Source: Tindallia magadiensis (GTDB lineage: Bacteria > Bacillota > Clostridia > Peptostreptococcales > Tindalliaceae). Taken from it: a DNA stretch of 48,485 nucleotides. How positions within the stretch are numbered: the first letter of the stretch is position 1; each line of letters opens with the position of its first letter. A program made the position numbers and the translations under genes. The stretch lies in the NCBI RefSeq assembly GCF_900113635.1, contig NZ_FOQA01000003.1:1-48485 (forward strand), given 5' to 3'. Under the pieces are notes generated by a model. It saw nothing but the letters and a program-made list of their open reading frames with translations. It did not search any database and was not told where the DNA came from. Positions 1 through 48,485 of this stretch are shown here, piece after piece.

Positions 1-222
1 GACGGTGGAGAAAGTAAAATCACATTGAACGCCAGAGGCAACCAGGTAGAAATGTGGTTAAACCGTAACGAGATCCGTGCCAATGGAAGCATGGGGCGAA
101 TGGACGTAGCCCCCGTTTCTATTGGTGGAAGAACCTTTGTCCCTCTACGATTTTCAACGGATAATTTAGATGCTCGGGCCGAATGGATTAACTCTACTAG
201 AGAAGTGGTGATTATTTTTTAA
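1..222 (+). CDS. 3' end of upstream paralog (partial, starts before window). It encodes a copper-amine-oxidase N-terminal-like stalk domain.
   Basis: Open frame from base 1 (DGGESKITLNARGNQVEMW...VVIIF*). About 96% nucleotide identity to 1531-1751, the 3' end of the next gene. Confidence 0.6.
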   Translation, partial: DGGESKITLNARGNQVEMWLNRNEIRANGSMGRMDVAPVSIGGRTFVPLRFSTDNLDARAEWINSTREVVIIF

Positions 223-356
223 GCGATCTTCTAATGAGGATCACTATTATAATGAATTGGACAGAGGGATTATCTTAGTGACGGGTCATAAAAAAGAACG
301 GTTTTTTAGTGAAGGATTGGTAATGAAGCGGTCAAAAGTAAAGGAGGAGGATTTTT

Positions 357-1751
357 ATGAGAAAAAAAAGTATTTCGATGGTGTTGGCAATCACACTTTT
401 ATTTTCGCTGATAACCTTGGGGTCTGTTGAAAATGCCTTTGCATCCGAAGGCGCTTGGGTAATGGTGGATACTCAGTACAGATTAAACGGTGAATGGTTG
501 ACATCGCCAGCAGGTATAACACGATCAGACGATGACACGACCAGTAGAATGATTGAGCAGCAGGAAAACAAAGTCTTTATTAAAATACAAGGCGGCAGAA
601 GAAGCAATAGTTTTCCCATAAGGCATATGGAAGCAGAGTATACCTGGGAATCGCCACCATCAGTGCTTCAGCCTGGCGAAAGAGTTAGAATACCGGTGGA
701 GCAGAAGGTTATTGCCAATGAAACCGGAGATCTGTTTTCAAGTTATTCAGTCAGAGTGAGGGACGGTCAGCATGCACGGTTTGTTATTGAAGGTCAGCCG
801 GACAAAGAAAGCCTTCACATGGGACTTACTACTAGAGAGAGAAGTGAACAATATTGGGTGCAAAATTCTATCTCGGTAGTATTTATAAGAGATGCATGGG
901 ATGCAGGACGAGAAGGTCATGAAAGATGGTTTGAAGTATCCATAGGACCAGGTGGTTCACCAGGCCACTCTCAAGTTCGTTACGTTTACGAATGGCAGGA
1001 AGGAGCGGCACCATCACCAGCACCTCAGCCGGAGCCAACCCCCGCACCACCAGCCACCACAGGCCAGGCAACAGAAGCTACAGATGCCGGGAATCGGATG
1101 GAATGGCCGAAAGTCAGCGGTGCGTTAGGTTACCGAATTTTCCGTTCCACAGACCCTAACCAACTGGGTGAATCCGTAACCGATTTTTTTATTGAAGAAT
1201 TGCCCTTTATTGATGTCAACATTCAACCCAATACAGATTACCATTACACCGTTAAGCCGGTACTGCGGGAAGCCAATCCCCTGCAAAACATTGAGGAAGA
1301 GTTGGGAGAAGCCATTGCTACCTATACGGTGCGCAGCAGTTCCAATATCATCAGCAGTACAGCACAACGAAGCTTTATTGTCCTGACCATTGATAAGCCC
1401 CATATGATCGTTAACGGCGTTGCCGAAGAAATCGATCCAGGTCGTGGCACTGTGCCCATCATCACCTCCGGTCGAACCATGGTACCAATTCGTGCCATTG
1501 TAGAGGCCATGGGAGGAACCGTTGGCTGGGACGGTGGAGAAAGTAAAATCACCCTGAACGCCAGAGGCAACCAGGTAGAAATGTGGTTAAACCGTAACGA
1601 GATCCGTGCCAATGGAAGCATGGGACGAATGGACGTAGCACCCGTTTCTATTGGTGGAAGAACCTTTGTCCCTCTACGATTCTCAACGGATAATTTAGAT
1701 GCTCGGGCCGAATGGATTAACTCTACCAGAGAAGTGGTGATTATCTTCTAA
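357..1751 (+). CDS. Secreted protein with C-terminal copper amine oxidase N-terminal-like (stalk) domain
   Basis: GGAGG RBS (342-349) before ATG 357. N-terminal signal peptide (MRKKSISMVLAITLLFSLITLGSVENAFA). Pro/Thr-rich linker, then a C-terminal domain typical of clostridial cell-surface proteins (GRTMVPIRAIVEAMGGTVGWD...). Confidence 0.75.
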   Translation: MRKKSISMVLAITLLFSLITLGSVENAFASEGAWVMVDTQYRLNGEWLTSPAGITRSDDDTTSRMIEQQENKVFIKIQGGRRSNSFPIRHMEAEYTWESPPSVLQPGERVRIPVEQKVIANETGDLFSSYSVRVRDGQHARFVIEGQPDKESLHMGLTTRERSEQYWVQNSISVVFIRDAWDAGREGHERWFEVSIGPGGSPGHSQVRYVYEWQEGAAPSPAPQPEPTPAPPATTGQATEATDAGNRMEWPKVSGALGYRIFRSTDPNQLGESVTDFFIEELPFIDVNIQPNTDYHYTVKPVLREANPLQNIEEELGEAIATYTVRSSSNIISSTAQRSFIVLTIDKPHMIVNGVAEEIDPGRGTVPIITSGRTMVPIRAIVEAMGGTVGWDGGESKITLNARGNQVEMWLNRNEIRANGSMGRMDVAPVSIGGRTFVPLRFSTDNLDARAEWINSTREVVIIF

Positions 1752-1924
1752 CAGATGGGTTGCGTGTCGGTTTTGTAAAATTGTATCATTATTGTTTCGT
1801 TATTATTGTTTCACTAAGGTAGAGAGTGTTGTTAAAAGTAGAGAGTGTTGTTCGCTTAAAAGAATAACTTGCGGAAAGAAAGACAACATGCTATGATGGT
1901 TTTGAAAATTAAATCAGAAGTAAA

Positions 1925-2017
1925 CACTGGGAGTGTCGGTTAGGCCGACTGAGAGGAAGACCCGTTTAAGTCTTCGATCCCTGTACCTGATCTGGGTTAT
2001 GCCAGCGTAGGAAAGTG
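1925..2017 (+). promoter_or_regulatory. TPP (THI-box) riboswitch aptamer
   Basis: Conserved THI-element blocks are present: CUGAGA (gactgagagg), ACCCG (gacccgttt) and the near-invariant CCUGAUCUGGNUAAUGCCAGCGUAGGGAA block (cctgatctgggttatgccagcgtaggaaag). A cact...agtg P1 helix closes the aptamer. It lies directly upstream of thiamine salvage genes. Confidence 0.85.
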
Positions 2018-2050
2018 CTTTACATGTTAACACGTACCATGTGTTCAAAA

Positions 2051-2080
2051 AGCATTGCCGGCCGGCAATGCTTTTTCTGT
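2051..2080 (+). terminator. Riboswitch expression-platform intrinsic terminator
   Basis: Perfect 11-bp inverted repeat agcattgccgg/ccggcaatgct followed by a T-run ctttttctgtcttttt. Confidence 0.7.
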
Positions 2081-2117
2081 CTTTTTGTTATCATCACGAT
2101 CTGAAAGGAGGAAATCA

Positions 2118-2621
2118 ATGAATATTCGTACCCTTACCATGGCAGCCTTATTGATTGCAATTGGTGTAGTGACTGCTCATACCATTGTTATCCCTGCGGG
2201 AGTTGCAAAAGCCTTCCCTATGCAACATGCGATAAATGTAGTGGCAGCCATGTTGCTAGGCACACCCATGGCTGTCGTGGTAGCCTTTGTGATTTCTCTT
2301 TTGAGAAACCTACTGGGCACCGGTTCTTTACTGGCATTTCCCGGCAGTATTTTCGGAGCTTTGCTGGCAGGATTTATTTTTCAGAAAACAGGGAGACCTT
2401 CATTAACCATGATGGGGGAAATTCTTGGCACCTCTCTACTAGGTGCTCTGGTCGCTTTTCCCTTGGCAACCTATGTAATGGGTTTTGAAGGTGCCTGGCT
2501 CTTTTTTATCCTTCCCTTTGGCATCAGTTCTGCTAGTGGAGCCGTTATCGGTGTTTTAGTAATGGGAGCACTCTGCAAAAGCAAAGCAATTAATTTACGC
2601 AAAGGAGGTTGTTTGAAATGA
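2118..2621 (+). CDS. thiW: ThiW, thiazole (HET) ECF-type transporter S component
   Basis: RBS aaaggagg (2105-2112) with ATG at 2118. The track ORF start at 2055 lies inside the terminator. Small polytopic membrane protein MNIRTLTMAALLIAIGVV.... First gene after the TPP riboswitch and followed by thiD and thiM. Confidence 0.65.
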   Translation: MNIRTLTMAALLIAIGVVTAHTIVIPAGVAKAFPMQHAINVVAAMLLGTPMAVVVAFVISLLRNLLGTGSLLAFPGSIFGALLAGFIFQKTGRPSLTMMGEILGTSLLGALVAFPLATYVMGFEGAWLFFILPFGISSASGAVIGVLVMGALCKSKAINLRKGGCLK

Positions 2622-3424
2622 AAAACTTGGTAACAATTGCTGGTTCTGACAGTTCTGGTGGTGCTGGTATTCAGGCAGATCTGAAAACATTCTGTGCCCA
2701 TGGTGTTTTTGGGATGAGTGTTATTACAGCCGTTACAGCTCAGAATACTCAGGGAGTAACGGGAGTACAAGACATCGAAGCAACCATGATAAACAAACAG
2801 TTAGAAGCCTTATGGGAGGACTGTCAGATTCATGGAATCAAAATAGGGATGGTATCAACCATCGACACCATTACAACCATTGCTTCTTTTTTGCGGCGGG
2901 TTAGGAAGATTCCTGTGGTATTGGATCCGGTGATGGTATCAAAAAGCGGATTTCATCTATTAAAGCCAGAATCAAAAAAAGCAATGTTGGACCAGCTATT
3001 ACCTTTAGCTACTGTAGTAACCCCTAACCTTCCGGAGGCAGAAGTGATCACCGGCCTACAGGTATCTTCAGAAGCGGAGATGAAAAAAGCCGGGGAAGCG
3101 ATTCACAGACTAGGCCCCTCCTATGTGTTAATGAAAGGTGGGCATTTGCCGGGTGAGGAAGCGGTGGACTTGCTATATGATGGGGAAAACTGGTATCGCT
3201 ATGCCTGTCAACGGATCGATACGAAAAACACCCATGGTACGGGATGCACCTTATCCGCCTCCTTAGCCGCTAACTTAGCAAAAGAAATGACCATGAGAGA
3301 AGCTGTAGAAGCATCTAAAACCTATATGAAAAAAGCCATCGAAGAGTCCTTCGCCATTGGCAGTGGGCCCGGACCGGTACATCATTTTCATGAGTATTAT
3401 GATCTTAAAGGAAGGAGACGGTAA
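2618..3424 (+). CDS. thiD: Hydroxymethylpyrimidine/phosphomethylpyrimidine kinase ThiD
   Basis: Motif IAGSDSSGGAGIQADLKTF. RBS aaaggagg (2601-2608) and ATG 2618. ATGA overlap with thiW. Confidence 0.9.
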   Translation: MKNLVTIAGSDSSGGAGIQADLKTFCAHGVFGMSVITAVTAQNTQGVTGVQDIEATMINKQLEALWEDCQIHGIKIGMVSTIDTITTIASFLRRVRKIPVVLDPVMVSKSGFHLLKPESKKAMLDQLLPLATVVTPNLPEAEVITGLQVSSEAEMKKAGEAIHRLGPSYVLMKGGHLPGEEAVDLLYDGENWYRYACQRIDTKNTHGTGCTLSASLAANLAKEMTMREAVEASKTYMKKAIEESFAIGSGPGPVHHFHEYYDLKGRRR

Positions 3425-3425
3425 A

Positions 3426-4283
3426 ATGGAAGGCTTTCCTTTTACACAGATGATGACGGAAGCAATAAGGAAAAAACCATTGATCCATCATATTACCAAT
3501 TATGTGACCGCTAATGATTCAGCAAACACAGTCTTAGCCTTTGGCGGCAGTCCTGTTATGGCAGACGAACCGGAAGAAGTGGAAGAAATGACTAGCATGG
3601 CATCGGCACTGGTGCTGAATATGGGAACCTTGAATAAACGAAGCATTAAGGCCATGTTTTTAGCTGGCAAAAAAGCAAATGAACAGGGGATTCCGGTGGT
3701 GCTGGATCCAGTAGGAGCAGGGGCAACAACCCTGAGGAATGAAACGGCTCGGGAGCTCTTAAAACAAATCAACTTTTCTTTTATAAGGGGAAATGCATCG
3801 GAAATTCTTGCGATTGCTGGGATGGAAAGCAATACAAAAGGGGTGGATTCAGAGGAGAAAGAGGTTTCAGACATGCAGGAAATAGCAGGGTTTCTCTCTG
3901 ATAAATATGGCACTACCATTGGAGTGACGGGCAAAGTAGATCTGGTAATGGGAGAAAATCAGATTTTTGAGTTAAGCAATGGAAGTGCCGAGCTGGTGAA
4001 GGTAACAGGCACTGGATGCATGACCACTTCTTTGATTGCTTTATACTTGGGGGCGGGCAATAAACCAATAGAATCAGGAATACTAGGGATCTCCATTATG
4101 GCTATTGCCGGAGAGTTGGCGGCAGAAAATCCTTCTCAGGAGATGCCCTTCACTAGTTTTCCTTTACGGTTAAAAGATTATTTGAGTGATTTTTCGGTAT
4201 CGCTTGTTCCGGAAAAAATAAAACTGAGAGAGGTGGCCGAAAAGCATGACAGAAAAGCCTGGCAAGAAAATGAAGATAGATGA
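3426..4283 (+). CDS. thiM: Hydroxyethylthiazole kinase ThiM
   Basis: PLIHHITNYVTANDSANTVLAFGGSPVMAD signature. ATG 3426 sits 1 nt after the thiD stop, with RBS aaggaaggag. Confidence 0.9.
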   Translation: MEGFPFTQMMTEAIRKKPLIHHITNYVTANDSANTVLAFGGSPVMADEPEEVEEMTSMASALVLNMGTLNKRSIKAMFLAGKKANEQGIPVVLDPVGAGATTLRNETARELLKQINFSFIRGNASEILAIAGMESNTKGVDSEEKEVSDMQEIAGFLSDKYGTTIGVTGKVDLVMGENQIFELSNGSAELVKVTGTGCMTTSLIALYLGAGNKPIESGILGISIMAIAGELAAENPSQEMPFTSFPLRLKDYLSDFSVSLVPEKIKLREVAEKHDRKAWQENEDR

Positions 4284-4911
4284 AAAAGACTATCTATTAT
4301 ACCTAGTGACAGATGAACGTTTTCAAAGAGAAGAGGATTTTCTCTCGATCGTCGAGGCAGGCCTTAAAGGTGGCGTCAGCATGGTACAGCTTCGGGAAAA
4401 AAACCTTTCTTCGAAAGCCTTATTTTATCGGGCTGAAAAATTGGCGGCATTGACCAGTGCTTATAAGATTCCACTTATCATTAATGATCGGGCTGATATT
4501 GCCATGGCTGTAGGTGCTCAGGGAGTGCATCTTGGGCAGGATGATTTGCCTTTGCCAGCACTGCGAAGGATGGTAAAGGAGGAACTACTGATTGGTGTTT
4601 CGGCGGCAACCAAAGAAGAGGCGCTTCGGGCAGAAGCAGAAGGAGCCGATTATCTGGGCGTAGGCGCTTTATATCCAACAGAAACAAAAACTAACACCAG
4701 AAAAGTAAGCTTGGAAGAATTATATCAAATTCGAAAAGCCGTAAAAATACCTATTGTAGGCATTGGTGGGATCAATGAAAACAATGTAGCGGAGGTAATG
4801 GACCAGGAGATTCAAGGGGTAGCAGTTGTTTCGGCGATCACTAAGGCAAAAGATCCAATGGAAGCAGCAAAAAAGCTAAAACAAAGGATGCTTCAGAATA
4901 CAAATATCTAA
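4246..4911 (+). CDS. thiE: Thiamine-phosphate synthase ThiE
   Basis: LYLVTDE...GVSMVQLREK...IINDR motifs. RBS gaggtgg 8 nt upstream of ATG 4246. Overlaps the thiM 3' end. Confidence 0.9.
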   Translation: MTEKPGKKMKIDEKDYLLYLVTDERFQREEDFLSIVEAGLKGGVSMVQLREKNLSSKALFYRAEKLAALTSAYKIPLIINDRADIAMAVGAQGVHLGQDDLPLPALRRMVKEELLIGVSAATKEEALRAEAEGADYLGVGALYPTETKTNTRKVSLEELYQIRKAVKIPIVGIGGINENNVAEVMDQEIQGVAVVSAITKAKDPMEAAKKLKQRMLQNTNI

Positions 4912-5028
4912 AAAAGCTTGAATAGAACAATGTGAACAGAAAAGCTTGAAAAGAAAGGTTTGAAAGGAAGATTTGCGAAAGCAAAAGACCTTTTATATAA
5001 TGGGAAGAAAAAAGGCAGGGACGACACC

Positions 5029-5778
5029 ATGCGAATGATTATTTCACCGGCAAAAACCATGAATATGACCAATGACCATTTTGAGCCTCAGCAAATGCCG
5101 ATTTTTCTAAAAGAAACAGAAATATTACTGGAAGAACTGAGAGAGAAAGATGACGAAGCCTTGCAAGCCATTTGGAAATGCAGTGATAAAATTGCCGCTC
5201 TTAACAGAGAAAGGATTCGCAGAATGGATCTGCACCATTCACTGACACCGGCAATCCTGGCCTTTGAAGGTATTCAGTATAAATACATGGCCCCCATCGT
5301 CTTTGAAAACAAAGATTTTGAGTATATCGAAAAGCACCTGCGGATATTATCAGGGTTTTATGGCTGTCTTCGTCCTTTTGACGGGGTGAGGCCTTATCGA
5401 CTGGAAATGCAGGCAAAGCTGAAGGGGAAAAAGGTAGACTCTCTTTACGCCTTCTGGGGTCGGAAAATAGCTGACCAGCTTTTTTCAGAAAGCCACTGTA
5501 TTCTAAACCTAGCTTCAGAAGAATACAGTAAATGTATTTCTCCTTATATGACAGAAGAAATTACTTTTATCACCTGCATTTTTGGAGAGATAAAAGAAGG
5601 AAAAGTCATCGAAAAAGGAACCCTGGTGAAAATGGCCAGGGGAGAGATGGTACGATTTATGGCAGAACATAAAATAGAAGAAGTGGAAGAAATAAAAGCC
5701 TTTAACCGGCTGGGTTACGCTTTCTCTGAAAAACACTCGGATCATCGGACCTTTGTGTTTCTTAAAGACCAGCCGTAG
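5029..5778 (+). CDS. yaaA: YaaA-family (UPF0246) peroxide-stress protein
   Basis: N-terminus MRMIISPAKTMN matches the YaaA MLIxISPAKTLD signature. Start taken at ATG 5029, because the track start 4960 is TTG and extends N-terminally. Confidence 0.7.
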   Translation: MRMIISPAKTMNMTNDHFEPQQMPIFLKETEILLEELREKDDEALQAIWKCSDKIAALNRERIRRMDLHHSLTPAILAFEGIQYKYMAPIVFENKDFEYIEKHLRILSGFYGCLRPFDGVRPYRLEMQAKLKGKKVDSLYAFWGRKIADQLFSESHCILNLASEEYSKCISPYMTEEITFITCIFGEIKEGKVIEKGTLVKMARGEMVRFMAEHKIEEVEEIKAFNRLGYAFSEKHSDHRTFVFLKDQP

Positions 5779-6955
5779 AAAGGGAAAGCAGGGTCTCCAA
5801 AAATTCCTGGGCAGCTTCTTGATCAATGTTGATATCTTGGGCAAAAACGACTTCTTCCAAAGCAGACCCATAATACTGAGCTACTCCCCGGGAGTTTCTT
5901 CCGGACCAATGCCTGATGATACGGGTCCCCTGAAGTATTGGCTGATGGAATAAGGAACAAAGACGGGTATGGATCTGATCTTTTTCATCAATAGTAATAA
6001 TATAGATCAGATAAATACTTGAATCTTCCGCCAAAAAGCGAAGCAGTTTATCGATATTATAACCCTTAGGGTTACTGGAGAGGCGTAATGCCTTCGATTT
6101 GATATCTACTTTGATATGGTAGCCATCTATCCGGTCATGATAGTCATCCAGTTCATGGTCAACAAAAAGAGTTGGCAAAGGCGTCCCTTCGCGGAGGGCT
6201 TTCAGTAAAGCCCTATGATGGGTATCGGATTTAGTAATTAGATATTCGATGGCCTGCCCTTTTAAATTAACATTACTGATGTTTTTTGCCACCGTGGCAA
6301 TCTCTTGATGAACGCTGGCTACCCGTTGATCCAGATCTTTTTTTAGCTGGTGATAAGCAGAGGATTTCATAAACTGGCAGGTTCGTTCAACAGCCTGTTC
6401 AAGCGTCTCTAATTGAGAAGCGGTGGGTATAAATATTTTTCCGGAAGGTTTGATTTGATTCGTTGCCTCTACCAGTCTAGGCAAATGATCATCAAAAGAG
6501 AAAGCCTGATGATGTTCGTATAATTGCTGGAAGTTTGACGGAGTATTTTCAAGTCCTCCAAAGATTTTCATAATGTCCGGGCCGTTAATACTGCCTTTAA
6601 TATTGTCTTCCCGTAAATCTTGGGAAGAATGGCTCACCTTTTTCAGAAAAGTAGAATTCGCCAGCAACAGATGGTTTTTTGTCGGGGTGACGCAGCAGAC
6701 GATAAAGGGAAGATGATCGAGTTTTTTTATTTTGGATAACCCAATCACCGTGTTGGAAAACCCGTTAAGGGTAGCTGCTTTTGAAAAACGGATCGCATAA
6801 AAATCATTTCGAAGAACGCTCCCGTCCTTTCTTAAATGAAAGGTATTTTTTACCGATTCCTGTAATTGACTTTTGTCCTGTTTCCCATCTTGACTTTGGA
6901 TAAAAGAAATAAGCTGGCTTACTTTTCCGGGCTCATACATGTTAATCCTCCTCAA
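5762..6955 (-). CDS. Putative type II restriction endonuclease (unrecognised family)
   Basis: 397-aa ORF immediately downstream of the DNA methyltransferase and overlapping it by 14 nt, on the same strand. No motif I can assign. Possible degenerate PD..D-x-K element (IDGYHIKVDIKSK). The call rests on context. Confidence 0.45.
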   Translation of the reverse strand: MRRINMYEPGKVSQLISFIQSQDGKQDKSQLQESVKNTFHLRKDGSVLRNDFYAIRFSKAATLNGFSNTVIGLSKIKKLDHLPFIVCCVTPTKNHLLLANSTFLKKVSHSSQDLREDNIKGSINGPDIMKIFGGLENTPSNFQQLYEHHQAFSFDDHLPRLVEATNQIKPSGKIFIPTASQLETLEQAVERTCQFMKSSAYHQLKKDLDQRVASVHQEIATVAKNISNVNLKGQAIEYLITKSDTHHRALLKALREGTPLPTLFVDHELDDYHDRIDGYHIKVDIKSKALRLSSNPKGYNIDKLLRFLAEDSSIYLIYIITIDEKDQIHTRLCSLFHQPILQGTRIIRHWSGRNSRGVAQYYGSALEEVVFAQDINIDQEAAQEFLETLLSLSTAGL

Positions 6956-8000
6956 AGGCTCCTATTTCCAGTTGACAAGGGTCCGAAAGATCTGCTTTCT
7001 CCTGATGTTGATTTGTCGTTGTTTTTTGTTCGCTAAGGGAATTTCTTTCCCAAAAAACGCCATCCACATATCCCTGAATGGTTGGATCTTCCTCAGCCAT
7101 CTCCAGTCGTTTCTCTGTCCAAAGGCAGTATAGGGGATTTTCTTCCACACCCAGGTAATGCCGTCCCAGTTTTTTTGCCACGACGCTGGTGGTTCCGGAG
7201 CCTAAGAAAGGGTCAAAAACCACGTCCCCAGGATTAGAGCTGGCTAAGATCATTTTGGCAATCAGCTTTTCAGACTTTTGAGTGGGATGAGCCGTGTTTT
7301 CAGGCATAGACCAGAAGGGGATGGTAATATCCGACCAGAAATTGGAAGGACAGGTATCGCGATAATTGCCAGTTTCGCTTTCAACCCAGTCCTTTGGCTT
7401 ACCATCGACCCGATAGGGAGCGATTACTTTTTTACGAATTTTCACATCTTCTAGATTGAAGGTATAGTTATTGGAGATGGTGGCGTACCAAATGTCTTCC
7501 AAACCATTTTTCCAATTTGCTTTTGCACCTCGTCCTTTTTCACGTTGCCAGGTGATTCGGTTTTTTACTTTCGTTATTTCCATTAAAACATTGCCAATCG
7601 TTAAGCTGGTTTCCCAGTCGCAACAAACATAGATAGAACCGTTATCCTTTAGCAGAGGCAATACCTGCTCCAACCATTTTCTGGTATAGGCTTCATATTG
7701 ATCCTTACTTCTTTTTGAAAAACCATTGCCATGAAAGGCTTTTGTTAAGTTATAAGGAGGATCGGCAATGATTAAATCAATGCTTTTCTCTGGTATATGA
7801 GGGGCGGCTTCAAATAAATCGCCGATAATGGTTTTATCCAGCAGATGATCCATATCAGAAGGCTGATCAAGACGGATGCATTTGTCCAGATAAGATTGTC
7901 CTTCTTCAATAGAAATATCGATGGTTTTATTTCGTGGGGCTTTTTTTTTGCTCACGGTTTCACCCTTTCTCGCAATATCGATAGAATCCAATAATATCAA
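6942..8000 (-). CDS. Beta-class DNA amino-methyltransferase (N6-adenine or N4-cytosine), R-M modification subunit
   Basis: Motif IV LIIADPPYN precedes the AdoMet motif I VVFDPFLGSGTTSVVAKKLGRHYLGVE. This is the beta-class order of the N6_N4_Mtase family. Confidence 0.85.
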   Translation of the reverse strand: MILLDSIDIARKGETVSKKKAPRNKTIDISIEEGQSYLDKCIRLDQPSDMDHLLDKTIIGDLFEAAPHIPEKSIDLIIADPPYNLTKAFHGNGFSKRSKDQYEAYTRKWLEQVLPLLKDNGSIYVCCDWETSLTIGNVLMEITKVKNRITWQREKGRGAKANWKNGLEDIWYATISNNYTFNLEDVKIRKKVIAPYRVDGKPKDWVESETGNYRDTCPSNFWSDITIPFWSMPENTAHPTQKSEKLIAKMILASSNPGDVVFDPFLGSGTTSVVAKKLGRHYLGVEENPLYCLWTEKRLEMAEEDPTIQGYVDGVFWERNSLSEQKTTTNQHQEKADLSDPCQLEIGAFEED

Positions 8001-8179
8001 TGTTTTCAGGACTCTATACTTCTCGTATTATACCAAAGATCCGAAGGAATGACCAGCCGAATATGGCTTTTGATTACTTTTATCTTAAGATAGATCATAC
8101 TTAGTTATTGCAAAACTAAGCAAGACGTGATAAAATCCATTTAGTAAAGTTTGCCTTGTGTAAAGGGAGGTGTATTATT

Positions 8180-8371
8180 TTGGCTAGAACATGTTTTGTT
8201 TGTAACAAAGGAAAAGTATTCGGTAACAGTGTTAGTCACTCGAATCGACATAATAAGCGAGTTTGGTTACCAAACCTGCGGAGAGTTAAAGCAGTGGTTG
8301 ACGGTTCTTCAAGAAGAGTCAATGTCTGCACTCGGTGCCTTCGGTCCGGAAAAATTCAAAGAGCTTTATAA
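8180..8371 (+). CDS. rpmB: 50S ribosomal protein L28
   Basis: (M)ARTCFVCNKGKVFGNSVSHSNRHNKRVWLPNL is the L28 signature. TTG start at 8180 with GGGAGG RBS 9 nt upstream. The track ORF 8156 extends past the RBS. Confidence 0.85.
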   Translation: MARTCFVCNKGKVFGNSVSHSNRHNKRVWLPNLRRVKAVVDGSSRRVNVCTRCLRSGKIQRAL

Positions 8372-8467
8372 GAAAATCAAAAAATCTGTAAAAACACAGC
8401 AGATAAAAACACAGCAAAAATCTCTTAACTGACAGTACTCAGCCTAAGGGATTTTTTGTTTTTGTAG

Positions 8468-8551
8468 AAAAATAGAATCAAAAAAATGAAATCAAAGGAA
8501 AAGAAAATAGAATCAAAGGAAAAGAAAATAGAATCAAAGGACAAGAAAATG
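8468..8551. repeat. About four tandem copies of a 21-bp unit (gaatcaaaggaaaagaaaata)
   Basis: Read directly. Near-perfect copies at 8489-8509, 8510-8530 and 8531-8551, with a degenerate copy before them. Lies between rpmB and sbcD. Confidence 0.6.
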
Positions 8552-8576
8552 AACATAGGATGGAGCGTGAAATAAG

Positions 8577-9737
8577 ATGCGTTTTATACATACGTCAGAC
8601 TGGCATCTGGGAAAAGTATTACGGGAACAGTCTTTGCTGGAAGACCAGAAGGATATGCTGGGAAAATTAATAGGGATGATAGAGAAAGAAAAACCGGATG
8701 CACTGGTGGTAGCAGGCGACCTTTACGATCAATCCGTTCCTTCAGCAGAAGCGATAAAATTATTGGATCAAACCTTACATCAGATTGTGGTCACCTTAAA
8801 AACACCGGTGTTGGCCATTGTTGGTAATCATGACAGTGCGGAAAGAGTACGTTTCGGAAACCGGTTAATGAAACAGGTAGGCTACCATGTAACCGGTAGT
8901 TTGGAAGAAGCCTTTGAACCGGTGGTGTTGCAGGATCAACACGGGCCAGTCCATCTATTTCTTGTTCCTTATCTGACACCGGGACATATTCGGGACTATT
9001 TTGAAATGGAAAAAAATCCTAGTTATGCAGAAGCCTATCAGAAAATCATGGAAGTGATTCAGCAAAAAAAAGATCCAGCCGTACGAAGTGTGCTGGTAAC
9101 CCATGCCTTTGTTACGCCGGGAGGCGTGAAAATGGAAGGAACTTCCGAATCGGAACGACCCTTACCTTCTGTAGGCGGCGCAGAACAAGTGCCAGCAGAG
9201 ATCTTTGACGGATTTCACTATGTCGCACTGGGGCATTTGCATCGGGAAATGAAAGTAGGTAAGGAAACCCTTCGATATTCCGGTTCTCCCTTAAAATATT
9301 CCATCAGCGAAGAAGGACATCAAAAAGGAGTGACCTTAGTAGAAATGGACAAAGCTGGCCAGGTGTCCGTATCGAAAATGCCTATAGAACCAAGGAGAGA
9401 TCTGCGAACGGTGGAAGGCGGTTTTCAGGAGCTATTACGGCATGAAAAATCTGAGGATTATGTGTTTCTTCAATTACAGGATTTGGAACCGGTACCGGAT
9501 GCCATGGAACGAATCCGGACGGTATACCCTAACGCCCTTCACCTAGGTCGAAAACATGCCCGTGAGACCGGGGAAATCATAGGGGAAGCAGAAGCTATTG
9601 GCCAGAAGCATCCCCTGCAAATCATTACCGACTTTTATGAACAGGTACAGGGAGAAAAGCCAGACCCATTATCCCAAAGAATAGTGGAAGAAGTCTTAGA
9701 ATCACTGATCAGAGAAGAGAGGGAGGACATCCTATGA
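8577..9737 (+). CDS. sbcD: Exonuclease SbcCD subunit D (Mre11-like nuclease)
   Basis: MRFIHTSDWHLGK...VVAGDLYD...GNHD...GHLH calcineurin-like phosphoesterase motifs. Confidence 0.9.
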   Translation: MRFIHTSDWHLGKVLREQSLLEDQKDMLGKLIGMIEKEKPDALVVAGDLYDQSVPSAEAIKLLDQTLHQIVVTLKTPVLAIVGNHDSAERVRFGNRLMKQVGYHVTGSLEEAFEPVVLQDQHGPVHLFLVPYLTPGHIRDYFEMEKNPSYAEAYQKIMEVIQQKKDPAVRSVLVTHAFVTPGGVKMEGTSESERPLPSVGGAEQVPAEIFDGFHYVALGHLHREMKVGKETLRYSGSPLKYSISEEGHQKGVTLVEMDKAGQVSVSKMPIEPRRDLRTVEGGFQELLRHEKSEDYVFLQLQDLEPVPDAMERIRTVYPNALHLGRKHARETGEIIGEAEAIGQKHPLQIITDFYEQVQGEKPDPLSQRIVEEVLESLIREEREDIL

Positions 9738-12700
9738 TTCTGAACCAGCTGACAATCCAGGCGCTGGGACCATATAAAGGAAAAGAAGTCATCGATTTTG
9801 ACTTATTAAATAAAGCACAGCTTTTTGCAATCTCCGGAAAGACAGGGGCTGGCAAAACCGCCATTTTTGATGGCATTTGCTATGCCCTTTACGGAAGAGC
9901 CAGTGGGCAACATCGTAGCAATGCAGAAGAATTGCGTTGCATCTATGCGGAAGATCAGGATTATACAGAGGCAAGTTTGGAATTTACAGTTCGTGGTTCT
10001 CGCTACCGAGCCCGTCGGCAGATGGGTCATATCAAGAAGAACAATAAAAGCAAAACGGGCGGTGGGATTGAACTTCACCGATGGATTTTTTTGAAAGAAA
10101 AAGAGGATTATGGCTGGGAATCCATGCTGGAATCCGGAAAAGTGAATGAAATGAACGAAAAAATCATGGCCCTAACCGGTTTAGACGTGGATCAGTTTCG
10201 GCAAATTGTCATGCTGCCTCAGGGAGAATTTGAAAAACTACTATTAGCAAAGGCAGAGGATAAAAAACGTATTTTACGCCAAATATTTCACACCAATCTG
10301 TATCAGCGGTTTACAGAAAAATTAGATCAGCGGAGAAAAGAAGTAGATCAGGAATATTTTCAGCTTCGTCAAAACCTTCGAAGTCGGGAAGATAGTTTGG
10401 AAGAATTACTTAAGGAAGAGGAAGCGTTGGAAAGCAATCTACTGCTAAAGGAAAAGGAACGAAATACCTACCAGTTGATGAAGGCCTTAGCAAAGGATAT
10501 GGACCGGTTAGAAGAAAGAAAAACAGGCTTGGAAACTCAATTGGAAAAACAGGACGAACTGATTCAAAAGGCAGACGAACACTATTACAAAGCCAAGGAA
10601 AACAATCGGAAATTAGAAGAACTGGAAGCGGAACGTCAAAAGATGAAGAGCCTTGAAGAACAACAGGAAAAAATGAAAAGCTGGCAACTTTCTCTGGAAG
10701 AAGCGGAAAAAGCCCAAAAAATCCAGCATTTTTATCAGCGAAAGAAAGAAACCGAAGAAACCTGCGTCCAAAAAACAAAGGTGCTGAAGGAGGCAAAAGA
10801 AGAAGCCGTCAGGGTGGAAGAAAAGAGGATACAAGCAGAGAAAGAATGGGAAGAAGAGGAAAAGAAGAAGCCTTACCGCAAAGAAATAGAAAAAGCTTAT
10901 GATCGGATCCTAGAAGCACTTCCAAAAGTAGAAGAACTATCCCGAAAAAAAGAGAGACTCCACTTAGGGCAAAAAGAAGCTGAAGCCTATGAAAAAAAGA
11001 TGGAGGACCTTTCACAACGGCAGGAGCTAGGGGAAAAAAGGCTAAAGGAACTTAGAAAAGAACAGGAGCAGGCCTCCGAAGCCTTAGAAAAAGAAGCGAA
11101 ACTTATTAAACAGCAAGCAAAGCTTCAGCAAGACTGCCAGGAACTTCAAGAGCTAATCCGAAGGAAGGAGGAGGAAAAACGTTTAAGCAAACAGAAGGAA
11201 AAAGCAGAGGCAAAGCTTAAGAGCGACAGGAAAGAAGCCCAGAAAGTAGAAGAAAAGTGGCTTAATAACCAAGCCAGATGGTTAGCGATGAACTTGCAGG
11301 AAGGGGAACCTTGTCCGGTTTGTGGCAGTTTGGAACATCCGGAGAAGGCAACTGGTACTGGGGAAGAAATCAACCGAAAAACCATGGAAGAAGCAAAAGA
11401 GAAGGAAAAAAAGGCCAACGACGCTTACGTTCAAGTAGCAACAAAATGGGAGACGGTTCGCACAGCCTTAGAAGAAGGACTACAAAAAAGAGAAGATCTG
11501 TTGGGCAAGAAGGACAAACTAGAAGACATTGAAAAAAGCAAGCAAGAAGAAAAACAAAGGCTTGACGAAGAACTGACAGCAATGGAAGTCCAGAGACAGA
11601 AATATGAGCAGGGGAAAGAAGCCCTGCGAAAAGGCGAAAAAGCATTACTGGAATTGACGGAAAAACACAAAGAAATGGGAGCGAAGCAACAAGAGCTGAC
11701 AGCGGAAATCGCAACCTTACAGGGGCAGGTGCAAAGCATCGAAGAAGCTTTGCCGGAGCATCTTTTAGAGCTAAAAGAATTGGAGAAGCAAAAGCAAAAC
11801 CTGGAAGCAAAGATAGAAGAAGCAAAAAAAGCTTACGAAAAGGCAGAAAGCCAATATAAGGATTGGCGAGAAAAACAAGCAGCCGCAACCGTGACCCTGG
11901 AATATGCGGATAAGAACCAAAAAGAAGCAAAGAAGGCGATGGAAAACGTAGCGGAACAATGGAAAGAAAAATTAGCTCAGGAAGGCTTTGAATCCATGGA
12001 GGCTTATGTAGCCGCCCATCGAACAGAAGAGAAAATGAAGAAACTTCGAGAAGCTTTGCAACAGTATAAAGAACAACGAAGCCTGACGGAAGAAAAGGTG
12101 AAAAGCTTAGAGATCCTTTTGAAGAAAGTGGAAAAAGAGGATCTGGAAGCCGTGCTTCATCATTGTCAACAATTGAGGCAGGAACAAAAGAAATACCAAA
12201 AGGAGCTAGGAAGAAAAGAAGCACTTCTGAGAGAAACCGGCAGCTTAAAAAGTTATATTGAAAAAGAATGGGAAAAAATGCAAGAAAGAGAAGAAGAACG
12301 AAATCGAATCGCTAACCTGTACCAATGTGCCAACGGGACAGGGAACGAACAAAAATTGGCGTTGGAAACCTATGTGCTACAACATTATTTTCATCGGGTA
12401 CTAAAAGCGGCCAATCTTCGATTGGATCAGCTAACCATGGGAAGGTACCGGCTGGTAGCAGATCAGGAGCGGGAAAAACATGGAGGACGCAGTGGGCTGG
12501 GCATTGATGTCATCGATGTTTTTAATGAACAGCAACGAAGTGTCCGGACATTTTCCGGCGGCGAAAAGTTTAATGCTTCCCTTTGTCTGGCCCTAGGTCT
12601 TTTTGATGTAATCCAAAGCGAAAGCGGCGGTACAGAAATGAAAACCATGTTTATTGACGAAGGTTTCGGCTCTCTTGATACACAGGAATCTTTACCTAAA

Positions 12701-12853
12701 GCCATTCAAATGCTTAACCAAATTCAGGAAACCGGTCGGGTGATTGGCGTTATTTCTCATGTTAGTGAAATGAAAGAACAGTTACCGGCTATACTGGAAG
12801 TCATCAAGGCTTCGGATGGCAGCAGTACTACCAGAATAAAAGTAAATGCCTGA
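9734..12853 (+). CDS. sbcC: Exonuclease SbcCD subunit C (Rad50-like ATPase)
   Basis: Walker A ISGKTGAGKTAIFD. Long KE-rich coiled coil. Zinc hook CPVCGS. C-terminal FSGGEKFNASLCLALGL...MFIDEGFGSLD. Overlaps sbcD by 4 nt. Confidence 0.9.
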   Translation: MILNQLTIQALGPYKGKEVIDFDLLNKAQLFAISGKTGAGKTAIFDGICYALYGRASGQHRSNAEELRCIYAEDQDYTEASLEFTVRGSRYRARRQMGHIKKNNKSKTGGGIELHRWIFLKEKEDYGWESMLESGKVNEMNEKIMALTGLDVDQFRQIVMLPQGEFEKLLLAKAEDKKRILRQIFHTNLYQRFTEKLDQRRKEVDQEYFQLRQNLRSREDSLEELLKEEEALESNLLLKEKERNTYQLMKALAKDMDRLEERKTGLETQLEKQDELIQKADEHYYKAKENNRKLEELEAERQKMKSLEEQQEKMKSWQLSLEEAEKAQKIQHFYQRKKETEETCVQKTKVLKEAKEEAVRVEEKRIQAEKEWEEEEKKKPYRKEIEKAYDRILEALPKVEELSRKKERLHLGQKEAEAYEKKMEDLSQRQELGEKRLKELRKEQEQASEALEKEAKLIKQQAKLQQDCQELQELIRRKEEEKRLSKQKEKAEAKLKSDRKEAQKVEEKWLNNQARWLAMNLQEGEPCPVCGSLEHPEKATGTGEEINRKTMEEAKEKEKKANDAYVQVATKWETVRTALEEGLQKREDLLGKKDKLEDIEKSKQEEKQRLDEELTAMEVQRQKYEQGKEALRKGEKALLELTEKHKEMGAKQQELTAEIATLQGQVQSIEEALPEHLLELKELEKQKQNLEAKIEEAKKAYEKAESQYKDWREKQAAATVTLEYADKNQKEAKKAMENVAEQWKEKLAQEGFESMEAYVAAHRTEEKMKKLREALQQYKEQRSLTEEKVKSLEILLKKVEKEDLEAVLHHCQQLRQEQKKYQKELGRKEALLRETGSLKSYIEKEWEKMQEREEERNRIANLYQCANGTGNEQKLALETYVLQHYFHRVLKAANLRLDQLTMGRYRLVADQEREKHGGRSGLGIDVIDVFNEQQRSVRTFSGGEKFNASLCLALGLFDVIQSESGGTEMKTMFIDEGFGSLDTQESLPKAIQMLNQIQETGRVIGVISHVSEMKEQLPAILEVIKASDGSSTTRIKVNA

Positions 12854-13122
12854 GGGCTGGAAAAGGATACCGTCATCTTTAGGAAACTGTCCACATCATA
12901 GGGACGTTTGAATTATATGAAATGACGAACATTTCTTTTAATTTGATTCATTCCCTAAAATTCAAAGAAAAGACGTTTTTTTGATGATGACGATAAAAAT
13001 AATATGTTTTGACGGAAGGACATCAATTTGTTAGAATTAAATGAAAGACATACTGAAAACGGTTGCATCATCCGTCGTTTGTTTTAATATCTTGGTAGGA
13101 GAAGAAAAGGAGTGGTTTGCCA

Positions 13123-14151
13123 ATGAAAGCCCTTGTAAAAAAACACCGTAGCCCTGGAATCTGGTTAGAAGATGTTCCAGAACCAGAAGTTGGAAAAAAT
13201 GACGTATTAATTAAAATCAAACAAACCTCTGTATGTGGTACAGACGTCCATATTTACCAGTGGGATGACTGGTCGCAGCAAACAATCCCTGTACCGATGA
13301 CCATTGGCCATGAATTTGTAGGCGAAGTGGTAGCTATGGGAGAAAATGTTCATGATGTTCAGATAGGAGAAATTGTCTCTGGAGAAGGCCATTTAGTATG
13401 TGGACGTTGTCGTAACTGTCTGGCAGGTCGGCGTCATCTTTGCATGAACACCAGTGGAGTAGGCGTGAATCGTTCTGGCGCCTTTGCGGAATACCTTTCC
13501 ATTCCTGTTACTAATGTGTGGCACTGTGATCCATCCATTCCTTTGGATGTGCTTAGCTGTTTTGATCCATTAGGCAATGCGGTGCATACCGCCCTTAGCT
13601 TTGATGTATTAGGGGAAGATGTGTTGATTACGGGTGCTGGGCCTATTGGTATTATGGCGGCGGCGGTTGTTCGACATGCAGGTGCCCGTCATGTAGTCAT
13701 TACAGATGTGAATGAATACCGACTGGATTTGGCCCGAAAAATGGGCGTGACTCGAGCGGTTAATGTTCAAAACACGAAAGTAGAAGACGTGATGAAAGAC
13801 CTTGGCATGAAGGAAGGCTTTGATGTGGGACTGGAAATGTCCGGAAATGCTTCCGCCTTCCACAGCATGATTCAGACCATGTGTCATGGTGGTAAAATTG
13901 CCGTACTGGGAATCCAGCAGCCGGATACAAAAGTTGACTGGAATACCATTGTCTTTAATGGCCTTACTCTAAAAGGAATTTATGGAAGAGAAATGTACGA
14001 AACCTGGTATAAAATGACGGCTATGATTCAATCAGGCCTGGATATTTCACCAGTCATTACCCATCATTTTCATTACACTGAATTTGAAAAAGCCTTCGAG
14101 TTAATGGCATCTGGAAACTCCGGTAAAATTGTGTTAAACTGGGAAGACTAG
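13123..14151 (+). CDS. tdh: L-threonine 3-dehydrogenase
   Basis: Zn-dependent MDR fold: [17 protein letters not shown]-x2-C-x2-C (CGRCRNC), GAGPIG. RBS aaaggag with ATG 13123. Confidence 0.85.
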
Positions 14152-14232
14152 GCTTATAATAGATGATCAACCTATCGAAGGAAGCTTACAATAGAACGTA
14201 AAATAGATTTTGAAATAGAAAGGAAGCGTATT

Positions 14233-15423
14233 ATGTTTACAACCGATCAAAAACAACATTATCATCATATTCTTGCTGAGATCAAGGAACAGGGACTTTG
14301 GAAAGAAGAGCGGATTATATCTGGTCCTCAGCATTCTCGAATCAATACCACCCAGGAAGAAAATGTAATTAATTTATGTGCCAACAATTACCTGGGACTT
14401 TCCAGTCATCCACGTGTTATCGAAGCAGCTAAAAACAGCTATGATCACTGGGGATATGGACTTTCCTCTGTAAGGTTTATTTGTGGAACGCAGTCTGTTC
14501 ATAAAGACTTGGAAGCCGGCCTGACTTCTTTTCTGGGAACAGAGGACACCATTCTGTATTCCTCTTGCTTCGATGCTAATGGTGGACTCTTTGAAACCAT
14601 CCTGGGAGAAAAAGATACCATTATCAGTGATGAACTAAATCATGCCAGCATTATTGATGGAATGAGGCTTTGCAAAGCAAAAAAATTAATCTACAAAAAT
14701 AACAATTTAGAAGATCTGGAAGCCAAACTGAAAGAACGGCAAAAAGAAGGAATTACACTGATTGCTACAGATGGTGTTTTTTCCATGGACGGCATTGTAG
14801 CCGATCTAAAAGGCATCTGTGATTTGGCGGATCAATATGGAGCTATGGTAATGGTAGATGACAGCCATGCTGTTGGTTTTATGGGGAAAAAGGGTCGCGG
14901 AACCCATGAGCATTGTGATGTGATGGAGCGAGTGGATATCATCACAGGAACTCTTGGGAAAGCATTGGGAGGCGCTAGTGGCGGTTATACCAGTGGTCGC
15001 AAAGAAATTATTGATTTGTTGCGCCAGCGCAGCCGTCCCTATCTTTTCTCTAACACCTTGGCGCCGGCTATTGCGGCTGCCTCTTTAGAAGTATTAAAAC
15101 TGCTTTCTGAGTCTACGGAATATAGGGATCGGGTTCATGAAAACACCCGTTATTTCCGAGAGCGCCTGACTGAAATCGGCTACACCACCATTCCGGGAGA
15201 TCATCCGATTGTCCCTGTAATGTTGGGAGACGCTGTATTGGCACAAAAAATGGCGGATGATTTATTAAGCCGTGGTTTATACGTGATAGGCTTCTTCTTC
15301 CCGGTAGTACCAAAAGGAAAAGCCCGCATCCGAACTCAAATTTCGGCAGCTCATAGCCGTGAAGAGTTGGATCAGGCGTTGGAAGCTTTTCAACAATCTT
15401 ATGACAAGTTCTTAAAAGCATAA
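14233..15423 (+). CDS. kbl: 2-amino-3-ketobutyrate CoA ligase (glycine C-acetyltransferase)
   Basis: PLP alpha-oxoamine synthase motifs: [27 protein letters not shown]. Immediately downstream of tdh. Confidence 0.9.
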
Positions 15424-15442
15424 TACTGTTTCCTGGCTAATA

Positions 15443-15466
15443 CCACCAGCGAAAGCTGGTGGTTTA
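15443..15466 (+). terminator. Weak hairpin after kbl (ccaccagc-gaaa-gctggtgg + ttt)
   Basis: 8-bp perfect stem with GAAA loop and a short U-tract. May be a partial terminator or attenuator before the transporter gene. Confidence 0.3.
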
Positions 15467-15503
15467 AGCAAAATAAAATTAATTTTGAAAGGGGCAAGGA
15501 ATT

Positions 15504-16667
15504 ATGAAGAACATGGGACTCATTCCCAAACTCATTATCGGTATTATTGTCGGGGTTATTATTGGCCTCACCATGCCGGACCATGTAGGACGTGTGCTGT
15601 ATACGTTCACACAAATTTTCGGACAACTACTTGGTTACATTGTACCGCTCATCATTATCGGATTTATTATTCCGGGAATTGCTGAGTTAGGCGAAAAGGC
15701 AGGAAAACTGTTAGGTGCTACGGCAGCTATTGCCTATGCATCCACAGTGTTAGCGGGGATTGCGGCATTTATTATCTCCAGCCTGATCATTCCAGCTATT
15801 GTAACAGAAGGCGCAGTTGCAGCAGAATCTTCAGGAATAAAGCCAATTCTTGAGCTAAATATTCCTCCAATTATGGGTGTTATGACAGCCTTGGTTACGG
15901 CCTTTATCTTTGGCCTGGGAATCAACTTCCTTCGTCATCAGGAAGCAAAAACGGCACTGTTTGACTTTATGGAAGAATTCCGTGCTATCATTGTTATGTT
16001 TATTAAAAATGTGATCATTCCATTACTTCCTATTTATATCGCGGGTATTTTTGCCAACATGGCAGCCGAAGGGGATGCATTTGCGACGCTAGGTGTATTT
16101 GCTCAGGTCTTTGCATTAATCCTTGTGATGCATATCGGTTACCTAATCGCAATTTATGTGGTGGCAGGAATGCGTAGTGGAAAAAATCCATTTACATCTC
16201 TGAAAAATATGTTGCCGGCCTATGCAACCGCTCTGGGAACGATGTCTAGTGCGGCTACCATACCGGTAACTTTGAGAAGTGCTAAAACCAATTCTATTTC
16301 TGAACGAGTGGCAGATTTTGTCATTCCTCTATCAGCCACTATCCATCTGGCTGGAAGTACAATGACCTTAGTGGCATGCTCCGTTGCTGTGTTGGCAATG
16401 AATGGATTAAGCCCTAATTTTTCTGAATATTTACCCTTTATTTTATTGTTAGGCGTTACCATGGTGGCGGCACCGGGTGTTCCTGGTGGTGCGGTTATGG
16501 CAGCACTGGGCCTACTTTCTTCAATCCTAGGATTTACAGAAGCACAAATCGGTCTTATGATCGGTCTTTACATGGCACAAGATAGTTTTGGAACCGCCTG
16601 CAACGTTACAGGAGACGGTGCCATTGCTATTATCGTAGACTCTTTTTACAAGAAAGAAGCCGCTTAA
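15504..16667 (+). CDS. sstT: Dicarboxylate/amino acid:cation symporter family transporter, SstT-like serine/threonine symporter
   Basis: Polytopic membrane protein. SSAATIP and NVTGDGA motifs resemble SstT/DAACS (SSAANIP). Position after tdh-kbl fits threonine uptake. Confidence 0.6.
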   Translation: MKNMGLIPKLIIGIIVGVIIGLTMPDHVGRVLYTFTQIFGQLLGYIVPLIIIGFIIPGIAELGEKAGKLLGATAAIAYASTVLAGIAAFIISSLIIPAIVTEGAVAAESSGIKPILELNIPPIMGVMTALVTAFIFGLGINFLRHQEAKTALFDFMEEFRAIIVMFIKNVIIPLLPIYIAGIFANMAAEGDAFATLGVFAQVFALILVMHIGYLIAIYVVAGMRSGKNPFTSLKNMLPAYATALGTMSSAATIPVTLRSAKTNSISERVADFVIPLSATIHLAGSTMTLVACSVAVLAMNGLSPNFSEYLPFILLLGVTMVAAPGVPGGAVMAALGLLSSILGFTEAQIGLMIGLYMAQDSFGTACNVTGDGAIAIIVDSFYKKEAA

Positions 16668-16714
16668 AAAAAGATAACAGCGCTTGTGTCTTGTGGTGGT
16701 CTGTGAGATCAAAA

Positions 16715-16750
16715 AACCTATCGGTTGATTATCGATAGGTTTTTTTCTTT
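16715..16750 (+). terminator. Intrinsic terminator
   Basis: aacctatcg...cgataggtt hairpin followed by tttttttcttttt. Confidence 0.6.
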
Positions 16751-16833
16751 TTCTGATGAAAAAGGATTAGCCTGTGTGAAACCCTAGGAATCGGGTATTA
16801 TCTAAAAAGCCTTAACAGAGAAGGGGGAGCAGG

Positions 16834-17484
16834 ATGATTTTTCGCATTTTTGCCTTATATCGGGAACGGTCTTCTTTTTTTGTGGAGCTGTTTATCCAGC
16901 ATCTATATATAACGATGATTGCCGTTCTCTTCATTACGACTATTGGGCTGACCGTTGGAATCCTGATGACTCGGAATCGTTGGTTAGCAGGCGGAGTTCT
17001 TAGAGTCACCAGTTTTTTATATACCATTCCCTCTATTGCCCTCTTCGGCGTATTGGTATCCTTAACGGGAATAGGGCTGAAAAGTGCCTTAACCGCCATT
17101 GTATTGTATGGACTGCTTCCGATGATTCGCAGTACCTATACCGGGCTAAAAGAAGTGGATAGGGAGGTAGTGGAAGCAGCCGTTGGTATGGGCAGTACTC
17201 CTTGGCAATTGCTCTATCGGATTCAGCTTCCCCTGGCTTTTCCAGTGATTTTCAGCGGGTTTCGCACCATGGTGGTGATGACCATCGCTTTAGGTGGGAT
17301 TGCTTCTTTTATTGGTGCTGGAGGGATGGGGCGAGCCATTTGGCGCGGTATTTCAACCAATTTTCCGGAAATGACTATTGCTGGAAGTTTGCTAATCGCA
17401 GCTCTGGCAATTCTGGCGGATTGTCTATTGGAAATGATTGAAAAATTAGTACGTTATCGCTTTTTAGGAGAAGGAGGAAAATAA
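16834..17484 (+). CDS. ABC transporter permease, OpuC/OpuB-type (glycine betaine/choline/carnitine)
   Basis: Six-TM permease with the EAA-like loop region of the BPD_transp_1 family. RBS aagggggag. Confidence 0.75.
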   Translation: MIFRIFALYRERSSFFVELFIQHLYITMIAVLFITTIGLTVGILMTRNRWLAGGVLRVTSFLYTIPSIALFGVLVSLTGIGLKSALTAIVLYGLLPMIRSTYTGLKEVDREVVEAAVGMGSTPWQLLYRIQLPLAFPVIFSGFRTMVVMTIALGGIASFIGAGGMGRAIWRGISTNFPEMTIAGSLLIAALAILADCLLEMIEKLVRYRFLGEGGK

Positions 17485-17485
17485 A

Positions 17486-18463
17486 ATGAACAATGCAGAT
17501 GAAAAAAACATGATAAAAGGTAATTCTGAGAAAAACAATTGGCCTAAAAGACATATATTCCATAAAGTGGCCATCATACTACTCGTGATAACGCTGACAG
17601 CAGGAGTATTGGCAGCTTGCAGTGGCACAGCCGATGGCCAGGAAGAGCCTAAAAAAGTGGTGCTGGCCAGCAAGCCTATGACAGAGCAGTACATTCTGGC
17701 AGAAATCCTGACACTGCTGATTGAAGCAGAAACAGACATTGAAGTAGAACAAACCCTGGGAATCGGTGGAGGAACCTCCAATATTCATCCGGCCATGGAA
17801 AATGGCGAAATCGATCTGTATCCGGAATATACGGGCACCGGCTGGCTATTTGTATTAAAAGAAGAAGTGCTTCGGGATCCGGATGAGCTTTATGAAGCCG
17901 TAAAGGCTGCTTATAGGGAAGAATACGGCATTCACTGGTCTGGGCGCTATGGTCTGAATAATACCTATAGCATTGCCGTGACACCGGAAGCAGCAGAAAC
18001 CTACGACTTAAAGACGCTTTCAGATCTGGGAAAAGTCAGCCCGGAACTAACTTTTGCTGCCAACGCAGATTTTCTGGAACGGGATGATGGATATCCGGGG
18101 CTGGAAGAAACCTACGGCTTTGCCTTTGGGGATATAAAAGAAATAGATATCGGCCTTCGCTACCAGTCCATCCAGAGTGATGATATTGATGCCATTACCG
18201 TTTTTTCCACCGATGGTCAATTACAGGATGCGGATGTAGTCCTGTTGGAAGACGATAAGAACTTCTTTGTATTCTATGATGGTGCTACGCTGATCCGTCA
18301 GGAAACCTTGGACCGCTATCCGGAACTGGAAGAAGTGTTGGAAAAACTAACGGGTCTAATTCCTAATGAAGAAATGATTGCCATGAATTATGCCGTAGAA
18401 GTGGAAAACGAAGATCCGGCCAAAGTGGCTGAAGATTTCTTGCGGGAGAAGGGACTGCTGTAA
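17486..18463 (+). CDS. Quaternary-amine substrate-binding lipoprotein (OpuAC/OpuCC family)
   Basis: Lipobox LAAC after the signal peptide. Typical OpuAC-fold length. Sits between the permease and the ATPase. Confidence 0.75.
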   Translation: MNNADEKNMIKGNSEKNNWPKRHIFHKVAIILLVITLTAGVLAACSGTADGQEEPKKVVLASKPMTEQYILAEILTLLIEAETDIEVEQTLGIGGGTSNIHPAMENGEIDLYPEYTGTGWLFVLKEEVLRDPDELYEAVKAAYREEYGIHWSGRYGLNNTYSIAVTPEAAETYDLKTLSDLGKVSPELTFAANADFLERDDGYPGLEETYGFAFGDIKEIDIGLRYQSIQSDDIDAITVFSTDGQLQDADVVLLEDDKNFFVFYDGATLIRQETLDRYPELEEVLEKLTGLIPNEEMIAMNYAVEVENEDPAKVAEDFLREKGLL

Positions 18464-19291
18464 ATGGCTGTCATCGAATTTCAGAAAGTCACCAAAGCCT
18501 ACGGCGATGAAGGCGATGTGCTGAAAGGACTGGATCTGACCGTAGAAAAAGGAGAATTCCTCACGCTGTTGGGAGAATCTGGCTGTGGGAAAACCACGTT
18601 ACTGAAAATCATTAACCGGATGGTTTCTTTTGATACTGGCCATGTTTGGATCAGAGGACGACTTTTGAGTGAATGGGATATTGTCACTCTCCGTCGGGAA
18701 ATTGGTTACGTCATTCAACAAATTGGCCTTTTTCCCCATATGACGGTGATGAACAACGTGGCCTATGTCCTCTCTCTGCAGGGAATTCAAAAGCCGAAAC
18801 AGCGGCAGCGGGCTGAGGAACTGATGGAGCTGGTGGGTCTGCCCTGGGAATTTCTGAATCGCTATCCAAGAGAACTGAGTGGTGGGCAGCGTCAACGGGT
18901 AGGCGTGGCCAGAGCTCTGGCGGCCAGTCCAGAAATTATTCTGATGGACGAACCCTTCGGTGCTGTGGACGAACAGACCCGAAGCCTGCTGCAGGATGAA
19001 TTGCTGAAAATCCATCAGCAGCTAAAATGCACCATTATCTTTGTGACCCATGATATCCAAGAAGCCGTGAAACTGGGCAGCCGGATTGTGCTGATGAACA
19101 AAGGAATTATCGAACAGACCGGAACCAAGGAAGATTTAATCCTTCGGCCGGCAAATGATTTTGTTCGCCGCTTTATGGGAATCAAGGGCTTTATGGCATT
19201 GCTGGATGAAAAGGAAATGAAAGCTCTTTATCAGCAGGTACTGGAAGAGAAGATTAGCCTGGAAGAAGTTTATCGAAGTTTAACGGGTTAA
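18464..19291 (+). CDS. ABC transporter ATP-binding protein (short, no CBS domains)
   Basis: Walker A GESGCGKTT. Signature LSGGQRQRV. Walker B ILMDEPF. Only 275 aa, so it lacks the tandem CBS domains of OpuCA/OpuAA. Confidence 0.85.
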   Translation: MAVIEFQKVTKAYGDEGDVLKGLDLTVEKGEFLTLLGESGCGKTTLLKIINRMVSFDTGHVWIRGRLLSEWDIVTLRREIGYVIQQIGLFPHMTVMNNVAYVLSLQGIQKPKQRQRAEELMELVGLPWEFLNRYPRELSGGQRQRVGVARALAASPEIILMDEPFGAVDEQTRSLLQDELLKIHQQLKCTIIFVTHDIQEAVKLGSRIVLMNKGIIEQTGTKEDLILRPANDFVRRFMGIKGFMALLDEKEMKALYQQVLEEKISLEEVYRSLTG

Positions 19292-19312
19292 TAGATACAA
19301 ATACAATTATAA

Positions 19313-19342
19313 AGGCAGAGGCATAATGCTTCTGTCTTTTTG
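19313..19342 (+). terminator. Intrinsic terminator after the ABC operon
   Basis: aggcagagg-cataatg-cttctgtct (9 bp with 2 G:U pairs) followed by ttttt. Confidence 0.45.
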
Positions 19343-19458
19343 TTGTGCTTTAAAAATTACTCTTATAATGCTAATAGAAAATTTGGATAGTCTCAAACCA
19401 TTTATCCGATTGATAGAAAGGATCAGGGGTATTTTAGAAAGGATAGGAGGCGATAAGG

Positions 19459-21426
19459 ATGAGCCATCAAGAAAAAGAACGTGAGCTGGAAATAAATGAA
19501 AAAATGTATCGTGTCTATATGGATAAATCACCCTTAGGTATCTTTGTTACTAATGAGGAGGCACAATACATACGTGTTAACCCGGCTGGATGCCGGATGA
19601 CAGGATATACAGAAGAAGAACTTAAAAAGCTTACCATCGATGATCTTAGACCTCCAGAAACGAAGGATATGACTCTTCGGCTCAATGCAACAGAAGATGG
19701 TATGTTTACGGGAGAGTATATTGGTCTTAGAAAAAATGGGGAACGGTACTGGGGCCGTATTCATGCGGCACGAATTAATGAGAAAGAAAACATTGCGTTT
19801 TGCGAAGACATAACAGAGCAGAAAAAAGCAGAAGATAAAATTGTAAAGTTTTCCGAAATGCTTAAGGTTAAGAATGAGGAACTTGACGAGGCTGTTCAAA
19901 AAGCCGAAGCAGCCAATCAGACGAAAAGCAAATTTTTGGCTAATATGAGCCATGAAATTCGTACTCCTCTAAACGGGATTCTTGGGTTTTTACAACTCTT
20001 GGAAGAGACTGATATGGACCAGAAACAACAAGAATACCTTACCTATATTAAAACCAGCAGTGAAACCTTACTAACCATTATCAACGATATTTTAGATATA
20101 AGTAAAATAGAATCCGGTCAGTTAGAACTGGAACATATCGATTTTAACCTGAGCAGAACTTTGGAAGCTGCACTGGTTCCTATGTTTCAATCAGCCAGGG
20201 CAAAAGGCATAGACCTGAAGTTAGAGGTGGACTCTGAGGTACCTGCCTGGGTTAAAGGAGATCCTATCAGACTACGGCAAATTATCACGAATCTGGCAAG
20301 TAACGGCGTAAAGTTTACAGAAGAAGGAAGCGTTACCGTGTCCGTGCACCAGGTAGAAGCAAAGGATGAAACAACAACCGTTGAAATTCTTGTTACCGAT
20401 ACGGGTATAGGGATGAGTCAGGAAACGATAAAGAAAATATTTCAGCCTTTTTCACAGGCAGACAGTTCCAGCACTCGCAAATATGGTGGCACCGGATTGG
20501 GATTATCCATCTCCAGAGATTTAATCCATCTAATGAATGGAGAAATTCAGGCAGAAAGTCAATTAGGAAAAGGAAGTTGTTTTAAGGTGCGGATACCCTT
20601 TGAGAAAGGGGACGGGGAAAAGATTACCTATATCAGTGAAGAAATTTTGGGAGCGGAAAAAGAATGGAAAGATTCTAAAGTACTGGTAGTAGAAGATCAA
20701 GAGATAAACCTGGTGCTGGTGGAACAGGTACTGAAAAACATAGGGATTTCTTTTGATGTAGCAAGAAACGGGATTGAAGCTGTGAATGCTTTTTATAGAA
20801 AACAGCATGATTTAATCCTAATGGATATACAGATGCCAGTGATGGATGGACTGGAAGCAACTAAAAGAATTCGTTCGCTAAAAAACGTGCAACAGCCCTA
20901 TATTATTGCCATGACGGCTCATGTGATGCAAGAAAATATTAACCAGGCCTATGATGCAGGGATGGATGGATATATCCAAAAACCCATTGACTTGAAACAA
21001 ATGAAAGCTCTTTTTCGTAAAGAATCCACGGCTCAAAGATCAACTAAAGCTCAAAAGAAAGGGATCTTGTTTCATACAGACACAGACAAAGATGCAGAAA
21101 TAAAAGCAATGGTAACGGCCATGGTAACAGAAGCAGGGCTAGATAAAGACCTATCATTAGAACTATTGCAACAAGGGACAGCTATGTGGATCGATCAAGT
21201 TTGTCAGGCAGAAAAAGACTTGGCATCAGGAGATATGACATCCTTAAAACTTCTCTTTCATAATATGAAAGGAACGGCGGCTAATTTGCGGGTAAAAAAG
21301 CTGAGCGAAATGGCCACAGAAGCAGAGGCAAAAGTGATGGCAGAAGATATGAATGGTTTGCGAAAAAATCTGGCAGAAATAAAAACATATGTGAACAAAA
21401 TGAAGAATTTTTCGGCGGAAGAATAG
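19459..21426 (+). CDS. Soluble hybrid sensor histidine kinase (PAS-HisKA-HATPase-REC-Hpt)
   Basis: No TM segments. PAS region. H-box [15 protein letters not shown]-boxes DTGIGM and GGTGLGLSI. Receiver domain ([11 protein letters not shown]...[12 protein letters not shown]...KP). C-terminal Hpt ([12 protein letters not shown]). Confidence 0.85.
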
Positions 21427-21489
21427 AGGTTTCTGGGATAAAAGAAAAAGTTGCGGTTAAATGATTGGTGAAAGGTAGAGGTGAACGTT

Positions 21490-23187
21490 ATGAAAGTTCT
21501 GCATCTAACAAATAATAAAGAGGTTGATGAAAGCATAAGTGGCATTGTGAAAGAAAAAAACATGCTTTACTGCCTTGAAACATTAGATACGGAAAAAAAC
21601 GAAGAAAAGTGGATGAGGCACGATCCAGATATAATAATTATTGAAGCAGAGAAATTGAACCAAAGGATATATCAATTAGCCGATGATTTATTGAAAAGAG
21701 GGGAGGTAAAAGCGTACTTATTGGTGGTTATAAAGGAAGAGCATTGTAAAACCAAAGAAGCGTTAGTGGAAATTGGAGTTAGTGCTGTAATCAATCGAAA
21801 AAGATTTTTCAAGGAGAAACTATCAAAGCATTTAGACACCATTATAAAAGACAATCTATTTCTTCAGTCACTACGATGCATGCAAATTGCGGTAATTGAT
21901 GATAGTCGTTTTTCTTTAGAGGTGATGAAAGGCTTTTTCTTGAAATACGATATTTCAGAAGTGGATTATTTTGAAGATTCACTCGATTTTATAAAGGCTG
22001 AGAAAAAATATGATCTATATTTACTGGACTTAATGATGCCGGGATATGATGGGGACGACATTATTCATATGATTAGGCAAACTTGTCATAATGCGGTTAT
22101 TATTCTTATTACAAAGCATGAGAATAACAAACTCCTTTCTCATTGTATGGCCTTAGGGGCTGACGATTATTTGTTTAAGCCTGTGGATTATGTTTTACTG
22201 ATGCAACGAATTAATGATGCTTTTAATAAAAAAGAGAAAAACAAACAAATAGAAATAGCATCAAAAAAGCTCTATGAGTTAGCAACCAGAGATACACTAA
22301 CTGGATTACACAATCGGGAATTTTTCAATGAGTTTTACGAAGAGAAAGCCTTACAAGCAAAGCAGAAAGGGCATATTTTTTCATTAATACTGTTTGATTT
22401 GGATTATTTTAAGGAGATTAATGACAAGTATGGACATCAAAAGGGTGATTTGGTGTTAATTGAATTGGCTAAAACGGTTTCGAATCATTTGCGGGAGACA
22501 GATTTGATTGCACGTTGGGGTGGAGAGGAATTCTGCATTCTGCTACCCGATACTAATAAGGATGATGCGTTTACGATTGCTGAAGCGATAAGGCTGTCAA
22601 TTCAAAAAATGAAGATTGACGGTATTAGAAGCATTACAGCCAGTTTTGGGTTGACTCAATGGCAGGAAGGTGATGAAAAGGAATCGGCTTTCAAAAGAGT
22701 AGATCATTCACTATATATAGCAAAGTTAACAGGAAGAAATAAGACGGTTGTCGATAAAAAAACAAGATTGTTAGTAAAAGATCGACCGATTAAAATTGAA
22801 TGGTGTCCTTTTTTTAGAAGTGGAAACGATCGTATTGATAAGGATCATGAAGCATTAGTCCAAGCATCCAATAAAATAATAATGCATGCTCTTGATAGCA
22901 GCAAAACAGAAACAGTAAAAGGGATGTTCGCCGACTTGATTGACAAAGTGGTATTGCACTTTAGAAATGAAGAAAAGGTACTTGAAGAGCACCATTATGA
23001 AATGGTTAGTGACCATAAACAAAAACATCAGGAACTGGCTGTAAAAGCGGCGATGCTTCAAAATGATTTTACGAAAGGAAAAATAGATGCTACTGAATTA
23101 GCAGAATTTCTAATACAAGACGTTGTAATCGGTCATATGATAGATCATGATTTTTTATTTTTTCCTTTCCTTGAAAACTCCGAGTAA
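21490..23187 (+). CDS. Pseudo-receiver + receiver + GGDEF diguanylate cyclase + hemerythrin-like domain protein
   Basis: First REC-like domain lacks the acid pocket (acceptor position is E in DIIIIEAE). Second REC is canonical (IDDS...LLDLMMPG...LFKP). GGDEF domain with RWGGEEF. C-terminal hemerythrin His motifs (DKDHEAL, HFRNEE...EEHHYEM...HKQKH...IGHMIDHD). Confidence 0.8.
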   Translation: MKVLHLTNNKEVDESISGIVKEKNMLYCLETLDTEKNEEKWMRHDPDIIIIEAEKLNQRIYQLADDLLKRGEVKAYLLVVIKEEHCKTKEALVEIGVSAVINRKRFFKEKLSKHLDTIIKDNLFLQSLRCMQIAVIDDSRFSLEVMKGFFLKYDISEVDYFEDSLDFIKAEKKYDLYLLDLMMPGYDGDDIIHMIRQTCHNAVIILITKHENNKLLSHCMALGADDYLFKPVDYVLLMQRINDAFNKKEKNKQIEIASKKLYELATRDTLTGLHNREFFNEFYEEKALQAKQKGHIFSLILFDLDYFKEINDKYGHQKGDLVLIELAKTVSNHLRETDLIARWGGEEFCILLPDTNKDDAFTIAEAIRLSIQKMKIDGIRSITASFGLTQWQEGDEKESAFKRVDHSLYIAKLTGRNKTVVDKKTRLLVKDRPIKIEWCPFFRSGNDRIDKDHEALVQASNKIIMHALDSSKTETVKGMFADLIDKVVLHFRNEEKVLEEHHYEMVSDHKQKHQELAVKAAMLQNDFTKGKIDATELAEFLIQDVVIGHMIDHDFLFFPFLENSE

Positions 23188-23216
23188 AAGCGAATAAGCG
23201 AAACCTTCTTCTGGTT

Positions 23217-24044
23217 CTAAATATAAGAGTGAACCCAAAGAATTTCAGCTGGAATATCTCCTGGATTCAACCATTGGTGGATTCGAGTAGATTCAAAATT
23301 AATAGAATCCTTCTCCTTTAAAATAAACTCCTTGCTTTCATCTAAGATGACCTGCAATTGACCAGTCAGCACGGTGATGTAATCATGCCCACTATTGTGC
23401 TGATGCTTTTTTAGATCTCCACAATTTGGTTCAATTACAAATCGGACCACTTCAAAGGGTTGGCTTTTAATGGTGGTCTGCATTTCCATGTATACCCCTG
23501 TCAGGCTGGAAGGTAAGCTCTGTCCATGTTCATATTGCACTACTTCTGTTGCAGGTTTTTTCCTTTGAACGTCAAAAAAACGAATGGCACTTTCGTCAAA
23601 AAAAGCAGCCAGCTTTTCAATAATCTTATAAGATGCGTTTACTTTTCCTTGCTCCACTCGACTTAAATAAGATGGTGAAATATGAATAGCTTTTGCAACA
23701 TCGGACAGAGTATAGCCCATTTTTTTTCGGTATCTTTTCAAAGTTTCGTAATGATAATGAGGATATTCCATTTCTTTTTCCAGAGGAGTATGGTGCTCAT
23801 CTCGGCTCAACATTTCCTTAATAATCGATTGATTCAAGCCCTTATCCTGAGAATATTCCCGAATTCGTTTTAATAATTCTAGATCATGAAAATCAAAAAC
23901 CCGGTAATTGTTATTCCTTCGTTTGGGATGTATGAGACCGCTCCGTTCCCAGTTACGGAGAGTGGAAACTGAAATTCCTGTGAATTTTGCTGCTTCCTTA
24001 ATGCTGAACAGTCGGTAATCATGTTGGGATGCCTCTTTTGACAT
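23217..24044 (-). CDS. Transcriptional regulator with MerR-type HTH + XRE-type HTH + C-terminal cupin
   Basis: N-terminus FSIKEAAKFTGISVSTLRNWERSGLI (MerR HTH). Middle LSDVAKAIHISPSYLSRVEQG (XRE HTH). C-terminal beta-rich region with His residues. Divergent from kynU. Confidence 0.65.
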   Translation of the reverse strand: MSKEASQHDYRLFSIKEAAKFTGISVSTLRNWERSGLIHPKRRNNNYRVFDFHDLELLKRIREYSQDKGLNQSIIKEMLSRDEHHTPLEKEMEYPHYHYETLKRYRKKMGYTLSDVAKAIHISPSYLSRVEQGKVNASYKIIEKLAAFFDESAIRFFDVQRKKPATEVVQYEHGQSLPSSLTGVYMEMQTTIKSQPFEVVRFVIEPNCGDLKKHQHNSGHDYITVLTGQLQVILDESKEFILKEKDSINFESTRIHQWLNPGDIPAEILWVHSYI

Positions 24045-24257
24045 TTGCGATCAATCCATTTCATCATAATTTTCCTTGTTATCAAACAGGATTCCTTTTT
24101 CAAGGTGAATGCTTATCTCTAACAGTCTAAATCTATTATAACATGAGAAAAGAAGATAGGGAATTTGCGTAACATTATTAAATATATTGACTAGGTTATG
24201 CAAAGATGATAGACTGGTTTCAATAAAATCTGAAGATCGAAAATAAGGAGGAAAACA

Positions 24258-25538
24258 ATGAGACATTTTGAAACAACTTTGGAATTTTCGCGGGAAATGG
24301 ATAAAAAGGATTTGTTAAAATCCTATAAAGAAAGGTTTTACATGGAAAAAGGGGTTATTTATATGGATGGAAACTCCTGTGGTCTTTGTTCGATAGATGC
24401 GGAAGTTTACGTGATGAAAGCCTTGAAAGACTGGAAAAAATTTGGAATTGATCTTTGGACACATCCGGAAGCCAACTATTTTCTATACCAAGATAAGTTA
24501 GCTAAATTAATGGCTCCCCTCATTAACGCCAAGCCGGAAGAGGTAACTATCTGTACCAATACTACTATTAACATTCATAAAGCCCTAGCTACCTTTTATC
24601 AGCCTACTCCTCAGCGGTATAAAATCATTGTGGACGACCTGAACTTTCCCACGGATAAGTACGCCGTGGATAGTTTTGTTAAGCTGAAAGGCTTAGATCC
24701 GGAAACCGCTGTAAAAGTAGTTAAAAGCCGGGATGGCAAACAGATCTTTGAAGAAGATATGATTGAGGCCATGACCGAAGATGTAGCACTGATCCTACTG
24801 CCTTCGGTCCTTTACCGAAGTGCCTATTTAACAGATATGCAAAAAATTGCCGATGCTGCCAGGGAGAGAGGCATTTATGTCGGTTTTGATTTAAGTCACT
24901 CCATCGGCAGTGTTCCTCACGATTTTGAATCCCTAAACTGTGATTTCGCCGTATGGTGCAATTACAAATACGTAAACGGCGGTCCCGGAGCTATTGCTGG
25001 ACTCTATATCAACGAAAAGCACTTTTCAAAAGGACCCGGCTTGGCCGGATGGCAGGGTAACAACAAAGCAACTCAGTTTGACCTGAAACAAAGCTTTGAA
25101 CCGGCAGAATATGCTGGTGGATGGCAAACAGGAACTCAGCCTATTTTGAGCATGGCTCCCATCGAAGGCAGCCTTCGCATGTTCCAGGAGGCCGGCATCC
25201 ACAACATTCGTGAAAAATCCTTGAAGCTGACAGCATACATGATGTACTTAATTGATGAAAAGCTAAAAAAATTCGGGTTTTCTTATGGCAACCCAGCAGA
25301 AGATCAACGACGGGGCGGCCATGTGGCTTTGGAGCATGAGGAAGCCATTCGTATTAACAAAGCCATGAAGGATCGAAAAATCATTCCAGACTTTCGCTAT
25401 CCCAATATCATTAGACTAGCACCAGTAGCCTTTTATGTGTCCTTTGAGGACGTATATCGGATGGTGGAAATTATTGAAGACATTATGGAAACCAAAGCTT
25501 ATGAAGACTATGACGGCAGCCGGGGTACTGTCGCGTAA
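24258..25538 (+). CDS. kynU: Kynureninase
   Basis: GVIYMDGNSCG, DFAVWCNYKYVNGGPG, GWQTGTQPILS and RRGGHVALEH match kynureninase signature blocks (compare GVIYLDGNSLG and CTYKYLNGGPG). Confidence 0.85.
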   Translation: MRHFETTLEFSREMDKKDLLKSYKERFYMEKGVIYMDGNSCGLCSIDAEVYVMKALKDWKKFGIDLWTHPEANYFLYQDKLAKLMAPLINAKPEEVTICTNTTINIHKALATFYQPTPQRYKIIVDDLNFPTDKYAVDSFVKLKGLDPETAVKVVKSRDGKQIFEEDMIEAMTEDVALILLPSVLYRSAYLTDMQKIADAARERGIYVGFDLSHSIGSVPHDFESLNCDFAVWCNYKYVNGGPGAIAGLYINEKHFSKGPGLAGWQGNNKATQFDLKQSFEPAEYAGGWQTGTQPILSMAPIEGSLRMFQEAGIHNIREKSLKLTAYMMYLIDEKLKKFGFSYGNPAEDQRRGGHVALEHEEAIRINKAMKDRKIIPDFRYPNIIRLAPVAFYVSFEDVYRMVEIIEDIMETKAYEDYDGSRGTVA

Positions 25539-25692
25539 AACTATGAGTTTGAATAAATTTTTAAGTTAAAGATGAACATTAAAAAAAATGTGTTTAGATA
25601 TTTTGGGAGGGGGGTAAAAAGAAATTGTCTTGCATCGAAGAAAATCGATTTGTTAAAGACAATATACTGTAAATAGGAGGCAAAGAAACAAA

Positions 25693-28600
25693 ATGAAATT
25701 CACAAAAAGAAAAATTCAAAGCATTTCGGTTTTATTGGTCTTATTTTTATTATTGCCTATGTTTGGGCAAATCCTGCCGGAAGGATGGTTGAAATATTTT
25801 CCGGATGGGATGACGGTGACGGCGGATACTTATGGGAGTGGATCGGTGACGGATGCGGTATATGGAGATCAATTTATAACGGATATACGTTTTACAAAGC
25901 CGGGTGGTCCAGATGATCTCAGCGAAAACCTAGATCCCTTAGAAGAGCCGGTTTCAAAAGATGCAGAGTTCCGAATTACGTACTATTTTGAAATACCGAA
26001 CACAATGGATGTTAAGGAAGGGGAATCTTTTACGATAACCATTCCTGAAGAGATCCAGAAAATCAACAATCAGTTTGAGGCACCTTTAAATGACGATAAT
26101 GGAAACACCATTGCAAATGCCACCTATTACACTGATAATCGGGTAGAAATAATCTTTACGGACTATGTAGAGAACGAAGGCCTGGGCGATATTAGTGGAT
26201 ATTTTTGGATTCAAAGGAGATTTGAGGAGTCTGCAATAGGCAACGAAGGAGAAACAGACATTATTTTTGATCTGAATGGAGAGAGTACCTTTGTTGTAAC
26301 CGTTGTATTTGAAACGATGGATGAAGAAACTCATATGGGGGTCAATAAAAGCAATAGTTACAGTGCTGAGAATAACGAAATAACTTGGATCGTAACAATT
26401 ACCCCTAGCACTTCGCCAACATCTAATTTACCTATAGAAAATGTGGTGTTCAAGGACGTTATTGAAGATAATCAGAATTTTGTTGATGACTCACTAACGA
26501 TAACATCAAATATTGCTGGTTGGATTTCAGATGATAAAGTAACGGTTATCTTGCCTGATACAGGGAATAACAACGAGTTGAAAATTGAGTTTAATGAAGC
26601 GGTCAACACAGAAACGGACGAAGAATACACCATTACTTTTAAAACAAATCCGGACATTTCTGGCTTTGCGGCGGAAGGAGATAGCGTTGCTTTTGAGAAC
26701 ACAGCTGTAGTAGAGTATCGGGATGTTCATAGTGGAGAAGTTGAAAGTGAAGAAGATAGCTCTACCAGAAATATTACAGCTAACTTTATCCAAAAATTCG
26801 GCAGTTATAATCAAGCTGAAAAACGGATAGACTGGACGATCACTATTAATAATAATTATTTTGAAATCCCTGCAGGTGCAGAGATTATCGATGAAATACC
26901 GGAAGGACTAACGCTACTTGAAAATAGTATTAGACTAGATGATGGGGGTCCTTTAACCATTAATAATGACGACGGACCATTAAAGTATAATCAAGATGGT
27001 TTGGATCCCGGAGTAGAGGGAATTTTATCCTATACTTTTGAAGAGGCATTGACTGGACCACATACATTGACCTACTCCACAGAGGTAACGGATGAAGATG
27101 CCTACACTTCCAACGATGCGACTACTTTTACCAATAAAGCCAGTCTGGAAGGAACTGGATTGATTGAGGCTCCCTCTATCGGTGTAGGTGTTGATGCTAC
27201 TACCAATATCATTCGAAAAACCAGCCCAGGATTCGATGCGGCCAATCAAGAAATAACATGGCAGATAGTAGTCAATGAGAACGAAATAGAAATTGAAAAC
27301 CCAGTAGTGACAGACACCATACCGGATGGCTTGGTATATGTGGAGAATTCTTTTGCTGTAAATGGTGATCAAACCAATACTGGATTTGATTACGATGAGG
27401 CAACCAATACATTCACTTATGATTTTGAAGGCATTAAGGATGGGGATCATAAGATTCATACAACCTATACATTAACCTTTAAAACAAGGGCAGTAAATAA
27501 TACGGATTACGCCGTGAACAAAACAACACCTTTTATCAATAGGGCTGTGCTGACAGGGGAAAACATCGAAACAACAGAAGATACAGCTACCCGTAACTAT
27601 ATTAGTCGTGTGATACAGAAAGATGGAGTGGATTATGACTATGTAGAAAAAATTGTTACATGGAGAATTCGAGTCAATCATAACGAGATGGAAATGACCA
27701 ATGCTCGTGTCGAAGATGTAATCGAACCTGGCTTTGCTTTCATACCAGGGTCTGTCACGATTAATAACGCTCCAGCTACTGAAAGGTCAGGTGTTGGAGA
27801 AGGTTATGAATATGATGAAGACACAAAAAAACTGACTTATCATTTTCCGGGCACCATTAACACATTACAGGAAATAACTTTCCAAACTGAAATAACAGAT
27901 CTATCCATTTTCGAAACCAATGGACCAATAAATGCTGAAAATACGGCAACATTGTTTGGCGACGAAATCCCTAGTGATAATGTGTCAGATACTGGCACCC
28001 AGGAGATAGTTCGTACTCTGGTGGAGAAAATCGGGAATTATGAAAATGGAGACTCCTATATCGAGTGGGATGTAGTAGTCAATAGAGACCAGTTGGAAAT
28101 AAGCAATCCAGTGTTAACAGATGAACTGCAGGAAGGTCTGGAATTGGATACGGCAACCATTCAGCTGAACCACTTGACTATTGCATCTGATGGAAGCTAT
28201 ACCATAGGAGATGAAGTGCCGCTGGAGGCAGAAAACATAGAGTACAATCCGGGAACTAGAGAGTTTACGTTTCGTTTTAATCAGGACATCGACAGTGCGT
28301 ATCTGCTGAGGTTTCAAACGGATATCGCCAGCGGGTATCATAATGCCACTTTCAGCAACGAAATTCAATTTGCTGGCAGCCATGGCGAAGAAAGCAGCAC
28401 ATCTTCCAGTATTCAAGTGGAAGTACAGACTGTTGGCGGAGGTGCGTCTGGAAGCAACGGAAGTATTACCGTTACAAAAATAGATGAGAATAACACATCT
28501 ATTAAACTGCAAGGGGCTGTTTTTCAGCTCTATGACCGTTTTGGTATGGAGTTAGGAGAAAGCAAGGAAACAGATGTAGAAGGCGAAGTACTGTTTGACA

Positions 28601-30369
28601 GCCTGAAATTCGACATTCCTTATACCGTGAAAGAAGTAACGCCACCGGAAGGTTATTATATGGCAGATGGTCAGGGAGAGTATACCTTCACTCTTACAAG
28701 CGGCGATAAAGACATCACCTATACCTTTGAAAATTCCAGAATTACAGGTAATATTCAATTTCAAAAAGTAGATGCAGACACGGAAAACTCCGTTGAAGGC
28801 GCTGTATTTAATCTTTATGAAAGCTCGGATGAAAACACGGTTATCGCTACAGCAACCAGTGATGAGGATGGACTTGTCACTTTTGAAAATGTGGGCTATG
28901 GAAACTATGTGATTAAAGAAGATGCACCAGCAACAGGCTACTTAATAACAGAAGAAACATTGGAAGCCAATGTTTCTGAAAAAGACGTGACTGTATTTGC
29001 TGGTCCTGCTGGCAATGAAGCTGAAAGATTTAAGCTGGAAAATCAGGTCATGAAGGGCAGCTTACAGATGACGAAAGTGGATGCGGAAGATAACAACCGC
29101 AAGCTAGAAGGAGCTACTTTCGAGCTGTTCAGAAAAAGCGGTGACATTTTCGTAAGCACAGGAATAACCGTGATGACGGATGAAAATGGGTTTGCTGAAA
29201 TAACAGATTTACCTTATGGTGACTACATTCTGCGAGAAATAACAGCGCCGGATGGATATTACCTGAGCAGTGAAGATCAGAACTTCAAAATAGAGAGCCA
29301 TGAAGAAATTGTTGTGATTGAAGTGGAGAACGACAAAATTCCGGAAGGAAATTTAGTCATCAACAAGCTGGATGCATTAAGCAAGATCGGAATTCCTGGA
29401 GTGGAATTTGAAGTGTACAACCAGGATGGGGATCTAGTAACCACCATCACCACCGATGGAGATGGTATGGCAGAAGCAGAAAGCCTATTTGTAGGAACAG
29501 AAGGTGAGTTCGCCACTTATACCCTTAAAGAAAGCGTAACGCCTGATGGATATCATCCTTCGGAAGAAGATAAAATCATTACTATTGAAGAAGGTACTGG
29601 CAATGCTTTTACCATCGAAAACCAACCCTACCGAGGACTGGAAATCATCAAAATTGATAGTAGAGATGAAACAAGAAGGCTGGAAGGTGCTATTTTCAGT
29701 CTCTATAGAAAAAATGGCATCAATGGTGATCCGATCAGAGAAGAAAAAATAACCGACGAGAACGGAAAATTACAGTTTGAATCACTGGAGTTTGGAGAGT
29801 ATCTCTTAAGAGAAACACAGGCTCCTTCCGGGTATCGGCTGAATTCAGAAGTTATGGAAATTCTTATAGATGAAGAAAGTCCTGGAACAATCAGTATCGA
29901 ATGGCCCAACACCCGCCGACCTACTGGCGGTGGCGGTGGAGGTACACCTCAAACTCCTGAGCCAGAAACACCAGGAGAAGAAACTGAGGGACAGCCAGAA
30001 ACACCCAGTAATCCTCCTACGGATGGAACTATTGAGATTCCAGAGGCAGATATACCGCTGGTAATTGTTCCACCAGAAAACGGTACCGTAGAAATCGATG
30101 AAGATGGTAATTGGACTTACACACCAGATCCGGGATATAACGGAAAAGATCGTTTTACAGTTCGAATTATTCGTGAGGATGGTACAGAAGAAGAGGTTGT
30201 TATAGAAATTGATCCAGATCCCATCCCAGAAGGAGGCATATTGATTCCAGATGTTCCGGAATTGCCGCAAACTGGTGAATCTCACCCAGCTAAAATGATA
30301 ATACTAGGCCTTCTACTGAGTCTTATAGGAATAATACTAAATCAAAAATTTGGGAGAAAAAGAGTATAA
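25693..30369 (+). CDS. LPXTG-anchored giant surface adhesin with repeated N-terminal Ig-like domains and about five CnaB-type (SpaA isopeptide) repeats
   Basis: Signal peptide. Four to five approximately 150-aa repeats (I[TED]W.I.VN...E[IM]...). CnaB-like repeats (ITVTKIDENN...GAVFQLYD; IQFQKVDADT...GAVFNLYE; LQMTKVDAEDN...GATFELFR; LVINKLDALS...GVEFEVYN; LEIIKIDSRDE...GAIFSLYR). Pro/Gly/Thr linker. DEDGNWTYTPDPGYNGKDRFTV Ig-like/VCBS-type motif. LPQTGE + hydrophobic segment + KRV tail. Confidence 0.85.
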   Translation: MKFTKRKIQSISVLLVLFLLLPMFGQILPEGWLKYFPDGMTVTADTYGSGSVTDAVYGDQFITDIRFTKPGGPDDLSENLDPLEEPVSKDAEFRITYYFEIPNTMDVKEGESFTITIPEEIQKINNQFEAPLNDDNGNTIANATYYTDNRVEIIFTDYVENEGLGDISGYFWIQRRFEESAIGNEGETDIIFDLNGESTFVVTVVFETMDEETHMGVNKSNSYSAENNEITWIVTITPSTSPTSNLPIENVVFKDVIEDNQNFVDDSLTITSNIAGWISDDKVTVILPDTGNNNELKIEFNEAVNTETDEEYTITFKTNPDISGFAAEGDSVAFENTAVVEYRDVHSGEVESEEDSSTRNITANFIQKFGSYNQAEKRIDWTITINNNYFEIPAGAEIIDEIPEGLTLLENSIRLDDGGPLTINNDDGPLKYNQDGLDPGVEGILSYTFEEALTGPHTLTYSTEVTDEDAYTSNDATTFTNKASLEGTGLIEAPSIGVGVDATTNIIRKTSPGFDAANQEITWQIVVNENEIEIENPVVTDTIPDGLVYVENSFAVNGDQTNTGFDYDEATNTFTYDFEGIKDGDHKIHTTYTLTFKTRAVNNTDYAVNKTTPFINRAVLTGENIETTEDTATRNYISRVIQKDGVDYDYVEKIVTWRIRVNHNEMEMTNARVEDVIEPGFAFIPGSVTINNAPATERSGVGEGYEYDEDTKKLTYHFPGTINTLQEITFQTEITDLSIFETNGPINAENTATLFGDEIPSDNVSDTGTQEIVRTLVEKIGNYENGDSYIEWDVVVNRDQLEISNPVLTDELQEGLELDTATIQLNHLTIASDGSYTIGDEVPLEAENIEYNPGTREFTFRFNQDIDSAYLLRFQTDIASGYHNATFSNEIQFAGSHGEESSTSSSIQVEVQTVGGGASGSNGSITVTKIDENNTSIKLQGAVFQLYDRFGMELGESKETDVEGEVLFDSLKFDIPYTVKEVTPPEGYYMADGQGEYTFTLTSGDKDITYTFENSRITGNIQFQKVDADTENSVEGAVFNLYESSDENTVIATATSDEDGLVTFENVGYGNYVIKEDAPATGYLITEETLEANVSEKDVTVFAGPAGNEAERFKLENQVMKGSLQMTKVDAEDNNRKLEGATFELFRKSGDIFVSTGITVMTDENGFAEITDLPYGDYILREITAPDGYYLSSEDQNFKIESHEEIVVIEVENDKIPEGNLVINKLDALSKIGIPGVEFEVYNQDGDLVTTITTDGDGMAEAESLFVGTEGEFATYTLKESVTPDGYHPSEEDKIITIEEGTGNAFTIENQPYRGLEIIKIDSRDETRRLEGAIFSLYRKNGINGDPIREEKITDENGKLQFESLEFGEYLLRETQAPSGYRLNSEVMEILIDEESPGTISIEWPNTRRPTGGGGGGTPQTPEPETPGEETEGQPETPSNPPTDGTIEIPEADIPLVIVPPENGTVEIDEDGNWTYTPDPGYNGKDRFTVRIIREDGTEEEVVIEIDPDPIPEGGILIPDVPELPQTGESHPAKMIILGLLLSLIGIILNQKFGRKRV

Positions 30370-30399
30370 ATTATTTTAACAGATAAGCAAAAGCGAAAA

Positions 30400-30433
30400 A
30401 CTGGTAGCCTAAAAATAGTGCTACTGGTTTTTT
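30400..30433 (+). terminator. Putative terminator after the adhesin gene
   Basis: ctggtagc...gctactgg (8 bp including 2 G:U pairs) followed by tttttt. Confidence 0.35.
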
Positions 30434-30529
30434 GTTTGAATATGATTACTTTATAGAAAGATAGTTTTTTGAGTGAGCAGTAGCTAAGTGGGAAAGAATT
30501 GCTAAATTATTTTAAGCAATAAAATAAAA

Positions 30530-30558
30530 TTGTAAAATTCGGCAGAACATGCTATAAT
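30530..30558 (+). promoter_or_regulatory. SigA-type promoter candidate for tpl (TTGTAA-17-TATAAT, with TG-extended -10)
   Basis: ttgtaa at 30530-30535, a 17-nt spacer, and tgctataat at 30550-30558. About 135 nt upstream of the tpl start. Confidence 0.4.
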
Positions 30559-30691
30559 TTTAAGAAGATTGACATATTTGTTGCAAATTCCTGGCTAAAA
30601 ACTTCGAGGAATCCGGAAAGAGGGGGGGCATAACGGTCCGGAGTGGTAACGTGAAAAGATAACTTACTCTAAAAGAAAGCAAGGTGAATAA

Positions 30692-32068
<1,377 letters not shown>

Positions 32069-32083
32069 ATACTAATAACAAAA

Positions 32084-32126
32084 AGGCGCCAATTGCTCAA
32101 GGATGAGTGATGGCGTCTTTTTTTTT
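32084..32126 (+). terminator. Intrinsic terminator after tpl
   Basis: aggcgcca ... tggcgtct stem followed by a 9-T run. Confidence 0.5.
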
Positions 32127-32249
32127 GCTAAAAACAGGGGAGCTGATTGTTCAGAATCCGTAAGGGTATCTTTAGAAGAAGCAAGGATCTACTAAGAAGT
32201 AAAAAGAGAGGTGTGCTTAAGTGCATTCAAAAGTTGCGGAGGTGGTGGA

Positions 32250-33449
32250 ATGAACATATATGCGGCTCGTCAGCCTATTTTCACTAGGAAGGAAGAAGTT
32301 TTTGGCTATGAACTGCTGCACCGAAAAACAGAAGAAAATCGGTTTATGGGGACGGACCACACAGAAGCAACAGCAGAACTGATTAACAACACTTTTCTAA
32401 GTATTGGTATACAAGAATATTCCAGTAATAAAAGGCTCTTTATTAATTTCTCCAGAGATTTGATTGTCAGCAAAGTGCCGATGCTTTTGCCAAAAGAGCT
32501 GATCGTTGTTGAAATTCTAGAAGATGTTGAAATAGACAAAGAGTTGGTAGAAGCCTGTCAGGAACTAAAGGAAGCTGGATATCTTTTAGCACTGGATGAT
32601 TTTGTTTTTCGAGAAGGCTACGAAGAACTGATTCCTCTAGCAAGCATTATTAAAACAGAATACGGCAGCTATTCGCCGGCAGAACATCAGAAATTGGTTC
32701 AGCAGTATGGAAACAAAATTTTGTTGGTGGAAAGAGTGGAAACAAGAGAGGAATTTGAAGAGCTGGTAGGGTATGGATACCATCTTTTTCAAGGATTTTT
32801 TTTCAGCAAACCAATTATGATGAAAGGGAAGGAAGTACCACCCTTTAACCCGGTTTTATTGCAAGTGATCGAAGAACTCAATAAAGAAGATCCACGATAC
32901 GATCTGATTGCACAAAAAATAGAGAATGACCTTTCGCTGACCTATAAATTTTTAAAACTAGCCAATACCATTCAATTCGGTTCAAAATTTCCTGTTGATA
33001 CAGCCAAGGAAGCCATGGTGAGAATAGGCTTAGAAAGCATTCGGAAATGGATTTATATTTTGATGTTACAGGATATAAAATTCAACCAAAATAGCGAAAT
33101 GATTACCAACAGCTTAATACGAGCAAAAATGATGGAAATGATTGCTGAGCATCAAAAGAATAAAAAAAGCCACTTCTTTTTAGCTGGATTGTTTTCTGAA
33201 CTAGATGCCATTACGGGAAAACCCTTTGAAATTCTGGCAGAGGAGTTACCTTTATCTCCTGAGGTGGAAAAAGCGTTACTCCGAAAAGGTGGCAAAGTGA
33301 TGGAAATGCTTTACTACATTTTGAACTTTGAGAAGGGAAAATTGGTCAGTCGGGATTATGTGTTGAAAAATGGAAAAGAAGAACTGAATCTATCCGATGT
33401 GTATCAGTATTCCATTGAATGGTCCAATAAACTGTTAGAACTGAAATAA
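32250..33449 (+). CDS. EAL-domain + HDOD-domain signalling protein
   Basis: N-terminal EAL-like domain (QPIFTRKEEVFGYELLHR ... VVEILED ... LALDDFV). C-terminal HDOD-like region. RBS ggaggtggtgg with ATG 32250. The track start 32211 is upstream of the RBS. Confidence 0.65.
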   Translation: MNIYAARQPIFTRKEEVFGYELLHRKTEENRFMGTDHTEATAELINNTFLSIGIQEYSSNKRLFINFSRDLIVSKVPMLLPKELIVVEILEDVEIDKELVEACQELKEAGYLLALDDFVFREGYEELIPLASIIKTEYGSYSPAEHQKLVQQYGNKILLVERVETREEFEELVGYGYHLFQGFFFSKPIMMKGKEVPPFNPVLLQVIEELNKEDPRYDLIAQKIENDLSLTYKFLKLANTIQFGSKFPVDTAKEAMVRIGLESIRKWIYILMLQDIKFNQNSEMITNSLIRAKMMEMIAEHQKNKKSHFFLAGLFSELDAITGKPFEILAEELPLSPEVEKALLRKGGKVMEMLYYILNFEKGKLVSRDYVLKNGKEELNLSDVYQYSIEWSNKLLELK

Positions 33450-33452
33450 AGA

Positions 33453-33492
33453 AGCGCCAGGGATAATGTTTTTTATCCGTGGCGCTTTTTTC
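33453..33492. terminator. Bidirectional terminator between convergent genes
   Basis: gcgccagggata...tatccgtggcgc (12-bp stem, 1 mismatch), flanked by an A-run on the left and a T-run on the right. Confidence 0.6.
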
Positions 33493-33904
33493 GATAGGTA
33501 TTTACAGAAAGAACGATGGTGAGAGCAGCGGCAATGAGGACTGCAATTAAAACAGCTTCCACGCCTTGTTGCATCGCTCTTTCATAGTTTTGCTCCAAAA
33601 GGGAAAGCATTGTATAATAAACACCAAAGCCAGGAACTAAAGGAATAATGCCAGGCACCAGATATAAGGTGGCTGGCTGTTTTTCCATAACAGCAAAGAA
33701 TTCACCTAGAACGGCAATGCCCATAGAAGCAATAAGGGTAGAAATTACAACGGACAGATTCAGCTGAATCATGGAATAATAAATGGCCCATCCCACGCCA
33801 CCGCTGAAGCCAGCTTTTATGACGGAAGCTTTGGGGACATTAAAAAGTACGGCAAAGCCTACAGAACACATAAATCCATAGATGAAATTAAGAAAATAAA
33901 TCAT
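33473..33904 (-). CDS. Threonine/serine exporter family protein, C-terminal half (DUF3815, YjjB-like)
   Basis: 143-aa four-TM protein. Start overlaps the stop of the upstream DUF1212 gene (ATGA). Confidence 0.65.
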   Translation of the reverse strand: MIYFLNFIYGFMCSVGFAVLFNVPKASVIKAGFSGGVGWAIYYSMIQLNLSVVISTLIASMGIAVLGEFFAVMEKQPATLYLVPGIIPLVPGFGVYYTMLSLLEQNYERAMQQGVEAVLIAVLIAAALTIVLSVNTYRKKRHG

Positions 33905-34680
33905 AGGATCATCCTTTCAGCTAATCGCCATATCTGCAAAGAAGCACCTACTCCAAAAGCGATAGAAACAGCAATGATAACAGCTTCGGCGGCTCTTGCC
34001 AAACCGGAAAGCAAATCCCCCAGAATAGAATCACGAATAGCATTAGTAATAGCCACTCCGGGAACCATCACCATAATGGCACCAATAATAATTTTATCAA
34101 TATCAACCAGTGTAGAGAAGGAAGCAAAAAAGCTGGCGATGGTTGCTAGTAAAAAACCACCCAGAATATTAGCCAGGAAGACGGGCATTTTTGCGCTGCT
34201 CAGGTTTGTTAAAAACCAAGTAATGATCAAACCGGTGACAAAAGCAAGGGAAGCTTCTAAAAGTGTAGCTTGAAACAGCAGGGCAAAAAAACCACCGATA
34301 ATGCCACCAGAAAAAGAGCGGGTAGCAACGTGGTAGCTAGAACAATGGTCAATTTTTTTTAACTGATTCATCGCTTCTTCTATAGCAATCTCTTGATTGA
34401 CAAAAGCTCTTGAAAATTCATTTACCATAGCCACCTTATGAAGATTGATGCTTCTTTCGTGAACCCTTTTTATATAAGAAGCCATTTTGTCCTCTGTGTT
34501 TTTAGCATCAATGCTAACAAAAATACCGGTAGGGATCACAAAGGTTTCCACATAAGAAAAGCCTCTGGAATGACAGAGCCTTGTAATGGTATCTTCCACC
34601 CGGTAGGTTTCAGCACCGTTCTTTAACATAATTTCTCCTGCATAAACAGCGATGATTAAAACTTGTTTTTTTGAGTCCAT
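33901..34680 (-). CDS. Threonine/serine exporter family protein, N-terminal half (DUF1212, YjjP/ThrE-like)
   Basis: Soluble N-terminal region followed by five TM segments. Paired with the DUF3815 gene, as in the split ThrE arrangement. Confidence 0.65.
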   Translation of the reverse strand: MDSKKQVLIIAVYAGEIMLKNGAETYRVEDTITRLCHSRGFSYVETFVIPTGIFVSIDAKNTEDKMASYIKRVHERSINLHKVAMVNEFSRAFVNQEIAIEEAMNQLKKIDHCSSYHVATRSFSGGIIGGFFALLFQATLLEASLAFVTGLIITWFLTNLSSAKMPVFLANILGGFLLATIASFFASFSTLVDIDKIIIGAIMVMVPGVAITNAIRDSILGDLLSGLARAAEAVIIAVSIAFGVGASLQIWRLAERMIL

Positions 34681-34967
34681 TTCATTCTCTCCTTACACTC
34701 CCTATTGTACAGCCAGAGGGAAAAACTGGCAAGGGGTGAGCCTATTATCATAACTTTCTGAAGTGGATAAAGACTGTTTTTTATGAGAGTAATAGCAAGT
34801 AAAAAAACATTCGCATTGATATTCTTAATGAGAAAGCAAAAAGAGATAAACAATCTTTATTGGAATACCGAAGGATTTAAGTGATACACTTATCAGTGGA
34901 TTGATAAAATTCTATCTTTCCATAAGCGAAAAAAGCATAAGTAAAAAAGACTCAAAGGAGCTTTCAA

Positions 34968-36755
34968 ATGAAAATAAGCATTGTATCTGGTTTCTTAGGT
35001 GCTGGAAAAACCACATTTCTGACAAAAATACTGCCTCTTGTGCAAGAGAAAGTTGGTATTATTGAAAATGAAGTTGGCGATGTCAGCATTGATGGATATG
35101 CATTTGAAAAAGATTTTCGAGTGACGGAGGTTTTTGGTGGCTGTATTTGCTGCACCGTTGCTAAAGACCTAAAAAAGGCTGTTTTGTACCTAATGGAGGA
35201 AGAAAAAGTAGAACATATCTGGATAGAACCCTCTGGCATTGCTCATTTATCGGCTATTCTAAAAGCATTAAGCGATATAGAAACACAGTTAGAGATATCC
35301 TTTGACTATCAGCCAGCAATCGTTTTAGTAGATGTCAAGGATTTTAATGATTACCATCAGTCGATGGGAAGTTTTTATACCGATCAAATTCAACACGCTG
35401 ATATCATTCTGCTAAGTCGGTTTTGCGACGAAAAACCAGAAGAGATGGATCGAATCATTGGAAAACTTCGTCAACATAATCCAGAAGCCTCCATTCTTCA
35501 GGAAGAGTGGTTAACCATGGAAAATGTCTTATTGGAAACCTTGCTAAAGGAAAATCAACTAAAGACAAAGAAGACAGCCTTATCCCTGGACAGTGGGCAG
35601 GAAAACGTGGACAGTTCCGATACGCTGGAAAAGACCACTCTTAAAAAAGCAAAAGCTTTTACTCAAGAAGCCTTACAAGTGTTGGAATCGAAGTTTCTTG
35701 AGAATGAATGGGGGAATGTGTGCCGAGCAAAAGGTCACTTAAATACACCAGAGGGAAAAACCATTCATTTTAACTATACGCCTGGACGTTTTTGCTGGGA
35801 ACTTCAAGATGCATTTATCCCTTCGGCACTTACCGTAATTGGTAAGTCCTTGGAAAAGGAAAAAATTCATGAGTATTTCTACGAGAAAAAAATCCATGAT
35901 TTTCCCTGTCAAAACAATGATATGGCCGGCCTTCCAGAAATTGTGATCAATGAATTGAACCTTGCTTTTCCCCAGGCTTATCAGGAAAGTGAAGCGATGA
36001 TGCAAATTGCCTTATCCTTAAAAAAATATGCAGGAAGCCCTCATTGCGAACTCCCTTTTTGCCATACCGTGGAAGGAGAAGCCCTTGGAGCGAGAATTCG
36101 ATATGGAGATGAAACGGTTGGGCCACGCAGTGGAGAAGCCGTATGCCAAAGTGCAGAAGATCTGCTGGCTTTACCGCCCATGAATTTTACTCAAGGTAGA
36201 ATATCAGCACTGCTACAGGCTTGTAATAAATTGACAGAACAGGGAGAAAAAGTTGTTCTGTATCTGTCAGGCCCACTCACTATTTTGAATACCCTTATGG
36301 ATGCTCGGGTGTTGTTTAAGGAAATAAAACGCAAACCGGACCAGATGAATCGTGTTTTCGACTTTTTAAGAGGAGAAACGCTTCGATTTATCAAAGAAGC
36401 TCAGAAAAATGGAGTGACTCTTTTTAGTTACGGAGATTCCGTTGGCGGTGCGAATATTATTGGTCCTCATTTGTCAGAAAAAATAACAACCCAATACACC
36501 TATCCATTGATGAAAACCATCGATACTCAAATGTTATCAGAAAACTCAATGATGATCCTATGCCCTAAAACTGCCTATGCCTTGGTAGGCACTGGATATG
36601 CTCACTGGGAAGATTTTTTTCTATCAGAACCAATGCATTACAGTGAGGGATGTTTGGAGGCGGTATCAAGCTTTAATTTTGCAGGTCAAATGTGCATTAA
36701 AAACAGATCTTTTTACTTAGAAAATAAAATACTAAAAGGACTTCGTCTAGAATAA
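34968..36755 (+). CDS. Fusion: CobW/COG0523 G3E GTPase (with CobW_C) + degenerate URO-D-like (MtaA/CmuA family) domain
   Basis: Walker A GFLGAGKTT. Metal-binding GCICCT (CxCC). Switch/base motifs. CobW_C-like CRAKGHLN...FCWE. Residues from about 300 to 595 align collinearly with the three downstream URO-D-family methyltransferases (PFCHTVEGEALGA...YGD; VTLFSYGDSVGG...P.L...YTYPLMKTI). The HxC zinc-ligand motif, which is HICG in all three paralogs, is ILCP here. Confidence 0.7.
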   Translation: MKISIVSGFLGAGKTTFLTKILPLVQEKVGIIENEVGDVSIDGYAFEKDFRVTEVFGGCICCTVAKDLKKAVLYLMEEEKVEHIWIEPSGIAHLSAILKALSDIETQLEISFDYQPAIVLVDVKDFNDYHQSMGSFYTDQIQHADIILLSRFCDEKPEEMDRIIGKLRQHNPEASILQEEWLTMENVLLETLLKENQLKTKKTALSLDSGQENVDSSDTLEKTTLKKAKAFTQEALQVLESKFLENEWGNVCRAKGHLNTPEGKTIHFNYTPGRFCWELQDAFIPSALTVIGKSLEKEKIHEYFYEKKIHDFPCQNNDMAGLPEIVINELNLAFPQAYQESEAMMQIALSLKKYAGSPHCELPFCHTVEGEALGARIRYGDETVGPRSGEAVCQSAEDLLALPPMNFTQGRISALLQACNKLTEQGEKVVLYLSGPLTILNTLMDARVLFKEIKRKPDQMNRVFDFLRGETLRFIKEAQKNGVTLFSYGDSVGGANIIGPHLSEKITTQYTYPLMKTIDTQMLSENSMMILCPKTAYALVGTGYAHWEDFFLSEPMHYSEGCLEAVSSFNFAGQMCIKNRSFYLENKILKGLRLE

Positions 36756-36822
36756 TTCTTGAGTCGAACAATAAAAAGCAAAGAGAGTAAGAAATAAAGA
36801 AAACAAGGGAAGGGGTTTTTGG

Positions 36823-37893
36823 ATGCACAAAAATGATTCGATGACACCGAATGAACGCTTAGCTGCTTTTATGACAGGTAAGCCGATGGATCGAAGCTTG
36901 GCTATTCCGGTCGTTTGTTCTATGTCAGGGCAGGCGATGGGAATCAGTCATAAAGAAAAACGGAGCTCAGCAGAAAAAGAAGCAGCAGCACAAATAGCTT
37001 GCTACGAACGGTTTGGAAATGATCTGGCTATTGTAGATTATGGACTTCATGGCGTAGGTATGGCTTTGGGAAGCAAAATGAATGATCCGGAAGATGACGT
37101 TCCAGCTATTACAAAATACGCATTAGAGAATTTGGATCAGGCAGATTCTTTGGACATGAGCCGGTTATCGTCAGTGAATGACTTAAAACTGGAGATGCAT
37201 TTGAAGACAGCGAAAATACTTATTAAAGAGATTGGCCATGAAGTTCCTACGGGAGTATTGATATCTGGGCCTTTTACAGCGGCGGCCAGCCTGTATCCTA
37301 TCGAAAAATTACTTCGCTCCACACGAAAATCACCTGAAAAACTTCATCGATTGATCCATTTTTGTAACGAAGGGCTGAAGCAAATATATAAAGAGTTTAT
37401 TGAAGCTGGTGTGTTGATTCTTATGTGTGATCCAATTGCTTCAGGGACAATTTTGCATCGCCAACAATATTTGGATTTCGTACTGCCCTATACAGTAGAT
37501 TTAATTGAAACAATCCATGAGGCGGGTGGTATGGTCTGCTATCATATTTGTGGGGATACGACGGCTATTATTGGTGATATGGCTGGTTCCGGATGTGACA
37601 TGCTAAGTGTGGATAATCGGGTAGACCTTGAGCATACTAAAAAAGTAGCCGGCGAGATCCTGCCAATTCTAGGAAATGTAGATCCTGTGGAAGTAATGCA
37701 TCTTGGTTCGACGGAGGATGTAGACAATGCTGTGAAAGCATGCTTTCAAAAGGCTTATGACGCTAAATGCGGGTATATACTAGCTTCCGGCTGTGATTTA
37801 AATGGAAGCCTTCCTTTAGAAAATATCGATCAATTTATGGAATCTGCCCGTAAGTATGGGAAATGGCCTTTGGATCCTGAAAACTTTCGTTAA
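36823..37893 (+). CDS. URO-D-family methylcobamide methyltransferase (MtaA/CmuA family) paralog 1
   Basis: MTPNERLAAF N-terminus. Zinc motif YHICGD plus a downstream SGCD. RBS gggaagggg. Confidence 0.8.
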   Translation: MHKNDSMTPNERLAAFMTGKPMDRSLAIPVVCSMSGQAMGISHKEKRSSAEKEAAAQIACYERFGNDLAIVDYGLHGVGMALGSKMNDPEDDVPAITKYALENLDQADSLDMSRLSSVNDLKLEMHLKTAKILIKEIGHEVPTGVLISGPFTAAASLYPIEKLLRSTRKSPEKLHRLIHFCNEGLKQIYKEFIEAGVLILMCDPIASGTILHRQQYLDFVLPYTVDLIETIHEAGGMVCYHICGDTTAIIGDMAGSGCDMLSVDNRVDLEHTKKVAGEILPILGNVDPVEVMHLGSTEDVDNAVKACFQKAYDAKCGYILASGCDLNGSLPLENIDQFMESARKYGKWPLDPENFR

Positions 37894-37912
37894 TATTTTA
37901 AGCCCTGGGAGG

Positions 37913-38590
37913 ATGAAAAAAGTGAGTAATCATATAGAATTATCAAAAGAAGCATTTCTAAAAAAATTATCAGATCATGTGGTGGAAATGGAAGAGGAAG
38001 AAGTAATAGAGACCTGTGAAGCTTATTTGGAAGCAGGATTTCCGGCCTTTGATGCCATTATGGAAGGCTTGGTAGATGGGATGAACCGAGCCAGTATCCT
38101 TTTTGATGAAGAAGAATATTTTGTGACAGACATATTACTTTGTTCCGATGCTATGTACGAAGGCTTAGAAGTTTTACGGCCGCATTTACCGGAAGAAACG
38201 GCCAATCAGATAAAGCATAAGGGTGTTATTGGAGTAGTGGAAGGTGATACCCATGATATTGGAAAAAACCTAGTGAAGATCATGCTGGAAACAGCCGGTT
38301 TTGATATGATAGATTTAGGGAGAGATGTTCCACTGCAAAAGTTTGTAGAAACAGCAAAAGAAGAAGGAGCAACCTTTATCTGTATGTCTACCCTGATGAC
38401 AACCACGATGCAGGGAATGAAAAGGGTGATAGAACTATTAGAAGAAGCTGGCATTCGAGATCAGGTAAAAGTGATTGTAGGAGGAGGTCCGCTGTCTAAA
38501 AAGTTTGCAGACAGTATCGGTGCGGATGGGTATTCCACGAATGCGGTAGAAGCGGTTAAACTGATGAAAAGGCTTATTCAGGTAGCCTAA
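37913..38590 (+). CDS. B12-binding corrinoid protein (MtaC/MtbC-like)
   Basis: N-terminal helical cap followed by a Rossmann B12-binding domain with GDTHDIGKNLV (DxHxxG) and the ...CMSTLMTTT S-x-L region. Alternative GTG start at 37922 is better spaced from the GGGAGG RBS. Confidence 0.85.
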   Translation: MKKVSNHIELSKEAFLKKLSDHVVEMEEEEVIETCEAYLEAGFPAFDAIMEGLVDGMNRASILFDEEEYFVTDILLCSDAMYEGLEVLRPHLPEETANQIKHKGVIGVVEGDTHDIGKNLVKIMLETAGFDMIDLGRDVPLQKFVETAKEEGATFICMSTLMTTTMQGMKRVIELLEEAGIRDQVKVIVGGGPLSKKFADSIGADGYSTNAVEAVKLMKRLIQVA

Positions 38591-38624
38591 AGATAAGGAA
38601 GTAGTTTAGAGAGGAGGCAGGACC

Positions 38625-39641
38625 GTGACACCTAAGAGTCGGTTAGAAGCCGTTTTATCCGGGGAGCAGACAGACAGACCTCCCTGTATTTGTCCAGGTG
38701 GCATGATGAACCTGGTAGTGAGTGAATTGTTGGAAAAAAGTAATATTCATTTTATAGAGGCTCATCATAATGCGACGGTAATGGCAGAGATTGCCGATGC
38801 GGTATACAGAGAAAACTGCTTTGAAAACTATGGCGTTCCCTTTTGCATGACCGTCGAAGCGGAAGAAATGGGAGCCTTAGTAGATTATGGTGACAATCAT
38901 TGTGAACCTCATGTTACTCACTATGTGATTCAATCCGTTGATGACTGGCAATTACTTCAAACCCCAACAACAAAAGGCGGCAGGTCGAAAGTGGTACTCG
39001 ATGCGTTACAAATCTTAAAAGAAAAAAATCCGGAGGTGCCGGTGATCGGAAATATTACTGGCCCTATTAGTACGGCCAGCTCGGTGATGGAGCCGGTGGT
39101 ATTTTATAAGGAACTGCGTAAAAAAAATCGCAAAGCTCATGAAATGATGGCCTTTGTAACAGAAAAACTGATTCAATTTGCCGTTCAACAGGTGGAGGCC
39201 GGGGCAGAGGTGATTGCGATTTCAGATCCCAGCGGTACGGGAGAAATCATGGGCCCAAAACTCTTTGAAGAATTTACGGTTCCTTATCTGAATCAATTGG
39301 TGGAGGTGATTCGAGATAAAGGAGCTGTCAGTATTGTTCATATTTGTGGACAGATGAAACAAGTATACCCTCAAATAGACCTGGTCAAAAGTGATGTGCT
39401 TAGTTTTGACTCTGTGGTGGCGATGAAGGATGCAAAGAAAAATTTGCCTGAAAGATTGATTATGGGCAATGTCAGCACATTTTCTATTGAATTTGCAACA
39501 CCGGATAAAGTGATGAGCTTAACACAAAGCTGCCTTCGCTCCGGAGCTGATATCATCTCGCCGGCTTGTGGTCTTGGCATGAATTCGCCTCTGGAAAATG
39601 TTCAGGCCATGCTGAAAAGCCTTAAAGAAAGTGGGCGATAG
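38625..39641 (+). CDS. URO-D-family methyltransferase (MtaA/CmuA family) paralog 2
   Basis: MTPKSRLEAV N-terminus. VHICGQ and ISPACG zinc ligands. GTG start with RBS gaggagg. Confidence 0.8.
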   Translation: MTPKSRLEAVLSGEQTDRPPCICPGGMMNLVVSELLEKSNIHFIEAHHNATVMAEIADAVYRENCFENYGVPFCMTVEAEEMGALVDYGDNHCEPHVTHYVIQSVDDWQLLQTPTTKGGRSKVVLDALQILKEKNPEVPVIGNITGPISTASSVMEPVVFYKELRKKNRKAHEMMAFVTEKLIQFAVQQVEAGAEVIAISDPSGTGEIMGPKLFEEFTVPYLNQLVEVIRDKGAVSIVHICGQMKQVYPQIDLVKSDVLSFDSVVAMKDAKKNLPERLIMGNVSTFSIEFATPDKVMSLTQSCLRSGADIISPACGLGMNSPLENVQAMLKSLKESGR

Positions 39642-39642
39642 A

Positions 39643-41445
39643 ATGCAAGAAATTTTAATTCAAAATCTTAATAAGCGTATTAAAATGGATCCTCATAAAA
39701 ATCTAATGACACAGCTGATGGAACATCAGATCTTTATCGATCATCCCTGCAATGGAAAAGGAACCTGTAGAAAATGTCGTGTACGGATTGTGAAAGGTGA
39801 CGTGACGACGTTAACGGAAACAGAAAAGCAACATCTGTCCTCCGGAGAATTGGCAGAAGGCATACGATTAGCCTGCTTAATCTACCCTCTGACGGAAATG
39901 ACGGTGGAAACCTTACAGAAAGAAGCCGCTTGCCAGGTGCTAACGCAGGGGGCATTACCGGAATTTGAATATCACCCGTCAATAGAAAAAAAGAAAATAC
40001 AGTTGCAACGACCAAGTCTGGAAAATCAGACGTCTATGGAAGAGAGCTTGCTGAAGGCAGCAAAGGCACAAAGTGTTGACTGGGAACTGTTGCATCCAAT
40101 GCCGCCTTATCAGAAAATGCTAACCACCGTATGCCGTTATGGTCATTGCTACCAGTTGGAAGAAGGCGATACAGCGGACCAACTTTATGGCATTGCCGTG
40201 GATATAGGAACGACAACGATCGCTGCTTCTTTGGTTAATATAAGAACCGGTGCAGAACTGGGCGTCACTTCCATGATTAACCCTCAGCATTGCTATGGCT
40301 CTGATGTGTTGACTCGTATTACCTATCAAATTGAAAATCCGGAAACAGCCGTACAGGCAATGCAAAAAACGCTTGTTGGAAAGCTGGAGGAAGCGATGAT
40401 CGATCTTTGTCAAACACTTCAGATCAATCCGGCCCATGTATATGAAATGACAGTGGCAGCGAATACCACCATGCTTCATACATTGTTGGGAATCAGTGCA
40501 GAGTCTATTGGTATTTCGCCCTATGCACCTGCCTTTATAACGTCAAAAGATCTGAAGGCAGCAGCCATTGGATTCCAGAAAATGCCAGCAATGAATATTT
40601 ATTGCCTACCCTCTGTGTCGGCCTATATAGGAGCGGACATTGTTGCAGGGGTTTTTTCATGTCAATTACAACAGCGAAAAGAAACCAGGTTACTAATTGA
40701 TATTGGTACCAATGGTGAAATGGTCTTATCTCATGAAGGAAAACTAAGTGCCTGTTCCTGTGCCGCCGGACCGGCCTTGGAGGGGATGAACATCAGCAAT
40801 GGAATGAGAGCGGCTAAAGGAGCCATTGAGGATATTGAAATAGATCGTTCAGAGATAAAATTAAAAGTCATTGAAAATGCAGAGCCGGTGGGTCTTTGCG
40901 GCAGTGGTATTTTGGCGGCTACGAAAGAATTATTGCGGAGTGGTATGGTAAAGAAAAACGGTGCATTTATCAAGAAAACAGAGTTGGAAGAAGATCATCC
41001 TTTATACCAACGACTTCATATCAATGGAAAGAAACGAGAGTTTTTGATAGCCGAAGGAAATCAGCCCATTTATATTACCCAATCGGATATTCGGCAGGTT
41101 CAATTAGCCAAAGGAGCTCTATTATCAGGCTTCTATGCTCTTTTGGATCAGGCGGGAATTACCATTGATCAATTAGACGAAATCATTGTAGCCGGACAGT
41201 TCGGAGCACATTTGTCAGCGGATCATTTAGTCGAAACTGGCATTTTGCCCAGAGAAACCAAGGAAAAAATCAGCTATGCTGGAAACACATCTAAGACCGG
41301 AGCTTACATGGCCTTGATGGCTGTTGATGCACGAAAGACAATGGAAAACCTTGCTCAAGAAATTCAATATAAAGAACTAAGCACACATCCTGATTATGAA
41401 AAACTTTTTCGAGATTCTCTAGAATTTCCAAAGTTAGAAGATTAG
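39643..41445 (+). CDS. Reductive activator of corrinoid protein (RACo): 2Fe-2S ferredoxin + ASKHA ATPase
   Basis: N-terminal CNGKGTCRKCRV...C plant-type 2Fe-2S. ASKHA phosphate-binding motifs DIGTTTIAASL and DIGTNGEMVL. Size about 600 aa. Start alternatives 39631 (GTG) or 39643 (ATG). Confidence 0.8.
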   Translation: MQEILIQNLNKRIKMDPHKNLMTQLMEHQIFIDHPCNGKGTCRKCRVRIVKGDVTTLTETEKQHLSSGELAEGIRLACLIYPLTEMTVETLQKEAACQVLTQGALPEFEYHPSIEKKKIQLQRPSLENQTSMEESLLKAAKAQSVDWELLHPMPPYQKMLTTVCRYGHCYQLEEGDTADQLYGIAVDIGTTTIAASLVNIRTGAELGVTSMINPQHCYGSDVLTRITYQIENPETAVQAMQKTLVGKLEEAMIDLCQTLQINPAHVYEMTVAANTTMLHTLLGISAESIGISPYAPAFITSKDLKAAAIGFQKMPAMNIYCLPSVSAYIGADIVAGVFSCQLQQRKETRLLIDIGTNGEMVLSHEGKLSACSCAAGPALEGMNISNGMRAAKGAIEDIEIDRSEIKLKVIENAEPVGLCGSGILAATKELLRSGMVKKNGAFIKKTELEEDHPLYQRLHINGKKREFLIAEGNQPIYITQSDIRQVQLAKGALLSGFYALLDQAGITIDQLDEIIVAGQFGAHLSADHLVETGILPRETKEKISYAGNTSKTGAYMALMAVDARKTMENLAQEIQYKELSTHPDYEKLFRDSLEFPKLED

Positions 41446-41587
41446 AAGAAGAGGAAGGACTACACCTATTACGTTTTTCGATCAGGAAGGAAGATTTGAT
41501 TCAAAATATTAATTTAACGAAGCGGAAAACCTATGCTAGAATAAGTACTTGGTGGAAGGACAACCCTCAACGGAAAGGAGAGGAATC

Positions 41588-42640
41588 ATGAGAGAGGAAA
41601 TGACACCAAAGGAACGAGTTGCTGCCTTTGGCAGGGGTGAAGCGATAGACCGCGTGATTACTGTTCCCGATATGGGTGTGACCATGACGCCTTATTTAAG
41701 TATTAATGCCGATGATTATTATCACTCGGCTTCTTTAATGGCGGAATTAGAAATTCAGTTATTTAAGCGATTACGCCACGATTCTGTCAGCATCTCTACC
41801 AGCCTTCGAGGGGTGGCAGAAGCGATGGGTGCTCAGGTAGGATACCCGAAAAATAATATTTCGTTCTTAAAAGCGCCAGCGATCCAATCAGCAGAAGAAA
41901 TTCATCGCTTAAAGCCGGCGGATCCACTAAAAGATGGGAAATTGCCGGTGCTGATTAAGGCTATTGAACTAACGCAAAAGGCGATAGGTCATGAAGTAGA
42001 TGTATCGGCGGCGATGTCTGGTCCCATCAGTGTCGCTGCTTCGATTATTGGTACCGAAACCTTATTAAGGTGGATGGTAAAAAAACCGGAAGCTTTGCAT
42101 GAAGTCATGGAAGTAGTGACGGAATCGAATAATCGATACATACGAGAAGTAGCGAAACGTGGGGTGTCTATAGGATTTGCCGATCCTGTTTCTTCAACAA
42201 GTTTGATGAGTCCTAAACAGTTCAGAGCCTTTTCTCTTCCTTATTTGAAAAAGAATATCGATGAGATAAAAAACAGCACAGGCAGTGCTCCAGGAATCCA
42301 TATTTGTGGAAAAAGCAAACGGATCTGGGAAGATGTAGTGCAGGCAGGAATTTCAAATTTTAGCATTGATAATGTAGAAGATCTGGAAGAAGCGAAGGAA
42401 ATAATGGGGAAAGAGGTTATTATTACTGGCAACCTTCCGCCGGTGGAGGTGCTTCACTTTGGTTCAAAAGAGAAGATTTTTGAGTCCGTAAAGGAATGCA
42501 TCCGAAAAGGTCACGATTCGCCGAAAGGATATATTTTAAGCACGGGATGCCAGATACCCATGAATACAGCCATTGAAAAAATAGAGATGTTTATGGAAGC
42601 AGCCTGGCATTATGGGAAATATCCTATTCAAACATTTTAG
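41588..42640 (+). CDS. URO-D-family methyltransferase (MtaA/CmuA family) paralog 3
   Basis: MREEMTPKERVAAF N-terminus. GIHICGK and STGCQ zinc ligands. RBS aaaggagagg with ATG 41588. The track ORF 41549 extends upstream of the RBS. Confidence 0.8.
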   Translation: MREEMTPKERVAAFGRGEAIDRVITVPDMGVTMTPYLSINADDYYHSASLMAELEIQLFKRLRHDSVSISTSLRGVAEAMGAQVGYPKNNISFLKAPAIQSAEEIHRLKPADPLKDGKLPVLIKAIELTQKAIGHEVDVSAAMSGPISVAASIIGTETLLRWMVKKPEALHEVMEVVTESNNRYIREVAKRGVSIGFADPVSSTSLMSPKQFRAFSLPYLKKNIDEIKNSTGSAPGIHICGKSKRIWEDVVQAGISNFSIDNVEDLEEAKEIMGKEVIITGNLPPVEVLHFGSKEKIFESVKECIRKGHDSPKGYILSTGCQIPMNTAIEKIEMFMEAAWHYGKYPIQTF

Positions 42641-42652
42641 GAGGACATTTAG

Positions 42653-43996
42653 ATGAAAAACGACATGAATAAAGGAAGTTTTGGTGCATTGGTACCATTA
42701 ATTGTATTTGTACTTGTATACTTGAGTGCAGGAATTATCTTGCAAATCTCCGGAGTACCCATGGCTTTTTATCAGTTCCCGGCACCTATTGCAGCGGCTA
42801 TTGGTGTTGTAGTAGCCTTTTTTATCATGAAAGGTTCTTTAGATGAAAAGTTTGACCTTTTCGTAAAAGGCTGTGGTAGTGAAAATATCATTATTATGTG
42901 TCTGATTTATCTGCTGGCAGGTGCTTTTTCTTCTGTAGCAGAAGCTATGGGAGGCGTAGCTTCAACGGTCAACTTAGGCTTGACACTGATTCCCGTTAAT
43001 TTTATTGTAGCCGGTGTCTTTGTGATCTCCGCTTTTATTGGAATTTCTACCGGGACATCCATGGGAACCGTTGTGGCTGTTGGACCTATCGCTGTATCTC
43101 TGGCAGAAAAGGGTGGTCTGAATTTGCCGATGGTCCTGGGTGCTCTGATTGGTGGAGCGATGTTAGGGGATAATTTATCGATTATTTCCGACACCACCAT
43201 TGCGGCAACCAGAACCCAAGGAGTTTCTATGAGGGATAAGTTTAGAGCAAACGCAGGGTTTGTTTTCCCGGCAGCGATGGTTACCTTAGTGGTCATGCTA
43301 GTGCTGGGAAGACCGGATCAATTACCGGAAGCGGAACAGCACCACTATCACCTGATAAAAATTGTTCCGTATGTATTTGTATTAGGAGCGGCCTTGAAAG
43401 GAATCAATGTTTTTGCTGTGCTCACCGGTGGCATTGTGATTGCTGGAGGAATTGGATTACTGTATGGAGACTTTACAGGATTAAGTTTTGTACAGACAAC
43501 CTATGAGGGATTCACAGGAATGATTGATATTTTTCTTCTTTCGCTGCTAACTGGTGGTCTGGCTCATATGGTTTCGGAAAAAGGCGGCCTGGAATGGATT
43601 ATTTACAATATTCGTTCTAAAATTAAAGGGAAAAAAAGTGCCGAATTAGGTATTGGGTGCCTGGCAGGTCTTACCAATATGGCGACAGCTAATAATACGG
43701 TAGCTATTTTAATTAGTGGTAAACTGGCGAAAGAAATATCCAACGAGTTTGATGTGGATCCTCGGCGGTCAGCTTCTTTGCTGGATGTATGCGCTTGTAC
43801 GGTACAAGGTTTAATCCCCTATGGAGCACAGTTGTTGGTGGTAGCCAGCTTTACAGATGGACTGATAAGCCCCGTTGAGATTATTCCTTATAACTGGTAT
43901 TTTGCCATTCTTTTATTCTTTATCGGGCTGTCTATTGTAACACCTTTTGGAAAAGGCTATATTCGCAAAGTACCTTTTCAGCGAGAAAACGCCTAA
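42653..43996 (+). CDS. NhaC-family Na+/H+ antiporter-like transporter
   Basis: 447-aa polytopic membrane protein with NhaC-family architecture. RBS aggagg. Last gene of the methyltransferase operon. Confidence 0.6.
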   Translation: MKNDMNKGSFGALVPLIVFVLVYLSAGIILQISGVPMAFYQFPAPIAAAIGVVVAFFIMKGSLDEKFDLFVKGCGSENIIIMCLIYLLAGAFSSVAEAMGGVASTVNLGLTLIPVNFIVAGVFVISAFIGISTGTSMGTVVAVGPIAVSLAEKGGLNLPMVLGALIGGAMLGDNLSIISDTTIAATRTQGVSMRDKFRANAGFVFPAAMVTLVVMLVLGRPDQLPEAEQHHYHLIKIVPYVFVLGAALKGINVFAVLTGGIVIAGGIGLLYGDFTGLSFVQTTYEGFTGMIDIFLLSLLTGGLAHMVSEKGGLEWIIYNIRSKIKGKKSAELGIGCLAGLTNMATANNTVAILISGKLAKEISNEFDVDPRRSASLLDVCACTVQGLIPYGAQLLVVASFTDGLISPVEIIPYNWYFAILLFFIGLSIVTPFGKGYIRKVPFQRENA

Positions 43997-44121
43997 TTAC
44001 TTCGGATATCTTAAAGTTGTATAAAGGGAGTAGAAGTGGTTTCTTACATTTTTAAGAGGGAAAAATAGTAACCTTTGCAAGTAGTCATAGGCTGGCTAAT
44101 ATTTTATCAGGAAGTAAGATG

Positions 44122-44158
44122 CAAAAGAGGACACGATGATGAATGTGTCCTCTTTTTG
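44122..44158. terminator. Bidirectional intrinsic terminator between convergent operons
   Basis: aaa-agaggacac-gatgatgaat-gtgtcctct-ttttt. Perfect 9-bp stem with an A-run and a T-run on the flanks. Confidence 0.7.
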
Positions 44159-44173
44159 AATTACTTAAAAACA

Positions 44174-45607
44174 TTACTTTTCCTTGTTTTCTGTATCTTC
44201 ATCCTGAATTGTTTCGCTGGAATCGATAGGTAATTCATGATTTTCCTTGTTTTGCAAAAGGTAATTTGGAAGATCTAATCCGGCGCTGTTAAATACGTCC
44301 TGCAGGGGTGGCAGCGACTGCATCATACCTGATAAAAAGTTGGCAGTAGCAGGCTTACCACCATCTTTTCCGCCACCCATATTATCCCAGACAGTTACTT
44401 TATCGATTTGAATTCCTTTAATAGCTTCTACCTGTATTTTCACTAGTTCTGGAAGTCGTTCTGCGATCATAAGCATTACAGCCTTTTCGGGGATGCCACC
44501 TGCAGCTTCGACAAGTTTTTGGTAACCTTCTGCTTGTTTCTCGAGCATTTCTTTGGTTCCTTTAGCTTGTGCGTCCATTTTACTGAAGATAGCGTCAGCT
44601 TCACCTCTAGCAGTTCTTCGTAACTCTTCAGCATGTGCTTCAGCTTCAATTTCGAGTTTTTGCTTTTGAACTTCTGCATGAACAAGCACATCAGCTTCTT
44701 TTGTAGCTTTTTCTCTTTTTGCTCTGGCTTTTTCGGCTTCTTCCTCAGCTGAGTAAGCTTCTTCCAATGCTTTTGCTGCTTGAACCTTTTCGGCAGCGCT
44801 TGCTTTTCTTTCGGCTTCAGCACTCTTTTCTCTTTTCTCTGCTTCAGAATTAGCGACCGTAATTTTGGATCTGTTTTCACCTTCAACAGCCGTAGCATCT
44901 GCTTCCGCTACCTTAACTCTCTGATCTCTTCGAGCTTGTGCTTCACCGATAGAGCCATCTCTATCTTTTTCAGCAACACTCTTTTTAGCATCATTTACAG
45001 CTTTGGCAGCCGCTTCCTTTCCTAAGGCGTGTATATATCCAGATTCATCATTAATATCGGTTACGTTTACATTAATTAGCCGGAGCCCTATCTTTTTAAG
45101 TTCCGTTTCAACATTGCTAGAAACAGCGTCTAAAAATTTATCCCGATCTGTATTGATTTCCTCAATGTCCATTGTTGCAATGACTAATCGTAATTGACCA
45201 AAAATAATATCTTTTGCCAATTCTTGGATTTCCGGAAGACCTAAACCTAGTAGACGTTCGGCTGCATTTTGCATCACACCAGGTTCGGTAGAGATACCCA
45301 CTGTAAACCTTGAAGGAACATCCACTCTAATATTTTGCTTACTAAGAGCATTTTGAAGGTTTACTTCTATGGACAAAGGTGTAAGATCTAAAAATGCATA
45401 GCTCTGGATTACCGGCCATATAAACGAGGCCCCACCATGGATGCATTTGGAAGATCTGTTTTCGTCTCCGGACTTTCCTACTTTACCATATACAACCAAA
45501 ACTTTATCGGACGGACACTTTTTATACCTTGTAAAAAATGCAGCGATTGTACCGAAAATAATTATTACAATAACCGTTAATAAGCCAACTCCATATTGTG
45601 GACCCAT
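44174..45607 (-). CDS. floT: Flotillin (SPFH/band-7 family; FloT/YuaG-like)
   Basis: N-terminal TM segment, SPFH domain, and a long Ala/Glu/Lys-rich coiled coil (flotillin repeats). Start taken at ATG 45607, 1 nt after the nfeD stop and 9 nt from a GGGGGA RBS. The track start is 45616. Confidence 0.8.
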   Translation of the reverse strand: MGPQYGVGLLTVIVIIIFGTIAAFFTRYKKCPSDKVLVVYGKVGKSGDENRSSKCIHGGASFIWPVIQSYAFLDLTPLSIEVNLQNALSKQNIRVDVPSRFTVGISTEPGVMQNAAERLLGLGLPEIQELAKDIIFGQLRLVIATMDIEEINTDRDKFLDAVSSNVETELKKIGLRLINVNVTDINDESGYIHALGKEAAAKAVNDAKKSVAEKDRDGSIGEAQARRDQRVKVAEADATAVEGENRSKITVANSEAEKREKSAEAERKASAAEKVQAAKALEEAYSAEEEAEKARAKREKATKEADVLVHAEVQKQKLEIEAEAHAEELRRTARGEADAIFSKMDAQAKGTKEMLEKQAEGYQKLVEAAGGIPEKAVMLMIAERLPELVKIQVEAIKGIQIDKVTVWDNMGGGKDGGKPATANFLSGMMQSLPPLQDVFNSAGLDLPNYLLQNKENHELPIDSSETIQDEDTENKEK

Positions 45608-45608
45608 T

Positions 45609-46214
45609 TTAATCATTCCCCCTGTTTAATTTTTTTACTAATAGAACACTATTACTTACAATATCTGTTACTACAACCATTGTTCCTCTTGGGATGATCT
45701 CTTCCTCATCTGTCATGGCATCTAATTCTCTTAAAGAAGATTGGAAGGTGATACTAACCTTTCCTACACCTTTTTTTCTGGGTGGAATAGGCAGATATAC
45801 TTCTCCGGTAGCACCTTTTGCCTTTTGTATATTCATAGTACCGCTATGAGTAAGTTTTGAGATAGAGTAAAACAAAGCCGACACAATCAGCAGAATAACA
45901 GTACCAAGCACTGTGGACAAAAGGATTGTAGTGAATTGGCCTAGTCCGGCATGAGAAAAAGTAATTCCGGACCATCCGAATACGGCAAAAAAAGCAATAA
46001 AATTTCTTACAGTAAAAAACTGTAATCCTGACTTGGAATCTCCATCCTCGGTGATATCAATATCCATATCACTGTCGCCAATTTCGAAATCCGTTTCACC
46101 ACCAAGCCCTGCAAAAGTAGCAATTAGTTGAATTACTAGCAATACAGAGAAGGGTATGGCTAAATACCAATAAACCCTATCGAGTATCAAAGTTTCTGCA
46201 AACGAATCTATCAA
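45609..46214 (-). CDS. NfeD-like membrane protein (YuaF-like flotillin partner)
   Basis: TM segments followed by a C-terminal OB-fold-like beta domain (GEVYLPIPPRKKGVGKVSI...GTMVVV). Immediately upstream of flotillin on the same strand. TTG start with RBS aggaggagg. Confidence 0.7.
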   Translation of the reverse strand: MIDSFAETLILDRVYWYLAIPFSVLLVIQLIATFAGLGGETDFEIGDSDMDIDITEDGDSKSGLQFFTVRNFIAFFAVFGWSGITFSHAGLGQFTTILLSTVLGTVILLIVSALFYSISKLTHSGTMNIQKAKGATGEVYLPIPPRKKGVGKVSITFQSSLRELDAMTDEEEIIPRGTMVVVTDIVSNSVLLVKKLNRGND

Positions 46215-46335
46215 ATGACCTCCTCCTTCGAATGTTGCTTTATTCGATTCAAGCTTTCTTTAACCATCTCTACCATTTCACTTTCTATGCCCCAGTCGAA
46301 GTTGAAAATAACCCCCTGCCCTCCGCCAGCCCCTA

Positions 46336-46578
46336 TTACTGAAATAAAATATTCATTCCATCATCAAGAATAGTCAAACTTAAGCTTGCTCTGCTTTTAT
46401 TTCGCATAAAAAACTTGGCATACACTCGGATGGCAAGGTTAATATCTCCACAACTGTACATACTTTCATCCACCAAATTCATAAGGATGTAATGAATTTT
46501 ACTAACTGTATTAGTATGGCATAGCTTTCGAGACTTGTCTGGACAATTTTTGTCATTTTTATTCACAATTTTTGTCAT
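46336..46578 (-). CDS. Hypothetical 80-aa ORF (doubtful)
   Basis: No RBS or family recognised. Its 5' end is made of a 14-bp direct repeat. Confidence 0.2.
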   Translation of the reverse strand: MTKIVNKNDKNCPDKSRKLCHTNTVSKIHYILMNLVDESMYSCGDINLAIRVYAKFFMRNKSRASLSLTILDDGMNILFQ

Positions 46579-46702
46579 GTTTTGCCGAAAGTGATTTTAG
46601 TAATTTTTAGAGAGAGCTACAAAAACACATTTATTTAATTTTCGAATAAAAAGTCTTTCATCTCCACGAAAGGCATAAGAAAACCCGTGAATAATATCAA
46701 CA

Positions 46703-47137
46703 AAGGTACTGATCATACCGTTTCATCCTTTCCTGCTTCCTTTGGTTCAGCCTTACCTGCTTCCTGAGAAAGGGTGCTGGGTGCATCCGGATGAGGCCCA
46801 TACTTGTTTTCCCCCTTCTCACTGCCAATAAAGCCAAGGCCTAAAAACAACAAAGGTCCAATAAAAGGAATATGTAATAAAATAAGAAGGCACCACTGGC
46901 ACCAATATCATGAAACCGCCGTATCGTAATCGCTAAACAAGGGATAAAAGCCAGTACCGCATACCCTAAAGAAAGCTCACCACTGATCGTAAAGTAAGCC
47001 GGGAGTGGGGGACTGCCTATGCCATACCAAGAAAACTCAATCATTGTAACAAAGGCCTTAATCATATTATGAATAATAGCAAAGCACCAATATTCACTTC
47101 GTGTGGCCCGCCCGTCAAACTGCAGCAATCGATTCAT
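46703..47137 (-). pseudogene. DUF805 (YhaI-like) membrane protein gene interrupted by a frameshift in a T5 run
   Basis: The 98-aa ORF (RATRSEYW...RRFHDIGASG) stops at 46841. The -1 frame continues LGLGFIGSEKGENKYGPHPDAP..., the canonical DUF805 C-terminus, to a stop at 46703. The junction is ttgttgtttttagg. Confidence 0.5.
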
Positions 47138-47162
47138 GAAAATCCCTCCTGTTTCTTGAAAG

Positions 47163-47192
47163 TTCCAGCCCCTCTCCTAGGAGGGGCTGGAA
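47163..47192. terminator. 30-bp perfect palindrome ttccagcccctctcctaggaggggctggaa (terminator or operator)
   Basis: Lies between the stop of the upstream minus-strand gene (47237) and the DUF805 start (47137). On the minus strand it is followed by UUUC and then the AGGAGGG RBS. Confidence 0.45.
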
Positions 47193-47236
47193 GAAAATAA
47201 TGGATAGCAGGTTTTAGGGTGTTACGGAATGAAGTT

Positions 47237-48485
47237 TTACTGAGAACTGATAGCCATTCCACCACCACGGTCCGTATTATCAAAATAATGAACTTTGCCG
47301 CCAATAACCATTGAATAATCTGTATGGATATTGTATGGCAGTGGTTTAAGCCCGGTGTTTTCATCGAGTAACTGAGCTTGTTGCTCTTCCGTAAAATGCT
47401 CCATAAGTTCCGACAGATCATCCGGTAACGTATGAAGTGTTAAGGCAACAGAAATATGATCGCCTATTTTTTGTAGATAACCCTGCTCTACCTGAAGTCC
47501 CACCTGTCGAACCAATCCCTGAGCCTGATCAGGTGTTGGCGTAAAGACAGCGTTACTGTCGTTTACTATTTGCGAAACAAGGGATCTTGCATATTGGATG
47601 GATGGGTGGTCATTCTCATTAAATGAAGTGTAATAAACCTTAGCATCGAGATTAAACCTTTCATTCATTGCTCGATTGATGCTATTTAACCCAATATTAA
47701 CATAATCTCCGTAGGGGAAAAGACCTACCCAGTCAGAAAACTCTATGGCACGAGAGAGGGGGGGGAGGGGTAACATCACCGCTGGTCACTTTAGCGTCAA
47801 TCACCGGCGGGAGGTAATAAGGCATACTTTCATGATCTCGAGGATTTTCGGTTAAATTTTGAAGAAACGCTACAAAGACATCTGTGGGGTCAGCTTGGCG
47901 AATATCCAAGATTCTGTCCTCTAAAGAACTAACATACCCTTCGTAAGGAGCATAATCAATGCTACGCACCATTTCTACTCGTTTAATGGGAGCACCAGGA
48001 CCAGGAGAAGGAGCAGGTCGTGGATTTGTCATGAATCTTCCTCTGGAGGCATATATGGTAGGGTGCACTTCCGATACCGCTAATGTTTTCTTATTGCTAT
48101 TTCTATAATCATACTCTTTTAATACACTAAAACTCGAGGCGCTTGCAGGGGTAATACTGGGAGAAGAGGTATTCCGACTCTGAACAACGATACGCAAAGT
48201 GTCATCGTTTTCTTTTTGAAGGGCTATCCCACGAGCGACGGGTGCGAAAAATAACTCTTTGTAAATAAGGAGGGTTTCATGACGGCCACTAACATAAGCC
48301 ACCTCCACCGTCGCCGTTCCATCAGAAAAATGCAGACCATTATCGACAGCCTCTAGAAAAGCCTCAAACTGATTGAAATTCTGGAAATCATCCAAGGATT
48401 TAATGGTAATAGAAGTGTTAGCAGCACTTGGAGAACCATCGGAAAAACTCATCAGGCCCAAGGGTTCAGCAGCGGCCATTGGGGC
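47237..48485 (-). pseudogene. Hypothetical protein gene split by a frameshift at a G8/C8 homopolymer (47758-47765). The 5' end may extend beyond the window.
   Basis: ORFs 47733-48479 and 47237-47779 overlap in different frames exactly across ggggggggagggg. Removing one base fuses them into one reading frame of about 410 aa (…VTPPP|LSRAIEFSDWVG…). Confidence 0.45.

Follow-up and report, generated by a model that had tools for sequence, protein, structure and literature searches.

Organization of the locus

The window investigated was a 48,485-nucleotide stretch of Tindallia magadiensis DNA, in which two adjacent open reading frames on the plus strand were examined. The first (19459..21426) encodes a soluble hybrid histidine kinase of 655 aa (WP_093370907.1), and the second (21490..23187) encodes a response-regulator diguanylate cyclase with a C-terminal hemerythrin domain, 565 aa in length (WP_093370909.1). 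The coordinates are those originally predicted, and both proteins are already held by NCBI, annotated with the same domain names.

A terminator-like hairpin is located upstream of the kinase gene (19311..19339, plus strand), with a 13-bp stem containing 5 GC pairs, followed by TTGTTGTGCT. The hairpin is predicted to close the OpuA-type ABC transporter operon that lies upstream, and it sets the 5' limit of the kinase/cyclase unit. A perfect TATAAT was identified by eye at 19364..19369 (plus strand), ∼90 nt 5' of the kinase ATG; the −35 sequence paired with it is weak (TTGTTG, 18-nt spacer) and a consensus promoter scan did not pick up the site, which is regarded as a candidate −10 only.

The two genes are separated by 63 nt (21427..21489, plus strand), which include the Shine-Dalgarno sequence GAGGTG. 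Folding of this spacer gave a minimum free energy of −11.2 kcal/mol (z = 0.70), and no hairpin, stable structure, terminator or attenuator was found between the genes. The cyclase start was placed at ATG 21490, after GAGGTG, which yields the same 565-aa protein as in NCBI. GTG 21481 was rejected as a start codon because it sits inside the Shine-Dalgarno sequence. As the 63-nt gap is unstructured and a terminator-like hairpin is present only upstream of the kinase gene, co-transcription of the pair is plausible, and nothing in the sequence speaks against it. The gene 3' of the cyclase is convergent.

Riboswitches responding to c-di-GMP were sought as a read-out of local c-di-GMP targets, for example 5' of an LPXTG adhesin gene. 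None was detected at Rfam gathering scores in the whole window, nor at E ≤ 5 across 19000-26000.

A soluble hybrid kinase

The kinase has the domain order PAS-HisKA-HATPase-REC-Hpt. The PAS sensor domain occupies aa 16-120 (19504..19818, plus strand) and was recognized both as PAS_9 in Pfam (residues 25-120, E 7e-13) and as a PAS fold (E 7e-8). The kinase core (19924..20604, plus strand) consists of HisKA (aa 156-220; Pfam E 1e-23), with the predicted phospho-acceptor H165 within SHEIRTP, and HATPase_c (aa 267-382; E 6e-31), which carries N278, G1 at D314-G318 (DTGIG at 314) and G2 at G344-L349 (GTGLGL at 344). These are followed by an internal receiver (aa 408-518, 20680..21012, plus strand; Response_reg E 1e-26) with E412, D413, D456, T486 and K508 in place, and by an Hpt domain (aa 580-647, 21196..21399, plus strand). 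The Hpt domain passed the Pfam gathering threshold (26.4 bits versus 24.6), contains H601 in HNMKG, and is covered by the TorS and ArcB models, both of which align all the way to the C-terminus. The maximum hydropathy over 19 residues was 1.15 on the Kyte-Doolittle scale, and the kinase is therefore predicted to have no transmembrane segment. Domains, residues and hydropathy all agree with the original prediction of a PAS hybrid kinase lacking membrane segments and bearing its own receiver and Hpt domains.

By its predicted domains the protein is a hybrid (unorthodox) kinase of the HK-REC-Hpt type, resembling BarA, TorS and ArcB, and a generic member of that type. It could not be assigned as an orthologue of a named kinase, since its scores fell below the NCBIfam equivalog cut-offs for BarA (429 bits versus 890), TorS (400 versus 676.5) and ArcB (322 versus 838).

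Receiver and GGDEF domains of the cyclase

From its N-terminus the cyclase comprises a degenerate receiver, then a canonical one, a GGEEF domain equipped with an RxxD I-site, and finally the hemerythrin. Pfam located Response_reg at 133-241 (1e-22), GGDEF at 265-418 (2e-44) and Hemerythrin at 445-561 (3e-8), and the four-domain reading proposed beforehand was correct throughout. The AlphaFold model has a mean pLDDT of 86, with an inter-domain geometry that is unreliable (pTM 0.58). The top Foldseek match was PleD (REC-REC-GGDEF, 453 columns), and the structural matches included DgcR (6ZXB) and WspR (3BRE) at 28-31% identity.

The N-terminal domain (aa 1-129, 21490..21876, plus strand) gave no Pfam match, and a phmmer search of 1.84 billion representatives recovered only the protein itself, so it was rejected as a separately recognizable family. 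It was nevertheless modelled as a (beta-alpha)5 fold with five strand-helix units (pLDDT 71-92), and a profile-profile alignment (hhalign) placed it in register with the protein's own canonical receiver over 102 columns (E 1.4e-4). Together with the Foldseek match to PleD, the model and the alignment place aa 1-129 in the CheY-like receiver superfamily. At the positions of the acidic pair, acceptor, Thr and Lys of a receiver this domain has N8-N9, E52, I81 and R103, as had been proposed for a pseudo-receiver with Glu at the acceptor position and no acidic pocket; with these residues the domain is predicted to be incapable of phosphorylation. Of the 19 aligned family members, 12 carry Glu at the acceptor position and just 2 carry Asp.

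The canonical receiver (aa 133-241, 21886..22212, plus strand) has the full set D137, D138, D180, T208 and K230, recognized from Pfam and residues. D137, D180, T208 and K230 are invariant (19/19), and D138 is replaced once, by Asn. In the AlphaFold model a continuous helix (aa 234-266, 22189..22287, plus strand) runs from alpha5 of this receiver into the GGDEF domain (aa 265-418, 22282..22743, plus strand). The latter contains the sequence R335-E-T-D338-LIARW-G344GEEF348, in which the RxxD I-site lies five residues upstream of the active site. Both motifs were kept in all 19 sequences when checked column by column, and N311, D320, R342, K412 and G415 are likewise invariant columns. From these residues the protein is classed as a response-regulator diguanylate cyclase (REC-GGDEF) with predicted activity.

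The C-terminal hemerythrin

The hemerythrin domain (aa 438-561, 22801..23172, plus strand) begins with a conserved loop, W438-G-P-F-F-x-S-G445. A four-helix bundle was modelled (helices 447-467, 470-500, 506-528 and 534-564; pLDDT about 84-90), and the ligand pattern H, HxxxE, HxxxH, HxxxxD is complete, with predicted di-iron ligands H453, H490/E494, H509/H513 and H549/D554. These seven ligands align in register with those of the Methylococcus bacteriohemerythrin 4XPX and are invariant in all 19 four-domain proteins, which upholds the earlier claim of an intact ligand set; the domain is thus predicted to bind iron. The domain is closer to the Methylococcus bacteriohemerythrin (E 2e-9) than to DcrH-Hr, to which its similarity is weak (E 0.013). 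Overall the hemerythrin scores are moderate: PF01814 gave 34.5 bits (25.3 needed), TIGR02481 gave 69.8 bits (cut-off 51.75), and NF033749 for bacteriohemerythrin gave 69.5 bits, under its cut-off of 84.

It is quite unlikely that this domain is something other than an O2 or redox switch, such as a sensor of iron availability (apo versus holo, of the FBXL5 type), a sensor of NO, or mainly a constitutive module for dimerization or stability. Sequence alone cannot separate these signals, and neither VcBhr-DGC nor Bhr-HD-GYP showed an oxy adduct (PMC9388753). However, the domain exceeds the cut-off of TIGR02481, the model of O2-binding-type hemerythrins, besides matching the broad HHE model, the seven ligands are invariant both in the family and in a wider GGDEF-hemerythrin cassette, beyond what a structural role would call for, and both characterized hemerythrin c-di-GMP enzymes are redox-regulated (PMC9388753, PMC8846402). 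A residue that may favour the non-redox alternative is the smaller Val546, at the position equivalent to the tunnel-gating Leu114 of the Methylococcus hemerythrin; family members have Val, Ile or Ala there. According to mutant work on McHr L114, a smaller residue would reportedly let in solvent and speed autoxidation at the expense of stable O2 binding.

Distribution of the four-domain cyclase

The architecture was found in about 45 sequence clusters, from Fusibacter, Pectinatus, Megamonas and metagenomes, and the four-domain order is a conserved family in anaerobic Firmicutes and not a one-off. Catalytic, phospho-acceptor, I-site and iron-ligand residues are retained in all 19 aligned members, bar the single Asn at D138, at an overall identity of 35-43% within the family. 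Such invariance at this identity is what purifying selection on each of the three functions would leave. The GGDEF-hemerythrin tail is itself a conserved cassette, which in several phyla also follows PAS, dCache and PilJ sensors, with the seven ligands invariant in 12 of 12 sequences.

In the literature collection searched, nothing was found on proteins with REC-GGDEF-hemerythrin or GGDEF-C-terminal-hemerythrin arrangements, or on signalling in Tindallia. Surveys give hemerythrin-GGDEF, PAS/GGDEF and CheY-like chimeras as pooled entries only (PMC2556348, PMC4919030). Anaerobes and Clostridia often carry hemerythrins (PMC4919030), and it was in an anaerobe that the first one known from bacteria, DcrH, was found (PMC9388753). 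With these reports and a family of ∼45 clusters, the suggestion that the arrangement is unusual for an anaerobe is weaker than was first stated.

Relationship to characterized systems

All of the domains, and all pairings of two of them, are already known. A close parallel to the hemerythrin-cyclase fusion is the Vibrio cholerae Bhr-DGC (VC1216; Schaller et al., 2012), as summarized in PMC9388753 and PMC8846402. As these summaries describe it, VcBhr-DGC similarly joins an O2-binding-type hemerythrin, complete in its ligands (5 His, Glu and Asp), to a catalytically competent GGDEF domain, and by this likeness synthesis of c-di-GMP would be expected to depend on the redox state of the di-iron centre. 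In the same summaries, however, the VcBhr-DGC hemerythrin is N-terminal, directly before GGDEF, with no receiver, whereas the Tindallia hemerythrin (aa 445-561) follows GGDEF (aa 265-418) and two receiver-like domains are N-terminal. The protein was therefore rejected as a Bhr-DGC of this type, and because its hemerythrin is C-terminal and its receivers N-terminal, the coupling route must differ. A C-terminal hemerythrin is found in DcrH of Desulfovibrio vulgaris, a chemoreceptor (MCP; PDB 2AWY/2AWC) in which it is likewise the last domain, cytoplasmic and from an anaerobe. The N-terminal loop of the DcrH hemerythrin, which is fused to the output domain, changes its order with redox state, and the corresponding loop of the cyclase, W438-G445, is nearly invariant. 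The outputs differ, being a diguanylate cyclase here and a chemoreceptor signalling domain in DcrH.

The remainder of the protein resembles PleD of Caulobacter (REC-REC'-GGDEF; PDB 1W25/2V0N/2WB4), its best structural and best NCBIfam match, which also has a tandem of phosphorylatable and degenerate CheY-like domains, GGEEF and an RxxD I-site. Unlike PleD, the degenerate domain comes first, the phosphorylatable receiver abuts GGDEF and a hemerythrin is added; assignment to the PleD family (NF007135 equivalog) was rejected, with 210 bits against a cut-off of 474 and the receiver order reversed. In common with DgcR of Leptospira (6ZXB/6ZXM) and WspR of Pseudomonas (3BRE/3I5A), the cyclase has an unbroken helix linking a canonical receiver to GGDEF, and by analogy with these proteins it is likely to be activated by a phosphorylation-driven rearrangement of its dimer. 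The extra N-terminal degenerate receiver and the C-terminal hemerythrin set it apart from both, and it is not a DgcR equivalog (150 bits against a cut-off of 500).

For the two genes together, a precedent is Hk1-Rrp1 of Borrelia burgdorferi, which operon structure and genetics have led to be regarded as one phosphorelay; there too the gene for a REC-GGDEF regulator adjoins that for a hybrid kinase with HK core, REC and Hpt (PMC4013479). Hk1 sits in the membrane and has periplasmic sensor domains, whereas the Tindallia kinase is soluble with one PAS, and Rrp1 lacks the degenerate receiver and the hemerythrin (PMC4013479). With this precedent the combination with an Hpt kinase is less unusual than had been thought, and the kinase/cyclase unit is an unsurprising recombination of known signalling modules.

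Pairing of kinase and cyclase

Eight other loci encoding members of the cyclase family were examined through their gene tables, and tblastn was run on the fetched loci with the kinase core, receiver and Hpt as queries. None of the eight had HisKA/HATPase or Hpt within about 6 kb; conserved synteny of kinase and cyclase was therefore rejected, and the pairing was seen only in the Tindallia magadiensis genome. From these loci most members of the family would be orphan regulators, and the gene for the true phosphoryl donor may lie elsewhere. Among 5.8 billion proteins searched for kinase orthologues, only generic hybrid kinases with other architectures were recovered, the best at 39-42% identity. 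Two contexts of kinase relatives were inspected. In Anoxynatronum sibiricum, which has the nearest relative, the kinase gene is followed by one for a PAS-GGDEF protein without a receiver, and on a metagenome contig it is followed by genes for HD-GYP-like proteins. These neighbours hint at a linkage to c-di-GMP, though not the same system.

These data lend weight to the view that the adjacency is coincidental, the cyclase being an orphan regulator that receives its phosphoryl group from acetyl phosphate or from some kinase or kinases encoded elsewhere, and the hybrid kinase serving another regulator; the internal logic of receiver and hemerythrin in the cyclase would be unchanged. The empty loci, the failure of any kinase orthologue to co-occur with the four-domain family and the receiver-less neighbour in Anoxynatronum all point this way, as does a promoter-like site (10/12 matches) at 21235-21264 within the 3' end of the kinase gene. 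Such sites were no commoner than in shuffled sequence, however (20 found versus 19.7 expected). The genes also share a strand with no terminator or structure between them and are bracketed by the upstream terminator and the convergent downstream gene, and the terminal Hpt of the kinase calls for a receiver on another protein, of which the nearest is the cyclase. We regard coincidental adjacency as rather improbable. The claim that the kinase is dedicated to the cyclase draws on the adjacency of the genes, and with the eight loci and the lack of an orthologue above ∼42% identity it is weaker than was first stated.

A proposed two-input system

On balance we lean towards a two-gene signalling unit whose c-di-GMP output integrates a cue sensed by the kinase with the redox or O2 status of the cell interior. 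Through its one PAS domain the kinase would detect a cytoplasmic cue and then autophosphorylate at H165, and the phosphoryl group would pass to D456 of its own receiver, to H601 of the Hpt domain and, as adjacency suggests, to D180 of the cyclase. By comparison with DgcR, WspR and PleD, phosphorylation of the canonical receiver would rearrange the dimer through the helix at aa 234-266, such that two GGEEF domains meet and make c-di-GMP, and product inhibition may act through the RxxD I-site, which is intact at the sequence level. The degenerate receiver most likely serves as a dimerization or adaptor module, a role played in PleD by the second of the two receivers, the order being reversed here.

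From VcBhr-DGC and DcrH, the di-iron centre would be diferrous under normal anoxic conditions and would become diferric with O2 or oxidants. Redox-dependent ordering of the N-terminal loop of the hemerythrin, fused to the end of GGDEF, may then alter cyclase activity, and the reduced form is most probably the active one. Dual gating by phosphorylation and by redox or O2 can reasonably be inferred by analogy with DgcR/WspR, VcBhr-DGC and DcrH. The original prediction of gating by O2, NO or iron is weaker than was stated, since homology does not discriminate between O2, redox state, NO and iron. We infer the signal that is sensed, the sign of the regulation and the phosphotransfer from kinase to cyclase; because the sensor of the characterized hemerythrin-cyclase is N-terminal, its coupling mechanism and sign are not confidently transferable.

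It is possible, though doubtful, that the GGDEF-hemerythrin tail defines an uncharacterized class of diguanylate cyclase, in which a redox sensor acts from the C-terminal side through the WGPFFxSG loop in place of the usual N-terminal signalling helix. In the four-domain family the tail, a phosphorylation input and the Glu-bearing, 'locked-on-like' pseudo-receiver would together make up a true two-input logic gate, with c-di-GMP made only when the kinase cue coincides with a reduced interior, and a dedicated soluble phosphorelay would have taken over this gate in T. magadiensis.

If the two-gene unit operates as proposed, strict anaerobes (Clostridia, Negativicutes) would couple c-di-GMP, a messenger for biofilm and motility, to oxygen or redox and to a phosphorelay in one polypeptide. 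A C-terminal sensor would require regulation of GGDEF unlike the N-terminal-helix paradigm of PleD, WspR, DgcR and the one hemerythrin-cyclase studied so far. The cyclase is soluble and 565 aa long, with a candidate cognate kinase in the genome, and lends itself to studying how two inputs control one GGDEF domain.

Domain content and conservation of the cyclase

The hybrid kinase and the cyclase of the alkaliphilic clostridial anaerobe Tindallia magadiensis were exact matches to NCBI entries WP_093370907.1 and WP_093370909.1 respectively. The kinase open reading frame (ORF) spans 19459-21426 (+) and that of the cyclase was listed as 21481/21490-23187 (+). A GTG start at 21481 was rejected, as it falls within the GAGGTG ribosome-binding site preceding ATG 21490, and translation from this ATG gives the 565-aa database sequence. 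NCBI names the cyclase 'diguanylate cyclase (GGDEF) domain-containing protein/hemerythrin-like metal-binding domain protein'; the domains of both proteins are already named by database annotation and the parts are all familiar.

In the cyclase, a canonical receiver was located at residues 133-241 (Pfam and NCBIfam-type profiles), and profile matches placed a GGDEF domain at residues 265-418 and a hemerythrin domain at residues 438-561. The segment R335-E-T-D338-LIARW-G344GEEF348 holds the I-site and the active site, and the seven di-iron ligands (H453, H490, E494, H509, H513, H549 and D554) aligned one-for-one with those of the Methylococcus bacteriohemerythrin 4XPX. Val546 occupies the position of the tunnel-gating Leu114 of the Methylococcus protein, a position filled by Val, Ile or Ala in the family of four-domain relatives. 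Work on L114 mutants is said to indicate that such a residue would favour rapid autoxidation, hence redox-type sensing would be favoured.

About 45 clusters, defined at 90% identity, share the domain content of the cyclase (554-613 aa, at least 83% query coverage, 36-44% identity); their sources included Fusibacter bizertensis, Pectinatus haikarae, a Megamonas MAG and many metagenomes. When 19 members were aligned, the sole variation at the receiver positions, R335, D338, GGEEF and the seven iron ligands was one Asn at D138. Mean identity was about 20% in the N-terminal degenerate receiver, 43% in the receiver, 53% in GGDEF and 37% in hemerythrin, and the loop W438-G-P-F-F-x-S-G445, where the hemerythrin N-terminus joins GGDEF, was nearly invariant. 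The GGDEF-hemerythrin tail was also found after PAS, dCache and PilJ domains in Bacillales, Lachnospiraceae, Spirochaetes, Myxococcota and Proteobacteria, again with seven invariant ligands. The tail thus appears behind several sensor domains and in several taxa as a reusable two-domain cassette. Judged by its sequence, the cyclase is a real, well-conserved, predicted multi-input diguanylate cyclase combining known kinds of parts, and the only mechanistically interesting point is the sensor lying C-terminal to GGDEF.

Identification of the N-terminal degenerate receiver

The original prediction had described the N-terminus of the cyclase as a pseudo-receiver with Glu at the acceptor position and no DD pocket. 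Residues 1-129 (window 21490-21876, +) had no Pfam match, and a phmmer search of 1.84 billion representative proteins returned the self-match only. In the AlphaFold model of the cyclase (mean pLDDT 86) the region forms five strand-helix units. Profile-profile alignment set it in register with the cyclase's own receiver over 102 columns (E 1.4e-4), so that N8-N9, E52, I81 and R103 stand in place of DD, D, T and K, and PleD (REC-REC-GGDEF) was the best structural match to the whole model (453 columns). These three independent results identify residues 1-129 as a degenerate receiver, so the earlier description is right on every point. The sequence of this domain changes far more quickly than that of the remaining domains, yet 12 of the 19 family members retain Glu at the acceptor position, where in some receivers it acts as a mimic of phosphorylation.

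The kinase and its pairing with the cyclase

The kinase has the Pfam domain order PAS, HisKA, HATPase_c, Response_reg and Hpt, and TorS and ArcB models aligned to it as far as the C-terminal Hpt. None of the equivalog models reached its cut-off, so the protein is classed as a generic unorthodox kinase. Its phosphorelay residues are complete: H165; D456 with E412, D413, T486 and K508; and H601 in HNMKG. Hydropathy peaked at 1.15, too low for a transmembrane helix.

Several features of the locus favour a dedicated kinase. The kinase and cyclase genes share a strand and are separated by 63 nt, a spacer with no hairpin and with folding no better than that of shuffled sequence (z = 0.70). The only terminator-like hairpin (19311-19339) lies 5' of the kinase gene, and a perfect TATAAT (19364-19369) sits between the two. 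The gene downstream of the cyclase is convergent (23217-24044, -) and encodes a 275-aa regulator, in which Pfam detected MerR HTH, XRE HTH and cupin domains, an unusual triple fusion.

Other findings count against a dedicated kinase. A kinase core or Hpt was absent within about 6 kb of the family member in all eight other loci, one of which (L004, a metagenome scaffold) has two tandem cyclase paralogues in place of the kinase. No kinase orthologue above about 42% identity was found. On these two grounds the pairing is lineage-specific, and adjacency makes the kinase a plausible candidate for a dedicated partner of the cyclase. The L004 paralogues (6001-7692 and 7796-9490) adjoin a [FeFe]-hydrogenase/NADH-dehydrogenase-like cluster. 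Genes for c-di-GMP enzymes also follow the kinase's nearest relatives: in Anoxynatronum sibiricum (L092, 6001-11026) a PAS-GGDEF protein, and at a second locus (L093, 6001-11591) two HD-GYP-like HD_5 proteins, all without a receiver domain.

Proposed mechanism and comparison with known systems

In the most likely mechanism, the PAS kinase would relay a phosphoryl group along its own H165, D456 and H601 and then hand it to D180 of the cyclase. Phosphorylation of D180 would rearrange the dimer through the continuous helix 234-266 seen in the AlphaFold model, so that two GGEEF sites meet, as in DgcR and WspR, which were among the structural matches. The degenerate receiver would act as a dimerisation or adaptor module, resembling the second receiver of PleD in this proposed role; the order of the degenerate and phosphorylatable receivers is reversed relative to PleD. 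The di-iron site would tune activity by redox or O2 state, and c-di-GMP would feed back through the I-site. Candidate signals for the di-iron site are O2, oxidants, NO and iron, and the effect may be in either direction. The cyclase scored below the cut-offs of PleD, DgcR and other equivalog models.

The hemerythrin step is inferred by analogy with two precedents: VcBhr-DGC, which gives no oxy adduct and has 10-fold higher activity when diferrous than when diferric, and DcrH, an anaerobe's protein whose C-terminal hemerythrin has an N-terminal loop with redox-dependent ordering (PMC9388753). With Bhr-HD-GYP and P1B-5 ATPases, these make up the four characterised hemerythrin sensors (PMC9388753, PMC8846402). 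The cyclase lacks the domain order that defines Bhr-DGC; the commonest GGDEF fusion in genome surveys has hemerythrin N-terminal and GGDEF C-terminal (PMC4919030). No REC-GGDEF-hemerythrin protein was described in the literature searched. A 2008 survey gave CheY-like and PAS/GGDEF hemerythrin chimeras in aggregate only and reported no chimeric hemerythrins in Firmicutes (PMC2556348), and in a 2016 survey 91.6% of sequences in a group made up of the early-branching bacteria and Firmicutes were single-domain (PMC4919030).

The original observation was confirmed, and its interpretation was supported in part. Two points speak against the suggestion that the arrangement is unusual for an anaerobe: anaerobes and Clostridia commonly carry hemerythrins (PMC4919030), and the kinase pairing has a precedent in Borrelia Hk1-Rrp1, where a hybrid HK-REC-Hpt kinase likewise adjoins a REC-GGDEF regulator (PMC4013479).

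Genes surrounding the pair

No c-di-GMP riboswitch was found anywhere in the window. A 1558-aa LPXTG-anchored surface protein, a collagen-binding adhesin (25693-30369, +) with Big_8, five Collagen_bind domains and five SpaA repeats, is encoded 2.5 kb beyond the cyclase. The region in front of it gave no riboswitch match; Clostridioides adhesins of this kind are controlled by a c-di-GMP riboswitch. A 412-aa EAL-HDOD protein (32211-33449, +), possibly a phosphodiesterase or receptor-like receiver of c-di-GMP, is encoded 9 kb downstream of the cyclase; it has a partial EAL Pfam match (42.7 bits) and the motifs YELLHR, ALDDF and QGFFFSKP. Both are possible c-di-GMP-related neighbours.

A TPP riboswitch (1919-2030, +; 70.4 bits) precedes a thiW-thiD-thiM-thiE thiamine salvage operon (2055-4911). 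An OpuA-type betaine ABC transporter (16834-19291, +) directly precedes the kinase gene, and gene content indicated a corrinoid methyl-transfer cluster at 34968-42640 (+), comprising a CobW/URO-D fusion, three URO-D-like methyltransferases, a B12-binding protein and a RACo activase; together these may constitute a methylated-amine or betaine demethylation pathway. An N6/N4 DNA methylase (6942-8000, -) and the 397-aa ORF that follows it (5762-6955, -), which has no Pfam match, may form a restriction-modification pair.

Follow-up and report, generated by a model that had tools for sequence, protein, structure and literature searches.

Where does the methyl group go in a corrinoid methyltransferase operon that has no pterin-binding methyltransferase (MT-II)? 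The question is raised by a block of genes at positions 34968–43996 (+ strand) of the 48.5-kb stretch of Tindallia magadiensis DNA analysed here (the window). A 100% match to the protein WP_093370925.1 assigns the DNA to this species. The ORF check and the Pfam/NCBIfam profile searches found seven of seven ORFs, and the seven-gene description in the initial annotation agrees with them in both ORFs and domains. The first ORF encodes a COG0523 (G3E) GTPase (34968–35879; cobW, E = 5e-34; CobW_C, E = 2e-5) fused to a URO-D domain, Mlp1 (35880–36755; E = 4e-17). It is followed by an Mlp2-type UroD methyltransferase of 356 aa (36823–37893; full-length URO-D, E = 5e-73) and by a corrinoid protein (37913–38590; ORF opening at 37856) with B12-binding_2 and B12-binding domains and the DxHxxG motif DTHDIG (38246–38263). 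Next come an Mlp3-type UroD methyltransferase of 338 aa (38625–39641; full-length URO-D, E = 2e-80) and a RACE/RACo activase (39643–41445; ORF opening at 39631) with Fer2, Raco_middle and RACo_C_ter domains. The activase is of the bacterial ATP-dependent reductive type, with an N-terminal 2Fe-2S ferredoxin domain (CNGKGTCRKC, 39748–39777). The last two genes encode an accessory UroD methyltransferase of 350 aa, U6 (41588–42640; ORF opening at 41549; full-length URO-D, E = 6e-84), and an NhaC-superfamily transporter of 447 aa (42653–43996; Na_H_antiporter). Computed from RBS-supported starts (37913, 39643 and 41588 for the corrinoid protein, RACE and U6), the gaps are 67, ~19, 34, ~1, 142 and 12 bp in gene order. 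A promoter-like site lies in the 142-bp gap (41514–41542), with a scan score not above chance. The URO-D half of the fusion protein, a complete ortholog of a separate 289-aa family, brings the UroD-type domains of the operon to four.

Is this a new type of gene cluster? Novelty has no support: both this kind of cluster and the puzzle of its missing folate methylase were already published in 2023, under the name of mlp gene clusters (MGC) of type 1, for C. ljungdahlii and over 100 genera (Kountz & Balskus, bioRxiv preprint, PMC10418091). T. magadiensis Z-7934 is in the authors' supplementary list of encoders, with SelABCD "Yes" and an Mlp3 outside the non-selenium clade. As published, a type 1 MGC has several MtaA-like UroD proteins, a corrinoid protein, a RACE activase and no H4folate methylase, and the family's proposed substrates are methylated compounds of selenium or sulfur. 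ClMlp2 catalyses methyl transfer from methylcobalamin to selenide, with a low reported kcat (PMC10418091). Kountz & Balskus also placed in the mlp family SdmABC of M. voltae and M. maripaludis (Niess & Klein 2004; PMC11097638), which likewise consists of a corrinoid protein and UroD-type methyltransferases. Methanococcus needs the sdm genes to use dimethylselenide and induces them when starved of selenium (PMC11097638). In the archaeal hosts, coenzyme M is the obvious compound to accept the methyl group; no equivalent is known in Tindallia.

Compared with the C. ljungdahlii ERI-2 cluster (L044), the identities are 45% for Mlp1, 72% for Mlp2, 74% for the corrinoid protein, 60% for Mlp3 and 51% for RACE; the Mlp names were assigned via synteny and identity to this strain rather than via the reference proteins of DSM 13528. 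The Tindallia operon shares with the type 1 MGC the matching order of Mlp1, Mlp2, corrinoid protein, Mlp3 and Ram/RACE, the lack of an H4folate methylase, and the His-Cys-Cys residues of Mlp2 and Mlp3. It differs in the fusion of Mlp1 to a COG0523 GTPase, a gene that PMC10418091 does not discuss, and in having an extra Mlp2-lineage paralog and an NhaC-type transporter after RACE. The order GTPase-Mlp1-Mlp2-corrinoid protein-Mlp3-RACE was found in 26 of the 80 genomes, C. ljungdahlii ERI-2, C. carboxidivorans and C. drakei among them. C. botulinum has the same eight parts, with the extra paralog and the transporter placed in another order, and a MetN-type ABC ATPase follows them.

The profile search detected no Pterin_bind, MtrH or MttB domain in the non-overlapping ORFs of at least 120 aa of the whole window, and none was found near the orthologous operon in a relative that is 88% identical (L001). 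The earlier remark that the block lacks a pterin-binding MT-II is supported. Pterin_bind and MtrH were also not found around the orthologous clusters L083 and L086. These results argue against reading the block as an ordinary operon for methylotrophic demethylation that supplies the Wood-Ljungdahl pathway. On that reading, the paralogs would serve as MT-I enzymes with methoxylated aromatics, methanol or similar compounds as substrates, and H4folate would receive the methyl group from a pterin-binding MT-II encoded at another place in the genome or from an Mlp acting as a new type of folate methylase. Odm/Vdm/Cdm/Mto systems do have a corrinoid protein, RACE and UroD-type enzymes as their standard parts (PMC13222342), and Kountz & Balskus left open that some Mlp might be an undiscovered H4folate methylase (PMC10418091). 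OdmABCD/VdmABD, MtvABC, CdmBCA and MtgABC share with the Tindallia block the corrinoid protein and the ATP-dependent activase, and the Odm/Vdm/Cdm systems share also a UroD-type MT-I. Unlike the Tindallia block, however, all of them carry a pterin-binding MT-II.

The zinc sites point in the same direction. All three paralogs keep His-Cys-Cys ligands: YHICGD (37540–37557) and ASGCDL (37783–37800) in the Mlp2-type protein, VHICGQ (39336–39353) and PACGLG (39561–39578) in the Mlp3-type protein, and IHICGK (42296–42313) and STGCQI (42539–42556) in U6. These ligands are invariant in 38 (Mlp2-type), 74 and 58 orthologs of the three paralogs. In contrast, the MT-I enzymes of the bacterial three-component demethylases belong to another UroD clade, whose zinc sites are changed or missing, and the O-demethylases carry carboxylates in place of the Cys ligands (PMC10418091). 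The lone match to CdmB, a structure of the O-demethylase clade, was marginal (E = 2e-4) and came from one paralog. Moreover, C. sporogenes and H. thermocellum have orthologous clusters but no H4folate methylase at all (PMC10418091). On the loci covered, I consider a conventional demethylase operon of this kind unlikely.

What, then, do the paralogs do? The closest solved structure to the UroD proteins of the operon is M. mazei MtaA, and the nearest paralog to archaeal MtaA is the Mlp3-type protein (4AY7, E = 3e-44, 31% identity; NF004889, 398 bits against a cut-off of 244), in line with the MtaA-like character first ascribed to the paralogs. The scores lie below the NCBIfam equivalog cut-offs for MtaA (210 vs 400 bits) and MtbA (202 vs 600 bits). 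The UroD TIM-barrel fold and the His-Cys-Cys zinc site are common to Methanosarcina MtaA/MtbA/MtsA, but the Tindallia operon has no MtaB/MtbB-type MT-I and its bacterial host has no CoM. Mlp3 is single-copy in 74 of the 80 related clusters; together with its proximity to MtaA and its retained His-Cys-Cys, this is compatible with a role in methylating thiols or selenols. The copy number of the Mlp2 lineage varies from 0 to 4 per cluster, which is compatible with donor-specific MT-I enzymes that have one corrinoid protein in common. U6 is a member of this lineage judging from its sequence similarity (33% identity and 208 bits to the Mlp2-type paralog, 27% identity to Mlp3). The protein at 36823–37893 may be a donor-specific demethylase, and that at 38625–39641 may be a methyl-corrinoid:thiol/selenol methyltransferase. 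Both alternatives of the initial annotation survive in part: a thiol acceptor in the case of Mlp3, and a set of MT-I enzymes on one corrinoid protein in the case of the Mlp2 lineage.

U6 is 68–74% identical to proteins of C. botulinum, C. sporogenes, C. drakei, Tissierella and others, with one nearer relative at 95%. An NhaC-type transporter adjoins its orthologs in 12 of 15 assessable loci; the pair recurs in C. botulinum and stands isolated in Tissierella. The transporter of the window is 57–67% identical to the U6-paired transporters, which form a tighter subgroup. It appears from sequence to be related to MetT-type transporters; MetT is an S-box-regulated putative methionine transporter of the same NhaC superfamily (PMC2940859). 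The connection to MetT consists of 47% identity to one riboswitch-controlled homolog, located behind a SAM riboswitch beside a related cluster in C. sulfidigenes (L029). In contrast to MetT, the transporter gene of the window has no riboswitch and belongs to the subgroup travelling with U6, and no SAM riboswitch was found upstream of the U6-NhaC pairs. The pairing and the resemblance to MetT favour the earlier suggestion of an imported substrate.

The OpuA/OpuC-type ABC system (16834–19291), once described as lying beside the operon, is separated from it by 15.7 kb and about eleven unrelated genes. The tpl gene is present as claimed (TIGR02618, 834 bits against a cut-off of 720.7), and no connection between it and the operon was found. 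A link of the operon to OpuC, tpl or quaternary amines is without support. The window contains no sel, grd or sulfur-assimilation genes and by itself gives no selenium or sulfur tie. No riboswitch was found at the operon. A cobalamin riboswitch directly precedes the GTPase-led cluster in at least seven Rfam-confirmed Lachnospiraceae loci (~14–16 by a B12-box scan). Its position ahead of the whole cluster is not predicted by a role in selenium or sulfur salvage.

The only unusual trait of the operon is the fusion of the GTPase to a methyltransferase-like protein. The GTPase half has Walker A (GFLGAGKTT, 34989–35015), Walker B (IEPSG, 35223–35237) and the CxCC metal motif (CICC, 35142–35153), followed by a CobW_C domain. 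LLSR (35406–35423) stands in place of the NKxD base-specificity motif, which is (I/F)LS across the 48 cluster-associated orthologs checked. The AF2 model of this half matches YjiA (1NIJ/4IXM) in Foldseek. The junction is in frame and has no linker (EKIHEYF-YE-KKIHDFPC). Aligned across 99% of its length, the Mlp1 half shares 45–52% identity with 289-aa proteins that stand alone. Its zinc-binding His is replaced by Leu/Ile (ILCPKT, 36555–36572), while seven Cys are invariant across the family. Mlp1 is an MtaA-like barrel (best Foldseek match M. mazei MtaA 4AY7/4AY8, E = 7e-11) that is short at the C-terminus; it aligns to the Mlp3 family with an hhalign probability of 99.8% until LCPK meets HICG. 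With neither the His ligand nor the C-terminal third of a canonical barrel, Mlp1 is possibly not a methyltransferase at all. The fusion noted at first was real, but Mlp1 is a separate family without the canonical zinc site rather than a mere fragment or a further methyltransferase paralog. In 40 of the 80 genomes a COG0523 GTPase gene is the immediate upstream neighbour of Mlp1, frequently with 4-bp overlaps. Elsewhere it is a separate gene, and among 1.84 billion representative proteins the joining is confined to the Tindallia lineage.

It is a known theme that G3E GTPases are fused to B12 enzymes or act as their partners, as in IcmF and MeaB. IcmF offers an analogy, as a G3E chaperone fused to part of a corrinoid-dependent enzyme system, although it belongs to the MeaB branch rather than to COG0523, and its fusion partner binds AdoCbl while Mlp1 has no B12-binding domain. 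Might the operon then serve corrinoid trafficking or processing? The MtaA-like enzymes would strip the methyl group of imported methyl-corrinoids onto a thiol or selenide in a CblC-like dealkylation, with GTPase::Mlp1 as a B12 or cobalt chaperone, like MeaB in IcmF, and the corrinoid protein as a carrier. The Lachnospiraceae riboswitches, a control typical of B12 supply genes, would fit, as would the free methylcobalamin used as methyl donor in the sole reported in vitro Mlp activity (PMC10418091). I regard this as quite improbable: the window operon lacks a riboswitch, the GTPase has the CxCC of zinc/cobalt-type COG0523 proteins and not MeaB features, Methanococcus genetics tie the homologs to dimethylselenide (PMC11097638), and the variable, transporter-linked Mlp2 paralogs suit varied small-molecule donors better than one cofactor. 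Clustering of COG0523 with corrinoid methyltransferases has been on record since 2009 (Haas et al., PMC2770081). The CxCC and CobW_C domain and the neighbouring methyltransferase genes resemble COG0523 subfamily 13, co-localised in Methanosarcina, Methanococcus maripaludis and C. botulinum (PMC2770081). The difference is that the cluster-associated subfamily has (I/F)LS for NKxD and that the Tindallia protein is fused to Mlp1.

T. magadiensis is an anaerobe from an alkaline soda lake, and this habitat, the His-Cys-Cys sites and the similarity to soluble CoM methyltransferases could suggest energy-yielding methylotrophy on methylated sulfur compounds (methanethiol, DMS or methylmercaptopropionate), as with Methanosarcina MtsA/MtpA, the methyl group being oxidised or spent on acetogenesis. 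This is very improbable, as the cluster and its surroundings offer no path from the corrinoid protein to H4folate or to an energy-conserving step, the family is found in many non-methylotrophic amino-acid fermenters and gut Lachnospiraceae, the kcat of ClMlp2 is low (PMC10418091), and expression follows selenium demand (PMC11097638).

The operon is probably a canonical type 1 MGC, the bacterial counterpart of Methanococcus sdm, serving as a self-contained, folate-independent corrinoid methyl relay for methylated selenium and/or sulfur compounds. In this relay, the ATP-dependent RACE would bring the corrinoid protein to Co(I). The Mlp2-lineage enzymes (36823–37893 and 41588–42640) would demethylate CH3-Se-R or CH3-S-R donors and release the selenol or thiol; the latter enzyme may use a Met/SeMet-like compound brought in by the MetT-like NhaC transporter. 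Mlp3 would move the methyl group from CH3-Co(III) onto a thiol acceptor, e.g. sulfide or homocysteine. The COG0523 GTPase, in a 1:1 complex with Mlp1, would most likely load or guard a metal site in this non-canonical Mlp3-like barrel. The core of the operon is already known, and what is new is the GTPase::Mlp1 fusion, a minor variant. The most likely function of the operon is folate-independent methyl transfer among S-methyl and Se-methyl compounds.

It was found by ORF listing and translation that seven co-directional genes lie within 34968-43996, and Pfam and NCBIfam searches with each of the seven bore out all the gene assignments of the initial annotation. The first gene (34968-36755) encodes a 595-aa fusion of cobW, CobW_C and URO-D domains. 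Three full-length URO-D proteins are encoded at 36823-37893 (356 aa), 38625-39641 (338 aa) and 41588-42640 (350 aa, or 363 aa from the opening of the ORF at 41549). They are interspersed with a corrinoid protein starting at 37913 (B12-binding_2 and B12-binding domains, motif DTHDIG) and an activase starting at 39643 (Fer2, Raco_middle and RACo_C_ter domains), and an NhaC-family transporter at 42653-43996 is the last gene. With RBS-supported starts, the intergenic gaps are 67, about 19, 34, about 1, 142 and 12 bp. No Rfam match to a riboswitch or leader was obtained 5′ of the operon at E ≤ 1, and a promoter/terminator scan yielded promoter candidates no better than chance and no clear terminator downstream of 43996.

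The operon is a catalogued member of the published family of mlp gene clusters (MGCs) of type 1. An MGC is defined by two or three MtaA-like UroD proteins (Mlp1, Mlp2 and Mlp3) together with a corrinoid protein and an activase of the bacterial Ram/RACE kind; MGCs are known from more than 100 anaerobic genera, and an H4folate methylase is conspicuously missing from them (Kountz and Balskus 2023; PMC10418091). Supplement 3 of that paper includes Tindallia magadiensis Z-7934 (GCF_900113635.1, SelABCD 'Yes'), and labels matching the window protein accessions were not found in its tree files. The methylcobalamin:selenide methyl transfer is catalysed by ClMlp2, and the authors proposed methyl-selenium recycling for most MGCs and methionine salvage for a minority (PMC10418091). 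In Methanococcus, the use of dimethylselenide depends on the sdm homologs, which are induced when cells are starved of selenium (PMC11097638). The initial annotation was correct in what it observed, a corrinoid methyltransferase operon with three URO-D paralogs and no MtrH-type partner; its interpretation was right in spirit but overestimated the novelty, since the cluster type, the missing folate methylase and the species were all in the 2023 preprint.

I fetched 80 genome loci via a family of stand-alone 289-aa Mlp1 proteins and annotated them with the proteins of the window. The commonest gene order, GTPase-Mlp1-U2-CP-U4-RACE (U2 and U4 being the URO-D genes on either side of the corrinoid protein gene, CP), was found at 26 loci, including those of Clostridium ljungdahlii ERI-2, C. 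carboxidivorans and C. drakei; the window shares this order, as does the published cluster of C. ljungdahlii. Identity to the ERI-2 proteins is 45% for Mlp1, 72% for 36823-37893, 74% for the corrinoid protein, 60% for 38625-39641 and 51% for RACE. Since the 72% and 60% values are to ERI-2 genes at the same positions, 36823-37893 is Mlp2 and 38625-39641 is Mlp3, the names following from synteny with the order published for DSM 13528 and the comparison proteins being those of ERI-2 rather than the DSM 13528 references. By identity to the ERI-2 locus, the operon therefore has both an Mlp2 and an Mlp3, which are distinct UroD subclades, and by Pfam and the same comparison it has a corrinoid protein co-located with a bacterial-type Ram/RACE. 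It is also without an H4folate methyltransferase: no Pterin_bind, MtrH or MttB domain was detected when all non-overlapping ORFs of 120 aa or more in the window were scanned with Pfam, and precomputed Pfam lists contained no pterin-binding/MtrH-like methyltransferase around three orthologous clusters (L001, which is 88% identical, L083 from C. botulinum, and L086). The published topology was reproduced by pairwise scores, in which Mlp1 is closest to Mlp3, Mlp3 is closest to MtaA (31%), and Mlp2 is farthest from MtaA.

Among the paralogs, 38625-39641 comes nearest to the MtaA and MtbA equivalogs; it passes the broad subfamily model NF004889 (398 against 244 bits), but its scores of 210 and 202 bits, the best in the window, do not reach the cut-offs of NF040654 (400 bits) and NF041608 (600 bits), and the remaining paralogs score lower still on both models. 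O-demethylase/Cdm systems combine an MT-I of the Odm/Vdm/Mtv/Cdm UroD clade with a pterin-binding MT-II. The operon has neither, although 41549-42640 gave the sole PDB match to CdmB, a structure of the O-demethylase clade, at a marginal E of 2.4e-4. MttB-type quaternary-amine systems place an MttB-superfamily MT-I beside the corrinoid protein, whereas the Pfam scans of the window's ORFs of 120 aa or more gave no MttB-family match. A reading of 38625-39641 as a folate methylase, for which 4AY7 had been taken for the folate-binding MT-II of Desulfitobacterium hafniense, was dropped because 4AY7 is the Methanosarcina mazei MtaA (supplement of PMC10418091 and PDB titles).

His-Cys-Cys zinc sites are present in Mlps as in S-methyltransferases, and Mlp1 exceptions have also been reported (PMC10418091). 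Alignment with M. mazei MtaA revealed that the three full-length paralogs keep the three ligands, which are invariant in 38, 74 and 58 orthologs of the respective proteins. Mlp1 does not have the complete site: it keeps only the middle Cys, in an LCPKT motif, and in place of the His 65 of 79 sequences have Leu, while the window protein has Ile. A profile-profile alignment of the Mlp1 and Mlp3 families (probability 99.8%) ends exactly at the LCPKT motif, past which the Mlp1 C-terminus is short, contains Cys and is unalignable to the Mlp3 family. Seven Cys residues are invariant in the Mlp1 family. Mlp3 is single-copy in 74 of the 80 loci, and the Mlp2 lineage varies from zero to four copies. 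This pattern fits a single fixed enzyme on the acceptor side and a changing set of enzymes on the donor side that have one corrinoid protein in common.

The fusion protein matches WP_093370925.1 of Tindallia magadiensis at 100% identity. The 88%-identical relative also has the operon, with the same neighbours upstream of it, and a third assembly has a copy of the fusion at 90% identity or more; thus, the fusion is not an assembly artefact. Its C-terminal 290 aa align end to end with the stand-alone 289-aa proteins, a sharply defined family, at 45-52% identity. At 40 of the 80 loci, Mlp1 is directly preceded by the ORF of a COG0523 GTPase, often with a 4-bp overlap or with an 8-22 bp spacer carrying an RBS, and about ten further loci have the GTPase at another place in the cluster. 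In Tindallia, the stop codon and the spacer have been lost and the halves are joined without a linker. No other protein spanning both halves was detected when 1.84 billion cluster representatives were searched exhaustively with phmmer. A second, different Mlp1 fusion was found on a single metagenomic contig of 7.9 kb (L095 2657-4420), which encodes a 587-aa protein consisting of a metallo-beta-lactamase-fold domain and an Mlp1-like domain (40% identity). That contig, on which two neighbouring genes are unannotated, yielded no identifiable gene for a corrinoid protein or RACE. The nearest GTPase-only match examined from the first homology search (P0038) has an unrelated genomic context, so GTPase similarity alone is no guide to cluster membership.

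The GTPase half has the features of COG0523: GFLGAGKTT (Walker A), CICC (CxCC), IEPSG (Walker B) and a CobW_C match (E 2e-5). The 48 cluster-associated orthologs conserve Walker A, IENEFGD, GCICC and IEPSG. The guanine-specificity motif NKxD is missing, being replaced by ILLSRF in the window (35406-35423) and (I/F)LS in the consensus of the 48 orthologs, which puts in question the nucleotide used by the mlp-associated GTPases. A selenocysteine in the GTPase, raised by a weak match to the NCBIfam model 'CobW-related selenoprotein' (72 against 180 bits), was rejected because tblastn across 52 loci revealed no in-frame TGA; the short GTPase ORF of C. ljungdahlii ERI-2 is merely truncated. An AF2 model was confident for both halves, and Foldseek matched them best to MtaA (4AY7/4AY8) and the COG0523 protein YjiA in the PDB. 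No confident inter-domain arrangement was obtained (pTM 0.53, junction region pLDDT below 50). A COG0523 subfamily is known to be co-localised with corrinoid methyltransferase genes, including those of C. botulinum (Haas et al. 2009; PMC2770081). I infer that the GTPase and Mlp1 may form a 1:1 complex, and the simplest reading of its putative role is metal loading of Mlp1 by the GTPase.

A bolder reading, which I consider improbable, is that the fusion is a chaperone-client (Rosetta-stone) fusion in which Mlp1 would not be a methyltransferase but a cysteine-rich, Mlp3-derived docking or metal-handling module, the pair loading or protecting a relay cofactor (zinc, cobalt/corrinoid or released selenide). 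A cofactor-trafficking reading stays alive at low probability because of cobalamin-riboswitch control in Lachnospiraceae, itself unexplained. In these genomes, a cobalamin riboswitch (RF00174, 82-109 bits) lies directly 5′ of the COG0523 GTPase gene heading the cluster (L038 7023-7200, L041 7022-7199, L047 8759-8942, L048 7335-7511, L059 8718-8901, L064 7233-7453 and L077 7079-7254). A crude scan found a B12 box at 14 or more of the 80 loci; a cobalamin riboswitch was not found in the window, and the mlp paper makes no mention of one (PMC10418091). If this bolder reading were true, mlp clusters would, together with these riboswitches, serve to traffic a cofactor or selenium and would have a G3E chaperone of their own, a role for which no proposal was found in the searchable literature. 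Separately, the upstream regions of Clostridium-type clusters share an element, ATTAGACTG ... TA(C/T)AAT, 60-170 nt before the GTPase start (L008, L016, L022, L024, L027, L028, L029, L031, L032 and L052). The element resembles a conserved promoter, perhaps combined with an operator; its 9-mer does not occur in the window.

The third full-length paralog, U6 (41588-42640), belongs to the Mlp2 lineage, as its 33% identity (208 bits) to Mlp2 indicates. Proteins sharing 68-74% identity with it occur in C. botulinum, C. sporogenes, C. drakei, Tissierella and others. Of 15 assessable loci, 12 have an NhaC-family gene next to this paralog; some of the 12 are near-duplicates, and in Tissierella the two genes form an isolated pair; a metagenome scan for this paralog yielded only eight loci. 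The transporter shares 57-67% identity with the homologs that accompany U6 elsewhere and 47% with a homolog in C. sulfidigenes (L029 5598-6905), which lies about 2 kb upstream of the mlp cluster and has a SAM riboswitch immediately upstream (L029 5365-5474, 90.6 bits). Such a riboswitch with an NhaC gene is the signature of MetT, a putative methionine transporter of the NhaC superfamily (PMC2940859). Because the window transporter resembles this riboswitch-led homolog, it points to a Met- or SeMet-like compound as the methyl donor that may be imported. No riboswitch was found upstream of the window transporter or of the other U6-NhaC pairs. All eight components of the window are present in the C. 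botulinum cluster, and 3′ of that cluster lies a gene for an ABC ATPase that carries a NIL domain (L083 18824-19053), as in MetN-type methionine importers.

The operon had been described as sitting beside an OpuC-type quaternary-amine uptake system and an orphan tpl. An OpuA-type/OpuAC ABC system was found at 16834-19291, 15.7 kb from the operon, with genes for a hybrid kinase, a GGDEF protein, a MerR regulator, kynureninase, a 1558-aa adhesin, tpl, an HDOD protein and ThrE in between. The tpl gene at 30695-32068 was confirmed as tyrosine phenol-lyase (TIGR02618, 834 bits), and kynureninase lies at 24258-25538 (TIGR01814, 355 bits). A link of the operon to the transporter, tpl or kynureninase was rejected because of the distance and because a conserved association exists in one close relative only. 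Kynureninase and tyrosine phenol-lyase flank the adhesin, a SpaA/collagen-binding surface protein (25693-30369); in the 88%-identical relative, both enzyme genes are likewise upstream of the operon, but the adhesin is not there. Elsewhere in the window, the thiamine salvage genes thiW-thiD-thiM-thiE form an operon (2055-4911) with a TPP riboswitch (1919-2030, 70.4 bits) ahead of it. On the minus strand at 5762-8000, an N6/N4 DNA methylase (6942-8000) and, after it, a 397-aa protein without a Pfam match may make up a restriction-modification pair.

The additions made here to the mlp family are modest: a GTPase::Mlp1 fusion specific to one lineage, the conserved position of the GTPase next to Mlp1, and the module of U6 and transporter. 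What is new from this locus is a natural fusion physically tying a COG0523 GTPase to Mlp1, so that a concrete hypothesis can be framed for two parts of the cluster that had lacked an explanation; its hosts include C. botulinum, gas-fermenting clostridia and gut Lachnospiraceae. Because one paralog is repeatedly paired with a MetT-like transporter, candidate substrates can be named, namely Met, SeMet and S- or Se-methyl amino acids. If the family recycles methyl-selenium or methyl-sulfur compounds, it would be relevant to selenium and sulfur cycling in anoxic habitats.
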